Source: the human T2T-CHM13v2.0 reference genome, Homo sapiens. Taken from it: a stretch of DNA of 64,000 nt. The notes beneath the pieces were generated by a model, which searched no databases, was not told the DNA's origin, and was given only the letters and a program-made list of their open reading frames with translations. The stretch covers positions 29,856,001 to 29,920,000 of the forward strand of contig CP086569.2 in NCBI GenBank assembly GCA_009914755.4. The letters run 5' to 3'. The translations under genes and the position numbers were made by a program. Position 1 is the stretch's first letter. Each line of letters starts with the position of its first letter. Shown here one piece after another: positions 1 through 64,000 of the stretch.

Positions 1-633
1 ACGGTCTCGAATGGAATAAAAATGTATGGAATGGAATGCAATGAAACGGAATCGAATGTCATAGAATGTAATGGAATGCAAAAAAATGGAATCCAAAATC
101 ATTGACTGGAAAGGCTGGGTGTCGAAAGGAATTGACTGCAATGGAATGGAATCGAATGGAATGGAAATGAATAGAATCGAACTAAATCGAATGGAATGGA
201 ATTGATAGGAACGGAATGGAAAGGAATGCAATGATTTGGCATGGAATGGAATCGAATGGCATCGAATGGAATGGAATGGAATGCAATGGAATGGAATGTA
301 TTAGAATGTAATGAACATTAGTGGAATGTACTCGAATGGATTCGACTGGAATGGAATGTTCTGGAAGTCAATGGACTCCAATGGAATGGATTCAAAAGGA
401 ATGGAATCGAACGGAATGGAATCTAATGGAATGGAATTAAATGGAAATGAATCAAATTGAATAGCACGGAATTGAATTGAATGGAATCGAATGCAATGGA
501 ATCTAATGAAACGGAAAGGAAAGAATGGAATGGAATAGAATGGGCTGGAATGGAAAGGAATCGAAACGAATGGAATGGAATCGAACTGAGGAGACTGGAA
601 TGGAATGCACTGGAATGGAAGGGAGTGTAATGG

Positions 634-646
634 AAGGTTCTCGAAA
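634..646 (+). promoter_or_regulatory. Canonical trimeric heat-shock-element motif GAAggTTCtcGAA (nGAAnnTTCnnGAAn), site HSE-A; recurs once in every HOR copy
   Basis: Exact match to the HSF consensus. The same 13-mer is seen at 4161-4173, 7720-7732 and at the equivalent offset in all other copies. Confidence 0.35.
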
Positions 647-3504
647 AAAATGGAATCGAATGGAATGGAATTGAATGGAACGGAATAGAGTCGAATGGAA
701 TTGAATGGAATGGAATGGACTAGAGTGAAATGGAATCGAACCACAAGGAATGGACAGGAATAGAATGGTCTCGAATTGAATGGAATCGTATGGAATGGCA
801 TCAAACGGAATGGAATGGACAGCCACGGAGTGGAATGCACTCGAATGCAATGGAGTCGAAACTAATGGACTGGAATAGAATGGACTCGACTGGTACGGAC
901 TCCAATGGAATGGAATCGAAAGGAAGGGAATCGAACGGAATGGACTCGAAGGGAAAAGACTGCAATGGAAAGGTCTCGAATGGAATGGAAATTAATGGAA
1001 TGGAATGGAATCGAATGAAATGGAGTCAAAAGGAATGGAATCGAATGGCAAGAAATCGAATGTAATGGAATCGCAAGGAATTGATGTGAACGGAACGGAA
1101 TGGAATGGTATCCAAAGGAATGGAATAGAATGGAATGGAATCGAATGGAAAGGACTCGAATGGAAATCACTCGAATAGAATGCAATTTAATAAAATAGGA
1201 TCAAATGTAATAGAATGGAATGGAAAGGAATCGAATCGGAAGGAATGGAGACAGATGGAATGGAATGGAACAGAGAGCAATGGTATAGAATGGAATGGAA
1301 TCATCTGTAATGGAATTGAATGGAATGGAATAATATGAAATGGAATGGAATGGAATGGAATGGAATGCCCTTGAATTAAATGGACTGGACTCGAAGAGAG
1401 TGGAATGGAAAGTGTTGAGATAGAATGGAATGGACTCCTTTGGAATGGTGTAGTATGCAATGCAATCGACTGGCAGGGAATCAAAAGGAATGTAATCGAA
1501 TGGATTGGACTGGAATGCAATGGACTCGAATAGATTGGAAACGGAATGCAAAGGAATGGAATGGAATAGTATGGAATGCAATGGAAGGGAATGGAGTGGA
1601 ATAGACTAGAGTGGAATGGAATGGACTGGAAAGCAATGGACTGGAATGGAACTTTCTTGGATGGATTGGAATCACACGGAATGGAATGCAATGCAATCAA
1701 ATGGCATGGAATAAAATAGAATGAAAGAGAATCAAATGGAATTGAATCGAATGGAATCGAATGGATTGGAAAGGAATAGAATCGAATGGAATGGAATTGA
1801 CTCAAATGGAATGGACTAGAATGGAATGGATTCGAATGGAAGGCAAAGGAATGGAATCTATTGGAATGGACTGTAATGGAATGGAATGGAAGGGATTGGA
1901 ATGGACTCGAATGGAATGGACTGCAATAGAAAGGATTGGAATGGAATGAAAAAGAATTGAATGGAATAGAACAGAATGGAATCAAATCGAATGAAATGGA
2001 ATGGAATAGAAAGGAATGGAATGAAATGGAATGGAAAGGATTCGAATGGAATGCAATCGAATGGAATGGAATCGAACGGAATGGAATAAAATGGAAGAAA
2101 ACTGGCAAGAAATGGAATCGAAATGAATGGAGTGTTATGGAACGGACTCAAAAGGAATTGAATGTAATAGAATGGAGTGGAGTGGACTCGAATATAATGG
2201 ACTGGAATGGAATGAAATCACATGGAATGGGAACGAATGGAATGGAATGGAAAGGAATGGAATCGAATGGAAAGGAATCGAATGGAAGGGAATGAAATTG
2301 AATCAACAGGAATGGAAGGGAATAGAATAGACGGTAATGGAATGGACTCGAATAGAATGGACACGAATGCTCAAATTGAATGGACTCGAATGGAATGGAA
2401 ACGAAAGGAATGTCATCGAATGGAATTGAATCGATTGGAATGAAATCGCATAGAATGGAGTGGAATCAAATGGAATTGAATCGAAAGGAAAGGAAGCGAA
2501 TGGACTGAAATGAAATGGAATGGAATTGAATGGAAAGTAATGCAATGGAATAGAATGGAACGAAATTTCACGGAATGGAATCAAACTGAATGGAATCAAA
2601 TCAATGGAATCAAATCAAATGGAATGGAAAGGAATTGAATGGAGTAGATTGGATTGGATGGGATTGGAATGAAATGTACTGGAAAGGACTCGAATTTCAT
2701 GAAACGGAATGGAATGAATTGGAACGGAATGGACTCGAATGGAATGGAATGTCATGGAATGGCATCAAATGGAATGGAATCGAATGCAATGGAATGCTAT
2801 GGAATGGAATGGAATGCATTGGAATGGAATGTCCTCTAATGGAATGGATTCGAGTGGAATGGAATCGAATATAATGGAGTCGAATGAAATGGAATTGAAA
2901 GGAATGGGATCGAATACAATGGAATATACTGGAATGTAACGTAATGTACTCGAATGTAATTGACTGGAATGGAATGTACATGAATGGAATGTAATCGAAT
3001 GGAAAGTAATCCAATGGAATAGAATCTAATGCAATAAAATCGACTCAGATAGAGTAGAATGTAATGGAATGGAGTGCAGTGCAATGGAATGGAATGGAAT
3101 GGAATGCAATGGAATGGAATGGAATGGAATGGAATGGAATGGAATGGAATGGTATGGAATGGATAGTAACGGACTGGAGTGAAATGGACTGGAAAGGAAT
3201 GGACTCAAATTGAAAGGTCTCGAAAGGAATGGAGTCAAATGGAATGGTCTGGAATGGAATGAACACGAATGTAATGCAACCCAATAGAATGGAATCGAAT
3301 GGCATGGAATATAAAGAAATGGAATCGAAGAGAATGGAAACAAATGGAATGGAATTGAATGGAATGGAAATGAATGGAATGGGAACGAATGGAGTGAAAT
3401 TGTATGCAGTAGAATAGAATAGAATGGAATTCAAGCGAAAGGAAAGGAATGGATTGGAATGGAATGGAATTCATTGGAATGTAAGGGAATGTAGTGTAAT
3501 GGAC

Positions 3505-3510
3505 AGGCCT
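3505..3510. other. AGGCCT (StuI; contains HaeIII GGCC), the single GGCC per HOR, recurring at ~3.55 kb spacing
   Basis: ggacaggcctggaataaag recurs about 20 bp upstream of every anchor. No other GGCC occurs in a unit except the copy-16 variant at 53718-53721. Confidence 0.85.
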
Positions 3511-4449
3511 GGAATAAAGTGGAATGCTACGGTCTCGAATGGAATAAAAATGTATGGAATGGAATGCAATGAAACGGAATCGAATGTCATAGAATGTAAT
3601 GGAATGCAAAAAAATGGAATCCAAAATCATTGACTGGAAAGGCTGGGTGTCGAAAGGAATTGACTCCAATGGAATGGAATCGAATGGAATGGAAGTGAAT
3701 ATAATCGAACTAAATCGAATGGAATGGAATTGATAGGAACGGAATGGAAAGGAATGCAATGATTTGGCATGGAATGGAATCGAATGGCATCGAATGGAAT
3801 GGAATGGAATGCAATGGAATGGAATGTATTAGAATGTAATGAACTTTAATGGAATGTACTCGAATGGATTCGACTGGAATGGAATGTTCTGGAAGTGAAT
3901 GGACTCCAATGGAATGGATTCCAAAGGAATGGAATCGTACGGAATGGAATCTAATGGATGGAATTAAATGGAAATGAATCAAATTGAATAGCACGGAATT
4001 GAATTGAATGGAATGGAATGCAATGGAATCTAATGAAACGGAAAGGAAAGGAATGGAATGGAATGGAATGGGCTGGAATGGAAAGGAATCGAAACGAATG
4101 GAATGGAATCGAACTGAAGAGACTGGAATGGAATGCACTGGAATGGAAGGGAGTGTAATGGAAGGTTCTCGAAAAAAATGGAATCGAATGGAATGGAATT
4201 GAATGGAACGGAATAGAGTCGAATGGAATTGAATGGAATGGAATGGACTAGAGTGAAATGGAATCGAACCACAAGGAATGGACAGGAATAGAATGGTCTC
4301 GAATTGAATGGAATCGTATGGAATGGCATCAAACGGAATGGAATGGACAGCCACGGAATGGAATCCACTCGAATGCAATGGAGTCGAAACTAATGGACTG
4401 GAATAGAATGGACTCGACTGGTACGGACTCCAATGGAATGGAATCGAAT

Positions 4450-4479
4450 GGAAGGGAATCGAACGGAAGGGAATCGAAC
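4450..4479 (+). repeat. 15-bp tandem duplication (ggaagggaatcgaac x2) that is an indel polymorphism between HOR copies
   Basis: Two copies are present in HOR copies 2, 3, 4, 5 and 17. All other copies have one (for example 18719-18733). Confidence 0.85.
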
Positions 4480-5201
4480 GGAATGGACTCGAAGGGAAAA
4501 GACTGCAATGGAAATGTCTCGAATGGAATGGAAATTAATGGAATGGAATGGAATCGAATGAAATGGAGTCAAAAGGAATGGAATCGAATGGCAAGAAATC
4601 GAATGTAATGGAATCGCCAGGAATTGATGTGAACGGAACGGAATGGAATGGAATCCAAAGGAATGGAATAGAATGGAATGGAATCGAATGGAAAGGACTC
4701 GAATGGAAATCACTCGAATAGAATGCAATTTAATAAAATAGGATCAAATGTAATGGAATGGAATGGAAAGGAATCGAAACGAAAGGAATGGAGACAGATG
4801 GAATGGAATGGAACAGAGAGCAATGGTATAGAATGGAATGGAATCATCTGGAATGGAATTGAATGGAATGGAATAATATGAAATGGAATGGAATGGAATG
4901 GAATGGAATGCCCTTGAATTAAATGGACTGGAATGGAATGGACTCAAACAGAGTGGAATGGAAAGTGTGGAGATAGAATGGAATGAACTCCTTTGGAATG
5001 GTGTAGTATGCAATGCAATCGACTGGCAGGGAATCAAAAGGAATGTAATCGAATGGATTGGACTGCAATGCAATGGACTCGAATAGATTGGAAACGGAAT
5101 GCAAAGGAATGGAATGGAATAGTACGGAATGCAATGGAAGGGAATGGAGTGGAATAGACTAGAGTGGAATGGAATGGACTGGAAAGCAATGGACTGGAAT
5201 G

Positions 5202-5214
5202 GAACTTTCTTGAA
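5202..5214 (+). promoter_or_regulatory. Second canonical heat-shock-element motif GAActTTCttGAA, site HSE-B; present in most HOR copies with spacer variants
   Basis: Perfect nGAAnnTTCnnGAAn match. Variants GAAcaTTCttGAA (19447-19459) and GAAcaTTCtaGAA (26525-26537) keep all three triplets. Copies 1, 5, 9 and 17 have the third triplet decayed to GGA (for example 1649-1661). Confidence 0.3.
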
Positions 5215-7086
5215 TGGACTGGAATCAAACGGAATGGAATGCAATGCAATCAAATGGCATGGAATAAAATAGAATGAAAGAGAATCAAATGGAATTGAAT
5301 CGAATGGAATCGAATGGATTGGAAAGGAATAGAATGGAATGGAATGGAATGGACTAGAATGGAATGGATTCGAATGGAAGGCAAAGGAATGGAATCTATT
5401 GGAATGGACTGTAATGGAATGGAATGGAAGGGATTGGAATGGACTCGAATGGAATGGACTGCAATAGAAAGGATTCGAATGGAATGAAAAAGAATTGAAT
5501 GGAATAGAACAGAATGGAATCAAATCGAATGAAATGGAATGGAATAGAAAGGAATGGAATGAAATGGAATGGAAAGGATTCGAATGGAATGCAATCGAAT
5601 GGAATGGAATCGAACGGAATGGAATAAAATGGAAGAAAACTGGCAAGAAATGGAATCGAAATGAATGGAGTGTTATGGAACGGACTCAAAAGGAATTGAA
5701 TGTAATAGAATGGAGTGGAGTGGACTCGAATATAATGGACTGGAATGGAATGAAATCACATGGAATGGGAACGAATGGAATGGAATGGAAAGGAATGGAA
5801 TCGAATGGAAAGGAATCGAATGGAAGGGAATGAAATTGAATCAACACGAATGGAAGGGAATAGAATAGACTGTAATGGAATGGACTCGAATAGAATGGAC
5901 ACGAATGCTCAAATTAAATGGACTCGAATGGAATGGAAACGAAAGGAATGTCATCGAATGGAATTGAATCGATTGGAATGAAATCGCATAGAATGGAGTG
6001 GAATCAAAAGGAATTGAATCGAAAGGAAAGGAAGCGAATGGACTGAAATGAAATGGAATGGAATTGAATGGAAAGTAATGCAATGGAATAGAATGGAACG
6101 AAATTTCACGGAATGGAATCAAACTGAATGGAATCAAATCAATGGAATCAAATCAAATGGAATGGAAAGGAATTGAATGGAGTAGATGGGATTGGATGGG
6201 ATTGGAATGAAATGTACTGGAAAGGACTCGAATTTCATGAAACGGAATGGAATGAATTGGAACGGAATGGACTCGAATGGAATGGAATGTCATGGGATGG
6301 CATCAAATGGAATGGCATCAAATGGAATGGAATCGAATGCAATGGAATGCTATGGAATGGAATGGAATGCATTGGAATGGAATGTCCTCTAATGGAATGG
6401 ATTCGAGTGGAATGGAATTGAATATAATGGAGTCGAATGAAATGGAATTGAAATGAATGGGATCGAATACAATGGAACATACTGGAATGTAATGTAATGA
6501 ACTCGAATGTAATTGACTGGAATGGAATGTACATGAATGGAATGTAATCGAATGGAAAGTAATCCAATGGAATAGAATCTAATGCAATAAAATCGACTCA
6601 GATAGAGTAGAATGTAATGGAATGGAGTGCAGTGCAATGGAATGGAATGGAATGGAATGCAATGGAATGGAATGGAATGGAATGGAATGGAATGGAATGG
6701 GATGGAATGGTATGGAATGGATAGTAATGGACTGGAGTGAAATGGACTGGAAAGGAATGGACTCAAATTGAAAGGGCTCGAAAGGAATGGAGTCAAATGG
6801 AATGGTCTGGAATGGAATGAACACGAATGTAATGCAACCCAATAGAATGGAATCGAATGGCATGGAATATAAAGAAATGGAATCGAAGAGAATGGAAACA
6901 AATGGAATGGAATTGAATGGAATGGAATTGAATGGAATGGGAACGAATGGAGTGAAATTGTATGCAGTAGAAGGGAATAGAATGGAATGCAAGCGAAAGG
7001 AAAGGAATGGATTGGAATGGAATGGAATTCATTGGAATGGAAGGGAATGTAGTGTAATGGACAGGCCTGGAATAAAGTGGAATGCT

Positions 7087-10000
7087 ACGGTCTCGAATGG
7101 AATAAAAATGTATGGAATGGAATGCAATGAAACGGAATCGAATGTCATAGAATGTAATGGAATGCAAAAAAATGGAATCCAAAATCATTGACTGGAAAGG
7201 CTGGGTGTCGAAAGGAATTGACTCCAATGGAATGGAATCGAATGGAATGGAAGTGAATAGAATCGAACTAAATCGAATGGAATGGAATTGATAGGAACGG
7301 AATGGAAAGGAATGCAATGATTTGGCATGGAATGGAATCGAATGGCATCGAATGGAATGGAATGGAATGCAATGGAATGGAATGTATTAGAATGTAATGA
7401 ACTTTAATGGAATGTACTCGAATGGATTCGACTGGAATGGAATGTTCTGGAAGTGAATGGACTCCAATGGAATGGATTCAAAAGGAATGGAATCGTACGG
7501 AATGGAATCTAATGGAATGGAATTAAATGGAAATGAATCAAATTGAATAGCACGGAATTGAATTGAATGGAATGGAATGCAATGGAATCTAATGAAACGG
7601 AAAGGAAAGGAATGGAATGGAATGGAATGGGCTGGAATGGAAAGGAATCGAAACGAATGGAATGGAATCGAACTGAAGAGACTGGAATGGAATGCACTGG
7701 AATGGAAGGGAGTGTAATGGAAGGTTCTCGAAAAAAATGGAATCGAATGGAATGGAATTGAATGGAACGGAATAGAGTCGAATGGAATTGAATGGAATGG
7801 AATGGACTAGAGTGAAATGGAATCGAACCACAAGGAATGGACAGGAATAGAATGGTCTCGAATTGAATGGAATCGTATGGAATGGCATCAAACGGAATGG
7901 AATGGACAGCCACGGAATGGAATGCACTCGAATGCAATGGAGTGGAAACTAATGGACTGGAATAGAATGGACTCGACTGGTACGGACTCCAATGGAATGG
8001 AATCGAATGGAAGGGAATCGAACGGAAGGGAATCGAACGGAATGGACTCGAAGGGAAAAGACTGCAATGGAAAGGTCTCGAATGGAATGGAAATTAATGG
8101 AATGGAATGGAATCGAATGAAATGGAGTCAAAAGGAATGGAATCGAATGGCAAGAAATCGAATGTAATGGAATCGCCAGGAATTGATGTGAACGGAACGG
8201 AATGGAATGGAATCCAAAGGAATGGAATAGAATGGAATGGAATCGAATGGAAAGGACTCGAATGGAAATCACTCGAATAGAATGCAATTTAATAAAATAG
8301 GATCAAATGTAATGGAATGGAATGGAAAGGAATCGAAACGAAAGGAATGGAGACAGATGGAATGGAATGGAACAGAGAGCAATGGTATAGAATGGAATGG
8401 AATCATCTGGAATGGAATTGAATGGAATGGAATAATATGAAATGGAATGGAATGGAATGGAATGGAATGCCCTTGAATTAAATGGACTGGACTCGAACAG
8501 AGTGGAATGGAAAGTGTTGAGATAGAATGGAATGGACTCCTTTGGAATGGTCTAGTATGCAATGCAATCGACTGGCAGGGAATCAAAAGGAATGTAATCG
8601 AATGGATTGGACTGGAATGCAATGGACTCGAATAGATTGGAAACGGAATGCAAAGGAATGGAATGGAATAGTATGGAATGCAATGGAAGGGAATGGAGTG
8701 GAATAGACTAGAGTGGAATGGAATGGACTGGAAAGCAATGGACTGGAATGGAACTTTCTTGAATGGACTGGAATCAAACGGAATGGAATGCAATGCAATC
8801 AAATGGCATGGAATAAAATAGAATGAAAGAGAATCAAATGGAATTGAATCGAATGGAATCGAATGGATTGGAAAGGAATAGAATGGAATGGAATGGAATT
8901 GACTCAAATGGAATGGACTAGAATGGAATGGATTCGAATGGAAGGCAAAGGAATGGAATCTATTGGAATGGACTGTAATGGAATGGAATGGAAGGGATTG
9001 GAATGGACTCGAATGGAATGGACTGCAATAGAAAGGATTCGAATGGAATGAAAAAGAATTGAATGGAATAGAACAGAATGGAATCAAATCGAATGAAATG
9101 GAATGGAATAGAAAGGAATGGAATGAAATGGAATGGAAAGGATTCGAATGGAATGCAATCGAATGGAATGGAATCGAACGGAATGGAATAAAATGGAAGA
9201 AAACTGGCAAGAAATGGAATCGAAATGAATGGAGTGTTATGGAACGGACTCAAAAGGAATTGAATGTAATAGAATGGAGTGGAGTGGACTCGAATATAAT
9301 GGACTGGAATGGAATGAAATCACATGGAATGGGAACGAATGGAATGGAATGGAAAGGAATGGAATCGAATGGAAAGGAATCGAATGGAAGGGAATGAAAT
9401 TGAATCAACAGGAATGGGAGGGAATAGAATAGACTGTAATGGAATGGACTCGAATAGAATGTACACGAATCCTCAAATTAAATGGACTCGAATGGAATGG
9501 AAACGAAAGGAATGTCATCGAATGGAATTGAATCGATTGGAATGAAATCGCATAGAATGGAGTGGAATCAAATGGAATTGAATCGAAAGGAAAGGAAGCG
9601 AATGGACTGAAATGAAATGGAATGGAATTGAATGGAAAGTAATGCAATGGAATAGAATGGAACGAAATTTCACGGAACGGAATCAAACTGAATTAAATCA
9701 AATCAATGGAATCAAATCAAATGGAATGGAAAGGAATTGAATGGAGTAGATGGGATTGGATGGGATTGGAATGAAATGTACTGGAAAGGACTCGAATTTC
9801 ATGAAACGGAATGGAATGAATTGGAACGGAATGGACTCGAATGGAATGGAATGTCATGGAATGGCATCAAATGGAATGGCATCAAATGGAATGGAATCGA
9901 ATGCAATGGAATGCTATGGAATGGAATGGAATGCATTGGAATGGAATGTCCTCTAATGGAATGGATTCGAGTGGAATGGAATTGAATATAATGGAGTCGA

Positions 10001-10660
10001 AAGAAATGGAATTGAAAGGAATGGGATCGAATACAATGGAATATATTGGAATGTAACGTAATGAACTCGAATGTAATTGACTGGAATGGAATGTACATGA
10101 ATGGAATGTGATCGAATGGAAAGTAGTCCAATGGAATAGAATCTAATGCAATAAAATCGACTCAGATAGAGTAGAATGTAATGGAATGGAGTGCAGTGCA
10201 ATGGAATGGAATGGAATGGAATGCAATGGAATGGAATGGAATGGAATGGAATGGAATGGAATGGAATGGAATGGGATGGAATGGTATGGAATGGATAGTA
10301 ATGGACTGGAGTGAAATGGACTGGAAAGGAATGGACTCAAATTGAAAGGGCTCGAAAGGAATGGAGTCAAATGGAATGGTCTGGAATGGAATGAACACGA
10401 ATGTAATGCAACCCAATAGAATGGAATCGAATGGCATGGAATATAAAGAAATGGAATCGAAGAGAATGGAAACAAATGGAATGGAATTGAATGGAATGGA
10501 ATTGAATGGAATGGGAACGAATGGAGTGAAATTGTATGCAGTAGAAGGGAATAGAATGGAATGCAAGCGAAAGGAAAGGAATGGATTGGAATGGAATGGA
10601 ATTCATTGGAATGGAAGGGAATGTAGTGTAATGGACAGGCCTGGAATAAAGTGGAATGCT
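7087..10660 (+). repeat. HOR copy 3 (3574 bp); carries the 15-bp duplication but not the 10-bp insertion
   Basis: Anchor spacing. Duplicated ggaagggaatcgaac at ~8009-8038. Confidence 0.9.
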
Positions 10661-13600
10661 ACGGTCTCGAATGGAATAAAAATGTATGGAATGGAATGCA
10701 ATGAAACGGAATCGAATGTCATAGAATGTAATGGAATGCAAAAAAATGGAATCCAAAATCATTGACTGGAAAGGCTGGGTGTCGAAAGGAATTGACTCCA
10801 ATGGAATGGAATCGAATGGAATGGAAGTGAATAGAATCGAACTAAATCGAATGGAATGGAATTGATAGGAACGGAATGGAAAGGAATGCAATGATTTGGC
10901 ATGGAATGGAATCGAATGGCATCGAATGGAATGGAATGGAATGCAATGGAATGGAATGTATTAGAATGTAATGAACTTTAATGGAATGTACTCGAATGGA
11001 TTCGACTGGAATGGAATGTTCTGGAAGTGAATGGACTCCAATGGAATGGATTCAAAAGGAATGGAATCGTACGGAATGGAATCTAATGGAATGCAATTAA
11101 ATGGAAATGAATCAAATTGAATAGCACGGAATTGAATTGAATGGAATGGAATGCAATGGAATCTAATGAAACGGAAAGGAAAGGAATGGAATGGAATGGA
11201 ATGGGCTGGAATGGAAAGGAATCGAAACGAATGGAATGGAATCGAACTGAAGAGACTGGAATGGAATGCACTGGAATGGAAGGGAGTGTAATGGAAGGTT
11301 CTCGAAAAAAAAGGAATCGAATGGAATGGAATTGAATGGAACGGAATAGAGTCGAATGGAATTGAATGGAATGGAATGGACTAGAGTGAAATGGAATCGA
11401 ACCACAAGGAATGGACAGGAATAGAATGGTCTCGAATTGAATGGAATCGTATGGAATGGCATCAAACGGAATGGAATGGACAGCCACGGAATGGAATGCA
11501 CTCGAATGCAATGGAGTGGAAACTAATGGACTGGAATAGAATGGACTCGACTGGTACGGACTCCAATGGAATGGAATCGAATGGAAGGGAATCGAACGGA
11601 AGGGAATCGAACGGAATGGACTCGAAGGGAAAAGACTGCAATGGAAAGGTCTCGAATGGAATGGAAATTAATGGAATGGAATGGAATCGAATGAAATGGA
11701 GTCAAAAGGAATGGAATCGAATGGCAAGAAATCGAATGTAATGGAATCGCCAGGAATTGATGTGAACGGAACGGAATGGAATGGAATCCAAAGGAATGGA
11801 ATAGAATGGAATGGAATCGAATGGAAAGGACTCGAATGGAAATCACTCGAATAGAATGCAATTTAATAAAATAGGATCAAATGTAATGGAATGGAATGGA
11901 AAGGAATCGAAACGAAAGGAATGGAGACAGATGGAATGGAATGGAACAGAGAGCAATGGTATAGAATGGAATGGAATCATCTGGAATGGAATTGAATGGA
12001 ATGGAATAATATGAAATGGAATGGAATGGAATGGAATGGAATGCCCTTGAATTAAATGGACTGGAATGGAATGGACTCAAACAGAGTGGAATGGAAAGTG
12101 TGGAGATAGAATGGAATGAACTCCTTTGGAATGGTCTAGTAGGCAATGCAATCGACTGGCAGGGAATCAAAAGGAATGTAATCGAATGGATTGGACTGGA
12201 ATGCAATGGACTCGAATAGATTGGAAACGGAATGCAAAGAATGGAATGGAATAGTATGGAATGGAATGGAAAGGAATGGAGTGGAACAGACTAGAGTGGA
12301 ATGGAATGGACTGGAAAGCAATGGACTGGAATGGAACTTTCTTGAATGGACTGGAATCAAACGGAATGGAATGCAATGCAATCAAATGGCATGGAATAAA
12401 ATAGAATGAAAGAGAATCAAATGGAATTGAATCGAATGGAATCGAATGGATTGGAAAGGAATAGAATGGAATGGAATGGAATTGACTCAAATGTAATGGA
12501 CTAGAATGGAATGGATTCGAATGGAAGGCAAAGAAATGGAATCTATTGGAATGGACTGTAATGGAATGGAATGGAAGGGATTGGAATGGACTCGAATGGA
12601 ATGGACTGCAATAGAAAGGATTCGAATGGAATGAAAAAGAATTGAATGGAATAGAACAGAATGGAATCAAATCGAATGAAATGGAATGGAATAGAAAGGA
12701 ATGGAATGAAATGGAATGGAAAGGATTCGAATGGAATGCAATCGAATGGAATGGAATCGAACGGAATGGAATAAAATGGAAGAAAACTGGCAAGAAATGG
12801 AATCGAAATGAATGGAGTGTTATGGAACGGACTCAAAAGGAATTGAATGTAATAGAATGGAGTGGAGTGGACTCGAATATAATGGACTGGAATGGAATGA
12901 AATCACATGGAATGGGAACGAATGGAATGGAATGGAAAGGAATGGAATCGAATGGAAAGGAATCGAATGGAAGGGAATGAAATTGAATCAACAGGAATGG
13001 AAGGGAATAGAATAGACGGTAATGGAATGGACTCGAATAGAATGGACACGAATGCTCAAATTAAATGGACTCGAATGGAATGGAAACGAAAGGAATGTCA
13101 TCGAATGGAATTGAATCGATTGGAATGAAATCGCATAGAATGGAGTGGAATCAAATGGAATTGAATCGAAAGGAAAGGAAGCGAATGGACTGAAATGAAA
13201 TGGAATGGAATTGAATGGAAAGTAATGCAATGGAATAGAATGGAACGAAATTTCACGGAATGGAATCAAACTGAATGGAATCAAATCAATGGAATCAAAT
13301 CAAATGGAATGGAAAGGAATTGAATGGAGTAGATGGGATTGGATGGGATTGGAATGAAATGTACTGGAAAGGACTCGAATTTCATGAAACGGAATGGAAT
13401 GAATTGGAACGGAATGGACTCGAATGGAATGGAATGTCATGGGATGGCATCAAATGGAATGGCATCAAATGGAATGGAATCGAATGCAATGGAATGCTAT
13501 GGAATGGAATGGAATGCATTGGAATGGAATGTCCTCTAATGGAATGGATTCGAGTGGAATGGAATTGAATATAATGGAGTCGAATGAAATGGAATTGAAA

Positions 13601-14243
13601 GGAATGGGATCGAATACAATGGAATATACTGGAATGTAACGTAATGAACTCGAATGTAATTGACTGGAATGGAATGTACATGAATGGAATGTAATCGAAT
13701 GGAAAGTAATCCAATGGAATAGAATCTAATGCAATAAAATCGACTCAGATAGAGTAGAATGTAATGGAATGGAGTGCAGTGCAATGGAATGGAATGGAAT
13801 GGAATGCAATGGAATGGAATGGAATGGAATGGAATGGAATGGAATGGAATGGAATGGGATGGAATGGTATGGAATGGATAGTAATGGACTGGAGTGAAAT
13901 GGACTGGAAAGGAATGGACTCAAATTGAAAGGGCTCGAAAGGAATGGAGTCAAATGGAATGGTCTGGAATGGAATGAACACGAATGTAATGCAACCCAAT
14001 AGAATGGAATCGAATGGCATGGAATATAAAGAAATGGAATCGAAGAGAATGGAAACAAATGGAATGGAATTGAATGGAATGGAATTGAATGGAATGGGAA
14101 CGAATGGAGTGAAATTGTATGCAGTAGAAGGGAATAGAATGGAATGCAAGCGAAAGGAAAGGAATGGATTGGAATGGAATGGAATTCATTGGAATGGAAG
14201 GGAATGTAGTGTAATGGACAGGCCTGGAATAAAGTGGAATGCT
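10661..14243 (+). repeat. HOR copy 4 (3583 bp, the longest); has the 15-bp duplication, the 10-bp insertion, and the longest pure (GGAAT)n tract
   Basis: Anchor spacing. A (ggaat)x9 run lies at ~13811-13855. Confidence 0.9.
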
Positions 14244-17200
14244 ACGGTCTCGAATGGAATAAAAATGTATGGAATGGAATGCAATGAAACGGAATCGAAT
14301 GTCATAGAATGTAATGGAATGCAAAAAAATGGAATCCAAAATCATTGACTGGAAAGGCTGGGTGTCGAAAGGAATTGACTCCAATGGAATGGAATCGAAT
14401 GGAATGGAAGTGAATAGAATCGAACTAAATCGAATGGAATGGAATTGATAGGAACGGAATGGAAAGGAATGCAATGATTTGGCATGGAATGGAATCGAAT
14501 GGCATCGAATGGAATGGAATGGAATGCAATGGAATGGAATGTATTAGAATGTAATGAACTTTAATGGAATGTACTCGAATGGATTCGACTGGAATGGAAT
14601 GTTCTGGAAGTGAATGGACTCCAATGGAATGGATTCAAAAGGAATGGAATCGTACGGAATGGAATCTAATGGAATGGAATTAAATGGAAATGAATCAAAT
14701 TGAATAGCACGGAATTGAATTGAATGGAATGGAATGCAATGGAATCTAATGAAACGGAAAGGAAAGGAATGGAATGGAATGGAATGGGCTGGAATGGAAA
14801 GGAATCGAAACGAATGGAATGGAATCGAACTGAAGAGACTGGAATGGAATGCACTGGAATGGAAGGGAGTGTAATGGAAGGTTCTCGAAAAAAATGGAAT
14901 CGAATGGAATGGAATTGAATGGAACGGAATAGAGTCGAATGGAATTGAATGGAATGGAATGGACTAGAGTGAAATGGAATCGAACCACAAGGAATGGACA
15001 GGAATAGAATGGTCTCGAATTGAATGGAATCGTATGGAATGGCATCAAACGGAATGGAATGGACAGCCACGGAATGGAATGCACTCGAATGCAATGGAGT
15101 GGAAACTAATGGACTGGAATAGAATGGACTCGACTGGTACGGACTCCAATGGAATGGAATCGAATGGAAGGGAATCGAACGGAAGGGAATCGAACGGAAT
15201 GGACTCGAAGGGAAAAGACTGCAATGGAAAGGTCTCGAATGGAATGGAAATTAATGGAATGGAATGGAATCGAATGAAATGGAGTCAAAAGGAATGGAAT
15301 CGAATGGCAAGAAATCGAATGTAATGGAATCGCCAGGAATTGATGTGAACGGAACGGAATGGAATGGAATCCAAAGGAATGGAATAGAATGGAATGGAAT
15401 CGAATGGAAAGGACTCGAATGGAAATCACTCGAATAGAATGCAATTTAATAAAATAGGATCAAATGTAATGGAATGGAATGGAAAGGAATCGAAACGAAA
15501 GGAATGGAGACAGATGGAATGGAATGGAACAGAGAGCAATGGTATAGAATGGAATGGAATCATCTGGAATGGAATTGAATGGAATGGAATAATATGAAAT
15601 GGAATGGAATGGAATGGAATGGAATGCCCTTGAATTAAATGGACTGGACTCGAACAGAGTGGAATGGAAAGTGTTGAGATAGAATGGAATGGACTCCTTT
15701 GGAATGGTCTAGTATGCAATGCAATCGACTGGCAGGGAATCAAAAGGAATGTAATCGAATGGATTGGACTGGAATGCAATGGACTCGAATAGATTGGAAA
15801 CGGAATGCAAAGGAATGGAATGGAATAGTATGGAATGCAATGGAAGGGAATGGAGTGGAATAGACTAGAGTGGAATGGAATGGACTGGAAAGCAATGGAC
15901 TGGAATGGAACTTTCTTGGATGGACTGGAATCAAACGGAATGGAATGCAATGCAATCAAATGGCATGGAATAAAATAGAATGAAAGAGAATCAAATGGAA
16001 TTGAATCGAATGGAATCGAATGGATTGGAAAGGAATAGAATGGAATGGAATGGAATTGACTCAAATGGAATGGACTAGAATGGAATGGATTCGAATGGAA
16101 GGCAAAGGAATGGAATCTATTGGAATGGACTGTAATGGAATGGAATGGAAGGGATTGGAATGGACTCGAATGGAATGGACTGCAATAGAAAGGATTCGAA
16201 TGGAATGAAAAAGAATTGAATGGAATAGAACAGAATGGAATCAAATCGAATGAAATGGAATGGAATAGAAAGGAATGGAATGAAATGGAATGGAAAGGAT
16301 TCGAATGGAATGCAATCGAATGGAATGGAATCGAACGGAATGGAATAAAATGGAAGAAAACTGGCAAGAAATGGAATCGAAATGAATGGAGTGTTATGGA
16401 ACGGACTCAAAAGGAATTGAATGTAATAGAATGGAGTGGAGTGGACTCGAATATAATGGACTGGAATGGAATGAAATCACATGGAATGGGAACGAATGGA
16501 ATGGAATGGAAAGGAATGGAATCGAATGGAAAGGAATCGAATGGAAGGGAATGAAATTGAATCAACAGGAATGGGAGGGAATAGAATAGACTGTAATGGA
16601 ATGGACTCGAATAGAATGTACACGAATCCTCAAATTAAATGGACTCGAATGGAATGGAAACGAAAGGAATGTCATCGAATGGAATTGAATCGATTGGAAT
16701 GAAATCGCATAGAATGGAGTGGAATCAAATGGAATTGAATCGAAAGGAAAGGAAGCGAATGGACTGAAATGAAATGGAATGGAATTGAATGGAAAGTAAT
16801 GCAATGGAATAGAATGGAACGAAATTTCACGGAACGGAATCAAACTGAATTAAATCAAATCAATGGAATCAAATCAAATGGAATGGAAAGGAATTGAATG
16901 GAGTAGATGGGATTGGATGGGATTGGAATGAAATGTACTGGAAAGGACTCGAATTTCATGAAACGGAATGGAATGAATTGGAACGGAATGGACTCGAATG
17001 GAATGGAATGTCATGGAATGGCATCAAATGGAATGGCATCAAATGGAATGGAATCGAATGCAATGGAATGCTATGGAATGGAATGGAATGCATTGGAATG
17101 GAATGTCCTCTAATGGAATGGATTCGAGTGGAATGGAATTGAATATAATGGAGTCGAATGAAATGGAATTGAAAGGAATGGGATCGAATACAATGGAATA

Positions 17201-17797
17201 TATTGGAATGTAACGTAATGAACTCGAATGTAATTGACTGGAATGGAATGTACATGAATGGAATGTGATCGAATGGAAAGTAGTCCAATGGAATAGAATC
17301 TAATGCAATAAAATCGACTCAGATAGAGTAGAATGTAATGGAATGGAGTGCAGTGCAATGGAATGGAATGGAATGGAATGCAATGGAATGGAATGGAATG
17401 GAATGGAATGGGATGGAATGGTATGGAATGGATAGTAATGGACTGGAGTGAAATGGACTGGAAAGGAATGGACTCAAATTGAAAGGGCTCGAAAGGAATG
17501 GAGACAAATGGAATGGTCTGGAATGGAATGAACACGAATGTAATGCAATCCAATAGAATGGAGTCGAATGGCATGGAATATAAAGAAATGGAATCGAAGA
17601 GAATGGAAACAAATGGAATGGAATTGAATGGAATGGAATTGAATGGAATGGGAACGAATGGAGTGAAATTGTATGCAGTAGAAGAGAATAGAATGGAATG
17701 CAAGCGAAAGGAAAGGAATGGATTGGAATGGAATGGAATTCATTGGAATGGAAGGGAATGTAGTGTAATGGACAGGCCTGGAATAAAGTGGAATGCT
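14244..17797 (+). repeat. HOR copy 5 (3554 bp); a recombinant copy whose 5' part matches the 15-bp-duplication haplotype and whose 3' part matches the copies 6-8 haplotype
   Basis: Duplication at ~15166-15195. The 3' end carries the gagacaaatgg and gcaatccaatag variants at ~17498-17550, which are shared with copies 6-9. Confidence 0.85.
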
Positions 17798-20700
17798 ACG
17801 GTCTCGAATGGAATAAAAATGTATGGAATGGAATGCAATGAAACGGAATCGAATGTCATAGAATGTAATGGAATGCAAAAAAATGGAATCCAAAATCATT
17901 GACTGGAAAGGCTGGGTGTCGAAAGGAATTGACTCCAATGGAATGGAATCGAATGGAATGGAAGTGAATAGAATCGAACTAAATCGAATGGAATGGAATT
18001 GATAGGAACGGAATGGAAAGGAATGCAATGATTTGTCATGGAATGGAATCGAATGGCATCGAATGGAATGGAATGGAATGCAATGGAATGGAATGTATTA
18101 GAATGTAATGAACTTTAATGGAATGTACTCGAATGGATTCGACTGGAATGGAATGTTCTGGAAGTGAATGGACTCCAATGGAATGGATTCAAAAGGAATG
18201 GAATCGTACGGAATGGAATCTAATGGAATGGAATTAAATGGAAATGAATCAAATTGAATAGCACGGAATTGAATTGAATGGAATGGAATGCAATGGAATC
18301 TAATGAAACGGAAAGGAAAGGAATGGAATGGAATGGAATGGGCTGGAATGGAAAGGAATCGAAACGAATGGAATGGAATCGAACTGAAGAGACTGGAATG
18401 GAATGCACTGGAATGGAAGGGAGTGTAATGGAAGGTTCTCGAAAAAAATGGAATCGAATGGAATGGAATTGAATGGAACGGAATAGAGTCGAATGGAATT
18501 GAATGGAATGGAATGGACTAGAGTGAAATGGAATCGAACCACAAGGAATGGACAGGAATAGAATGGTCTCGAATTGAATGGAATCGTATGGAATGGCATC
18601 AAACGGAATGGAATGGACAGCCACGGAATGGAATGCACTCGAATGCAATGGAGTCGAAACTAATGGACTGGAATAGAATGGACTCGACTGGTACGGACTC
18701 CAATGGAATGGAATCGAATGGAAGGGAATCGAACGGAATGGACTCGAAGGGAAAAGACTGCAATGGAAAGGTCTCGAATGGAATGGAAATTAATGGAATG
18801 GAATGGAATCGAATGAAATGGAGTCAAAAGGAATGGAATCGATTGGCAAGAAATCGAATGTAATGGAATCGCAAGGAATTGATGTGAACGGAACGGAATG
18901 GAATGGAATCCAAAGGAATGGAATAGAATGGAATGGAATCGAATGGAAAGGACTCGAATGGAAATCACTCGAATAGAATGCAATTTAATAAAATAGGATC
19001 AAATGTAATGGAATGGAATGGAAAGGAATCGAAACGAAAGGAATGGAGACAGATGGAATGGAATGGAACAGAGAGCAATGGTATAGAATGGAATGGAATC
19101 ATCTGGAATGGAATTGAATGGAATGGAATAATATGAAATGGAATGGAATGGAATGGAATGGAATGCCCTTGAATTAAATGGACTGGACTCGAACAGAGTG
19201 GAATGGAAAGTGTTGAGATAGAATGGAATGGACTCCTTTGGAATGGTCTAGTATGCAATGCAATCGACTGGCAGGGAATCAAAAGGAATGTAATGGAATG
19301 GATTGGACTGGAATGCAATGGACTCGAATAGATTGGAAACGGAATGCAAAGGAATGGAATGGAATAGTATGGAATGGAATGGAAAGGAATGGAGTGGAAT
19401 AGACTAGAGTGGAATGGAATGGACTGGAAAGCAATGGACTGGAATGGAACATTCTTGAATGGACTGGAATCAAACGGAATGGAATGCAATGCAATCAAAT
19501 GTCATGGAATAAAATAGAATGAAAGAGAATCAAATGGAATTGAATCGAATGGAATCGAATGGATTGGAAAGGAATAGAATGGAATGGAATGGAATTGACT
19601 CAAATGGAATGGACTAGAATGGAATGGATTCGAATGGAAGGCAAAGGAATGGAATCTATTGGAATGGACTGTAATGGAATGGAATGGAAAGGATTGGAAT
19701 GGACTCGAATGGAATGGACTGCAATAGAAAGGATTCGAATGGAATGAAAAAGAATTGAATGGAATAGAACAGAATGGAATCAAATCGAATGAAATGGAAT
19801 GGAATAGAAAGGAATGGAATGAAATGGAATGGAAAGGATTCGAATGGAATGTAATCGAATGGAATGGAATCGAACGGAATGGAATAAAATGGAAGAAAAC
19901 TGGCAAGAAATGGAATCGAAATGAATGGAGTGTTATGGAACGGACTCAAAAGGAATTGAATGTAATAGAATGGAGTGGAGTGGACTCGAATATAATGGAC
20001 TGGAATGGAATGAAATCACATGGAATGGGAACGAATGGAATGGAATGGAAAGGAATGGAATCGAATGGAAAGGAATCGAATGGAAGGGAATGAAATTGAA
20101 TCAACAGGAATGGGAGGGAATAGAATAGACTGTAATGGAATGGACTCGAATAGAATGTACACGAATGCTCAAATTAAATGGACTCGAATGGAATGGAAAC
20201 GAAAGGAATGTCATCGAATGGAATTGAATCGATTGGAATGAAATCGCATAGAATGGAGTGGAATCAAATGGAATTGAATCGAAAGGAAAGGAAGCGAATG
20301 GACTGAAATGAAATGGAATGGAATTGAATGGAAAGTAATGCAATGGAATAGAATGGAACGAAATTTCACGGAATGGAATCAAACTGAATGGAATCAAATC
20401 AATGGAATCAAATCAAATGGAATGGAAAGGAATTGAATGGAGTAGATGGGATTGGATGGGATTGGAATGAAATGTACTGGAAAGGACTCGAATTTCATGA
20501 AACGGAATGGAATGAATTGGAACGGAATGGACTCGAATGGAATGGAATGTCATGGAATGGCATCAAATGGAATGGCATCAAATGGAATGGAATCGAATGC
20601 AATGGAATGCTATGGAATGGAATGGAATGCATTGGAATGGAATGTCCTCTAATGGAATGGATTCGAGTGGAATGGAATTGAATATAATGGAGTCGAATGA

Positions 20701-21336
20701 AATGGAATTGAAAGGAATGGGATCGAATACAATGGAATATATTGGAATGTAACGTAATGAACTCGAATGTAATTGACTGGAATGGAATGTACATGAATGG
20801 AATGTGATCAAATGGAAAGTAGTCCAATGGAATAGAATCTAATGCAATAAAATCGACTCAGATAGAGTAGAATGTAATGGAATGGAGTGCAGTGCAATGG
20901 AATGGAATGGAATGGAATGCAATGGAATGGAATGGAATGGAATGGAATGGGATAGAATGGTATGGAATGGATAGTAATGGACTGGAGTGAAATGGACTGG
21001 AAAGGAATGGACTCAAATTGAAAGGGCTCGAAAGGAATGGAGACAAATGGAATGGTCTGGAATGGAATGAACACGAATGTAATGCAATCCAATAGAATGG
21101 AGTCGAATGGCATGGAATATAAAGAAATGGAATCGAAGAGAATGGAAACAAATGGAATGGAATTGAATGGAATGGAATTGAATGGAATGGGAACGAATGG
21201 AGTGAAATTGTATGCAGTAGAAGAGAATAGAATGGAATGCAAGCGAAAGGAAAGGAATGGATTGGAATGGAATGGAATTCATTGGAATGGAAGGGAATGT
21301 AGTGTAATGGACAGGCCTGGAATAAAGTGGAATGCT
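17798..21336 (+). repeat. HOR copy 6 (3539 bp); first copy of the near-identical block 6-8
   Basis: No 15-bp duplication. HSE-B variant gaacattcttgaa at 19447-19459. gagacaaatgg variant present. Confidence 0.9.
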
Positions 21337-24300
21337 ACGGTCTCGAATGGAATAAAAATGTATGGAATGGAATGCAATGAAACGGAATCGAATGTCATAG
21401 AATGTAATGGAATGCAAAAAAATGGAATCCAAAATCATTGACTGGAAAGGCTGGGTGTCGAAAGGAATTGACTCCAATGGAATGGAATCGAATGGAATGG
21501 AAGTGAATAGAATCGAACTAAATCGAATGGAATGGAATTGATAGGAACGGAATGGAAAGGAATGCAATGATTTGTCATGGAATGGAATCGAATGGCATCG
21601 AATGGAATGGAATGGAATGCAATGGAATGGAATGTATTAGAATGTAATGAACTTTAATGGAATGTACTCGAATGGATTCGACTGGAATGGAATGTTCTGG
21701 AAGTGAATGGACTCCAATGGAATGGATTCAAAAGGAATGGAATCGTACGGAATGGAATCTAATGGAATGGAATTAAATGGAAATGAATCAAATTGAATAG
21801 CACGGAATTGAATTGAATGGAATGGAATGCAATGGAATCTAATGAAACGGAAAGGAAAGGAATGGAATGGAATGGAATGGGCTGGAATGGAAAGGAATCG
21901 AAACGAATGGAATGGAATCGAACTGAAGAGACTGGAATGGAATGCACTGGAATGGAAGGGAGTGTAATGGAAGGTTCTCGAAAAAAATGGAATCGAATGG
22001 AATGGAATTGAATGGAACGGAATAGAGTCGAATGGAATTGAATGGAATGGAATGGACTAGAGTGAAATGGAATCGAACCACAAGGAATGGACAGGAATAG
22101 AATGGTCTCGAATTGAATGGAATCGTATGGAATGGCATCAAACGGAATGGAATGGACAGCCACGGAATGGAATGCACTCGAATGCAATGGAGTCGAAACT
22201 AATGGACTGGAATAGAATGGACTCGACTGGTACGGACTCCAATGGAATGGAATCGAATGGAAGGGAATCGAACGGAATGGACTCGAAGGGAAAAGACTGC
22301 AATGGAAAGGTCTCGAATGGAATGGAAATTAATGGAATGGAATGGAATCGAATGAAATGGAGTCAAAAGGAATGGAATCGATTGGCAAGAAATCGAATGT
22401 AATGGAATCGCAAGGAATTGATGTGAACGGAACGGAATGGAATGGAATCCAAAGGAATGGAATAGAATGGAATGGAATCGAATGGAAAGGACTCGAATGG
22501 AAATCACTCGAATAGAATGCAATTTAATAAAATAGGATCAAATGTAATGGAATGGAATGGAGAGGAATCGAAACGAAAGGAATGGAGACAGATGGAATGG
22601 AATGGAACAGAGAGCAATGGTATAGAATGGAATGGAATCATCTGGAATGGAATTGAATGGAATGGAATAATATGAAATGGAATGGAATGGAATGGAATGG
22701 AATGCCCTTGAATTAAATGGACTGGACTCGAACAGAGTGGAATGGAAAGTGTTGAGATAGAATGGAATGGACTCCTTTGGAATGGTCTAGTATGCAATGC
22801 AATCGACTGGCAGGGAATCAAAAGGAATGTAATGGAATGGATTGGACTGGAATGCAATGGACTCGAATAGATTGGAAACGGAATGCAAAGGAATGGAATG
22901 GAATAGTATGGAATGGAATGGAAAGGAATGGAGTGGAATAGACTAGAGTGGAATGGAATGGACTGGAAAGCAATGGACTGGAATGGAACATTCTTGAATG
23001 GACTGGAATCAAACGGAATGGAATGCAATGCAATCAAATGGCATGGAATAAAATAGAATGAAAGAGAATCAAATGGAATTGAATCGAATGGAATCGAATG
23101 GATTGGAAAGGAATAGAATGGAATGGAATGGAATTGACTCAAATGGAATGGACTAGAATGGAATGGATTCGAATGGAAGGCAAAGGAATGGAATCTATTG
23201 GAATGGACTGTAATGGAATGGAATGGAAAGGATTGGAATGGACTCGAATGGAATGGACTGCAATAGAAAGGATTCGAATGGAATGAAAAAGAATTGAATG
23301 GAATAGAACAGAATGGAATCAAATCGAATGAAATGGAATGGAATAGAAAGGAATGGAATGAAATGGAATGGAAAGGATTCGAATGGAATGTAATCGAATG
23401 GAATGGAATCGAACGGAATGGAATAAAATGGAAGAAAACTGGCAAGAAATGGAATCGAAATGAATGGAGTGTTATGGAACGGACTCAAAAGGAATTGAAT
23501 GTAATAGAATGGAGTGGAGTGGACTCGAATATAATGGACTGGAATGGAATGAAATCACATGGAATGGGAACGAATGGAATGGAATGGAAAGGAATGGAAT
23601 CGAATGGAAAGGAATCGAATGGAAGGGAATGAAATTGAATCAACAGGAATGGGAGGGAATAGAATAGACTGTAATGGAATGGACTCGAATAGAATGTACA
23701 CGAATGCTCAAATTAAATGGACTCGAATGGAATGGAAACGAAAGGAATGTCATCGAATGGAATTGAATCGATTGGAATGAAATCGCATAGAATGGAGTGG
23801 AATCAAATGGAATTGAATCGAAAGGAAAGGAAGCGAATGGACTGAAATGAAATGGAATGGAATTGAATGGAAAGTAATGCAATGGAATAGAATGGAACGA
23901 AATTTCACGGAATGGAATCAAACTGAATTGAATCAAATCAATGGAATCAAATCAAATGGAATGGAAAGGAATTGAATGGAGTAGATTGGATTGGATGGGA
24001 TTGGAATGAAATGTACTGGAAAGGACTCGAATTTCATGAAACGGAATGGAATGAATTGGAACGGAATGGACTCGAATGGAATGGAATGTCATGGAATGGC
24101 ATCAAATGGAATGGCATCAAATGGAATGGAATCGAATGCAATGGAATGCTATGGAATGGAATGGAATGCATTGGAATGGAATGTCCTCTAATGGAATGGA
24201 TTCGAGTGGAATGGAATTGAATATAATGGAGTCGAATGAAATGGAATTGAAAGGAATGGGATCGAATACAATGGAATATATTGGAATGTAACGTAATGAA

Positions 24301-24875
24301 CTCGAATGTAATTGACTGGAATGGAATGTATATGAATGGAATGTGATCGAATGGAAAGTAGTCCAATGGAATAGAATCTAATGCAATAAAATCGACTCAG
24401 ATAGAGTAGAATGTAATGGAATGGAGTGCAGTGCAATGGAATGGAATGGAATGGAATGCAATGGAATGGAATGGAATGGAATGGAATGGGATGGAATGGT
24501 ATGGAATGGATAGTAATGGACTGGAGTGAAATGGACTGGAAAGGAATGGACTCAAATTGAAAGGGCTCGAAAGGAATGGAGACAAATGGAATGGTCTGGA
24601 ATGGAATGAACACGAATGTAATGCAATCCAATAGAATGGAGTCGAATGGCATGGAATATAAAGAAATGGAATCGAAGAGAATGGAAACAAATGGAATGGA
24701 ATTGAATGGAATGGAATTGAATGGAATGGGAACGAATGGAGTGAAATGATATGCAGTAGAAGAGAATAGAATGGAATGCAAGCGAAAGGAAAGGAATGGA
24801 TTGGAATGGAATGGAATTCATTGGAATGGAAGGGAATGTAGTGTAATGGACAGGCCTGGAATAAAGTGGAATGCT
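21337..24875 (+). repeat. HOR copy 7 (3539 bp), near-identical to copy 6
   Basis: Identical length to copy 6, and its ORF-track peptides match those of copy 6. Confidence 0.9.
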
Positions 24876-27800
24876 ACGGTCTCGAATGGAATAAAAATGT
24901 ATGGAATGGAATGCAATGAAACGGAATCGAATGTCATAGAATGTAATGGAATGCAAAAAAATGGAATCCAAAATCATTGACTGGAAAGGCTGGGTGTCGA
25001 AAGGAATTGACTCCAATGGAATGGAATCGAATGGAATGGAAGTGAATAGAATCGAACTAAATCGAATGGAATGGAATTGATAGGAACGGAATGGAAAGGA
25101 ATGCAATGATTTGGCATGGAATGGAATCGAATGGCATCGAATGGAATGGAATGGAATGCAATGTAATGGAATGTATTAGAATGTAATGAACTTTAATGGA
25201 ATGTACTCGAATGGATTCGACTGGAATGGAATGTTCTGGAAGTGAATGGACTCCAATGGAATGGATTCAAAAGGAATGGAATCGTACGGAATGGAATCTA
25301 ATGGAATGGAATTAAATGGAAATGAATCAAATTGAATAGCACGGAATTGAATTGAATGGAATGGAATGCAATGGAATCTAATGAAACGGAAAGGAAAGGA
25401 ATGGAATGGAATGGAATGGGCTGGAATGGAAAGGAATCGAAACGAATGGAATGGAATCGAAGTGAAGAGACTGGAATGGAATGCACTGGAATGGAAGGGA
25501 GTGTAATGGAAGGTTCTCGAAAAAAATGGAATCGAATGGAATGGAATTGAATGGAACGGAATAGAGTCGAATGGAATTGAATGGAATGGAATGGACTAGA
25601 GTGAAATGGAATCGAACCACAAGGAATGGACAGGAATAGAATGGTCTCGAATTGAATGGAATCGTATGGAATGGCATCAAACGGAATGGAATGGACAGCC
25701 ACGGAATGGAATGCACTCGAATGCAATGGAGTCGAAACTAATGGACTGGAATAGAATGGACTCGACTGGTACGGACTCCAATGGAATGGAATCGAATGGA
25801 AGGGAATCGAACGGAATGGACTCGAAGGGAAAAGACTGCAATGGAAAGGTCTCGAATGGAATGGAAATTAATGGAATGGAATGGAATCGAATGAAATGGA
25901 GTCAAAAGGAATGGAATCGAATGGCAAGAAATCGAATGTAATGGAATCGCAAGGAATTGATGTGAACGGAACGGAATGGAATGGAATCCAAAGGAATGGA
26001 ATAGAATGGAATGGAATCGAATGGAAAGGACTCGAATGGAAATCACTCGAATAGAATGCAATTTAATAAAATAGGATCAAATGTAATGGAATGGAATGGA
26101 AAGGAATCGAAACGAAAGGAATGGAGACAGATGGAATGGAATGGAACAGAGAGCAATGGTATAGAATGGAATGGAATCATCTGGAATGGAATTGAATGGA
26201 ATGGAATAATATGAAATGGAATGGAATGGAATGGAATGGAATGCCCTTGAATTAAATGGACTGGACTCGAACAGAGTGGAATGGAAAGTGTTGAGATAGA
26301 ATGGAATGGACTCCTTTGGAATGGTCTAGTATGCAATGCAATCGACTAGCAGGGAATCAAAAGGAATGTAATGGAATGGATTGGACTGGAATGCAATGGA
26401 CTCGAATAGATTGGAAACGGAATGCAAAGGAATGGAATGGAATAGTATGGAATGGAATGGAAAGGAATGGAGTGGAATAGACTAGAGTGGAATGGAATGG
26501 ACTGGAAAGCAATAGACTGGAATGGAACATTCTAGAATGGACTGGAATCAAACGGAATGGAATGCAATGCAATCAAATGGCATGGAATAAAATAGAATGA
26601 AAGAGAATCAAATGGAATTGAATCGAATGGAATCGAATGGATTGGAAAGGAATAGAATGGAATGGAATGGAATTGACTCAAATGGAATGGACTAGAATGG
26701 AATGGATTCGAATGGAAGGCAAAGGAATGGAATCTATTGGAATGGACTGTAATGGAATGGAATGGAAAGGATTGGAATGGACTCGAATGGAATGGACTGC
26801 AATAGAAAGGATTCGAATGGAATGAAAAAGAATTGAATGGAATAGAACAGAATGGAATCAAATCGAATGAAATGGAATGGAATAGAAAGGAATGGAATGA
26901 AATGGAATGGAAAGGATTCGAATGGAATGTAATCGAATGGAATGGAATCGAACGGAATGGAATAAAATGGAAGAAAACTGGCAAGAAATGGAATCGAAAT
27001 GAATGGAGTGTTATGGAACGGACTCAAAAGGAATTGAATGTAATAGAATGGAGTGGAGTGGACTCGAATATAATGGACTGGAATGGAATGAAATCACATG
27101 GAATGGGAACGAATGGAATGGAATGGAAAGGAATGGAATCGAATGGAAAGGAATCGAATGGAAGGGAATGAAACTGAATCAACAGGAATGGAAGGGAATA
27201 GAATAGACGGTAATGGAATGGACTCGAATAGAATGGACACGAATGCTCAAATTGAATGGACTCGAATGGAATGGAAACGAAAGGAATGTCATCGAATGGA
27301 ATTGAATCGATTGGAATGAAATCGCATAGAATGGAGTGGAATCAAATGGAATTGAATCGAAAGGAAAGGAAGCGAATGGACTGAAATGAAATGGAATGGA
27401 ATTGAATGGAAAGTAATGCAATGGAATAGAATGGAACGAAATTTCACGGAATGGAATCAAACTGAATGGAATCAAATCAATGGAATCAAATCAAATGGAA
27501 TGGAAAGGAATTGAATGGAGTAGATGGGATTGGATGGGATTGGAATGAAATGTACTGGAAAGGACTCGAATTTCATGAAACGGAATGGAATGAATTGGAA
27601 CGGAATGGACTCGAATGGAATGGAATGTCATGGAATGGCATCAAATGGAATGGCATCAAATGGAATGGAATCGAATGCAATGGAATGCTATGGAATGGAA
27701 TGGAATGCATTGGAATGGAATGTCCTCTAATGGAATGGATTCGAGTGTAATGGAATCGAATATAATGGAGTCGAATGAAATGGAATTGAAAGGAATGGGA

Positions 27801-28399
27801 TCGAATACAATGGAATATACTGGAATGTAACGTAATGAACTCGAATGTAATTGACTGGAATGGAATGTACATGAATGGAATGTAATCGAATGGAAAGTAA
27901 TCCAATGGAATAGAATCTAATGCAATAAAATCGACTCAGATAGAGTAGAATGTAATGGAATGGAGTGCAGTGCAATGGAATGGAATGGAATGGAATGCAA
28001 TGGAATGGAATGGGATGGAATGGTATGGAATGGATAGTAATGGACTGGAGTGAAATGGACTGGAAAGGAATGGACTCAAATTGAAAGGGCTCGAAAGGAA
28101 TGGAGACAAATGGAATGGTCTGGAATGGAATGAACACGAATGTAATGCAATCCAATAGAATGGAGTCGAATGGCATGGAATATAAAGAAATGGAATCGAA
28201 GAGAATGGAAACAAATGGAATGGAATTGAATGGAATGGAATTGAATGGAATGGGAACGAATGGAGTGAAATTGTATGCAGTAGAAGAGAATAGAATGGAA
28301 TGCAAGCGAAAGGAAAGGAATGGATTGGAATGGAATGGAATTCATTGGAATGGAAGGGAATGTAGTGTAATGGACAGGCCTGGAATAAAGTGGAATGCT
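24876..28399 (+). repeat. HOR copy 8 (3524 bp), of the copies 6-8 type; shorter because of a contracted pure-pentamer tract
   Basis: HSE-B variant gaacattctagaa at 26525-26537. Short (ggaat) runs at ~27981-28025. Confidence 0.9.
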
Positions 28400-31300
28400 A
28401 CGGTCTCGAATGGAATAAAAATGTATGGAATGGAATGCAATGAAACGGAATCGAATGTCATAGAATGTAATGGAATGCAAAAAAATGGAATCCAAAATCA
28501 TTGACTGGAAAGGCTGGGTGTCGAAAGGAATTGACTCCAATGGAATGGAATCGAATGGAATGGAAGTGAATAGAATCGAACTAAATCGAATGGAATGGAA
28601 TTGATAGGAACGGAATGGAAAGGAATGCAATGATTTGGCATGGAATGGAATCGAATGGCATCGAATGGAATGGAATGGAATGCAATGGAATGGAATGTAT
28701 TAGAATATAATGAACTTTAATGGAATGTACTCGAATGGATTCGACTGGAATGGAATGCTCTGGAAGTGAATGGACTCCAATGGAATGGATTCAAAAGGAA
28801 TGGAATCGTACGGAATGGAATCTAATGGAATGGAATTAAATGGAAATGAATCAAATTGAATAGGACGGAATTGAATTGAATGGAATCGAATGCAATGGAA
28901 TCTAATGAAACGGAAAGGAAAGGAATGGAATGGAATGGAATGGGCTGGAATGGAAAGGAATCGAAACGAATGGAATGGAATCGAACTGAAGAGACTGGAA
29001 TGGAATGCACTGGAATGGAAGGGAGTGTAATGAAAGGTTCTCGAAAAAAATGGAATCGAATGGAATGGAATTGAATGGAACGGAATAGAGTCGAATGGAA
29101 TTGAATGGAATGGAATGGACTAGAGTGAAATGGAATCGAACCACAAGGAATGGACAGGAATAGAATGGTCTCGAATTGAATGGAATCGTATGGAATGGCA
29201 TCAAACGGAATGGAATGGACAGCCACGGAATGGAATGCACTCGAATGCAATGGAGTCGAAACTAATGGACTGGAATAGAATGGACTCGACTGGTACGGAC
29301 TCCAATGGAATGGAATCGAATGGAAGGGAATCGAACGGAATGGACTCGAAGGGAAAAGACTGCAATGGAAAGGTCTCGAATGGAATGGAAATTAATGGAA
29401 TGGAATGGAATCGAATGAAATGGAGTCAAAAGGAATGGAATCGAATGGCAAGAAATCGAATGTAATGGAATCGCAAGGAATTGATGTGAACGGAACGGAA
29501 TGGAATGGAATCCAAAGGAATGGAATAGAATGGAATGGAATCGAATGGAAAGGACTCGAATGGAAATCACTCGAATAGAATGCAATTTAATAAAATAGGA
29601 TCAAATGTAATGGAATGGAATGGAAAGGAATCGAAACGAAAGGAATGGAGACAGATGGAATGGAATGGAACAGAGAGCAATGGTATAGAATGGAATGGAA
29701 TCATCTGGAATGGAATTGAATGGAATGGAATAATATGAAATCGAATGAAATGGAATGGAACGGAATGCCCTTGAATTAAATGGACTGGAATGGAATGGAC
29801 TCAAACAGAGTGGAATGGAAAGTGTGGAGATAGAATGGAATGAACTCCTTTGGAATGGTGTAGTATGCAATGCAATCGACTGGCAGGGAATCAAAAGGAA
29901 TGTAATCGAATGGATTGGACTGGAATGCAATGGACTCGAATAGATTGGAAACGGAATGCAAAGGAATGGAATGGAATAGTGTGGAATGCAATGGAAGGGA
30001 ATGGAGTGGAATAGACTAGAGTGGAATGGAATGGACTGGAAAGCAATGGACTGGAATGGAACTTTCTTGGATGGACTGGAATCAAACGGAATGGAATGCA
30101 ATGCAATCAAATGGCATGGAATAAAATAGAATGAAAGAGAATCAAATGGAATTGAATCGAATGGAATCGAATGGATTGGAAAGGAATAGAATGGAATGGA
30201 ATGGAATTGACTCAAATGGAATGGACTAGAATGGAATGGATTCGAATGGAAGGCAAAGGAATGGAATCTATTGGAATGGACTGTAATGGAATGGAATGGA
30301 AGGGATTGGAATGGACTCGAATGGAATGGACTGCAATAGAAAGGATTCGAATGGAATGAAAAATAATTGAATGGAATAGAACAGAATGGAATCAAATCGA
30401 ATGAAATGGAATGGAATAGAAAGGAATGGAATGAAATGGAATGGAAAGGATTCGAATGGAATGCAATCGAATGGAATGGAATCGAACGGAATGGAATATA
30501 ATGGAAGAAAACTGGCAAGAAATGGAATCGAAATGAATGGAGTGTTATGGAACGGACTCAAAAGGAATTGAATGTAATAGAATGGAGTGGAGTGGACTCG
30601 AATATAATGGACTGGAATGGAATGAAATCACATGGAATGGGAACGAATGGAATGGAATGGAAAGGAATGGAATCGAATGGAAAGGAATCGAATGGAAGGG
30701 AATGAAATTGAATCAACAGGAATGGAAGGGTATAGAATAGACTGTAATGGAATGGACTCGAATAGAATGGACACGAATGCTCAAATTAAATGGACTCGAA
30801 TGGAATGGAAACGAAAGGAATGTCATCGAATGGAATTGAATCGATTGGAATGAAATCGCATAGAATGGAGTGGAATCAAATGGAATTGAATCGAAAGGAA
30901 AGGAAGCGAATGGACTGAAATGAAATGGAATGGAATTGAATGGAAAGAAATGCAATGGAATAGAATGGAACGAAATTTCACGGAATGGAATCAAACTGAA
31001 TGGAATCAAATCAATGGAATCAAATCAAATGGAATGGAAAGGAATTGAATGGAGTAGATGGGATTGGATGGGATTGGAATGAAATGTACTGGAAAGGACT
31101 CGAATTTCATGAAACGGAATGGAATGAATTGGAACGGAATGGACTCGAATGGAATGGAATGTCATGGGATGGCATCAAATGGAATGGCATCAAATGGAAT
31201 GGAATCGAATGCAATGGAATGCTATGGAATGGAATGGAATGCATTGGAATGGAATGTCCTCTAATGGAATGGATTCGAGTGGAATGGAATTGAATATAAT

Positions 31301-31932
31301 GGAGTCGAATGAAATGGAATTGAAAGGAATGGGATCGAATACAATGGAATATACTGGAATGTAACGTAATGAACTCGAATGTAATTGACTGGAATGGAAT
31401 GTACATGAATGGAATGTAATCGAATGGAAAGTAATCCAATGGAATAGAATCTAATGCAATAAAATCGACTCAGATAGAGTAGAATGTAATGGAATGGAGT
31501 GCAGTGCAATGGAATGGAATGGAATGGAATGCAATGGAATGGAATGGGATGGAATGGTATGGAATGGATAGTAATGGACTGGAGTGAACTGGACTGGAAA
31601 GGAATGGACTGAAATTGAAAGGGCTCGAAAGGAATGGAGACAAATGGAATGGTCTGGAATGGAATGAACACGAATGTAATGCAATCCAATAGAATGGAGT
31701 CGAATGGCATGGAATATAAAGAAATGGAATCGAAGAGAATGGAAACAAATGGAATGGAATTGAATGGAATGGAATTGAATGGAATGGGAACGAATGGAGT
31801 GAAATTGTATGCAGTAGAAGAGAATAGAATGGAATGCAAGCGAAAGGAAAGAATGGATTGGAATGGAATGGAATTCATTGGAATGGAAGGGAATGTAGTG
31901 TAATGGACAGGCCTGGAATAAAGTGGAATGCT
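28400..31932 (+). repeat. HOR copy 9 (3533 bp); a recombinant copy whose 5' part matches copies 2/4/17 (10-bp insertion, ctcaaacag) and whose 3' part matches copies 6-8
   Basis: Insertion variant at ~29781-29810. gagacaaatgg at ~31634. Confidence 0.85.
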
Positions 31933-34900
31933 ACGGTCTCGAATGGAATAAAAATGTATGGAATGGAATGCAATGAAACGGAATCGAATGTCATAGAATG
32001 TAATGGAATGCAAAAAACTGGAATCCAAAATCATTGACTGGAAAGGCTGGGTGTCGAAAGGAATTGACTCCAATGGTATGGAATCGAATGGAATGGAAGT
32101 GAATAGAATCGAACTAAATCGAATGGAATGGAATTGATAGGAACGGAACGGAAAGGAATGCAATGATTTGGCATGGAATGGAATCGAACGGCATCGAATG
32201 GAATGGAATGGAATGCAAAGGAATGGAATGTATTAGAATGTAATGAACTTTAATGGAATGTACTCGAATGGATTCGACTGGAATGGAATGTTCTGGAAGT
32301 GAATGGACTCCAATGGAATGGATTCAAAAGGAATGGAATCGTACGGAATGGAATGTAATGGAATGGAATTAAATGGAAATGAATCAAATTGAATAGCACG
32401 GAATTGAATTGAATGGAATCGAATGCAATGGAATCTAATGAAACGGAAAGGAAAGGAATGGAATGGAATAGAATGGGATGGAATGGAAAGGAATCGAAAC
32501 GAATGGAATGGAATCGAAGTGAAGAGACTGGAATGGAATGCACTGGAATGGAAGGGAGTGTAATGGAAGGTTCTCGAAAAAAATGGAATCGAATGGAATG
32601 GAATTGAATGGAACGGAATAGAGTCGAATGGAATTGAATGGAATGGAATGGACTAGAGTGAAATGGAATCGAACCACAAGGAATGGACAGGAATAGAATG
32701 GTCTCGAATTGAATGGAATCGTATGGAATGGCATCAAACGGAATGGAATGGACAGCCACGGAATGGAATGCACTCGAATGCAATGGAGTCGAAACTAATG
32801 GACTGGAATAGAATGGACTCGACTGGTACGGACTCCAATGGAATGGAATCGAATGGAAGGGAATCGAACGGAATGGACTCGAAGGGAAAAGACTGCAATG
32901 GAAAGGTCTCGAATGGAATGGAAATTAATGGAATGGAATGGAATCGAATGAAATGGAGTCAAAAGGAATGGAATCGAATGGCAAGAAATCGAATGTAATG
33001 GAATCGCAAGGAATTGATGTGAACGGAACGGAATGGAATGGAATCCAAAGGAATGGAATAGAATGGAATGGAATCGAATGGAAAGGACTCGAATGGAAAT
33101 CACTCGAATAGAATGCAATTTAATAAAATAGGATCAAATGTAATGGAATGGAATGGAAAGGAATCGAAACGAAAGGAATGGAGAGAGATGGAATGGAATG
33201 GAACAGAGAGCAATGGTATAGAATGGAATGGAATCATCTGGAATGGAATTGAATGGAATGGAATAATATGAAATGGAATGGAATGGAATGGAATGGAATG
33301 CCCTTGAATTAAATGGACTGGACTCGAACAGAGTGGAATGGAAAGTGTTGAGATAGAATGGAATGGACTCCTTTGGAATGGTCTAGTATGCAATGCAATC
33401 GACTGGCAGGGAACCAAAAGGAATGTAATGGAATGGATTGGAGTGGAATGCAATGGACTCGAATAGATTGGAAACGGAATGCAAAGGAATGGAATGGAAT
33501 AGTATGGAATGGAAAGAAATGGAATGGAAAGGATTCGAATGGAATGCAATCGAATGGAATGGAATCGAACGGAATGGAATAAAATGGAAGAAAACTGGCA
33601 AGAAATGGAATCGAAATGAATGGAGTGTTATGGAAGGGACTCAAAAGGAATTGAATGTAATAGAATGGAGTGGAGTGGACTCGAATATAATGGACTGGAA
33701 TGGAATGAAATCACATGGAATGGGAACGAATGGAATGGAATGGAAAGGAATGGAATCGAATGGAAAGGAATCGAATGGAAGGGAATGAAATTGAATCAAC
33801 AGGAATGGAAGGGAATAGAATAGACTGTAATGGAATGGACTCGAATAGAATGGACACGAATGCTCAAATTAAATGGACTCGAATGGAATGGAAACGAAAG
33901 GAATGTCATCGAATGGAATTGAATCGATTGGAATGAAATCGCATAGAATGGAGTGGAATCAAATGGAATTGAATCGAAAGGAAAGGAAGCGAATGGACTG
34001 AAATGAAATGGAATGGAATTGAATGGAAACTAATGCAATGGAATAGAATGGAACGAAATTTCACGGAATGGAATCAAACTGAATGGAATCAAATCAATGG
34101 AATCAAATCAAATGGAATGGAAAGGAATTGAATGGAGTAGATTGGATTGGATGGGATTGGAATGAAATGTACTGGAAAGGACTCGAATTTCATGAAACGG
34201 AATGGAATGAATTGGAACGGAATGGACTCGAATGGAATGGAATGTCATGGAATGGCATCAAATGGAATGGCATCAAATGGAATGGAATCGAATGCAATGG
34301 AATGCTATGGAATGGAATGGAATGCATTGGAATGGAATGTCCTCTAATGGAATGGATTCGAGTGGAATGGAATCGAATATAATGGAGTCGAATGAAATGG
34401 AATTGAAAGGAATGGGATCGAATACAATGGAATATACTGGAATGTAACGTAATGAACTCGAATGTAATTGACTGGAATGGAATGTACATGAATGGAATGT
34501 AATCGAATGGAAAGTAATCCAATGGAATAGAATCTAATGCAATAAAATCGACTCAGATAGAGTAGAATGTAATGGAATGGAGTGCAGTGCAATGGAATGG
34601 AATGGAATGGAATGCAATGGAATGGAATGGAATGGAATGGAATGGAATGGAATGGGATGGAATGGTATGGAATGGATAGTAATGGACTGGAGTGAAATGG
34701 ACTGGAAATGAATGGACTCAAATTGAAAGGGCTCGAAAGGAATGGAGTCAAAAGGAATGGTCTGGAATGGAATGAACACGAATGTAATGCAATCCAAAAG
34801 AATGGAATCGAATGGCATGGAATATAAAGAAATGGAATCGAAGAGAATGGAAACAAATGGAATGGAATTGAATGGAATGGAATTGAATGGAATGGGAACG

Positions 34901-35040
34901 AATGGAGTGAAATTGTATGCAGTAGAAGGGAATAGCATGGAATGCAAGCGAAAGGAAAGAATGGATTGGAATGGAATGGAATTCATTGGAATGGAAGGGA
35001 ATGTAGTGTAATGGGCAGGCCTGGAATAAAGTGGAATGCT
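31933..35040 (+). repeat. HOR copy 10 (3108 bp), truncated by an internal deletion of about 447 bp
   Basis: Spacing is 3108 bp against ~3555 bp elsewhere. Sequence jumps from ...aatagtatggaatggaaag straight to aaatggaatggaaaggattcgaatgg at ~33505-33525. Confidence 0.9.
33505..33525 (+). other. Deletion junction inside HOR copy 10; about 447 bp of the unit is missing, apparently lost between tggaatggaaagga-type microhomologies
   Basis: Compare copy 9: the sequence between ~29985 (agtgtggaatgcaatggaaggg...) and ~30445 (...gaaatggaatggaaaggattcg) has no counterpart here. Confidence 0.8.
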
Positions 35041-38000
35041 ACGGTCTCGAATGGAATAAAAATGTATGGAATGGAATGCAATGAAACGGAATCGAATGTC
35101 ATAGAATGTAATGGAATGCAAAAAAATGGAATCCAAAATCATTGACTGGAAAGGCTGGGTGTCGAAAGGAATTGACTCCAATGGAATGGAATCGAATGGA
35201 ATGGAAGTGAATAGAATCGAACTAAATCGAATGGAATGGAATTGATAGGAACGGAATGGAAAGGAATGCAATGATTTGGCATGGAATGGAATCGAATGGC
35301 ATCGAATGGAATGGAATGGAATGCAATGGAATGGAATGTATTAGAATGTAATGAACATTAATGGAATGTAATCGAATGGATTCGACTGGAATGGAATGTT
35401 CTGGAAGTGAATGGACTCCAATGGAATGGATTCGAAAGGAATGGAATCGAACAGAATGGAATCTAATGGAATGGAATTAAATGGAAATGAATCAAATTGA
35501 ATAGCACGGAATTGAATTGAATTGAATGGAATCGAATGCAATGGAATCTAATGAAACGGAAAGGAAAGGAATGGAATGGAATGGAATGGGCTGGAATGGA
35601 AAGGAATCGAAACGAATGGAATGGAATCGAACTGAAGAGACTGGAATGGAATGCACTGGAATGGAAGGGAGTGTAATGGAAGGTTCTCGAAAATAATGGA
35701 ATCGAATGGAATGGAATTGAATGGAACGGAATAGAGTCGAATGGAATTGAATGGAATGGAATGGACTAGAGTGAAATGGAATCGAACCACAAGGAATGGA
35801 CTGGAATAGAATGGTCTCGAATTGAATGGAATCGTATGGAATGGCATCAAACGGAATGGAATGGACAGCCACGGAATGGAATGCACTCGAATGCAATGGA
35901 GTCGAAACTTATGGACTGGAATAGAATTGACTCGACTCTACGGACTCCAATGGAATGGAATCGAATGGAAGGGATTCGAACGGAATGGACTCGAAGGGAA
36001 AAGACTGCAATGGAAAGGTCTCGAATGGAATGGAAATTAATGGAATGGAATGGAATCGAATGAAATGGAGTCAAAAGGAATGGAATCGAATGGCAAGAAA
36101 TCGAATGTAATGGAATCGCAAGGAATTGATGTGAACGGAACGGAATGGAATGGAATCCAAAGGAATGGAATAGAATGGAATGGAATCGAATGGAAAGGAC
36201 TCGAATGGAAATCACTCGAATGGAATGAAATTTAATAAAATAGGATCAAATGTAATTGAATGGAATGGAAAGGAATCGAAACGAAAGTAATGGAGACAGA
36301 TGGAATGGAATGGAACAGAGAGCAATGGTATAGAATGGAATGGAATCATCTGGAATGGAATTGAATGGAATGGAATAATATGAAATGGAATGGAATGGAA
36401 TGGAATGGAATGCCCTTGAATTAAATGGACTGGAATGGAATGGACTCGAACAGAGTGGAATGGAAAGTGTTGAGATAGAATGGAATGGACTCTTTTAGAA
36501 TGGTCTAGTATGCAATGCAATCGACTGGCAGGGAATCAAAAGGAATGTAATCGAATGGATTGGACTGGAATGCAATGGACTCGAATAGATTGGAAACGGA
36601 ATGCAAAGGAATGGAATGGAATAGTATGGAATGGAATGGAAAGGAATGGAGTGGAATAGACTAGAGTGGAATGGAATGGACTGGAAAGCAATGGACTGGA
36701 ATGGAACTTTCTTGAATGGACTGGAATCAAACGGAATGGAATGCAATGCAATCAAATGGCATGGAATAAAATAGAATGAAAGAGAATCAAATGGAATTGA
36801 ATCGAATGGAATCGAATGGATTGGAAAGGAATAGAATGGAATGGAATGGAATTGACTCAAATGGAATGGACTAGAATGGAATGGATTCGAATGGAAGGCA
36901 AAGGAATGGAATCTATTGGAATGGACAGTAATGGAATGGAATGGAAGGGATTGGAATGGACTCGAATGGAATGGACTGCAATAGAAAGGATTCGAATGGA
37001 ATGAAAAAGAATTGAATGGAATAGAACAGAATGGAATCAAATCGAATGAAATGGAATGGAATAGAAAGGAATGGAATGAAATGGAATGGAAAGGATTCGA
37101 ATGGAATGCAATCGAATGGAATGGAATCGAACGGAATGGAATAAAATGGAAGAAAACTGGCAAGAAATGGAATCGAAATGAATGGAGTGTTATGGAACGG
37201 ACTCAAAAGGAATTGAATGTAATAGAATGGAGTGGAGTGGACTCGAATATAATGAACTGGAATGGAATGAAATCACATGGAATGGGAACGAATGGAATGG
37301 AATGGAAAGGAATGGAATCGAATGGAAAGGAATCGAATGGAAGGGAATGAAATTGAATCAACAGGAATGGAAGGGAATAGAATAGACGGTAATGGAATGG
37401 ACTCGAATAGAATGGACACGAATGCTCAAATTGAATGGACTCGAATGGAATGGAAACGAAAGGAATGTCATCGAATGGAATTGAATCGATTGGAATGAAA
37501 TCGCATAGAATGGAGTGGAATCAAATGGAATTGAATCGAAAGGAAAGGAAGCGAATGGACTGAAATGAAATGGAATGGAATTGAATGGAAAGTAATGCAA
37601 TGGAATAGAATGGAACGAAATTTCACGGAATGGAATCAAACTGAATGGAATCAAATCAATGGAATCAAATCAAATGGAATGGAAAGGAATTGAATGGAGT
37701 AGATTGGATTGGATGGGATTGGAATGAAATGTACTGGAAAGGACTCGAATTTCATGAAACGGAATGGAATGAATTGGAACGGAATGGACTCGAATGGAAT
37801 GGAATGTCATGGAATGGCATCAAATGGAATGGAATCGAATGCAATGGAATGCTATGGAATGGAATGGAATGCATTGGAATGGAATGTCCTCTAATGGAAT
37901 GGATTCGAGTGGAATGGAATCGAATATAATGGAGTCGAATGAAATGGAATTGAAAGGAATGGGATAGAATACAATGGAATATACTGGAATGTAATGTAAT

Positions 38001-38593
38001 GAACTCGAATGTAATTGACTGGAATGGAATGTACATGAATGGAATGTAATCGAATGGAAAGTAATCCAATGGAATAGAATCTAATGCAATAAAATCGACT
38101 CAGATAGAGTAGAATGTAATGGAATGGAGTGCAGTGCAATGGAATGGAGTGGAATGGAATGCAATGGAATGGAATGGAATGGAATGGAATGGAATGGAAT
38201 GGAATGGGATGGAATGGTATGGAATGGATAGTAATGGACTGGAATGAAATGGACTGGAAAAGAATGGACTCAAATTGAAAGGGCTCGAAAGGAATGGAGA
38301 CAAATGGAATGGTCTGGAATGGAATGAACACGAATGTAATGCTATCCAATAGAATGGAATCGAATGGCATGGAATATAAAGAAATGGAATCGAAGAGAAT
38401 GGAAACAAATGGAATGGAATTGAATGGAATGGAATTGAATGGAATGGGAATGAATGGAGTGAAATTGTATGCAGTAGAAGAGAATAGAATGGAATGCAAG
38501 CGAAAGGAAAGGAATGGATTGCAATGGAATGGAATTCATTGGAATGGAAGGGAATGTAGTGTAATGGACAGGCCTGGAATAAAGTGGAATGCT
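35041..38593 (+). repeat. HOR copy 11 (3553 bp); first of the copies 11-16 haplotype block
   Basis: Shares aacattaatgg, aacttatgg, gggattcgaacgg (1-bp deletion) and cgaacagaatgg. Has a private gactcgactctacgg at ~35925-35945. Confidence 0.9.
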
Positions 38594-41500
38594 ACGGTCT
38601 CGAATGGAATAAAAATGTATGGAATGGAATGCAATGAAACGGAATCGAATGTCATAGAATGTAATGGAATGCAAAAAAATGGAATCCAAAATCATTGACT
38701 GGAAAGGCTGGGTGTCGAAAGGAATTGACTCCAATGGAATGGAATCGAATGGAATGGAAGTGAATAGAATCGAACTAAATCGAATGGAATGGAATTGATA
38801 GGAACGGAATGGAAAGGAATGCAATGATTTGACATGGAATGGAATCGAATGGCATCGAATGGAATGGAATGGAATGCAATGGAATGGAATGTATTAGAAT
38901 GTAATGAACATTAATGGAATGTACTCGAATGGATTCGACTGGAATGGAATGTTCTGGAAGTGAATGGACTCCAATGGAATGGATTCGAAAGGAATGGAAT
39001 CGAACGGAATGGAATCTAATGGAATGGAATTAAATGGAAATGAATCAAATTGAATAGCACGGAATTGAATTGAATGGAATCGAATGCAATGGAATCTAAT
39101 GAAACGGAAAGGAAAGGAATGGAATGGAATGGAATGGGCTGGAATGGAAAGGAATCGAAACGAATGGAATGGAATCGAACTGAAGAGACTGGAATGGAAT
39201 GCACTGGAATGGAAGGGAGTGTTAATGGAAGGTTCTCGAAAATAATGGAAGCAAATGGAATGGAATTGAATGGAACGGAATAGAGTCGAATGGAATTGAA
39301 TGGAATGGAATGGACTAGAGTGAAATGGAATCGAACCACAAGGAATGGACAGGAATAGAATGGTCTCGAATTGAATGGAATCGTATGGAATGGCATCAAA
39401 CGGAATGGAATGGACAGCCACGGAATGGAATGCACTCGAATGCAATGGAGTCGAAACTTATGGACTGGAATAGAATGGACTCGACTGGTACGGACTCCAA
39501 TGGAATGGAATCGAATGGAAGGGATTCGAACGGAATGGACTCGAAGGGAAAAGACTGCAATGGAAAGGTCTCGAATGGAATGGAAATTAATGGAATGGAA
39601 TGGAATCGAATGAAATGGAGTCAAAAGGAATGGAATCGAATGGCAAGAAATCGAATGTAATGGAATCGCAAGGAATTGATGTGAACGGAACGGAATGGAA
39701 TGGAATCCAAAGGAATGGAATAGAATGGAATGGAATCGAATGGAAAGGACTCGAATGGAAATCACTCGAATAGAATGCAATTTAATAAAATAGGATCAAA
39801 TGTAATGGAATGGAATGGAAAGGAATCGAAACGAAAGGAATGGAGACAGATGGAATGGAATGGAACAGAGAGCAATGGTATAGAATGGAATGGAATCATC
39901 TGGAATGGAATTGAATGGAATGGAATAATATGAAATGGAATGGAATGGAATGGAATGGAATGCCCTTGAATTAAATGGACTGGAATGGAATGGACTCGAA
40001 CAGAGTGGAATAGAAAGTGTTGAGATAGAATGGAATGGACTCTTTTGGAATGGTCTAGTATGCAATGCAATCGACTGGCAGGGAATCAAAAGGAATGTAA
40101 TCGAATGGATTAGACTGGAATGCAATGGACTCGAATAGATTGGAAACGGAATGCAAAGGAATGGAATGGAATAGTATGGAATGGAATGGAAAGGAATGGA
40201 GTGGAATAGACTAGAGTGGAATGGAATGGACTGGAAAGCAATGGACTGGAATGGAACTTTCTTGAATGGACTGGAATCAAACGGAATGGAATGCAATGCA
40301 ATCAAATGGCATGGAATAAAATAGAATGAAAGAGAATGAAATGGAATTGAATCGAATGGAATCGAATGGATTGGAAAGGAATAGAATGGAATGGAATGGA
40401 ATTGACTCAAATGGAATGGACTAGAATGGAATGGATTCGAATGGAAGGCAAAGGAATGGAATCTATTGGAATGGACTGTAATGGAATGGAATGGAAGGGA
40501 TTGGAATGGACTCGAATGGAATGGACTGCAATAGAAAGGATTCGAATGGAATGAAAAAGAATTGAATGGAATAGAACAGAATGGAATGAAATCGAATGAA
40601 ATGGAATGGAATAGAAAGGAATGGAATGAAATGGAATGGAAAGGATTCGAATGGAATGCAATCGAATGGAATGGAATCGAACGGAATGGAATAAAATGGA
40701 AGAAAACTGGCAAGAAATGGAATCGAAATGAATGGAGTGTTATGGAACGGACTCAAAAGGAATTGAATGTAATAGAATGGAGTGGAGTGGACTCGAATAT
40801 AATGGACTGGAATGGAATGAAATCACATGGAATGGGAACGAATGGAATGGAATGGAAAGGAATGGAATCGAATGGAAAGGAATCGAATGGAAGGGAATGA
40901 AATTGAATCAACAGGAATGGAAGGGAATAGAATAGACGGTAATGGAATGGACTCGAATAGAATGGACACGAATGCTCAAATTGAATGGACTCGAATGGAA
41001 TGGAAACGAAAGGAATGTCATCGAATGGAATTGAATCGATTGGAATGAAATCGCATAGAATGGAGTGGAATCAAATGGAATTGAATCGAAAGGAAAGGAA
41101 GCGAATGGACTGAAATGAAATGGAATGGAATTGAATGGAAAGTAATGCAATGGAATAGAATGGAACGAAATTTCACGGAATGGAATCAAACTGAATGGAA
41201 TCAAATCAATGGAATCAAATCAAATGGAATGGAAAGGAATTGAATGGAGTAGATTGGATTGGATGGGATTGGAATGAAATGTACTGGAAAGGACTCGAAT
41301 TTCATGAAACGGAATGGAATGAATTGGAACGGAATGGACTCGAATGGAATGGAATGTCATGGAATGGCATCAAATGGAATGGCATCAAATGGAATGGAAT
41401 CGAATGCAATGGAATGCTATGGAATGGAATGGAATGCATTGGAATGGAATGTCCTCTAATAGAATGGATTCGAGTGGAATGGAATCGAATATAATGGAGT

Positions 41501-42153
41501 CGAATGAAAAGGAATTGAAAGGAATGGGATCGAATACAATGGAATATACTGGAATGTAATGTAATGAACTCGAATGTAATTGACTGGAATGGAATGTACA
41601 TGAATGGAATGTAATCGAATGGAAAGTAATCCAATGGAATAGAATCTAATGCAATAAAATCGACTCAGATAGAGTAGAATGTAATGGAATCGAGTGCAGT
41701 GCAATGGAATGGAATGGAATGGAATGCAATGGAATGGAATGGAATGGAATGGAATGGAATGGAATGGGATGGAATGGTATGGAATGGATAGTAATGGACT
41801 GGAATGAAATGGACTGGAAAAGAATGGACTCAAATTGAAAGGGCTCGAAAGGAATGGAGTCAAATGGAATGGTCTGGAATGGAATGAACACGAATGTAAT
41901 GCAATCCAATAGAATGGAATCGAATGGCATGGAATATAAAGAAATGGAATCGAAGAGAATGGAAACAAATGGAATGGAATTGAATGGAATGGAATTGAAT
42001 GGAATGGGAACGAATGGAGTGAAATTGTATGCAGTAGAAGAGAATAGAATGGAATGCAAGCGAAAGGAAAGGAATGGATTGCAATGGAATGGAATTCATT
42101 GGAATGGAAGGGAATGTAGTGTAATGGACAGGCCTGGAATAAAGTGGAATGTT
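38594..42153 (+). repeat. HOR copy 12 (3560 bp), block 11-16 haplotype
   Basis: Carries gaaaataatggaagcaaatgg, aacttatgg, ggaatggattgcaatgg and the anchor variant gttacggtctcg at its 3' end. Confidence 0.9.
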
Positions 42154-45100
42154 ACGGTCTCGAATGGAATAAAAATGTATGGAATGGAATGCAATGAAAC
42201 GGAATCGAATGTCATAGAATGTAATGGAATGCAAAAAAATGGAATCCAAAATCATTGACTGGAAAGGCTGGGTGTCGAAAGGAATTGACTCCAATGGAAT
42301 GGAATCGAATGGAATGGAAGTGAATAGAATCGAACTAAATCGAATGGAATGGAATTGATAGGAACGGAATGGAAAGGAATGCAATGATTTGGCATGGAAT
42401 GGAATCGAATGGCATCGAATGGAATGGAATGGAATGCAATGGAATGGAATGTATTAGAATGTAATGAACATTAATGGAATGTACTCGAATGGATTCGACT
42501 GGAATGGAATGTTCTGGAAGTGAATGGAGTCCAATGGAATGGATTCGAAAGGAATGGAATCGAACGGAATGGAATCTAATGGAATGGAATTAAATGGAAA
42601 TGAATCAAATTGAATAGCACGGAATTGAATTGAATGGAATCGAATGCAATGGAATCTAATGAAACGGAAAGGAAAGGAATGGAATGGAATGGAATGGGCT
42701 GGAATGGAAAGGAATCGAAACGAATGGAATGGAATCGAACTGAAGAGACTGGAATGGAATGCACTGGAATGGAAGGGAGTGTAATGGAAGGTTCTCGAAA
42801 ATAATGGAAGCAAATGGAATGGAATTGAATGGAACGGAATAGAGTCGAATGGAATTGAATGGAATGGAATGGACTAGAGTGAAATGGAATCGAACCACAA
42901 GGAATGGACAGGAATAGAATGGTCTCGAATTGAATGGAATCGTATGGAATGGCATCAAACGGAATGGAATGGACAGCCACGGAATGGAATGCACTCGAAT
43001 GCAATGGAGTCGAAACTTATGGACTGGAATAGAATGGACTCGACTGGTACGGACTCCAATGGAATGGAATCGAATGGAAGGGATTCGAACGGAATGGACT
43101 CGAAGGGAAAAGACTGCAATGGAAAGGTCTCGAATGGAATGGAAATTAATGGAATGGAATGGAATCGAATGAAATGGAGTCAAAAGGAATGGAATCGAAT
43201 GGCAAGAAATCGAATGTAATGGAATCGCAAGGAATTGATGTGAACGGAACGGAATGGAATGGAATCCAAAGGAATGGAATAGAATGGAATGGAATCGAAT
43301 GGAAAGGACTCGAATGGAAATCACTCGAATAGAATGCAATTTAATAAAATAGGATCAAATGTAATTGAATGGAATGGAAAGGAATCGAAACGAAAGGAAT
43401 GGAGACAGATGGAATGGAATGGAACAGAGAGCAATGGTATAGAATGGAATGGAATCATCTGGAATGGAATTGAATGGAATGGAATAATATGAAATGGAAT
43501 GGAATGGAATGGAATGGAATGCCCTTGAATTAAATGGACTGGAATGGAATGGACTCGAACAGAGTGGAATGGAAAGTGTTGAGATAGAATGGAATGGACT
43601 CTTTTGGAATGGTCTAGTATGCAATGCAATCGACTGGCAGGGAATCAAAAGGAATGTAATCGAATGGATTAGACTGGAATGCAATGGACTCGAATAGATT
43701 GGAAACGGAATGCAAAGGAATGGAATGGAATAGTATGGAATGGAATGGAAAGGAATGGAGTGGAATAGACTAGAGTGGAATGGAATGGACTGGAAAGCAA
43801 TGGACTGGAATGGAACTTTCTTGAATGGACTGGAATCAAACGGAATGGAATGCAATGCAATCAAATGGCATGGAATAAAATAGAATGAAAGAGAATCAAA
43901 TGGAATTGAATCGAATGGAATCGAATGGATTGGAAAGGAATAGAATGGAATGGAATGGAATGGACTCAAATGGAATGGACTAGAATGGAATGGATTCGAA
44001 TGGAAGGCAAAGGAATGGAATCTATTGGAATGGACTGTAATGGAATGGAATGGAAGGGATTGGAATGGACTCGAATGGAATGGACAGCAATAGAAAGGAT
44101 TCGAATGGAATGAAAAAGAATTGAATGGAATAGAACAGAATGGAATCAAATCGAATGAAATGGAATGGAATAGAAAGGAATGGAATGAAATGGAATGGAA
44201 AGGATTCGAATGGAATGCAATCGAATGGAATGGAATCGAACGGAATGGAATAAAATGGAAGAAAACTGGCAAGAAATGGAATCGAAATGAATGGAGTGTT
44301 ATGGAACGGACTCAAAAGGAATTGAATGTAATAGAATGGAGTGGAGTGGACTCGAATATAATGGACTGGAATGGAATGAAATCACATGGAATGGGAACGA
44401 ATGGAATGGAATGGAAAGGAATGGAATCGAATGGAAAGGAATCGAATGGAAGGGAATGAAATTGAATCAACAGGAATGGAAGGGAATAGAATAGACGGTA
44501 ATGGAATGGACTCGAATAGAATGGACACGAATGCTCAAATTGAATGGACTCGAATGGAATGGAAACGAAAGGAATGTCATCGAATGGAATTGAATCGATT
44601 GGAATGAAATCACATAGAATGGAGTGGAATCAAATGGAATTGAATCGAAAGGAAAGGAAGCGAATGGACTAAAATGAAATGGAATGGAATTGAATGGAAA
44701 GTAATGCAATGGAATAGAATGGAACGAAATTTCACGGAATGGAATCAAACTGAATGGAATCAAATCAATGGAACCAAATCAAATGGAATGGAAAGCAATT
44801 GAATGGAGTAGATTGGATTGGATGGGATTGGAATGAAATGTACTGGAAAGGACTCGAATTTCATGAAACGGAATGGAATGAATTGGAACGGAATGGACTC
44901 GAATGGAATGGAATGTCATGGAATGGCATCAAATGGAATGGCATCAAATGGAATGGAATCGAATGCAATGGAATGCTATGGAATGGAATGGAATGCATTG
45001 GAATGGAATGTCCTCTAATGGAATGGATTCGAGTGGAATGGAATCGAATATAATGGAGTCGAATGAAAAGGAATTGAAAGGAATGGGATCGAATACAATG

Positions 45101-45717
45101 GAATATACTGGAATGTAATGTAATGAACTGGAATGTAATTGACTGGAATGGAATGTACATGAATGGAATGTAATCGAATGGAAAGTAATCCAATGGAATA
45201 GAATCTAATGCAATAAAATCGACTCAGATAGAGTAGAATGTAATGGAATGGAGTGCAGTGCAATGGAATGGAATGGAATGGAATGCAATGGAATGGAATG
45301 GAATGGAATGGAATGGAATGGAATTGAATGGGATGGAATGGTATGGAATGGATAGTAATGGACTGGAATGAAGTGGACTGGAAAAGAATGGACTCAAATT
45401 GAAAGGGCTCGAAAGGAATGGAGTCAAATGGAATGGTCTGGAATGGAATGAACACGAATGTAATGCAATCCAATAGAATGGAATCGAATGGCATGGAATA
45501 TAAAGAAATGGAATCGAAGAGAATGGAAACAAATGGAATGGAATTGAATGGAATGGAATTGAATGGAATGGGAACGAATGGAGTGAAATTGTATGCAGTA
45601 GAAGAGAATAGAATGGAATGCAAGCGAAAGGAAAGGAATGGATTGCAATGGAATGGAATTCATTGGAATGGAAGGGAATGTAGTGTAATGGACAGGCCTG
45701 GAATAAAGTGGAATGTT
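42154..45717 (+). repeat. HOR copy 13 (3564 bp), block 11-16 haplotype
   Basis: Same variant set as copy 12. Confidence 0.9.
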
Positions 45718-48700
45718 ACGGTCTCGAATGGAATAAAAATGTATGGAATGGAATGCAATGAAACGGAATCGAATGTCATAGAATGTAATGGAATGCAAAA
45801 AAATGGAATCCAAAATCATTGACTGGAAAGGCTGGGTGTCGAAAGGAATTGACTCCAATGGAATGGAATCGAATGGAATGGAAGTGAATAGAATCGAACT
45901 AAATCGAATGGAATGGAATTGATCGGAACGGAATGGAAAGGAATGCAATGATTTGGCATGGAATGGAATCGAATGGCATCGAATGGAATGGAATGGAATG
46001 CAATGGAATGGAATGTATTAGAATGTAATGAACATTAATGGAATGTACTCGAATGGATTCGACTGGAATGGAATGTTCTGGAAGTGAATGGAGTCCAATG
46101 GAATGGATTCGAAAGGAATGGAATCGAACGGAATGGAATCTAATGGAATGGAATTAAATGGAAATGAATCAAATTGAATAGCACGGAATTGAATTGAATG
46201 GAATGGAATGCAATGGAATCTAATGAAACGGAAAGGAAAGGAATGGAATGGAATGGAATGGGCTGGAATGGAAAGGAATCGAAACGAATGGAATGGAATC
46301 GAACTGAAGAGACTGGAATGGAATGCACTGGAATGGAAGGGAGTGTAATGGAAGGTTCTCGAAAATAATGGAAGCAAATGGAATGGAATTGAATGGAACG
46401 GAATAGAGTCGAATGGAATTGAATGGAATGGAATGGACTAGAGTGAAATGGAATCGAACCACAAGGAATGGACAGGAATAGAATGGTCTCGAATTGAATG
46501 GAATCGTATGGAATGGCATCAAACGGAATGGAATGGACAGCCACGGAATGGAATGCACTCGAATGCAATGGAGTCGAAACTTATGGACTGGAATAGAATG
46601 GACTCGACTGGTACGGACTCCAATGGAATGGAATCGAATGGAAGGGATTCGAACGGAATGGACTCGAAGGGAAAAGACTGCAATGGAAAGGTCTCGAAGG
46701 GAATGGAAATTAATGGAATGGAATGGAATCGAATGAAATGGAGTCAAAAGGAATGGAATCGAATGGCAAGAAATCGAATGTAATGGAATTGCAAGGAATT
46801 GATGTGAACGGAACGGAATGGAATGGAATCCAAAGGAATGGAATAGAATGGAATGGAATCGAATGGAAAGGACTCGAATGGAAATCACTCGAATAGAATG
46901 CAATTTAATAAAATAGGATCAAATGTAATGGAATGGAATGGAAAGGAATCGAAACGAAAGGAATGGAGACAGATGGAATGGAATGGAACAGAGAGCAATG
47001 GTATAGAATGGAATGGAATCATCTGGAATGGAATTGAATGGAATGGAATAATATGAAATGGGATGGAATGGAATGGAATGGAATGCCCTTGAATTAAATG
47101 GACTGGAATGGAATGGACTCGAACAGAGTGGAATGGAAAGTGTTGAGATAGAATGGAATGGACTCTTTTGGAATGGTCTAGTATGCAATGCAATCGACTG
47201 GCAGGGAATCAAAAGGAATGTAATCGAATGGATTAGACTGGAATGCAATGGACTCGAATAGATTGGAAACGGAATGCAAAGGAATGGAATGGAATAGTAT
47301 GGAATGGAATGGAAAGGAATGGAGTGGAATAGACTAGAGTGGAATGGAATGGACTGGAAAGCAATGGACTGGAATGGAACTTTCTTGAATGGACTGGAAT
47401 CAAACGGAATGGAATGCAATGCAATCAAATGGCATGGAATAAAATAGAATGAAAGAGAATCAAATGGAATTGAATCGAATGGAATCGAATGGATTGGAAA
47501 GGAATAGAATGGAATGGAATGGAATGGACTCAAATGGAATGGACTAGAATGGAATGGATTCGAATGGAAGGCAAAGGAATGGAATCTATTGGAATGGACT
47601 GTAATGGAATGGAATGGAAGGGATTGGAATGGACTCGAATGGAATGGACTGCAATAGAAAGGATTCGAATGGAATGGAAAAGAATTGAATGGAATAGAAT
47701 AGAATGGAATCAAATCGAATGAAATGGAATGGAATAGAAAGGAATGGAATGAAATGGAATGGAAAGGATTCAAATGGAATGCAATCGAATGGAATGGAAT
47801 CGAACGGAATGGAATAAAATGGAAGAAAACTGGCAAGAAATGGAATCGAAATGAATGGAGTGTTATGGAACGGACTCAAAAGGAATTGAATGTAATAGAA
47901 TGGAGTGGAGTGGACTCGAATATAATGGACTGGAATGGAATGAAATCACATGGAATGGGAACGAATGGAATGGAATGGAAAGGAATGGAATCGAATGGAA
48001 AGGAATCGAATGGAAGGGAATGAAATTGAATCAACAGGAATGGAAGGGAATAGAATAGACGGTAATGGAATGGACTCGAATAGAATGGACACGAATGCTC
48101 AAATTGAATGGACTCAAATGGAATGGAAACGAAAGCAATGTCATCGAATGGAATTGAATCGATTGGAATGAAATCGCATAGAATGGAGTGGAATCAAATG
48201 GAATTGAATCGAAAGGAAAGGAAGCGAATGGACTGAAATGAAATGGAATGGAATTGAATGGAAAGTAATGCAATGGAATAGAATGGAACGAAATTTCACG
48301 GAATGGAATCAAACTGAATGGAATCAAATCAATGGAATCAAATCAAATGGAATGGAAAGCAATTGAATGGAGTAGATTGGATTGGATGGGATTGGAATGA
48401 AATGTACTGGAAAGGACTCGAATTTCATGAAACGGAATGGAATGAATTGGAACGGAATGGACTCGAATGGAATGGAATGTCATGGAATGGCATCAAATGG
48501 AATGGCATCAAATGGAATGGAATCGAATGCAATGGAATGCTATGGAATGGAATGGAATGCATTGGAATGGAATGTCCTCTAATAGAATGGATTCGAGTGG
48601 AATGGAATCGAATATAATGGAGTCGAATGAAAAGGAATTGAAAGGAATGGGATCGAATACAATGGAATATACTGGAATGTAATGTAATGAACTCGAATGT

Positions 48701-49271
48701 AATTGACTGGAATGGAATGTACATGAATGGAATGTAATCGAATGGAAAGTAATCCAATGGAATAGAATCTAATGCAATAAAATCGACTCAGATAGAGTAG
48801 AATGTAATGGAATGGAGTGCAGTGCAATGGAATGGAATGGAATGGAATGCAATGGAATGGAATGGAATGGAATGGAATGGAATGGGATGGAATGGTATGG
48901 AATGGATAGTAATGGACTGGAATGAAATGGACTGGAAAAGAATGGACTCAAATTGAAAGGGCTCGAAAGGAATGGAGTCAAATGGAATGGTCTGGAATGG
49001 AATGAACACGAATGTAATGCAATCCAATAGAATGGAATCGAATGGCATGGAATATAAAGAAATGGAATCGAAGAGAATGGAAACAAATGGAATGGAATTG
49101 AATGGAATGGAATTGAATGGAATGGGAACGAATGGAGTGAAATTGTATGCAGTAGAAGAGAATAGAATGGAATGCAAGCGAAAGGAAAGGAATGGATTGC
49201 AATGGAATGGAATTCATTGGAATGGAAGGGAATGTAGTGTAATGGACAGGCCTGGAATAAAGTGGAATGTT
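45718..49271 (+). repeat. HOR copy 14 (3554 bp), block 11-16 haplotype
   Basis: Same variant set. Has CpG-decay variants such as ggactcaaatgg at ~48111. Confidence 0.9.
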
Positions 49272-52200
49272 ACGGTCTCGAATGGAATAAAAATGTATGG
49301 AATGGAATGCAATGAAACGGAATCGAATGTCATAGAATGTAATGGAATGCAAAAAAATGGAATCCAAAATCATTGACTGGAAAGGCTGGGTGTCGAAAGG
49401 AATTGACTCCAATGGAATGGAATCGAATGGAATGGAAGTGAATAGAATCGAACTAAATCGAATGGAATGGAATTGATAGGAACGGAATGGAAAGGAATGC
49501 AATGATTTGGCATGGAATGGAATCGAATGGCATCGAATGGAATGGAATGGAATGCAATGGAATGGAATGTATTAGAATGTAATGAACATTAATGGAATGT
49601 ACTCGAATGGATTCGACTGGAATGAAATGTTCTGGAAGTGAATGGAGTCCAATGGAATGGATTCGAAAGGAATGGAATCGAACGGAATGGAATCTAATGG
49701 AATGGAATTAAATGGAAATGAATCAAATTGAATAGCACGGAATTGAATTGAATGGAATCGAATGCAATGGAATCTAATGAAACGGAAAGGAAAGGAATGG
49801 AATGGAATGGAATGGGCTGGAATGGAAAGGAATCGAAACGAATGGAATGGAATCGAACTGAAGAGACTGGAATGGAATGCACTGGAATGGAAGGGAGTGT
49901 AATGGAAGGTTCTCGAAAATAATGGAAGCAAATGGAATGGAATTGAATGGAACGGAATAGAGTCGAATGGAATTGAATGGAATGGAATGGACTAGAGTGA
50001 AATGGAATCGAACCACAAGGAATGGACAGGAATAGAATGGTCTCGAATTGAATGGAATCGTATGGAATGGCATCAAACGGAATGGAATGGACAGCCACGG
50101 AATGGAATGCACTCGAATGCAATGGAGTCGAAACTTATGGACTGGAATAGAATGGACTCGACTGGTACGGACTCCAATGGAATGGAATCGAATGGAAGGG
50201 AATCGAACGGAATGGACTCGAAGGGAAAAGACTGCAATGGAAAGGTCTCGAATGGAATGGAAATTAATGGAATGGAATGGAATCGAATGAAATGGAGTCA
50301 AAAGGAATGGAATCGAATGGCAAGAAATCGAATGTAATGGAATCGCAAGGAATTGATGTGAACGGAACGGAATGGAATGGAATCCAAAGGAATGGAGTAG
50401 AATGGAATGGAATCGAATGGAAAGGACTCGAATGGAAATCACTCGAATAGAATGCAATTTAATAAAATAGGATCAAATGTAATTGAATGGAATGGAAAGG
50501 AATCGAAACGAAAGGAATGGAGTCAGATGGAATGGAATGGAACAGAGAGCAATGGTATAGAATGGAATGGAATCATCTGGAATGGAATTGAATGGAATGG
50601 AATAATATGAAATGGAATGGAATGGAATGGAATGGAATGCCCTTGAATTAAATGGACTGGAATGGAATGGACTCGAACAGAGTGGAATGGAAAGTGTTGA
50701 GATAGAATGGAATGGACTCTTTTGGAATGGTCTAGTATGCAATGCAATCGACTGGCAGGGAATCAAAAGGAATGTAATCGAATGGATTAGACTGGAATGC
50801 AATGGACTCGAATAGATTGGAAACGGAATGCAAAGGAATGGAATGGAATAGTATGGAATGGAATGGAAAGGAATGGAGTGGAATAGACTAGAGTGGAATG
50901 GAATGGACTGGAAAGCAATGGACTGGAATGGAACTTTCTTGAATGGACTGGAATCAAACGGAATGGAATGCAATGCAATCAAATGGCATGGAATAAAATA
51001 GAATGAAAGAGAATCAAATGGAATTGAATCGAATGGAATCGAATGGATTGGAAAGGAATAGAATGGAATGGAATGGAATTGACTCAAATGGAATGGACTA
51101 GAATGGAATGGATTCGAATGGAAGGCAAAGGAATGGAATCTATTGGAATGGACTGTAATGGAATGGAATGGAAGGGATTGGAATGGACTCGAATGGAATG
51201 GACTGCAATAGAAAGGATTCAAATGGAATGAAAAAGAATTGAATGGAATAGAACAGAATGGAATCAAATCGAATGAAATGGAATGGAATAGAAAGGAATG
51301 GAATGAAATGGAATGGAAAGGATTCGAATGGAATGCAATCGAATGGAATGGAATCGAACGGAATGGAATAAAATGGAAGAAAACTGGCAAGAAATGGAAT
51401 CGAAATGAATGGAGTGTTATGGAACGGACTCAAAAGGAATTGAATGTAATAGAATGGAGTGGAGTGGACTCGAATATAATGGACTGGAATGGAATGAAAT
51501 CACATGGAATGGGAACGAATGGAATGGAATGGAAAAGAATGGAATCGAATGGAAAGGAATCGAATGGAAGGGAATGAAATTGAATCAACAGGAATGGAAG
51601 GGAATAGAATAGACGGTAATGGAATGGACTCGAATAGAATGGACACGAATGCTCAAATTGAATGGACTCGAATGGAATGGAAACGAAAGGAATGTCATCG
51701 AATGGAATTGAATCGATTGGAATGAAATCGCATAGAATGGAGTGGAATCAAATGGAATTGAATCGAAAGGAAAGGAAGCGAATGGACTGAAATGAAATGG
51801 AATGGAATTGAATGGAAAGTAATGCAATGGAATAGAATGGAACGAAATTTCACGGAATGGAATCAAACTGAATGGAATCAAATCAATGGAATCAAATCAA
51901 ATGGAATGGAAAGGAATTGAATGGAGTAGATTGGATTGGATGGGATTGGAATGAAATGTACTGGAAAGGACTCGAATTTCATGAAACGGAATGGAATGAA
52001 TTGGAACGGAATGGACTCGAATGGAATGGAATGTCATGGAATGGCATCAAATGGAATGGAATCGAATGCAATGGAATGCTATGGAATGGAATGGAATGCA
52101 TTGGAATGGAATGTCCTCTAATGGAATGGATTCGAGTGGAATGGAATCGAATATAATGGAGTCGAATGAAAAGGAATTGAAAGGAATGTGATCGAATACA

Positions 52201-52820
52201 ATGGAACATACTGGAATGTAATGTAATGAACTCGAATGTAATTGACTGGAATGGAATGTACATGAATGGAATGTAATCGAATGGAAAGTAATCCAATGGA
52301 ATAGAATCTAATGCAATAAAATCGACTCAGATAGAGTAGAATATAATGGAATGGAGTGCAGTGCAATGGAATGGAATGGAATGGAATGCAATGGAATGGA
52401 ATGGAATGGAATGGAATGGAATGGAATGGAATGGGATGGAATGGTATGGAATGGATAGTAATGGACTGGAATGAAATGGACTGGAAAAGAATGGAATCAA
52501 ATTGAAAGGGCTCGAAAGCAATGGAGTCAAATGGAATGGTCTGGAATGGAATGAACACGAATGTAATGCAATCCAATAGAATGGAATCGAATGGCATGGA
52601 ATATAAAGAAATGGAATCGAAGAGAATGGAAACAAATGGAATGGAATTGAATGGAATGGAATTGAATGGAATGGGAACGAATGGAGTGAAATTGTATGCA
52701 GTAGAAGAGAATAGAATGGAATGCAAGCGAAAGGAAAGGAATGGATTGCAATGGAATGGAATTCATTGAAATGGAAGGAAATGTAGTGTAATGGACAGGC
52801 CTGGAATAAAGTGGAATGCT
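49272..52820 (+). repeat. HOR copy 15 (3549 bp), block 11-16 haplotype
   Basis: Same variant set, except gggaatcgaacgg is restored at ~50190. Confidence 0.9.
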
Positions 52821-55800
52821 ACGGTCTCGAATGGAATAAAAATGTATGGAATGGAATGCAATGAAACGGAATCGAATGTCATAGAATGTAATGGAATGCA
52901 AAAAAATGGAATCCAAAATCATTGACTGGAAAGGCTGGGTGTCGAAAGGAATTGACTCCAATGGAATGGAATCGAATGGAATGGAAGTGAATAGAATCGA
53001 ACTAAATCGAATGGAATGGAATTGATAGGAATGGAATGGAAAGGAATGCAATGATTTGGCATGGAATGGAATCGAATGGCATCGAATGGAATGGAATGGA
53101 ATGCAATCTAATGGAATGTATTAGAATGTAATGAACATTAATGGAATGTACTCGAATGGATTCGACTGGAATGGAATGTTCTGGAAGTGAATGGACTCCA
53201 ACGGAATGGATTCGAAAGGAATGGAATCGAACGGAATGGAATCTAATGGAATGGAATTGAATGGAAATGAATCAAATTGAATAGCACGGAATTGAATTGA
53301 ATGGAATCGAATGCAATGGAATCTAATGAAACGGAAAGGAAAGGAATGGAATGGAATGGAATGGGCTGGAATGGAAAGGAATCGAAACGAATGGAATGGA
53401 ATCGAACTGAAGAGACTGGAATGGAATGCACTGGAATGGAAGGGATTGTAATGGAAGGTTCTCGAAAATAATGGAAGCAAATGGAATGGAATTGAATGGA
53501 ACGGAATAGAGTCGAATGGAATTGAATGGAATGGAATGGACTAGAGTGAAATGGAATCGAACCACAAGGAATGGACAGGAATAGAATGGTCTCGAATTGA
53601 ATGGAATCGTATGGAATGGCATCAAACGGAATGGAATGGACAGCCACGGAATGGAATGCACTCGAATGCAATGGAGTCGAAACTTATGGACTGGAATAGA
53701 ATGGACTCGACTGGTACGGCCTCCAATGGAATGGAATCGAATGGAAGGGATTCGAACGGAATGTACTCGAAGGGAAAAGACTGCAATGGAAAGGTCTCGA
53801 ATGGAATGGAAATTAATGGAATGGAATGGAATCGAATGAAATGGAGTCAAAAGGAATGGAATCGAATGGCAAGAAATCGAATGTAATGGAATCGCAAGGA
53901 ATTGATGTGAACGGAACGGAATGGAATGGAATCCAAAGGAATGGAATAGAATGGAATGGAATCGAATGGAAAGGACTCGAATGGAAATCACTCGAATAGA
54001 ATGCAATTTAATAAAATAGGATCAAATGTAATGGAATGGAATGGAAAGGAATCGAAACGAAAGGAATGGAGACAGATGGAATGGAATGGAACAGAGAGCA
54101 ATGGTATAGAATGGAATGGAATCATCTGGAATGGAATTGAATGGAATGGAATAATATGAAATGGAATGGAATGGAATGGAATGGAATGCCCTTGAATTAA
54201 ATGGACTGGAATGGAATGGACTCGAACAGAGTGGAATGGAAAGTGTTGAGATAGAATGGAATGGACTCCTTTGGAATGGTGTAGTATGCAATGCAATCGA
54301 CTGGCAGGGAATCAAAAGGAATGTAATCGAATGGATTGGACTGGAATGCAATGGACTCGAATAGATTGGAAACGGAATGCAAAGGAATGGAATGGAATAG
54401 TATGGAATGGAATGGAAAGGAATGGAGTGGAATAGACTAGAGTGGAATGGAATGGACTGGAAAGCAATGGACTGGAATGGAACTTTCTTGAATGGACTGG
54501 AATCAAACGGAATGGAATGCAATGCAATCAAATGGCATGGAATAAAATAGAATGAAAGAGAATCAAATGGAATTGAAGCGAATGGAATCGAATGGATTGG
54601 AAAGGAATAGAATGGAATGGAATGGAATTGACTCAAATGGAATGGACTAGAATGGAATGGATTCGAATGGAAGGCAAAGGAATGGAATCTATTGGAATGG
54701 ACTGTAATGGAATGGAATGGAAGGGATTGGAATGGACTCGAATGGAATGGACTGCAATAGAAAGGATTCGAATGGAATGAAAAAGAATTGAATGGAATAG
54801 AACAGAATGGAATCAAATCGAATGAAATGGAATGGAATAGAAAGGAATGGAATGAAATGGAATGGAAAGGATTCGAATGGAATGCAATCGAATGGAATGG
54901 AATCGAACGGAATGGAATAAAATGGAAGAAAACTGGCAAGAAATGGAATCGAAATGAATGGAGTGTTATGGAACGGACTCAAAAGGAATTGAATGTAATA
55001 GAATGGAGTGGAGTGGACTCGAATATAATGGACTGGAATGGAATGAAATCACATGGAATGGGAACGAATGGAATGGAATGGAAAGGAATGGAATCGAATG
55101 GAAAGGAATCGAATGGAAGGGAATGAAATTGAATCAACAGGAATGGAAGGGAATAGAATAGACGGTAATGGAATGGACTCGAATAGAATGGACACGAATG
55201 CTCAAATTGAATGGACTCGAATGGAATGGAAACGAAAGGAATGTCATCGAATGGAATTGAATCGATTGGAATGAAATCGCATAGAATGGAGTGGAATCAA
55301 ATGGAATTGAATCGAAAGGAAAGGAAGCGAATGGACTGAAATGAAATGGAATGGAATTGAATGGAAAGTAATGCAATGGAATAGAATGGAACGAAATTTC
55401 ACGGAATGGAATCAAACTGAATGGAATCAAATCAATGGAATCAAATCAAATGGAATGGAAAGGAATTGAATGGAGTAGATGGGATTGGATGGGATTGGAA
55501 TGAAATGTACTGGAAAGGACTCGAATTTCATGAAACGGAATGGAATGAATTGGAACGGAATGGACTCGAATGGAATGGAATGTCATGGGATGGCATCAAA
55601 TGGAATGACATCAAATGGAATGGAATCGAATGCAATGGAATGCTATGGAATGGAATGGAATGCATTGGAATGGAATGTCCTCTAATGGAATGGATTCGAG
55701 TGGAATGGAATTGAATATAATGGAGTCGAATGAAATGGAATTGAAAGGAATGGGATCGAATACAATGGAATATACTGGAATGTAACGTAATGAACTCGAA

Positions 55801-56384
55801 TGTAATTGACTGGAATGGAATGTACAGGAATGGAATGTAATCGAATGGAAAGTAATCCAATGGAATAGAATCTAATGCAATAAAATCGACTCAGATAGAG
55901 TAGAATGTAATGGAATGGAGTGCAGTGCAATGGAATGGAATGGAATGGAATGCAATGGAATGGAATGGAATGGAATGGAATGGAATGGAATGGAATGGGA
56001 TGGAATGGTATGGAATGGATAGTAATGGACTGGAGTGAAATGGACTGGAAAGGAATGGACTGAAATTGAAAGGGCTTGAAAGGAATGGAGTCAAATGGAA
56101 TGGTCTGGAATGGAATGAACACGAATGTAATGCAACCCAATAGAATGGAATCGAATGGCATGGAATGTAAAGAAATGGAATCGAAGAGAATGGAAACAAA
56201 TGGAATGGAATTGAATGGAATGGAATTGAATGGAATGGGAACGAATGGAGTGAAATTGTATGCAGTAGAAGAGAATAGAATGGAATGCAAGCGAAAGGAA
56301 AGGAATGGATTGGAATGGAATGGAATTCATTGGAATGGAAGGGAATGTAGTGTAATGGACAGGCCTGGAATAAAGTGGAATGCT
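52821..56384 (+). repeat. HOR copy 16 (3564 bp), block 11-16 haplotype, with an extra GGCC site
   Basis: Same variant set. ggtacggcctcc at 53711-53724 creates a second HaeIII site, GGCC at 53718-53721. Confidence 0.9.
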
Positions 56385-59300
56385 ACGGTCTCGAATGGAA
56401 TAAAAATGTATGGAATGGAATGCAATGAAACGGAATCGAATGTCATAGAATGTAATGGAATGCAAAAAAATGGAATCCAAAATCATTGACTGGAAAGGCT
56501 GGGTGTCGAAAGGAATTGACTCCAATGGAATGGAATCGAATGGAATGGAAGTGAATAGAATCGAACTAAATCGAATGGAATGGAATTGATAGGAACGGAA
56601 TGGAAAGGAATGCAATGATTTGGCATGGAATGGAATCGAATGGCATCGAATGGAATGGAATGGAATGCAATGGAATGGAATGTATTAGAATGTAATGAAC
56701 TTTAATGGAATGTACTCGAATGGATTCGACTGGAATGGAATGTTCTGGAAGTGAATGGACTCCAATGGAATGGATTCCAAAGGAATGGAATCGTACGGAA
56801 TGGAATCTAATGCAATGGAATTAAATGGAAATGAATCAAATTGAATAGCACGGAATTGAATTGAATGGAATGGAATGCAATGGAATCTAATGAAACGGAA
56901 AGGAAAGGAATGGAATGGAATGGAATGGGCTGGAATGGAAAGGAATCGAAACGAATGGAATGGAATCGAAGTGAAGAGACTGGAATGGAATGCACTGGAA
57001 TGGAAGGGAGTGTAATGGAAGGTTCTCGAAAAAAATGGAATCGAATGGAATGGAATTGAATGGAACGGAATAGAGTCGAATGGAATTGAATGGAATGGAA
57101 TGGACTAGAGTGAAATGGAATCGAACCACAAGGAATGGACAGGAATAGAATGGTCTCGAATTGAATGGAATCGTATGGAATGGCATCAAACGGAATGGAA
57201 TGGACAGCCACGGAATGGAATGCACTCGAATGCAATGGAGTCGAAACTAATGGACTGGAATAGAATGGACTCGACTGGTACGGACTCCAATGGAATGGAA
57301 TCGAATGGAAGGGAATCGAACGGAAGGGAATCGAACGGAATGGACTCGAAGGGAAAAGACTGCAATGGAAAGGTCTCGAATGGAATGGAAATTAATGGAA
57401 TGGAATGGAATCGAATGAAATGGAGTCAAAAGGAATGGAATCGAATGGCAAGAAATCGAATGTAATGGAATCGCCAGGAATTGATGTGAACGGAACGGAA
57501 TGGAATGGAATCCAAAGGAATGGAATAGAATGGAATGGAATCGAATGGAAAGGACTCGAATGGAAATCACTCGAATAGAATGCAATTTAATAAAATAGGA
57601 TCAAATGTAATGGAATGGAATGGAAAGGAATCGAAACGAAAGGAATGGAGACAGATGGAATGGAATGGAACAGAGAGCAATGGTATAGAATGGAATGGAA
57701 TCATCTGGAATGGAATTGAATGGAATGGAATAATATGAAATGGAATGGAATGGAATGGAATGGAATGCCCTTGAATTAAATGGACTGGAATGGAATGGAC
57801 TCAAACAGAGTGGAATGGAAAGTGTGGAGATAGAATGGAATGAACTCCTTTGGAATGGTGTAGTATGCAATGCAATCGACTGGCAGGGAATCAAAAGGAA
57901 TGTAATCGAATGGATTGGACTGGAATGCAATGGACTCCAATAGATTGGAAACGGAATGCAAAGGAATGGAATGGAATAGTATGGAATGCAATGGAAGGGA
58001 ATGGAGTGGAATAGACTAGAGTGGAATGGAATGGACTGGAAAGCAATGGACTGGAATGGAACTTTCTTGGATGGACTGGAATCAAACGGAATGGAATGCA
58101 ATGCAATCAAATGGCATGGAATAAAATAGAATGAAAGAGAATCAAATGGAATTGAATCGAATGGAATCGAATGGATTGGAAAGGAATAGAATGGAATGGA
58201 ATGGAATTGACTCAAATGGAATGGACTAGAATGGAATGGATTCGAATGGAAGGCAAAGGAATGGAATCTATTGGAATGGACTGTAATGGAATGGAATGGA
58301 AGGGATTGGAATGGACTCGAATGGAATGGACTGCAATAGAAAGGATTCGAATGGAATGAAAAAGAATTGAATGGAATAGAACAGAATGGAATCAAATCGA
58401 ATGAAATGGAATGGAATAGAAAGGAATGGAATGAAATGGAATGGAAAGGATTCGAATGGAATGCAATGGAATGGAATGGAATCGAACGGAATGGAATAAA
58501 ATGGAAGAAAACTGGCAAGAAATGGAATCGAAATGAATGGAGTGTTATGGAATGGACTCAAAAGGAATTGAATGTAATAGAATGGAGTGGAGTGGACTCG
58601 AATATAATGGACTGGAATGGAATGAAATCACATGGAATGGGAACGAATGGAATGGAATGGAAAGGAATGGAATCGAATGGAAAGGAATCGAATGGAAGGG
58701 AATGAAATTGAATCAACAGGAATGGAAGGGAATAGAATAGACTGTAATGGAATGGACTCGAATAGAATGGACACGAATGCTCAAATTAAATGGACTCGAA
58801 TGGAATGGAAACGAAAGGAATGTCATCGAATGGAATTGAATCGATTGGAATGAAATCGCATAGAATGGAGTGGAATCAAATGGAATTGAGTCGAAAGGAA
58901 AGGAAGCGAATGGACTGAAATGAAATGGAATGGAATTGAATGGAAAGTAATGCAATGGAATAGAATGGAACGAAATTTCACGGAATGGAATCAAACTGAA
59001 TGGAATCAAATCAATGGAATCAAATCAAATGGAATGGAAAGGAATTGAATGGAGTAGATGGGATTGGATGGGATTGGAATGAAATGTACTGGAAAGGACT
59101 CGAATTTCATGAAACGGAATGGAATGAATTGGAACGGAATGGACTCGAATGGAATGGAATGTCATGGGATGGCATCAAATGGAATGGCATCAAATGGAAT
59201 GGAATCGAATGCAATGGAATGCTATGGAATGGAATGGAATGCATTGGAATGGAATGTCCTCTAATGGAATGGATTCGAGTGGAATGGAATTGAATATAAT

Positions 59301-59953
59301 GGAGTCGAATGAAATGGAATTGAAAGGAATGGGATCGAATACAATGGAATATACTGGAATGTAACGTAATGAACTCGAATGTAATTGACTGGAATGGAAT
59401 GTACATGAATGGAATGTAATCGAATGGAAAGTAATCCAATGGAATAGAATCTAATGCAATAAAATCGACTCAGATAGAGTAGAATGTAATGGAATGGAGT
59501 GCAGTGCAATGGAATGGAATGGAATGGAATGCAATGGAATGGAAAGGAATGGAATGGAATGGAATGGGTTGGAATGGTATGGAATGGATAGTAATGGACT
59601 GGAGTGAAATGGACTGGAAAGGAATGGACTCAAATTGAAAGGTCTCGAAAGGAATGGAGTCAAATGGAATGGTCTGGAATGGAATGAACACGAATGTAAT
59701 GCAACCCAATAGAATGGAATCGAATGGCATGGAATATAAAGAAATGGAATCGAAGAGAATGGAAACAAATGGAATGGAATTGAATGGAATGGAATTGAAT
59801 GGAATGGGAACTAATGGAGTGAAATTGTATGCAGTAGAAGAGAATAGAATGGAATGCAAGCGAAAGGAAAGGAATGGATTGGAATGGAATGGAATTCATT
59901 GGAATGGAAGGGAATGTAGTGTAATGGACAGGCCTGGAATAAAGTGGAATGCT
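56385..59953 (+). repeat. HOR copy 17 (3569 bp); returns to the haplotype of copies 2-4 (15-bp duplication plus 10-bp insertion, ctcaaacag)
   Basis: Duplication at ~57306-57335. Insertion variant at ~57781-57810. Confidence 0.9.
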
Positions 59954-62900
59954 ACGGTCTCGAATGGAATAAAAATGTATGGAATGGAATGCAATGAAAC
60001 GGAATCGAATGTCATAGAATGTAATGGAATGCAAAAAAATGGAATCCAAAATCATTGACTGGAAAGGCTGGGTGTCGAAAGGAATTGACTCCAATGGAAT
60101 GGAATCGAATGGAATGGAAGTGAATAGAATCGAACTAAATCGAATGGAATGGAATTGATAGGAACGGAATGGAAAGGAATGCAATGATTTGGCATGGAAT
60201 GGAATCGAATGGCATCGAATGGAATGGAATGGAATGCAATGGAATGGAATGTATTAGAATGTAATGAACTTTAATGGAATGTACTCGAATGGATTCGACT
60301 GGAATGGAATGTTCTGGAAGTGAATGGACTCCAATGGAATGGATTCAAAAGGAATGGAATCGTACGGAATGGAATCTAATGGAATGGAATTAAATGGAAA
60401 TGAATCAAATTGAATAGCACGGAATTGAATTGAATGGAATGGAATGCAATGGAATCTAATGAAACGGAAAGGAAAGGAATGGAATGGAATGGAATGGGCT
60501 GGAATGGAAAGGAATCGAAACGAATGGAATGGAATCGAACTGAAGAGACTGGAATGGAATGCACTGGAATGGAAGGGAGTGTAATGGAAGGTTCTCGAAA
60601 AAAATGGAATGGAATGGAATGGAATTGAATGGAACGGAATAGAGTCGAATGGAATTGAATGGAATGGAATGGACTAGAGTGAAATGGAATCGAACCACAA
60701 GGAATGGACAGGAATAGAATGGTCTCGAATTGAATGGAATCGTATGGAATGGCATCAAACGGAATGGAATGGACAGCCACGGAATAGAATGCACTCGAAT
60801 GCAATGGAGTCGAAACTAATGGACTGGAATAGAATGGACTCGACTGGTACGGACTCCAATGGAATGGAATCGAATGGAAGGGAATCGAACGGAATGGACT
60901 CGAAGGGACAAGACTGCAATGGAAAGGTCTCGAATGGAATGGAAATTAATGGAATGGAATGGAATCGAATGAAATGGAGTCAAAAGGAATGGAATCGAAT
61001 GGCAAGAAATCGAATGTAATGGAATCGCAAGGAATTGATGTGAACGGAACGGAATGGAATGGAATCCAAAGGAATGGAATAGAATGGAATGGAATCGAAT
61101 GGAAAGGACTCGAATGGAAATCACTCGAATAGAATGCAATTTAATAAAATAGGATCAAATGTAATGGAATGGAATGGAAAGGAATCGAAACGAAAGGAAT
61201 GGAGACAGATGGAATGGAATGGAACAGAGAGCAATGGTATAGAATGGAATGGAATCATCTGGAATGGAATTGAATGGAATGGAATAATATGAAATGGAAT
61301 GGAATGGAATGGAATGGAATGCCCTTGAATTAAATGGACTGGAATGGAATGGACTCGAACAGAGTGGAATGGAAAGTGTTGAGATAGAATGGAATGGACT
61401 CCTTTGGAATGGTCTAGTATGCAATGCAATCGACTGGTAGGGAATCAAAAGGAATGTAATCGAATGGATTGGACTGGAATGCAATGGACTCGAATAGATT
61501 GGAAACGGAATGCAAAGGAATGGAATGGAATAGTATGGAATGGAATGGAAAGGAATGGAGTGGAATAGACTAGAGTGGAATGGAATGGACTGGAAAGCAA
61601 TGGACTGGAATGGAACTTTCTTGAATGGACTGGAATCAAACGGAATGGAATGCAATGCAATCAAATGGCATGGAGTAAAATAGAATGAAAGAGAATCAAA
61701 TGGAATTGAATCGAATGGAATCGAATGGATTGGAAAGGAATAGAATGGAATGGAATGGAATTGACTCAAATGGAATGGACTAGAATGGAATGGATTCGAA
61801 TGGAAGGCAAAGGAATGGAATCTATTGGAATGGACTGGAATGGAATGGAATGGAAGGGATTGGAATGGACTCGAATGGAATGGACTGCAATAGAAAGGAT
61901 TCGAATGGAATGAAAAAGAATTGAATGGAATAGAACAGAATGGAATCAAATCGAATGAAATGGAATGGAATAGAAAGGAATGGAATGAAATGGAATGGAA
62001 AGGATTCGAATGGAATGCAATCGAATGGAATGGAATCGAACGGAATGGAATAAAATGGAAGAAAACTGGCAAGAAATGGAATCGAAATGAATGGAGTGTT
62101 ATGGAACGGACTCAAAAGGAATTGAATGTAATAGAATGGAGTGGAGTGGACTCGAATATAATGGACTGGAATGGAATGAAATCACATGGAATGGGAACGA
62201 ATGGAATGGAATGGAAAGGAATGGAATCGAATGGAAAGGAATCGAATGGAAGGGAATGAAATTGAATCAACAGGAATGGAAGGGAATAGAATAGACGGTA
62301 ATGGAATGGACTCGAATAGAATGGACACGAATGCTCAAATTGAATGGACTCGAATGGAATGGAAACGAAAGGAATGTCATCGAATGGAATTGAATCGATA
62401 GGAATGAAATCGCATAGAATGGAGTGGAATCAAATGGAATTGAATCGAAAGGAAAGGAAGCGAATGGACTGAAATGAAATGGAATGGAATTGAATGGAAA
62501 GTAATGCAATGGAATAGAATGGAACGAAATTTCACGGAATGGAATCAAACTGAATGGAATCAAATCAATGGAATCTAATCAAATGGAATGGAAAGGAATT
62601 GAATGGAGTAGATTGGATTGGATGGGATTGGAATGAAATGTACTGGAAAGGACTCGAATTTCATGAAACGGAATGGAATGAATTGGAACGGAATGGACTC
62701 GAATGGAATGGAATGTCATGGAATGGCATCAAATGGAATGGCATCAAATGGAATGGAATCGAATGCAATGGAATGCTATGGATTGGAATGGAATGCATTG
62801 GAATGGAACGTCCTCTAATGGAATGGATTCGAGTGGAATGGAATCGAATATAATGGAGTCGAATGAAATGGAATTGAAAGGAATGGGATCGAATAGAATG

Positions 62901-63522
62901 GAATATACTGAAATGTAATGTAATGAACTCGAATGTAATTGACTGGAATGGAATGTACATGAATGGAATGTAATCGAATGGAAAGTAATCCAATGGAATA
63001 GAATCTAATGCAATAAAACCGACTCAGATAGAGTAGAATGTAATGGAATGGAGTGCAGTGCAATGGAATGGAATGGAATTGAATGCAATGGAATGGAATG
63101 GAATGGAATGGAATGGAATGGAATGGAATGGAATGGGATGGAATGGTATGGAATGGATAGTAATGGACTGGAGTGAAATGGACTGGAAAGGAATGGACTC
63201 AAATTGAAAGGGCTCGAAAGGAATGGAGTCAAATGGAATGGTCTGGAATGGAATGAACACGAATGTAATGCAATCCAATAGAATGGAAACGAATGGCATG
63301 GAATATAAATAAATGGAATCGAAGAGAATGGAAACAAATGGAATGGAATTGAATGGAATGGAATTGAATGGAATGGGAACGAATGGAGTGAAATTGTATG
63401 CAGTAGAAGGGAATAGAATGGAATGCAAGCGAAAGGAAAGGAATGGATTGGAATGGAATGGAATTCATTGGAATGGAAGGGAATGTAGTGTAATGGACAG
63501 GCCTGGAATAAAGTGGAATGCT
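59954..63522 (+). repeat. HOR copy 18 (3569 bp); no 15-bp duplication, has the 10-bp insertion with ctcgaacag
   Basis: Anchor spacing and variant content. Confidence 0.9.
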
Positions 63523-64000
63523 ACGGTCTCGAATGGAATAAAAATGTATGGAATGGAATGCAATGAAACGGAATCGAATGTCATAGAATGTAACGGAATG
63601 CAAAAAAATGGAATCCAAAATCATTGACTGGAAAGGCTGGGTGTCGAAAGGAATTGACTCCAATGGAATGGAATCGAATGGAATGGAAGTGAATAGAATC
63701 GAACTAAATCGAATGGAATGGAATTGATAGGAACGGAATGGAAAGGAATGCAATGATTTGGCATGGAATGGAATCGAATGGCATCGAATGGAATGGAATG
63801 GAATGCAATGGAATGGAATGTATTAGAATGTAATGAACTTTAATGGAATGTACTCGAATGGATTCGACTGGAATGGAATGTTCCGGAAGTGAATGGACTC
63901 CAATGGAATGGATTCAAAAGGAATGGAATCGTACGGAATGGAATCTAATGGAATGGAATTAAATGGAAATGAATCAAATTGAATAGCACGGAATTGAATT
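63523..64000 (+). repeat. HOR copy 19 (partial, first ~478 bp only)
   Basis: Anchor at 63523; the window ends inside the unit. Confidence 0.9.

What the first reader, a model, noticed from the sequence alone, without database searches (positions are those of the whole stretch)
634..646. Perfect heat-shock elements embedded once (HSE-A) and usually twice (HSE-B) per HOR copy
GAAggTTCtcGAA at offset ~634 of every copy matches the canonical trimeric HSE (nGAAnnTTCnnGAAn) exactly. A second site at offset ~1650 (GAActTTCttGAA, GAAcaTTCttGAA or GAAcaTTCtaGAA) matches perfectly in most copies, with spacer bases varying while the triplets are kept. The TTC triplet is notable on a strand that is otherwise almost pure GGAAT. 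HSat3 at 9q12 is a known HSF1 target that makes SATIII lncRNA and nuclear stress bodies under heat shock. About 36 perfect HSEs in 64 kb would make this array a dense potential HSF1 sink or secondary stress-body site. The site is not universally conserved: HSE-B is degraded to ...ttGGA in copies 1, 5, 9 and 17.
Basis: partly seen in the sequence, partly recalled or inferred. Interest (0 to 1): 0.55.

Follow-up and report, generated by a model that had tools for sequence, protein, structure and literature searches.

The report
Known heat-shock elements in Y-chromosome DYZ1 satellite

Summary
The window holds 18 full copies and one partial copy of a ~3.56 kb GGAAT-derived higher-order repeat. 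The copies are 99.0-99.6% identical to their consensus. A published 400-nt stretch of the DYZ1 clone X06228.1 aligns without gaps at 97.8-99.0%, so this is DYZ1 (Y-specific HSat3, Yq12).

GAAnnTTCnnGAA occurs 47 times, at three fixed offsets per unit:
- Site C, offset 354: 17 of 19 copies.
- Site A, offset 633: 17 of 18 copies, not "every copy".
- Site B, offset ~1650: 13 of 18 copies. It is broken in copies 1, 5, 9 and 17 and deleted in copy 10.

These are three founding events amplified with the repeat, not 47 independent ones. Composition shuffles predict 0.03-0.12 sites per unit. A shuffle that keeps the pentamer lattice predicts 1.06 (P(≥3)=0.049).

The triplets are no better conserved than other positions, either in the window (4 of 27 columns variable, against 6.2% overall) or in 30 independent DYZ1 contigs (0.926 intact, against 0.918).

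Penin et al. 2021 (PMC7889540) already reported perfect HSEs in DYZ1, HSF1 ChIP enrichment next to site C, and Yq12-dependent primary nuclear stress bodies in male cells.

The parts
1..64000 (+). DYZ1 (Y-specific HSat3) tandem array: 18 full copies and 1 partial copy of a ~3.56 kb higher-order repeat. The + strand is the G-rich GGAAT strand.
   Evidence: Copy starts at 1, 3529, 7087, 10661, 14244, 17798, 21337, 24876, 28400, 31933, 35041, 38594, 42154, 45718, 49272, 52821, 56385, 59954 and 63523. Copies are 99.0-99.6% identical to the 3559-bp consensus. GC skew is +0.54 to +0.60 throughout. A 400-nt stretch of X06228.1 aligns at 97.8-99.0%.
354..366 (+). Site C, copy 1, perfect HSE GAATGTTCTGGAA.
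633..645 (+).
1649..1661 (+). Site B, copy 1, broken: GAACTTTCTTGGA (third unit GAA>GGA)
3500..3666 (+). Published HSF1 ChIP-qPCR amplicon (Penin et al. Yq12 primers), example at the copy 1/2 junction. It recurs at every later unit junction: the reverse primer has 18 exact matches, the forward primer 17 with one edit (none found at the copy 10/11 junction).
   Evidence: Forward primer matches at 3500 with 1 edit; reverse primer matches exactly at 3645-3666. The amplicon lies 216 bp upstream of site C at 3882 and 495 bp upstream of site A at 4161.
3882..3894 (+). Site C, copy 2, perfect
4161..4173 (+). Site A, copy 2, perfect
5202..5214 (+). Site B, copy 2, perfect GAACTTTCTTGAA
7440..7452 (+). 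Site C, copy 3, perfect
7720..7732 (+). Site A, copy 3, perfect
8751..8763 (+). Site B, copy 3, perfect
11014..11026 (+). Site C, copy 4, perfect
11294..11306 (+). Site A, copy 4, perfect
12334..12346 (+). Site B, copy 4, perfect
14597..14609 (+). Site C, copy 5, perfect
14877..14889 (+). Site A, copy 5, perfect
15908..15920 (+). Site B, copy 5, broken (GAA>GGA)
18151..18163 (+). Site C, copy 6, perfect
18431..18443 (+). Site A, copy 6, perfect
19447..19459 (+). Site B, copy 6, perfect, spacer variant GAACATTCTTGAA
21690..21702 (+). Site C, copy 7, perfect
21970..21982 (+). Site A, copy 7, perfect
22986..22998 (+). Site B, copy 7, perfect, spacer variant GAACATTCTTGAA
25229..25241 (+). Site C, copy 8, perfect
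25509..25521 (+). Site A, copy 8, perfect
26525..26537 (+). Site B, copy 8, perfect, spacer variant GAACATTCTAGAA
28753..28765 (+). Site C, copy 9, broken: GAATGCTCTGGAA (TTC>CTC)
29033..29045 (+). Site A, copy 9, broken: AAAGGTTCTCGAA (GAA>AAA).
30059..30071 (+). Site B, copy 9, broken (GAA>GGA)
32286..32298 (+). Site C, copy 10, perfect
32566..32578 (+). Site A, copy 10, perfect
33505..33506 (.). Junction of a 440-bp deletion in copy 10 (consensus positions 1584-2023) that removes site B. The flanks share a GGAATGGAATG direct repeat.
35394..35406 (+). Site C, copy 11, perfect
35679..35691 (+). Site A, copy 11, perfect
36704..36716 (+). Site B, copy 11, perfect
38947..38959 (+). Site C, copy 12, perfect
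39228..39240 (+). Site A, copy 12, perfect
40254..40266 (+). Site B, copy 12, perfect
42507..42519 (+). Site C, copy 13, perfect
42787..42799 (+). Site A, copy 13, perfect
43813..43825 (+). Site B, copy 13, perfect
46071..46083 (+). Site C, copy 14, perfect
46351..46363 (+). Site A, copy 14, perfect
47377..47389 (+). Site B, copy 14, perfect
49625..49637 (+). Site C, copy 15, broken: AAATGTTCTGGAA (GAA>AAA)
49905..49917 (+). Site A, copy 15, perfect
50931..50943 (+). Site B, copy 15, perfect
53174..53186 (+). Site C, copy 16, perfect
53454..53466 (+). Site A, copy 16, perfect
54480..54492 (+). Site B, copy 16, perfect
56738..56750 (+). Site C, copy 17, perfect
57018..57030 (+). Site A, copy 17, perfect
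58059..58071 (+). Site B, copy 17, broken (GAA>GGA)
60307..60319 (+). Site C, copy 18, perfect
60587..60599 (+). Site A, copy 18, perfect
61613..61625 (+). Site B, copy 18, perfect
63876..63888 (+). Site C, partial copy 19, perfect, spacer variant GAATGTTCCGGAA

Best explanation
The window is a stretch of the human Y-chromosome long-arm heterochromatin satellite DYZ1 (Y-specific HSat3, a ~3.56 kb higher-order repeat built from diverged GGAAT pentamers). Each repeat unit carries three minimal heat-shock elements: site C at offset 354, site A at 633 and site B at ~1650. Each has exactly three inverted nGAAn units. They are spaced 280, ~1026 and ~2253 bp apart. Each arose where one pentamer word drifted to xTTCT (GTTCT twice, TTTCT once) inside a lattice that already places GAA every 5 bp. 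Such a word is one step from GGTCT or GTACT, which also occur in the unit before CGAA/TGAA words. The flanking half-sites therefore came almost for free. Unequal exchange then copied the three sites along with the whole unit, which is why 64 kb holds 47 of them. Mechanism, taken from published experiments rather than shown here: on heat shock, trimerised HSF1 binds these sites across the megabases of Yq12, recruits acetyltransferases and RNA polymerase II, and drives transcription of the G-rich strand (the window's + strand) into (GGAAU)n-rich SATIII lncRNA. That RNA stays in cis, nucleates a nuclear stress body and recruits SR splicing factors. Neither the array nor the other DYZ1 copies sampled here show any sign that the HSE triplets are maintained more carefully than the rest of the unit. 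They persist because the whole repeat is young and homogenised.
For: Identity: repeat periods are 3524-3583 bp and the consensus is 3559 bp. Of 713 pentamer words, 242 are GGAAT. The 400 nt of DYZ1 clone X06228.1 printed in Penin et al. Fig. S4 align without gaps at 97.8-99.0% to every unit junction. Their Yq12 ChIP primers and the classical DYZ1 sexing primers (the latter recalled from memory) map once per unit. T2T-Y describes DYZ1 as ~3.6 kb nested HSat3 repeats that are mostly >98% identical.

Sites: 47 perfect GAAnnTTCnnGAA at three offsets. None extends to a fourth unit.

Origin: in slots flanked by GAA at +/-5 the central triplets are GAA 138, GAC 14, GTC 3, TAC 3 and TTC 3. Words before xGAA include GGACT x18, GGTCT x4, GTACT x2, GTTCT x2 and TTTCT x1. 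The pentamer-word shuffle gives 1.06 sites per unit.

Generality: in 39 independent DYZ1-bearing contigs, fetched with an anchor outside the HSEs, the sites are perfect in 34/36 (C), 32/35 (A) and 21/23 (B). Perfect HSEs fall at the same three offsets.

No special constraint: 4/27 triplet columns are variable, against 6.2% array-wide and 12% in the +/-15 bp flanks. In external copies 0.926 of HSEs are intact, against 0.918 for all 9-position masks and 0.951 for GAAnnGAAnnGAA controls.

Function (literature): PMC7889540 reports HSEs in DYZ1, heat-shock-dependent HSF1 ChIP at Yq12, loss of foci when Yq12 is deleted, (GGAAU)n SATIII RNA foci in male cells and SRSF1 recruitment to the HSF1 focus. 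bioRxiv 10.1101/2024.10.22.616524 reports that HSF1 ChIP-seq signal in HSat3 follows HSF1-motif density rather than being uniform. PMC10505914 reports transcription from the G-rich strand.
Against: No experiment has mutated or footprinted these particular 13-mers. The published ChIP-qPCR amplicon lies ~216 bp from site C and ~495 bp from site A, so it cannot say which site is bound, or whether degenerate GGAAT-based HSE-like runs contribute. Penin et al. count four perfect HSEs in X06228.1. I find three per unit here and no recurrent fourth in other copies, and I could not read X06228.1 in full. The published HSF1 ChIP-seq mapped to T2T comes from a female line (MCF7), so there is no base-resolution Y data. 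The lattice-aware null is exceeded at P=0.049, which leaves a little room for selection. The conservation tests have little power at ~0.7% divergence.
Confidence: 0.8

Rival explanations
1. The perfect HSEs are incidental. HSF1 is recruited to Yq12 mainly by the bulk of degenerate, direct-repeat GGAAT 'HSE-like' sequence, by chromatin state or by a cofactor, and the three perfect sites per unit add little.
For: Each unit holds 450 GAA triplets and 138 GAAnnGAAnnGAA runs against only 3 perfect inverted sites. Reviews speak of 'HSE-like sequences scattered in HSat3' and list the SATIII HSEs as 'in silico' only. Penin et al. themselves raise a cofactor as an alternative explanation for the Y preference. 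The ChIP amplicon does not contain an HSE.
Against: Franklin et al. report that HSF1 motifs sit in sub-regions of HSat3 arrays and that HSF1 ChIP-seq tracks those sub-regions, whereas TEAD motifs and TEAD4 ChIP signal are spread evenly across the arrays. From general knowledge of HSF, not tested here: HSF trimers need inverted nGAAn units for high-affinity binding. Penin et al. infer a higher HSF1 affinity for Yq12 than for 9q12 and suggest that more HSEs at Yq12 could explain it.
Confidence: 0.13
2. The HSEs are kept by natural selection because HSF1 recruitment to Yq12 has a fitness role in males, for example as a stress-body platform or an HSF1 buffer.
For: All three in-phase xTTCT words of the unit are flanked on both sides by xGAAx words, and the word shuffle gives P(>=3)=0.049. 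TTC is the commonest of the triplets that differ from GAA at all three positions in GAA-flanked slots, at 3 of 5. The sites are the majority state in DYZ1 copies from many independent samples.
Against: Triplet columns are not less variable than other columns in the array: 4/27, with P(var>=obs)=0.089, which leans the wrong way. They are no more often intact than arbitrary masks in external copies, 0.926 against 0.918. Site B is lost in 5 of 18 copies and copy 9 has lost all three. T2T-Y describes Yq12 as highly variable in size and structure between individuals. High identity between copies is expected from homogenisation alone.
Confidence: 0.07

Closest known systems
Perfect HSEs of the DYZ1 / Yq12 SATIII repeat (Penin et al. 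2021, Chromosoma 130:53, PMC7889540)
   Same: It is the same satellite: their 400-nt DYZ1 sequence is 97.8-99.0% identical to the window. It is the same motif class, and the HSE they frame (GAATGTTCTGGAA) is site C here. The proposed role is also the same (HSF1 binding, SATIII RNA, nuclear stress body).
   Different: They report four perfect HSEs in one cloned unit (X06228.1). Here there are three per unit, with per-copy losses, and no recurrent fourth site in 39 other contigs. They give no per-copy census and no chance or conservation analysis.
9q12 HSat3 array, the classical primary nuclear-stress-body locus (Jolly et al. 2002, 2004; Rizzi et al. 2004, as cited)
   Same: It is also a GGAAT-derived satellite that HSF1 binds on heat shock, is transcribed from the G-rich strand, and nucleates nSBs.
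   Different: It belongs to a different HSat3 subfamily on another chromosome, not the DYZ1 3.56 kb unit. Its HSEs are described only as 'HSE-like' or 'putative, unpublished'. HSF1 appears to prefer Yq12 over 9q12 in HT1080 and H460 cells.
Promoter-proximal HSEs of HSP genes such as HSP70
   Same: The core is identical: nGAAnnTTCnnGAAn, contiguous inverted pentamers bound by one HSF1 trimer.
   Different: From general knowledge, HSP promoters usually carry longer arrays of 4-6 or more units next to a defined TSS in open chromatin. Here every site is the 3-unit minimum, there are thousands of copies, they lie in constitutive heterochromatin, and no start site has been defined.
HSEs inside other repeats (Alu subfamilies, subtelomeric TERRA promoters), reviewed in PMC9032817
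   Same: These are also transcription-factor sites carried and multiplied by repetitive DNA, giving HSF1-dependent non-coding transcription.
   Different: Those repeats are dispersed or subtelomeric, not megabase-scale tandem arrays, and they do not nucleate nSBs.

Membership tests
DYZ1 (Y-specific HSat3, Yq12) | Built from diverged GGAAT/CATTC pentamers | tested here: met
   242 of 713 phased pentamer words are GGAAT, and the next most common are one-step variants. The window contains 4247 GGAAT.
DYZ1 (Y-specific HSat3, Yq12) | ~3.56-3.6 kb higher-order tandem unit with copies mostly >98% identical | tested here: met
   Periods are 3524-3583 bp, apart from one 3108-bp unit that carries a deletion. 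The consensus is 3559 bp and copies are 99.0-99.6% identical to it. T2T-Y gives ~3.6 kb and >98%; Penin et al. give 3564 bp for X06228.1.
DYZ1 (Y-specific HSat3, Yq12) | Sequence identity to the reference DYZ1 clone X06228.1 | tested here: met
   The 400 nt printed in Penin et al. Fig. S4 align without gaps at 97.8-99.0% to all 18 unit junctions. Only 400 of the 3564 nt could be tested.
DYZ1 (Y-specific HSat3, Yq12) | Carries the male-specific PCR primer sites | tested here: met
   The Penin Yq12 reverse primer matches exactly 18 times and the forward primer 17 times with one edit. The classical DYZ1 sexing primers (recalled from memory) match exactly 17 and 15 times.
DYZ1 (Y-specific HSat3, Yq12) | Located on Yq12 | not testable with these tools
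   No human genome assembly is available here. The location is inferred from the sequence matches above.
Canonical trimeric heat-shock element | Three contiguous inverted nGAAn units (GAAnnTTCnnGAA or its complement) with no mismatch | tested here: met
   47 exact matches at three offsets. There are 0 matches to TTCnnGAAnnTTC on the + strand and none with 4 units.
Canonical trimeric heat-shock element | Occurs more often than the sequence background predicts | tested here: inconclusive
   3 per unit against 0.03-0.12 for composition nulls, but against 1.06 for a pentamer-word shuffle, P=0.049.
Canonical trimeric heat-shock element | Bound by HSF1 on heat shock | not testable with these tools
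   The literature has HSF1 ChIP-qPCR positive at an amplicon ~216 bp from site C in heat-shocked HT1080 cells, and HSF1 foci that need Yq12. No site-resolved data exist.
Canonical trimeric heat-shock element | Triplet positions under stronger constraint than spacers and flanks | tested here: not met
   4/27 triplet columns are variable, against 2/12 spacer columns, 11/90 flank columns and 6.2% array-wide. In external copies 0.926 are intact, against 0.918 for all masks. Power is low at ~0.7% divergence.
Nuclear-stress-body nucleating SATIII locus | Heat-induced G-rich SATIII transcription, HSF1 focus, and SR-protein recruitment in cis | not testable with these tools
   For heat-shocked male cells Penin et al. 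report an HSF1 focus at Yq12, (GGAAU)n SATIII RNA foci, and SRSF1 colocalising with the HSF1 focus.

The most novel reading that the evidence does not exclude
The three HSEs per DYZ1 unit are not neutral passengers. They are maintained (or were enriched during the birth of the repeat) because a Y-linked reservoir of roughly 15,000 HSF1 sites changes the heat-shock response of male cells. It could do this by titrating HSF1 away from 9q12 and HSP genes, or by providing the main stress-body platform. Variation in Yq12 length and in HSE-intact units between men would then modulate stress tolerance. The borderline excess over the lattice-aware null (P=0.049) and the Y-over-9 preference reported in HT1080 and H460 cells are compatible with this. 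The conservation tests argue against ongoing selection.
Probability: 0.08. Interest if true: 0.55.

Novelty: already known. Interest (0 to 1): 0.15.

Why it matters
The biology is interesting in itself. One satellite on the male-specific chromosome carries perfect HSF1 sites at about 0.73 per kb, roughly 96 times the uniform-sequence expectation. Extrapolated to the >20 Mb of DYZ1 in T2T-Y, that is on the order of 15,000 sites (this is an extrapolation). That may explain why Yq12 competes with, or beats, 9q12 as the primary stress-body locus in male cells. All of this was published in 2021.

This check adds three small things. Second, the demonstration that the sites follow from three xTTCT pentamer words in a GAA lattice, then amplified with the repeat. 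Third, a negative result for site-specific conservation. [quoted passage not shown]

Tried and rejected
1. A super-repeat of four units, suggested by site B being broken in copies 1, 5, 9 and 17. Rejected: mean pairwise differences rise smoothly with lag (31 at lag 1 to ~45 at lag 5 or more) with no dip at lag 4 or 8. Copy 5 is nearest to copy 3 (6 differences), and copy 3 has site B intact.

2. High-order Markov nulls (orders 5-6) gave 2.4-3.5 sites per unit. I discarded them as nulls because at that order the chain simply replays the unit's unique 6- and 7-mers. I used a pentamer-word shuffle instead.

3. A fourth perfect HSE, to match Penin et al.'s count of four. There is none in the consensus. 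Eight sites are one mismatch away, including GAAATTTCACGGA at 2573. No recurrent fourth position appears in 39 external contigs. X06228.1 itself could not be fetched.

4. More diverged DYZ1 relatives, to gain power for a conservation test. The low-identity contigs were either error-prone long-read assemblies (L033, with many 1-bp indels) or carried the same sites unchanged, so they gave no extra depth.

5. Rfam scan of two units: no family matched.

6. Protein, structure, phage, plasmid and E. coli tools were not used. The window is a non-coding human satellite and they cannot bear on it.

Full report
**What the window is.** The 64 kb window is uniform in composition: GC 0.38-0.40 and GC skew +0.54 to +0.60, so the + strand is G-rich. 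It reads as diverged GGAAT pentamers. An anchor taken from the first 30 bases recurs 19 times at spacings of 3524-3583 bp, with one exception of 3108 bp. Aligning the 18 full copies and one partial copy gives a 3559-bp consensus, to which each copy is 99.0-99.6% identical at aligned positions. A phase-tracking segmentation cuts the unit into 713 words, of which 707 are pentamers and 242 are GGAAT.

**Identity as DYZ1.** This is the architecture of DYZ1, the Y-specific HSat3 of Yq12. T2T-Y describes it as ~3.6 kb nested repeats derived from CATTC, mostly >98% identical, totalling >20 Mb. I confirmed the identity directly. The 400 nt of DYZ1 clone X06228.1 printed in Fig. S4 of Penin et al. 2021 align without gaps at 97.8-99.0% to every unit junction. 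Their Yq12 ChIP primers map once per unit, as do the classical DYZ1 sexing primers, which I recalled from memory. Rfam finds nothing in two units. Nothing interrupts the array; the only large structural change is a 440-bp deletion in copy 10.

**Checking the observation.** GAAnnTTCnnGAA occurs 47 times, all on the + strand in GAA-first orientation. The hits fall at three fixed offsets per unit, not two.
It is perfect in 17 of 18 copies. Copy 9 has AAAGGTTCTCGAA at 29033, so "every copy" is wrong.
It is broken to ...TTGGA in copies 1, 5, 9 and 17, as stated. It is also missing from copy 10, where the deletion removes it.
- Site C, GAATGTTCTGGAA at offset 354, is perfect in 17 of 19 copies and broken in copies 9 and 15.
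- The count of "about 36" should be 30 for A plus B, and 47 for all three sites.
- None of the sites extends to a fourth inverted unit.

**Is it more than chance?** The answer depends on the null model.
- Against dinucleotide shuffles of the window, the expectation is 1.12 sites and 47 are observed.
- The 47 are not independent, though. They are three founding events copied with the repeat.
- Per unit, composition and Markov nulls up to order 3 predict 0.03-0.12 sites, and order 4 predicts 0.5. Three are observed.
- Those nulls ignore the 5-bp lattice, in which GAA recurs in phase. The unit has 450 GAA triplets and 138 GAAnnGAAnnGAA runs.
- Of the 12 TTC triplets per unit, seven sit out of phase in GGATTC[GA]A. 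Five have GAA five bases away on at least one side, and three of those complete an HSE. The other two miss by one base in a flank.
- Shuffling the unit's own pentamer words gives 1.06 perfect HSEs per unit, with P(≥3)=0.049.

So the real rarity is the in-phase xTTCT word. Once one exists, the HSE is close to automatic.

**How the xTTCT words could arise.** They are reachable by single steps through words that also occur in the unit. In GAA-flanked slots the central triplets are GAA 138, GAC 14, GTC 3, TAC 3 and TTC 3. Before xGAA words the unit has GGACT ×18, GGTCT ×4, GTACT ×2, GTTCT ×2 and TTTCT ×1.

In the array, 221 of 3559 columns vary (6.2%). Among the HSE columns, 4 of 27 triplet columns vary, as do 2 of 12 spacer columns and 11 of 90 flanking columns. 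Random masks of the same shape have a mean of 1.68 variable columns, and only 8.9% of them reach the observed 4. If anything, the triplets vary more than average.

To add independent copies I searched public bacterial-genome and metagenome contigs, where human DYZ1 turns up as a contaminant (T2T-Y noted this). The 23-mer anchor lies between sites C and A, so the search did not select on the HSE itself. It returned 39 loci.
- The sites are perfect in 34/36 (C), 32/35 (A) and 21/23 (B) of the orthologous positions.
- Of 90 perfect HSEs in these loci, 89 map to the same three sites; the other is a one-off in a single contig.
- On the 30 loci that are ≥96% identical, the pooled intact fraction at HSEs is 0.926. 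All 9-position masks average 0.918, and GAAnnGAAnnGAA controls average 0.951.

The three sites are therefore a stable consensus feature of DYZ1 across samples, but they are no better preserved than anything else in the unit. Power is limited, because divergence is only ~0.7%.

**What is already known.**
- They searched X06228.1 for HSEs and report four perfect ones.
- They designed Yq12 primers next to one of them, which is site C here.
- They showed heat-shock-dependent HSF1 ChIP enrichment in male HT1080 cells.
- HSF1 foci formed in a hamster hybrid carrying a whole Y, but not in one lacking Yq12.
- They saw single (GGAAU)n RNA foci in heat-shocked male cell lines and found SRSF1 colocalising with the HSF1 focus, which maps to Yq12.
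- They concluded that Yq12 is a primary HSF1 target in male cells. In HT1080 and H460 cells it outcompetes 9q12.
- As they summarise it, Eymery et al. 2010 had already listed the Y among HSF1 targets.

Franklin et al. (bioRxiv 10.1101/2024.10.22.616524) report that HSF1 motifs occupy sub-regions of HSat3 arrays. HSF1 ChIP-seq from heat-shocked MCF7 cells follows that motif density, whereas TEAD4 signal is uniform. This favours genuine HSEs over bulk GGAAT as the recruiting sequence, although MCF7 is a female line. Reviews state that HSat3 is transcribed from the G-rich strand and that the total number of HSF1 sites at these loci is still unknown.

**Mechanism.**
- Shown here: three minimal trimeric HSEs per 3.56 kb unit, spaced 280, ~1026 and ~2253 bp apart, on a G-rich + strand, fixed in the repeat consensus.
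- Shown in the literature: HSF1 occupies Yq12 after heat shock, and RNA and SR proteins accumulate there.
- Inferred: one HSF1 trimer binds each site, and transcription runs left to right on the window's + strand. At 0.73 sites per kb, about 96 times the uniform expectation, the >20 Mb of DYZ1 would carry on the order of 15,000 sites. That would be enough to act as a major HSF1 platform.
- Not shown anywhere: which of the three sites is used, and whether degenerate runs also contribute.

**Verdict.** The idea that selection holds the triplets in place finds no support. Novelty: already known. Interest: low.

Noticed in passing
window 28400-31932 (copy 9): 28753, 29033, 30059: Copy 9 is the only unit with all three HSEs broken, each by a different transition inside a triplet (TTC>CTC, GAA>AAA, GAA>GGA). 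With 29 substitutions in the copy, P(>=3 fall in the 27 triplet positions) is 0.0014, or about 0.025 after allowing for 18 copies. The C and A variants are private to this copy and were not seen in the external DYZ1 copies examined. It may be coincidence; I have no explanation.
   Followed up: partly
window 33505/33506 (copy 10, 31933-35040): Copy 10 is 3108 bp long because of a 440-bp deletion of consensus positions 1584-2023. The breakpoints lie in near-identical GGAATGGAATG... runs, which suggests slippage or unequal exchange within a unit. The deletion removes site B.
   Followed up: yes
whole window, copy-by-copy: Neighbouring units are more alike than distant ones: mean differences are 31 at lag 1 and ~45 at lag 5 or more. 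There are tight pairs and blocks (copies 3 and 5 differ at 6 positions, 6 and 7 at 9, and copies 12-15 at 17-28), and copy 17 is close to copies 2 and 4. There is no regular super-repeat. This fits local duplication or conversion within the array.
   Followed up: partly
window 1649, 15908, 30059, 58059 (site B in copies 1, 5, 9, 17): The same GAA>GGA change at site B occurs in four copies that are not each other's nearest relatives. Copy 5 differs from copy 3 at only 6 positions, yet copy 3 has site B intact. The change is therefore either recurrent or spread by short-tract conversion.
   Followed up: partly
L001-L007 (genome contigs), e.g. L001 = BMRF01000076.1 'Actinomadura cremea JCM 3308': Contigs deposited as bacterial genome sequence (Actinomadura, Streptomyces, Streptosporangium, Nocardia, Motilimonas and a Polyangiaceae MAG) are human DYZ1. 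L001 is 100% identical to the window consensus over 2622 bp. This is the human-Y contamination of microbial databases that the T2T-Y paper described.
   Followed up: partly
consensus offsets 324, 764, 969, 1299, 2573, 2948, 2998, 3273 (add a copy start for window coordinates): Eight further sites per unit are one mismatch from a perfect HSE, for example GAATGGTCTCGAA and GAAATTTCACGGA. One of these, if perfect in clone X06228.1, could account for the 'four perfect HSEs' counted by Penin et al.
   Followed up: no
window-wide: The complementary pentamer ATTCC occurs only twice on the + strand in 64 kb, against 4247 GGAAT. The array is strictly unidirectional, with no inverted segments.
   Followed up: no

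What the first reader, a model, noticed from the sequence alone, without database searches (positions are those of the whole stretch)
14244..31932. Array is a mosaic of locally homogenised HOR haplotypes with recombinant copies at block edges
Diagnostic variants cluster by position. Copies 2-5 share a 15-bp tandem duplication. Copies 6-8 are near-identical (gagacaaatgg, gcaatccaatag, gaacattcttgaa). Copies 11-16 share aacttatgg, gaaaataatggaagcaaatgg, a 1-bp deletion (gggattcgaacgg) and gttacggtctcg. Copy 17 reverts to the haplotype of copies 2 and 4. Copy 5 is 5'-like block 2-4 and 3'-like block 6-8. Copy 9 is 5'-like copies 2/4/17 and 3'-like block 6-8. This is the footprint of unequal crossing-over or gene conversion acting over a few adjacent repeats, and the hybrid copies would mark crossover points.
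Basis: seen in the sequence. Interest (0 to 1): 0.5.

Follow-up and report, generated by a model that had tools for sequence, protein, structure and literature searches.

The report
Locally homogenised human Y DYZ1 satellite
The window is an ordinary stretch of the human Y-chromosome DYZ1 satellite (3.56-kb repeats built from GGAAT pentamers); neighbouring repeats do form look-alike blocks with patchwork copies between them, which is the published footprint of unequal sister-chromatid exchange and gene conversion in this array.

Summary
The window holds 18 full ~3.55-kb units plus a 478-bp partial unit of human DYZ1/HSat3A6 (Yq12). The finding's interval, 14244-31932, is exactly copies 5-9.

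- **Local similarity:** copy-to-copy distance rises with separation for about 5 units and then plateaus (Mantel p=0.002; adjacent-pair test p<5e-5).
- **Clades:** supported groups are {c11-15} 97%, {c11-16} 92%, {c6,c7} 99% and {c3,c5} 97%. "Block 2-5" is two interleaved haplotypes, c2/c4 and c3/c5. Copy 8 joins 6-7 only weakly (38%). Copy 17 does resemble c2/c4.
- **Mosaic copies:** copy 5 equals copy 3 for its first ~3150 columns, then switches to the c6-8 type. This survives an all-triplet correction (p≈0.05). Copy 9 is a three-part mosaic; its 3' switch to the c8 type is significant only as a pre-specified test (p≈0.005). Copies 3 and 16 are also mosaics.
- **Recombination signal:** the PHI test gives p=0.007.

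Unequal sister-chromatid exchange and paralogous gene conversion in Yq12 are already published from T2T-Y, from 43 assembled Y chromosomes and from pedigree data. Verdict: already known, low interest.

The parts
1..63522 (+). 18 full DYZ1/HSat3A6 units of 3108-3583 bp, with GGAAT on the + strand. Unit starts are 1, 3529, 7087, 10661, 14244, 17798, 21337, 24876, 28400, 31933, 35041, 38594, 42154, 45718, 49272, 52821, 56385 and 59954.
   Evidence: Exact 20-mer anchor spacing; TRF pentamer-derived periods; one HaeIII site per unit; HSat3A6-specific 24-mer found 34 times; published DYZ1 primers match once per unit.
63523..64000 (+). Partial 19th unit (478 bp), cut by the window end.
   Evidence: over its first 420 bases (ungapped comparison) it is closest to c3, c4, c5 and c18, with 2 mismatches each.
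14244..31932 (+). The finding's interval, which is exactly copies 5-9.
   Evidence: Unit boundaries.
6661..10224 (+). One-unit tract (c2 col 3155 to c3 col 3154) that is near-identical to 13808-17381. The pair lies two units apart and differs by 2 substitutions plus the pentamer-run length.
   Evidence: u2 vs u4 = 3 character differences; coordinates.
13808..17381 (+). Partner of the tract above (c4 col 3155 to c5 col 3154).
16852..17504 (.). Switch interval in copy 5. Upstream it equals c3; downstream it equals c6-c9. The interval contains the variable (AATGG)n run at about 17360-17410.
   Evidence: p=0.0006; p=0.0008; family-wise p≈0.05.
10126..10225 (.). Switch interval in copy 3. Upstream it equals c5; downstream it equals c2/c4.
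   Evidence: p=0.0002; family-wise p≈0.04.
17798..24875 (+). Copies 6 and 7, the tightest adjacent pair: 9 substitutions, no indels, both 3539 bp. Phase-free, the offset-1 tract runs from c5 col 2642 to c8 col 2086.
   Evidence: (99% bootstrap).
29475..29786 (.). 5' switch interval in copy 9, from consensus/c6-8-like to c2/4/17-like. Placed by eye from the site pattern; not separately tested.
   Evidence: pattern 10010111111111111111110000; coordinates.
31291..31640 (.). 3' switch interval in copy 9, from c17/c4-like to c8-like. c9 shares a 35-bp pentamer-run deletion with c8.
   Evidence: p=0.005; p=0.006; not significant in the unguided scan.
35041..52820 (+). Copies 11-15, the best-supported multi-copy local clade. 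c12-c15 differ from each other by 17-28 substitutions; c11 is more divergent.
   Evidence: 97% bootstrap.
55209..55481 (.). Switch interval in copy 16, from c13-like at the 5' end to c4/c17-like at the 3' end.
   Evidence: p=0.0002; p=0.0008; family-wise p=0.13.
56385..59953 (+). Copy 17, the same haplotype family as copies 2 and 4, including the 15-bp duplication at 57307.
15166..15195 (+). 15-bp tandem duplication GGAAGGGAATCGAAC x2 in copy 5. The same duplication starts at 4450 (c2), 8009 (c3), 11583 (c4) and 57307 (c17).
31933..35040 (+). Copy 10, a short unit of 3108 bp with a 440-bp internal deletion. The junction is at about 33506, between two ~30-bp stretches of the unit that are ~90% alike.

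Best explanation
**What it is.** The window is a piece of one DYZ1 (HSat3A6) array from the heterochromatic long arm (Yq12) of a human Y chromosome. It consists of 3.56-kb higher-order units built from diverged GGAAT pentamers.

**How the pattern arises.** This region has no homologue to recombine with. The array therefore evolves by out-of-register repair between sister chromatids, or within one chromatid. Two processes are inferred to act together.
1. Unequal exchange duplicates or deletes one or a few whole units. This would create runs of near-identical neighbours, such as c6-c7, c11-c15 and the two-unit-offset pair c2/3 = c4/5.
2. Non-reciprocal gene conversion copies patches between paralogous units, from a few hundred bp to about one unit long. 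This would create mosaic units such as c3, c5, c9 and c16, and site patterns that fit no single tree.

A background haplotype (c2, c4, c17, and parts of c9 and c16) persists on both sides of the locally expanded blocks. Units that look 'hybrid' are places where a tract boundary falls inside the arbitrarily phased unit.

**Shown here:** the identity of the satellite, the decay of similarity with distance, the clades, the mosaic structure and the breakpoint intervals.

**Inferred:** the molecular mechanism and the split between crossover and conversion. These rest on the published behaviour of Yq12.
For: **Identity**
- The HSat3A6-specific 24-mer occurs 34 times, and 13 other HSat2/3 subfamily 24-mers occur 0 times.
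- Published DYZ1 primers B-F match exactly and once per unit, each in 5 to 18 of the 18 units.
- There is one HaeIII site per unit, and unit lengths are 3524-3583 bp, including two of 3569 bp.
- GC is 38.8% and CpG density is 1 per 35 bp, equal to the published DYZ1 values.

**Local homogenisation**
- Mantel p=0.002; adjacency test p<5e-5.
- Clades of adjacent copies have 92-99% bootstrap support.

**Exchange or conversion**
- PHI p=0.007, and four-gamete failures rise from 14% for sites under 100 bp apart to 36% for sites over 2.5 kb apart.
- Breakpoints are found in c3, c5, c9 and c16.
- Phase-free painting finds constant-offset tracts that run across unit boundaries.
- Short internal islands, such as c3/c5 columns 1408-1465, fit conversion better than a single crossover.

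**Literature**
- Rearrangement patterns in Yq12 are described as consistent with unequal exchange, and sister-chromatid exchanges were seen in Yq12 in about 15% of Strand-seq libraries.
- 29% of de novo Yq12 single-nucleotide changes match paralogous sites, and the mutation rate is about 3.9e-7 per bp per generation.
- 17% of de novo Yq12 events in a second pedigree analysis were classed as gene conversion.
- The Ts:Tv ratio here is 0.75 and only 10% of variable columns are CpG-type, which fits conversion-driven rather than point-mutation-driven variation.
Against: - Only one haplotype of 18 units is available, so no event can be polarised or dated directly.
- The c9 and c16 breakpoints do not survive family-wise correction.
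- The near-identical tract at two-unit offset is one unit long, not the two units a single recent two-unit unequal exchange would leave. At least that case needs conversion or several events.
- Part of the 3' signal in c5, c8 and c9 comes from the length of a pentamer run that is prone to slippage and homoplasy. Four flanking substitutions in c5 do agree with it.
- Assembly errors cannot be checked without reads.
Confidence: 0.82

Rival explanations
1. Pure unequal crossing-over. Every block and every hybrid unit is the direct product of reciprocal out-of-register sister-chromatid exchanges, and the hybrids mark the crossover points.
For: - Blocks of adjacent similar units exist, and unit-length classes are shared by neighbours: c6 = c7 = 3539 bp and c17 = c18 = 3569 bp.
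- Constant-offset tracts span unit boundaries.
- The T2T-Y paper attributes Yq12 structure to unequal exchange.
Against: - A k-unit unequal exchange leaves a near-identical tract k units long. The offset-2 tract is only one unit long, and its flanks clearly differ.
- c3, c5 and c9 carry short internal islands of the other haplotype.
- Pedigree data show paralogue-matching single-nucleotide changes without copy-number change.
Confidence: 0.1
2. No exchange at all. The shared variants arise from tandem duplication history alone (a tree), plus recurrent mutation at hypermutable sites such as CpGs and pentamer-run slippage.
For: - The (AATGG)n run has six length alleles among 18 copies.
- DYZ1 is CpG-rich and methylated.
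- The Yq12 mutation rate is very high.
Against: - Only 5 of 61 informative substitution columns are CpG-type.
- Incompatible site pairs increase with distance between sites, with PHI p=0.007. Site-independent recurrent mutation does not predict this.
- The c5 3' end has four substitutions plus an indel that all switch together.
Confidence: 0.04
3. Assembly artefact. The mosaic units are chimeras made by a long-read assembler or polisher in a satellite that is over 98% identical.
For: - Yq12 is repeatedly described as the hardest region of the Y to assemble.
- No read data are available here.
Against: - The variants form consistent multi-site haplotypes shared by two to six units.
- Random consensus errors would give singletons, not shared tracts.
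- The same class of pattern is reported from validated T2T assemblies and from pedigree transmissions.
Confidence: 0.04

Closest known systems
Human DYZ1 / HSat3A6 satellite of Yq12 (Nakahori 1986; Altemose 2014; Rhie 2023; Hallast 2023)
   Same: - Pentamer-derived units of about 3.56 kb, with a single HaeIII site per unit.
- The subfamily-specific 24-mer and the published primer sites are present.
- GC content and CpG density match published values.
- Units are more than 98% identical to each other (papers).
   Different: Nothing differs in kind. The window shows one short unit (3108 bp) and one unit with an extra HaeIII site. Both fall within the reported range of DYZ1 variation.
Concerted evolution of tandem arrays by unequal sister-chromatid exchange and gene conversion (Smith 1976 model, cited from my own knowledge; its application to Yq12)
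   Same: - Similarity decays with distance.
- Neighbouring units form clades.
- Mosaic units and site incompatibility are present.
   Different: - Similarity is not strictly local: c17 and part of c16 match c2 and c4 at 43-53 kb.
- An interleaved two-haplotype pattern (c2/c4 against c3/c5) indicates a transient two-unit super-period.
Alpha-satellite HOR haplotypes ('HOR-haps') and layered expansions in centromeres (Altemose 2022; from my own knowledge)
   Same: The concept is the same: local variant haplotypes of a higher-order repeat, clustered in blocks by recent local expansion. Hallast et al. draw this parallel for Yq12 explicitly.
   Different: - This is not alpha satellite. The base repeat is a 5-bp pentamer rather than a 171-bp monomer.
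- There is no CENP-B or kinetochore context.
- The location is Yq12 heterochromatin.

Membership tests
DYZ1 / HSat3A6 | Built from diverged GGAAT/ATTCC pentamers | tested here: met
   TRF reports periods of 15, 30 and 45 with GGAAT-type consensus over the whole window. There is a strong, uniform G>C and A>T skew.
DYZ1 / HSat3A6 | Higher-order unit of about 3.56 kb with one HaeIII (GGCC) site per unit | tested here: met
   Unit lengths are 3524-3583 bp, plus one deleted unit of 3108 bp. There is one GGCC per unit, with one extra in c16. Two units are 3569 bp, the modal HaeIII fragment length in Hallast et al..
DYZ1 / HSat3A6 | Subfamily-specific 24-mer TCGTTTCGATTCCTTTCCATTCCA (Altemose 2014, Table 1) | tested here: met
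   34 exact matches, all as the reverse complement on the + strand. The 24-mers of 13 other HSat2/3 subfamilies give 0 matches.
DYZ1 / HSat3A6 | Published DYZ1 PCR primer sites | tested here: met
   From PMC3925983 Table 5, primers B-F match exactly, G with 1 mismatch and A with 2, each at one site per unit where present; primer B matches exactly in only 5 of 18 units, and H was not found with up to 2 substitutions. A 154-bp primer pair recalled from memory also matches once per unit at 154-bp spacing. I could not verify that pair in the paper library.
DYZ1 / HSat3A6 | GC about 38% and about 1 CpG per 35 bp | tested here: met
   The consensus has 38.8% GC and 102 CpG in 3559 bp, against the published values.
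DYZ1 / HSat3A6 | Located in Yq12 and alternating with DYZ2/HSat1B arrays | not testable with these tools
   The window is DYZ1 from end to end, and no human genome reference is available to map it.
Tandem array under local homogenisation (unequal exchange or gene conversion) | Sequence distance increases with the physical separation of units | tested here: met
   Mantel r=0.33, p=0.002. Mean distance rises from 33.5 at 1 unit to 47-49 at 5-11 units. Adjacency permutation p<5e-5.
Tandem array under local homogenisation (unequal exchange or gene conversion) | Adjacent units form supported clades | tested here: met
   {c11-15} 97%, {c11-16} 92% and {c6,c7} 99%. However {c3,c5} 97% and {c2,c4,c9,c17} 70% are clades of non-adjacent units.
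Tandem array under local homogenisation (unequal exchange or gene conversion) | Mosaic units and a recombination signal | tested here: met
   PHI p=0.007. c3/c5 switch family-wise p≈0.04-0.05; c9 single-test p≈0.005; c16 single-test p=0.0002.
Tandem array under local homogenisation (unequal exchange or gene conversion) | Direct observation of unit gain or loss, or of conversion events | not testable with these tools
   This needs related Y chromosomes or father-son pairs. It is reported in the literature for Yq12.
Alpha-satellite HOR array | 171-bp monomers arranged in a higher-order repeat | tested here: not met
   The base period is 5 bp, and no 171-bp periodicity was found.

The most novel reading that the evidence does not exclude
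Exchange or conversion tracts in DYZ1 preferentially end at the longest pure (AATGG)n run of the unit (alignment columns ~3130-3205).

For:
- Both ends of the one-unit near-identical tract (c2/3 = c4/5) lie on this run.
- The switch intervals of c3, c5, c8 and c9 all contain it or lie next to it.
- The run itself has six length alleles among the 18 copies.

If true, this would point to a slippage-prone or break-prone initiation or resolution hotspot inside the unit.

Against: my phase scan and phase-free painting do not single the run out. Only about 3 of 27 switches fall there, and the same number fall at columns 1881-1904.
Probability: 0.12. Interest if true: 0.35.

Novelty: already known. 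Interest (0 to 1): 0.12.

Why it matters
It matters little beyond confirmation. The satellite, its unit structure and its evolution by unequal sister-chromatid exchange and paralogous gene conversion are all described in the T2T-Y paper, the 43-Y assembly paper and the four-generation pedigree papers.

The window is a clean small-scale illustration, at single-unit resolution, of what those papers show at array scale:
- blocks of 2-5 units;
- a transient two-unit super-period;
- mosaic units;
- a background haplotype that recurs 43-53 kb away.

The one methodological point worth keeping is that 'hybrid repeat copies' depend on the arbitrary phase chosen for the unit. Tract boundaries should therefore be mapped phase-free.

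Tried and rejected
- **Primer check in the literature.** Full-text searches for the 154-bp DYZ1 primer pair I recalled from memory found no papers. I used primers printed in PMC3925983 and the Altemose 24-mer instead.
- **Rfam.** A scan of the window found nothing.
- **Single two-unit unequal exchange for c2-c5.** Rejected, because the near-identical tract is one unit long, not two.
- **Breakpoints clustered at the pure pentamer run.** Not supported. The minimum of the phase scan is broad, at columns ~1900-2500, and the painting shows scattered switches.
- **Recurrent CpG mutation as the source of shared variants.** Rejected, because only 5 of 61 informative substitution columns are CpG-type.
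- **Copy 5 as a simple two-parent hybrid of c2/c4 and c6.** Not significant (p=0.13-0.34). It is a hybrid only relative to its twin c3 or to the group consensus.
- **Out-of-register donor for the c3/c5-specific variants at columns 2348-2410.** The k-mer search gave nothing distinctive.
- **Public collection scans** (viral, metagenome, prokaryote genomes, phage, plasmid, E. coli) and the protein tools were not used. The sequence is a non-coding human satellite, and those collections cannot place it.
Full report
**What the sequence is**

The whole 64-kb window is one satellite on one strand. Tandem Repeats Finder reports GGAAT-type periods of 15, 30 and 45 from base 26 to base 63984. Composition is uniform, with GC 0.38-0.40 and a strong G>C and A>T skew. 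K-mer spacing shows a long period of 3524-3583 bp that varies in steps of 5.

An exact 20-mer anchor splits the window into 18 full units and a 478-bp partial one. Unit starts are 1, 3529, 7087, 10661, 14244, 17798, 21337, 24876, 28400, 31933, 35041, 38594, 42154, 45718, 49272, 52821, 56385, 59954 and 63523. The finding's interval, 14244-31932, is exactly copies 5-9. Its text, however, makes claims about copies 2-17.

The satellite is human DYZ1 (HSat3A6) from Yq12. The evidence is as follows.
- The HSat3A6-specific 24-mer printed in Altemose et al. 2014 occurs 34 times. The diagnostic 24-mers of 13 other HSat2/3 subfamilies occur 0 times.
- Of the eight DYZ1 primers printed in PMC3925983, five match exactly at a single site per unit (in 5 to 18 of the 18 units) and two more match with 1-2 mismatches.
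- There is one HaeIII site per unit.
- Two units are 3569 bp, the modal HaeIII fragment length in Hallast et al..
- The consensus has 38.8% GC and 102 CpG in 3559 bp, or 1 per 35 bp. These equal the published DYZ1 figures.
- A 154-bp primer pair I recalled from memory also matches once per unit at the right spacing. I could not verify that pair in the paper library, so it counts only as a lead.
- Rfam finds nothing in the window.

Chromosomal position and alternation with DYZ2 cannot be tested with these tools.

**Is the described pattern there?**

I aligned the 18 units with MAFFT, giving 3590 columns. Units differ by 6-59 substitutions (0.17-1.7%) and 0-7 indel events.

Distance rises with separation. 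The mean is 33.5 for neighbours, 41 at three units and 47-49 from five units onward. The Mantel test gives r=0.33, p=0.002. Adjacent pairs against random order give p<5e-5.

Neighbour-joining with 500 bootstraps gives the following support.

| Clade | Bootstrap |
|---|---|
| {c6,c7} | 99% |
| {c3,c5} | 97% |
| {c11-c15} | 97% |
| {c11-c16} | 92% |
| {c2,c4,c9,c17} | 70% |
| {c6,c7,c8} | 38% |

It is two interleaved haplotypes, c2/c4 and c3/c5. The c3/c5 type is closer to c6/c7 than to c2/c4.

Copy 17 does return to the c2/c4 type. Its nearest neighbours are c2 (25 differences) and c4 (26), and it carries the same perfect 15-bp tandem duplication as copies 2-5.

- GAGACAAATGG is in c5-9 and c11.
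- GCAATCCAATAG is in c5-9, c12-15 and c18.
- GAACATTCTTGAA is only in c6 and c7.
- GAAAATAATGGAAGCAAATGG is missing from c11.
- GGGATTCGAACGG is missing from c15, and it is an A>T substitution rather than a 1-bp deletion.

**The hybrid copies**

*Copy 5.* It differs from copy 3 at 2 positions in columns 1-3154. Within columns 3155-3478 it then differs by a 20-bp pentamer-run deletion and four substitutions. At every one of these, c5 has the c6-c9 state and c3 has the c2/c4 state.
- MaxChi gives p=0.0006 with parents c3 and c6.
- In an all-triplet scan with a family-wise null, the c3/c5 3' switch is the only signal near 0.05.
- Against c2 or c4 alone, copy 5 is not a simple two-parent hybrid (p=0.13-0.34). 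Its pattern is 11111 0000 111111 00000000000, which includes an internal island of the other type.

*Copy 9.* It is a three-part mosaic.
- Columns below about 1100 are consensus-like or c6-8-like, with no 15-bp duplication.
- Columns 1400-2900 are c17/c4/c2-like.
- From column ~3155 it is c8-like and shares a 35-bp deletion with c8.

The 3' switch has p=0.005-0.006 as a pre-specified test, but it does not stand out in the unguided scan.

It is a further mosaic, c13-like at the 5' end and c4/c17-like from column ~2450. The single test gives p=0.0002 and the family-wise test gives 0.13.

*All informative sites together.* 550 of 1830 site pairs fail the four-gamete test. The failure rate rises from 14% for sites under 100 bp apart to 36% for sites over 2.5 kb apart. 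The PHI permutation test gives p=0.007.

**Phase matters**

The start of a satellite unit is arbitrary. I re-phased the units at column 3155. The unit spanning c2/c3 then differs from the unit spanning c4/c5 by only 3 characters, and the unit c5/c6 differs from c6/c7 by 7. Neither needs any donor switch, so the copy-5 'hybrid' disappears.

Phases at columns ~1900-2500 need only 11-15.

A phase-free copying model finds tracts at constant offset that run across unit boundaries.
- c5:2642 to c6:2625 copies the next unit, and c6:2642 to c8:2086 copies the previous unit.
- c2:1670 to c3:3056 copies the unit two ahead.
- c16:1904 to c17 copies c4-c5, twelve units away.

Hybrid units are therefore simply the places where tract boundaries fall. 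They are not a special class of copy.

**Mechanism**

*Shown here:* local similarity, clades, mosaic tracts, and incompatibility that depends on the distance between sites.

*Inferred:* repeated out-of-register repair between sister chromatids or within one chromatid, since this part of the Y has no homologue. Both unequal exchange (unit gain and loss) and non-reciprocal conversion (patches) are needed. Pure unequal exchange does not fit everything, for two reasons.
- A two-unit exchange should leave a two-unit near-identical tract, whereas the observed one is one unit long with clearly divergent flanks.
- c3, c5 and c9 carry short internal islands of the other haplotype.

Recurrent mutation alone does not fit either. 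Only 5 of 61 informative substitution columns are CpG-type, and the sites switch together in tracts.

The literature on this array supports the inference directly.
- Hallast et al. report greater similarity among units in the middle of arrays.
- The four-generation pedigree study reports a Yq12 rate of 3.86e-7 per bp per generation. It also reports that 29% of de novo changes match paralogous sites, which it attributes to interlocus gene conversion.
- A 2026 preprint classes 17% of Yq12 de novo events as gene conversion.

The Ts:Tv ratio of 0.75 in this window agrees with variation that is shuffled among paralogues rather than made by ordinary point mutation.

As a rough inference only, applying that published rate gives the following ages:
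- the c2/3 = c4/5 tract (2 substitutions in ~3560 bp): about 700 generations;
- c6-c7: about 3,300 generations;
- the average pair: about 15,000 generations.

**Comparison and novelty**

Every testable defining feature of DYZ1/HSat3A6 is met. The evolutionary pattern is the textbook outcome of concerted evolution in tandem arrays, and it has been published for Yq12 itself. It resembles alpha-satellite HOR haplotype blocks in concept, but the array is not alpha satellite, because its base period is 5 bp. Nothing here is new in kind.

The only reading with some novelty is that tract ends favour the longest pure (AATGG)n run. Both ends of the one-unit tract and the c3, c5 and c9 intervals touch it, and it has six length alleles. 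My phase scan and painting do not single it out. I give this about 12%.

**Verdict**

The phenomenon is already known, and interest is low.

Noticed in passing
window 31933-35040 (copy 10), junction at about 33506: The unit is only 3108 bp because of a 440-bp (88-pentamer) internal deletion. The deletion ends lie in two ~30-bp stretches of the unit that are about 90% alike (AATGGAATGGAATAG.A.GGAATGGAATG). This points to out-of-register exchange or slippage within a single unit.
   Followed up: partly
alignment columns ~3130-3205 of every unit, e.g. window 17360-17410 in copy 5: The longest pure (AATGG)n run of the unit has six length alleles among the 18 copies, and neighbouring copies tend to share a length class. 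The switch intervals of c3, c5 and c9, and both ends of the c2/3 = c4/5 tract, touch this run. The phase scan and phase-free painting did not single it out as a hotspot.
   Followed up: yes
whole window (all 18 units): The transition:transversion ratio among biallelic substitution columns is 92:123, about 0.75. Only 22 of 221 variable columns are CpG-type, although there is 1 CpG per 35 bp. This is far from the usual germline spectrum. It is compatible with variation being shuffled between paralogous pentamers or units by conversion.
   Followed up: partly
window ~53718 (copy 16, unit position 898): There is an extra HaeIII (GGCC) site, created by an A>C change (GGACTCC to GGCCTCC). This unit would cut into two fragments instead of the canonical 3.56-kb band.
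   Followed up: no
window 3529-17797 (copies 2-5): There is a transient two-unit (~7.1 kb) super-period: c2 resembles c4 (21 substitutions) and c3 resembles c5 (6 substitutions). It also shows as k-mer spacing peaks at 7133-7157 bp. Only one unit length of the pair is near-identical, so a single two-unit duplication does not explain it.
   Followed up: yes
window ~54700-61500 (c16 col 1904 to c18 col 1542) against 12500-15600 (c4 col 1904 to c5): In the phase-free painting, both c16:1904 to c17 and c17:1904 to c18:1542 copy best from c4:1904 to c5, twelve and thirteen units away. In addition, c1:3378 to c2:1634 copies best from c16-c17. This suggests a recurring 'background' tract type on both sides of the locally expanded blocks, or an older multi-unit duplication.
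   Followed up: partly
copies 1, 11 and 18 (window 1-3528, 35041-38593, 59954-63522): These units carry the most private variants (24, 21 and 16 singleton columns). They sit at or next to haplotype transitions or at the window edges. Whether they are older, less homogenised units cannot be decided from 18 copies.
   Followed up: no
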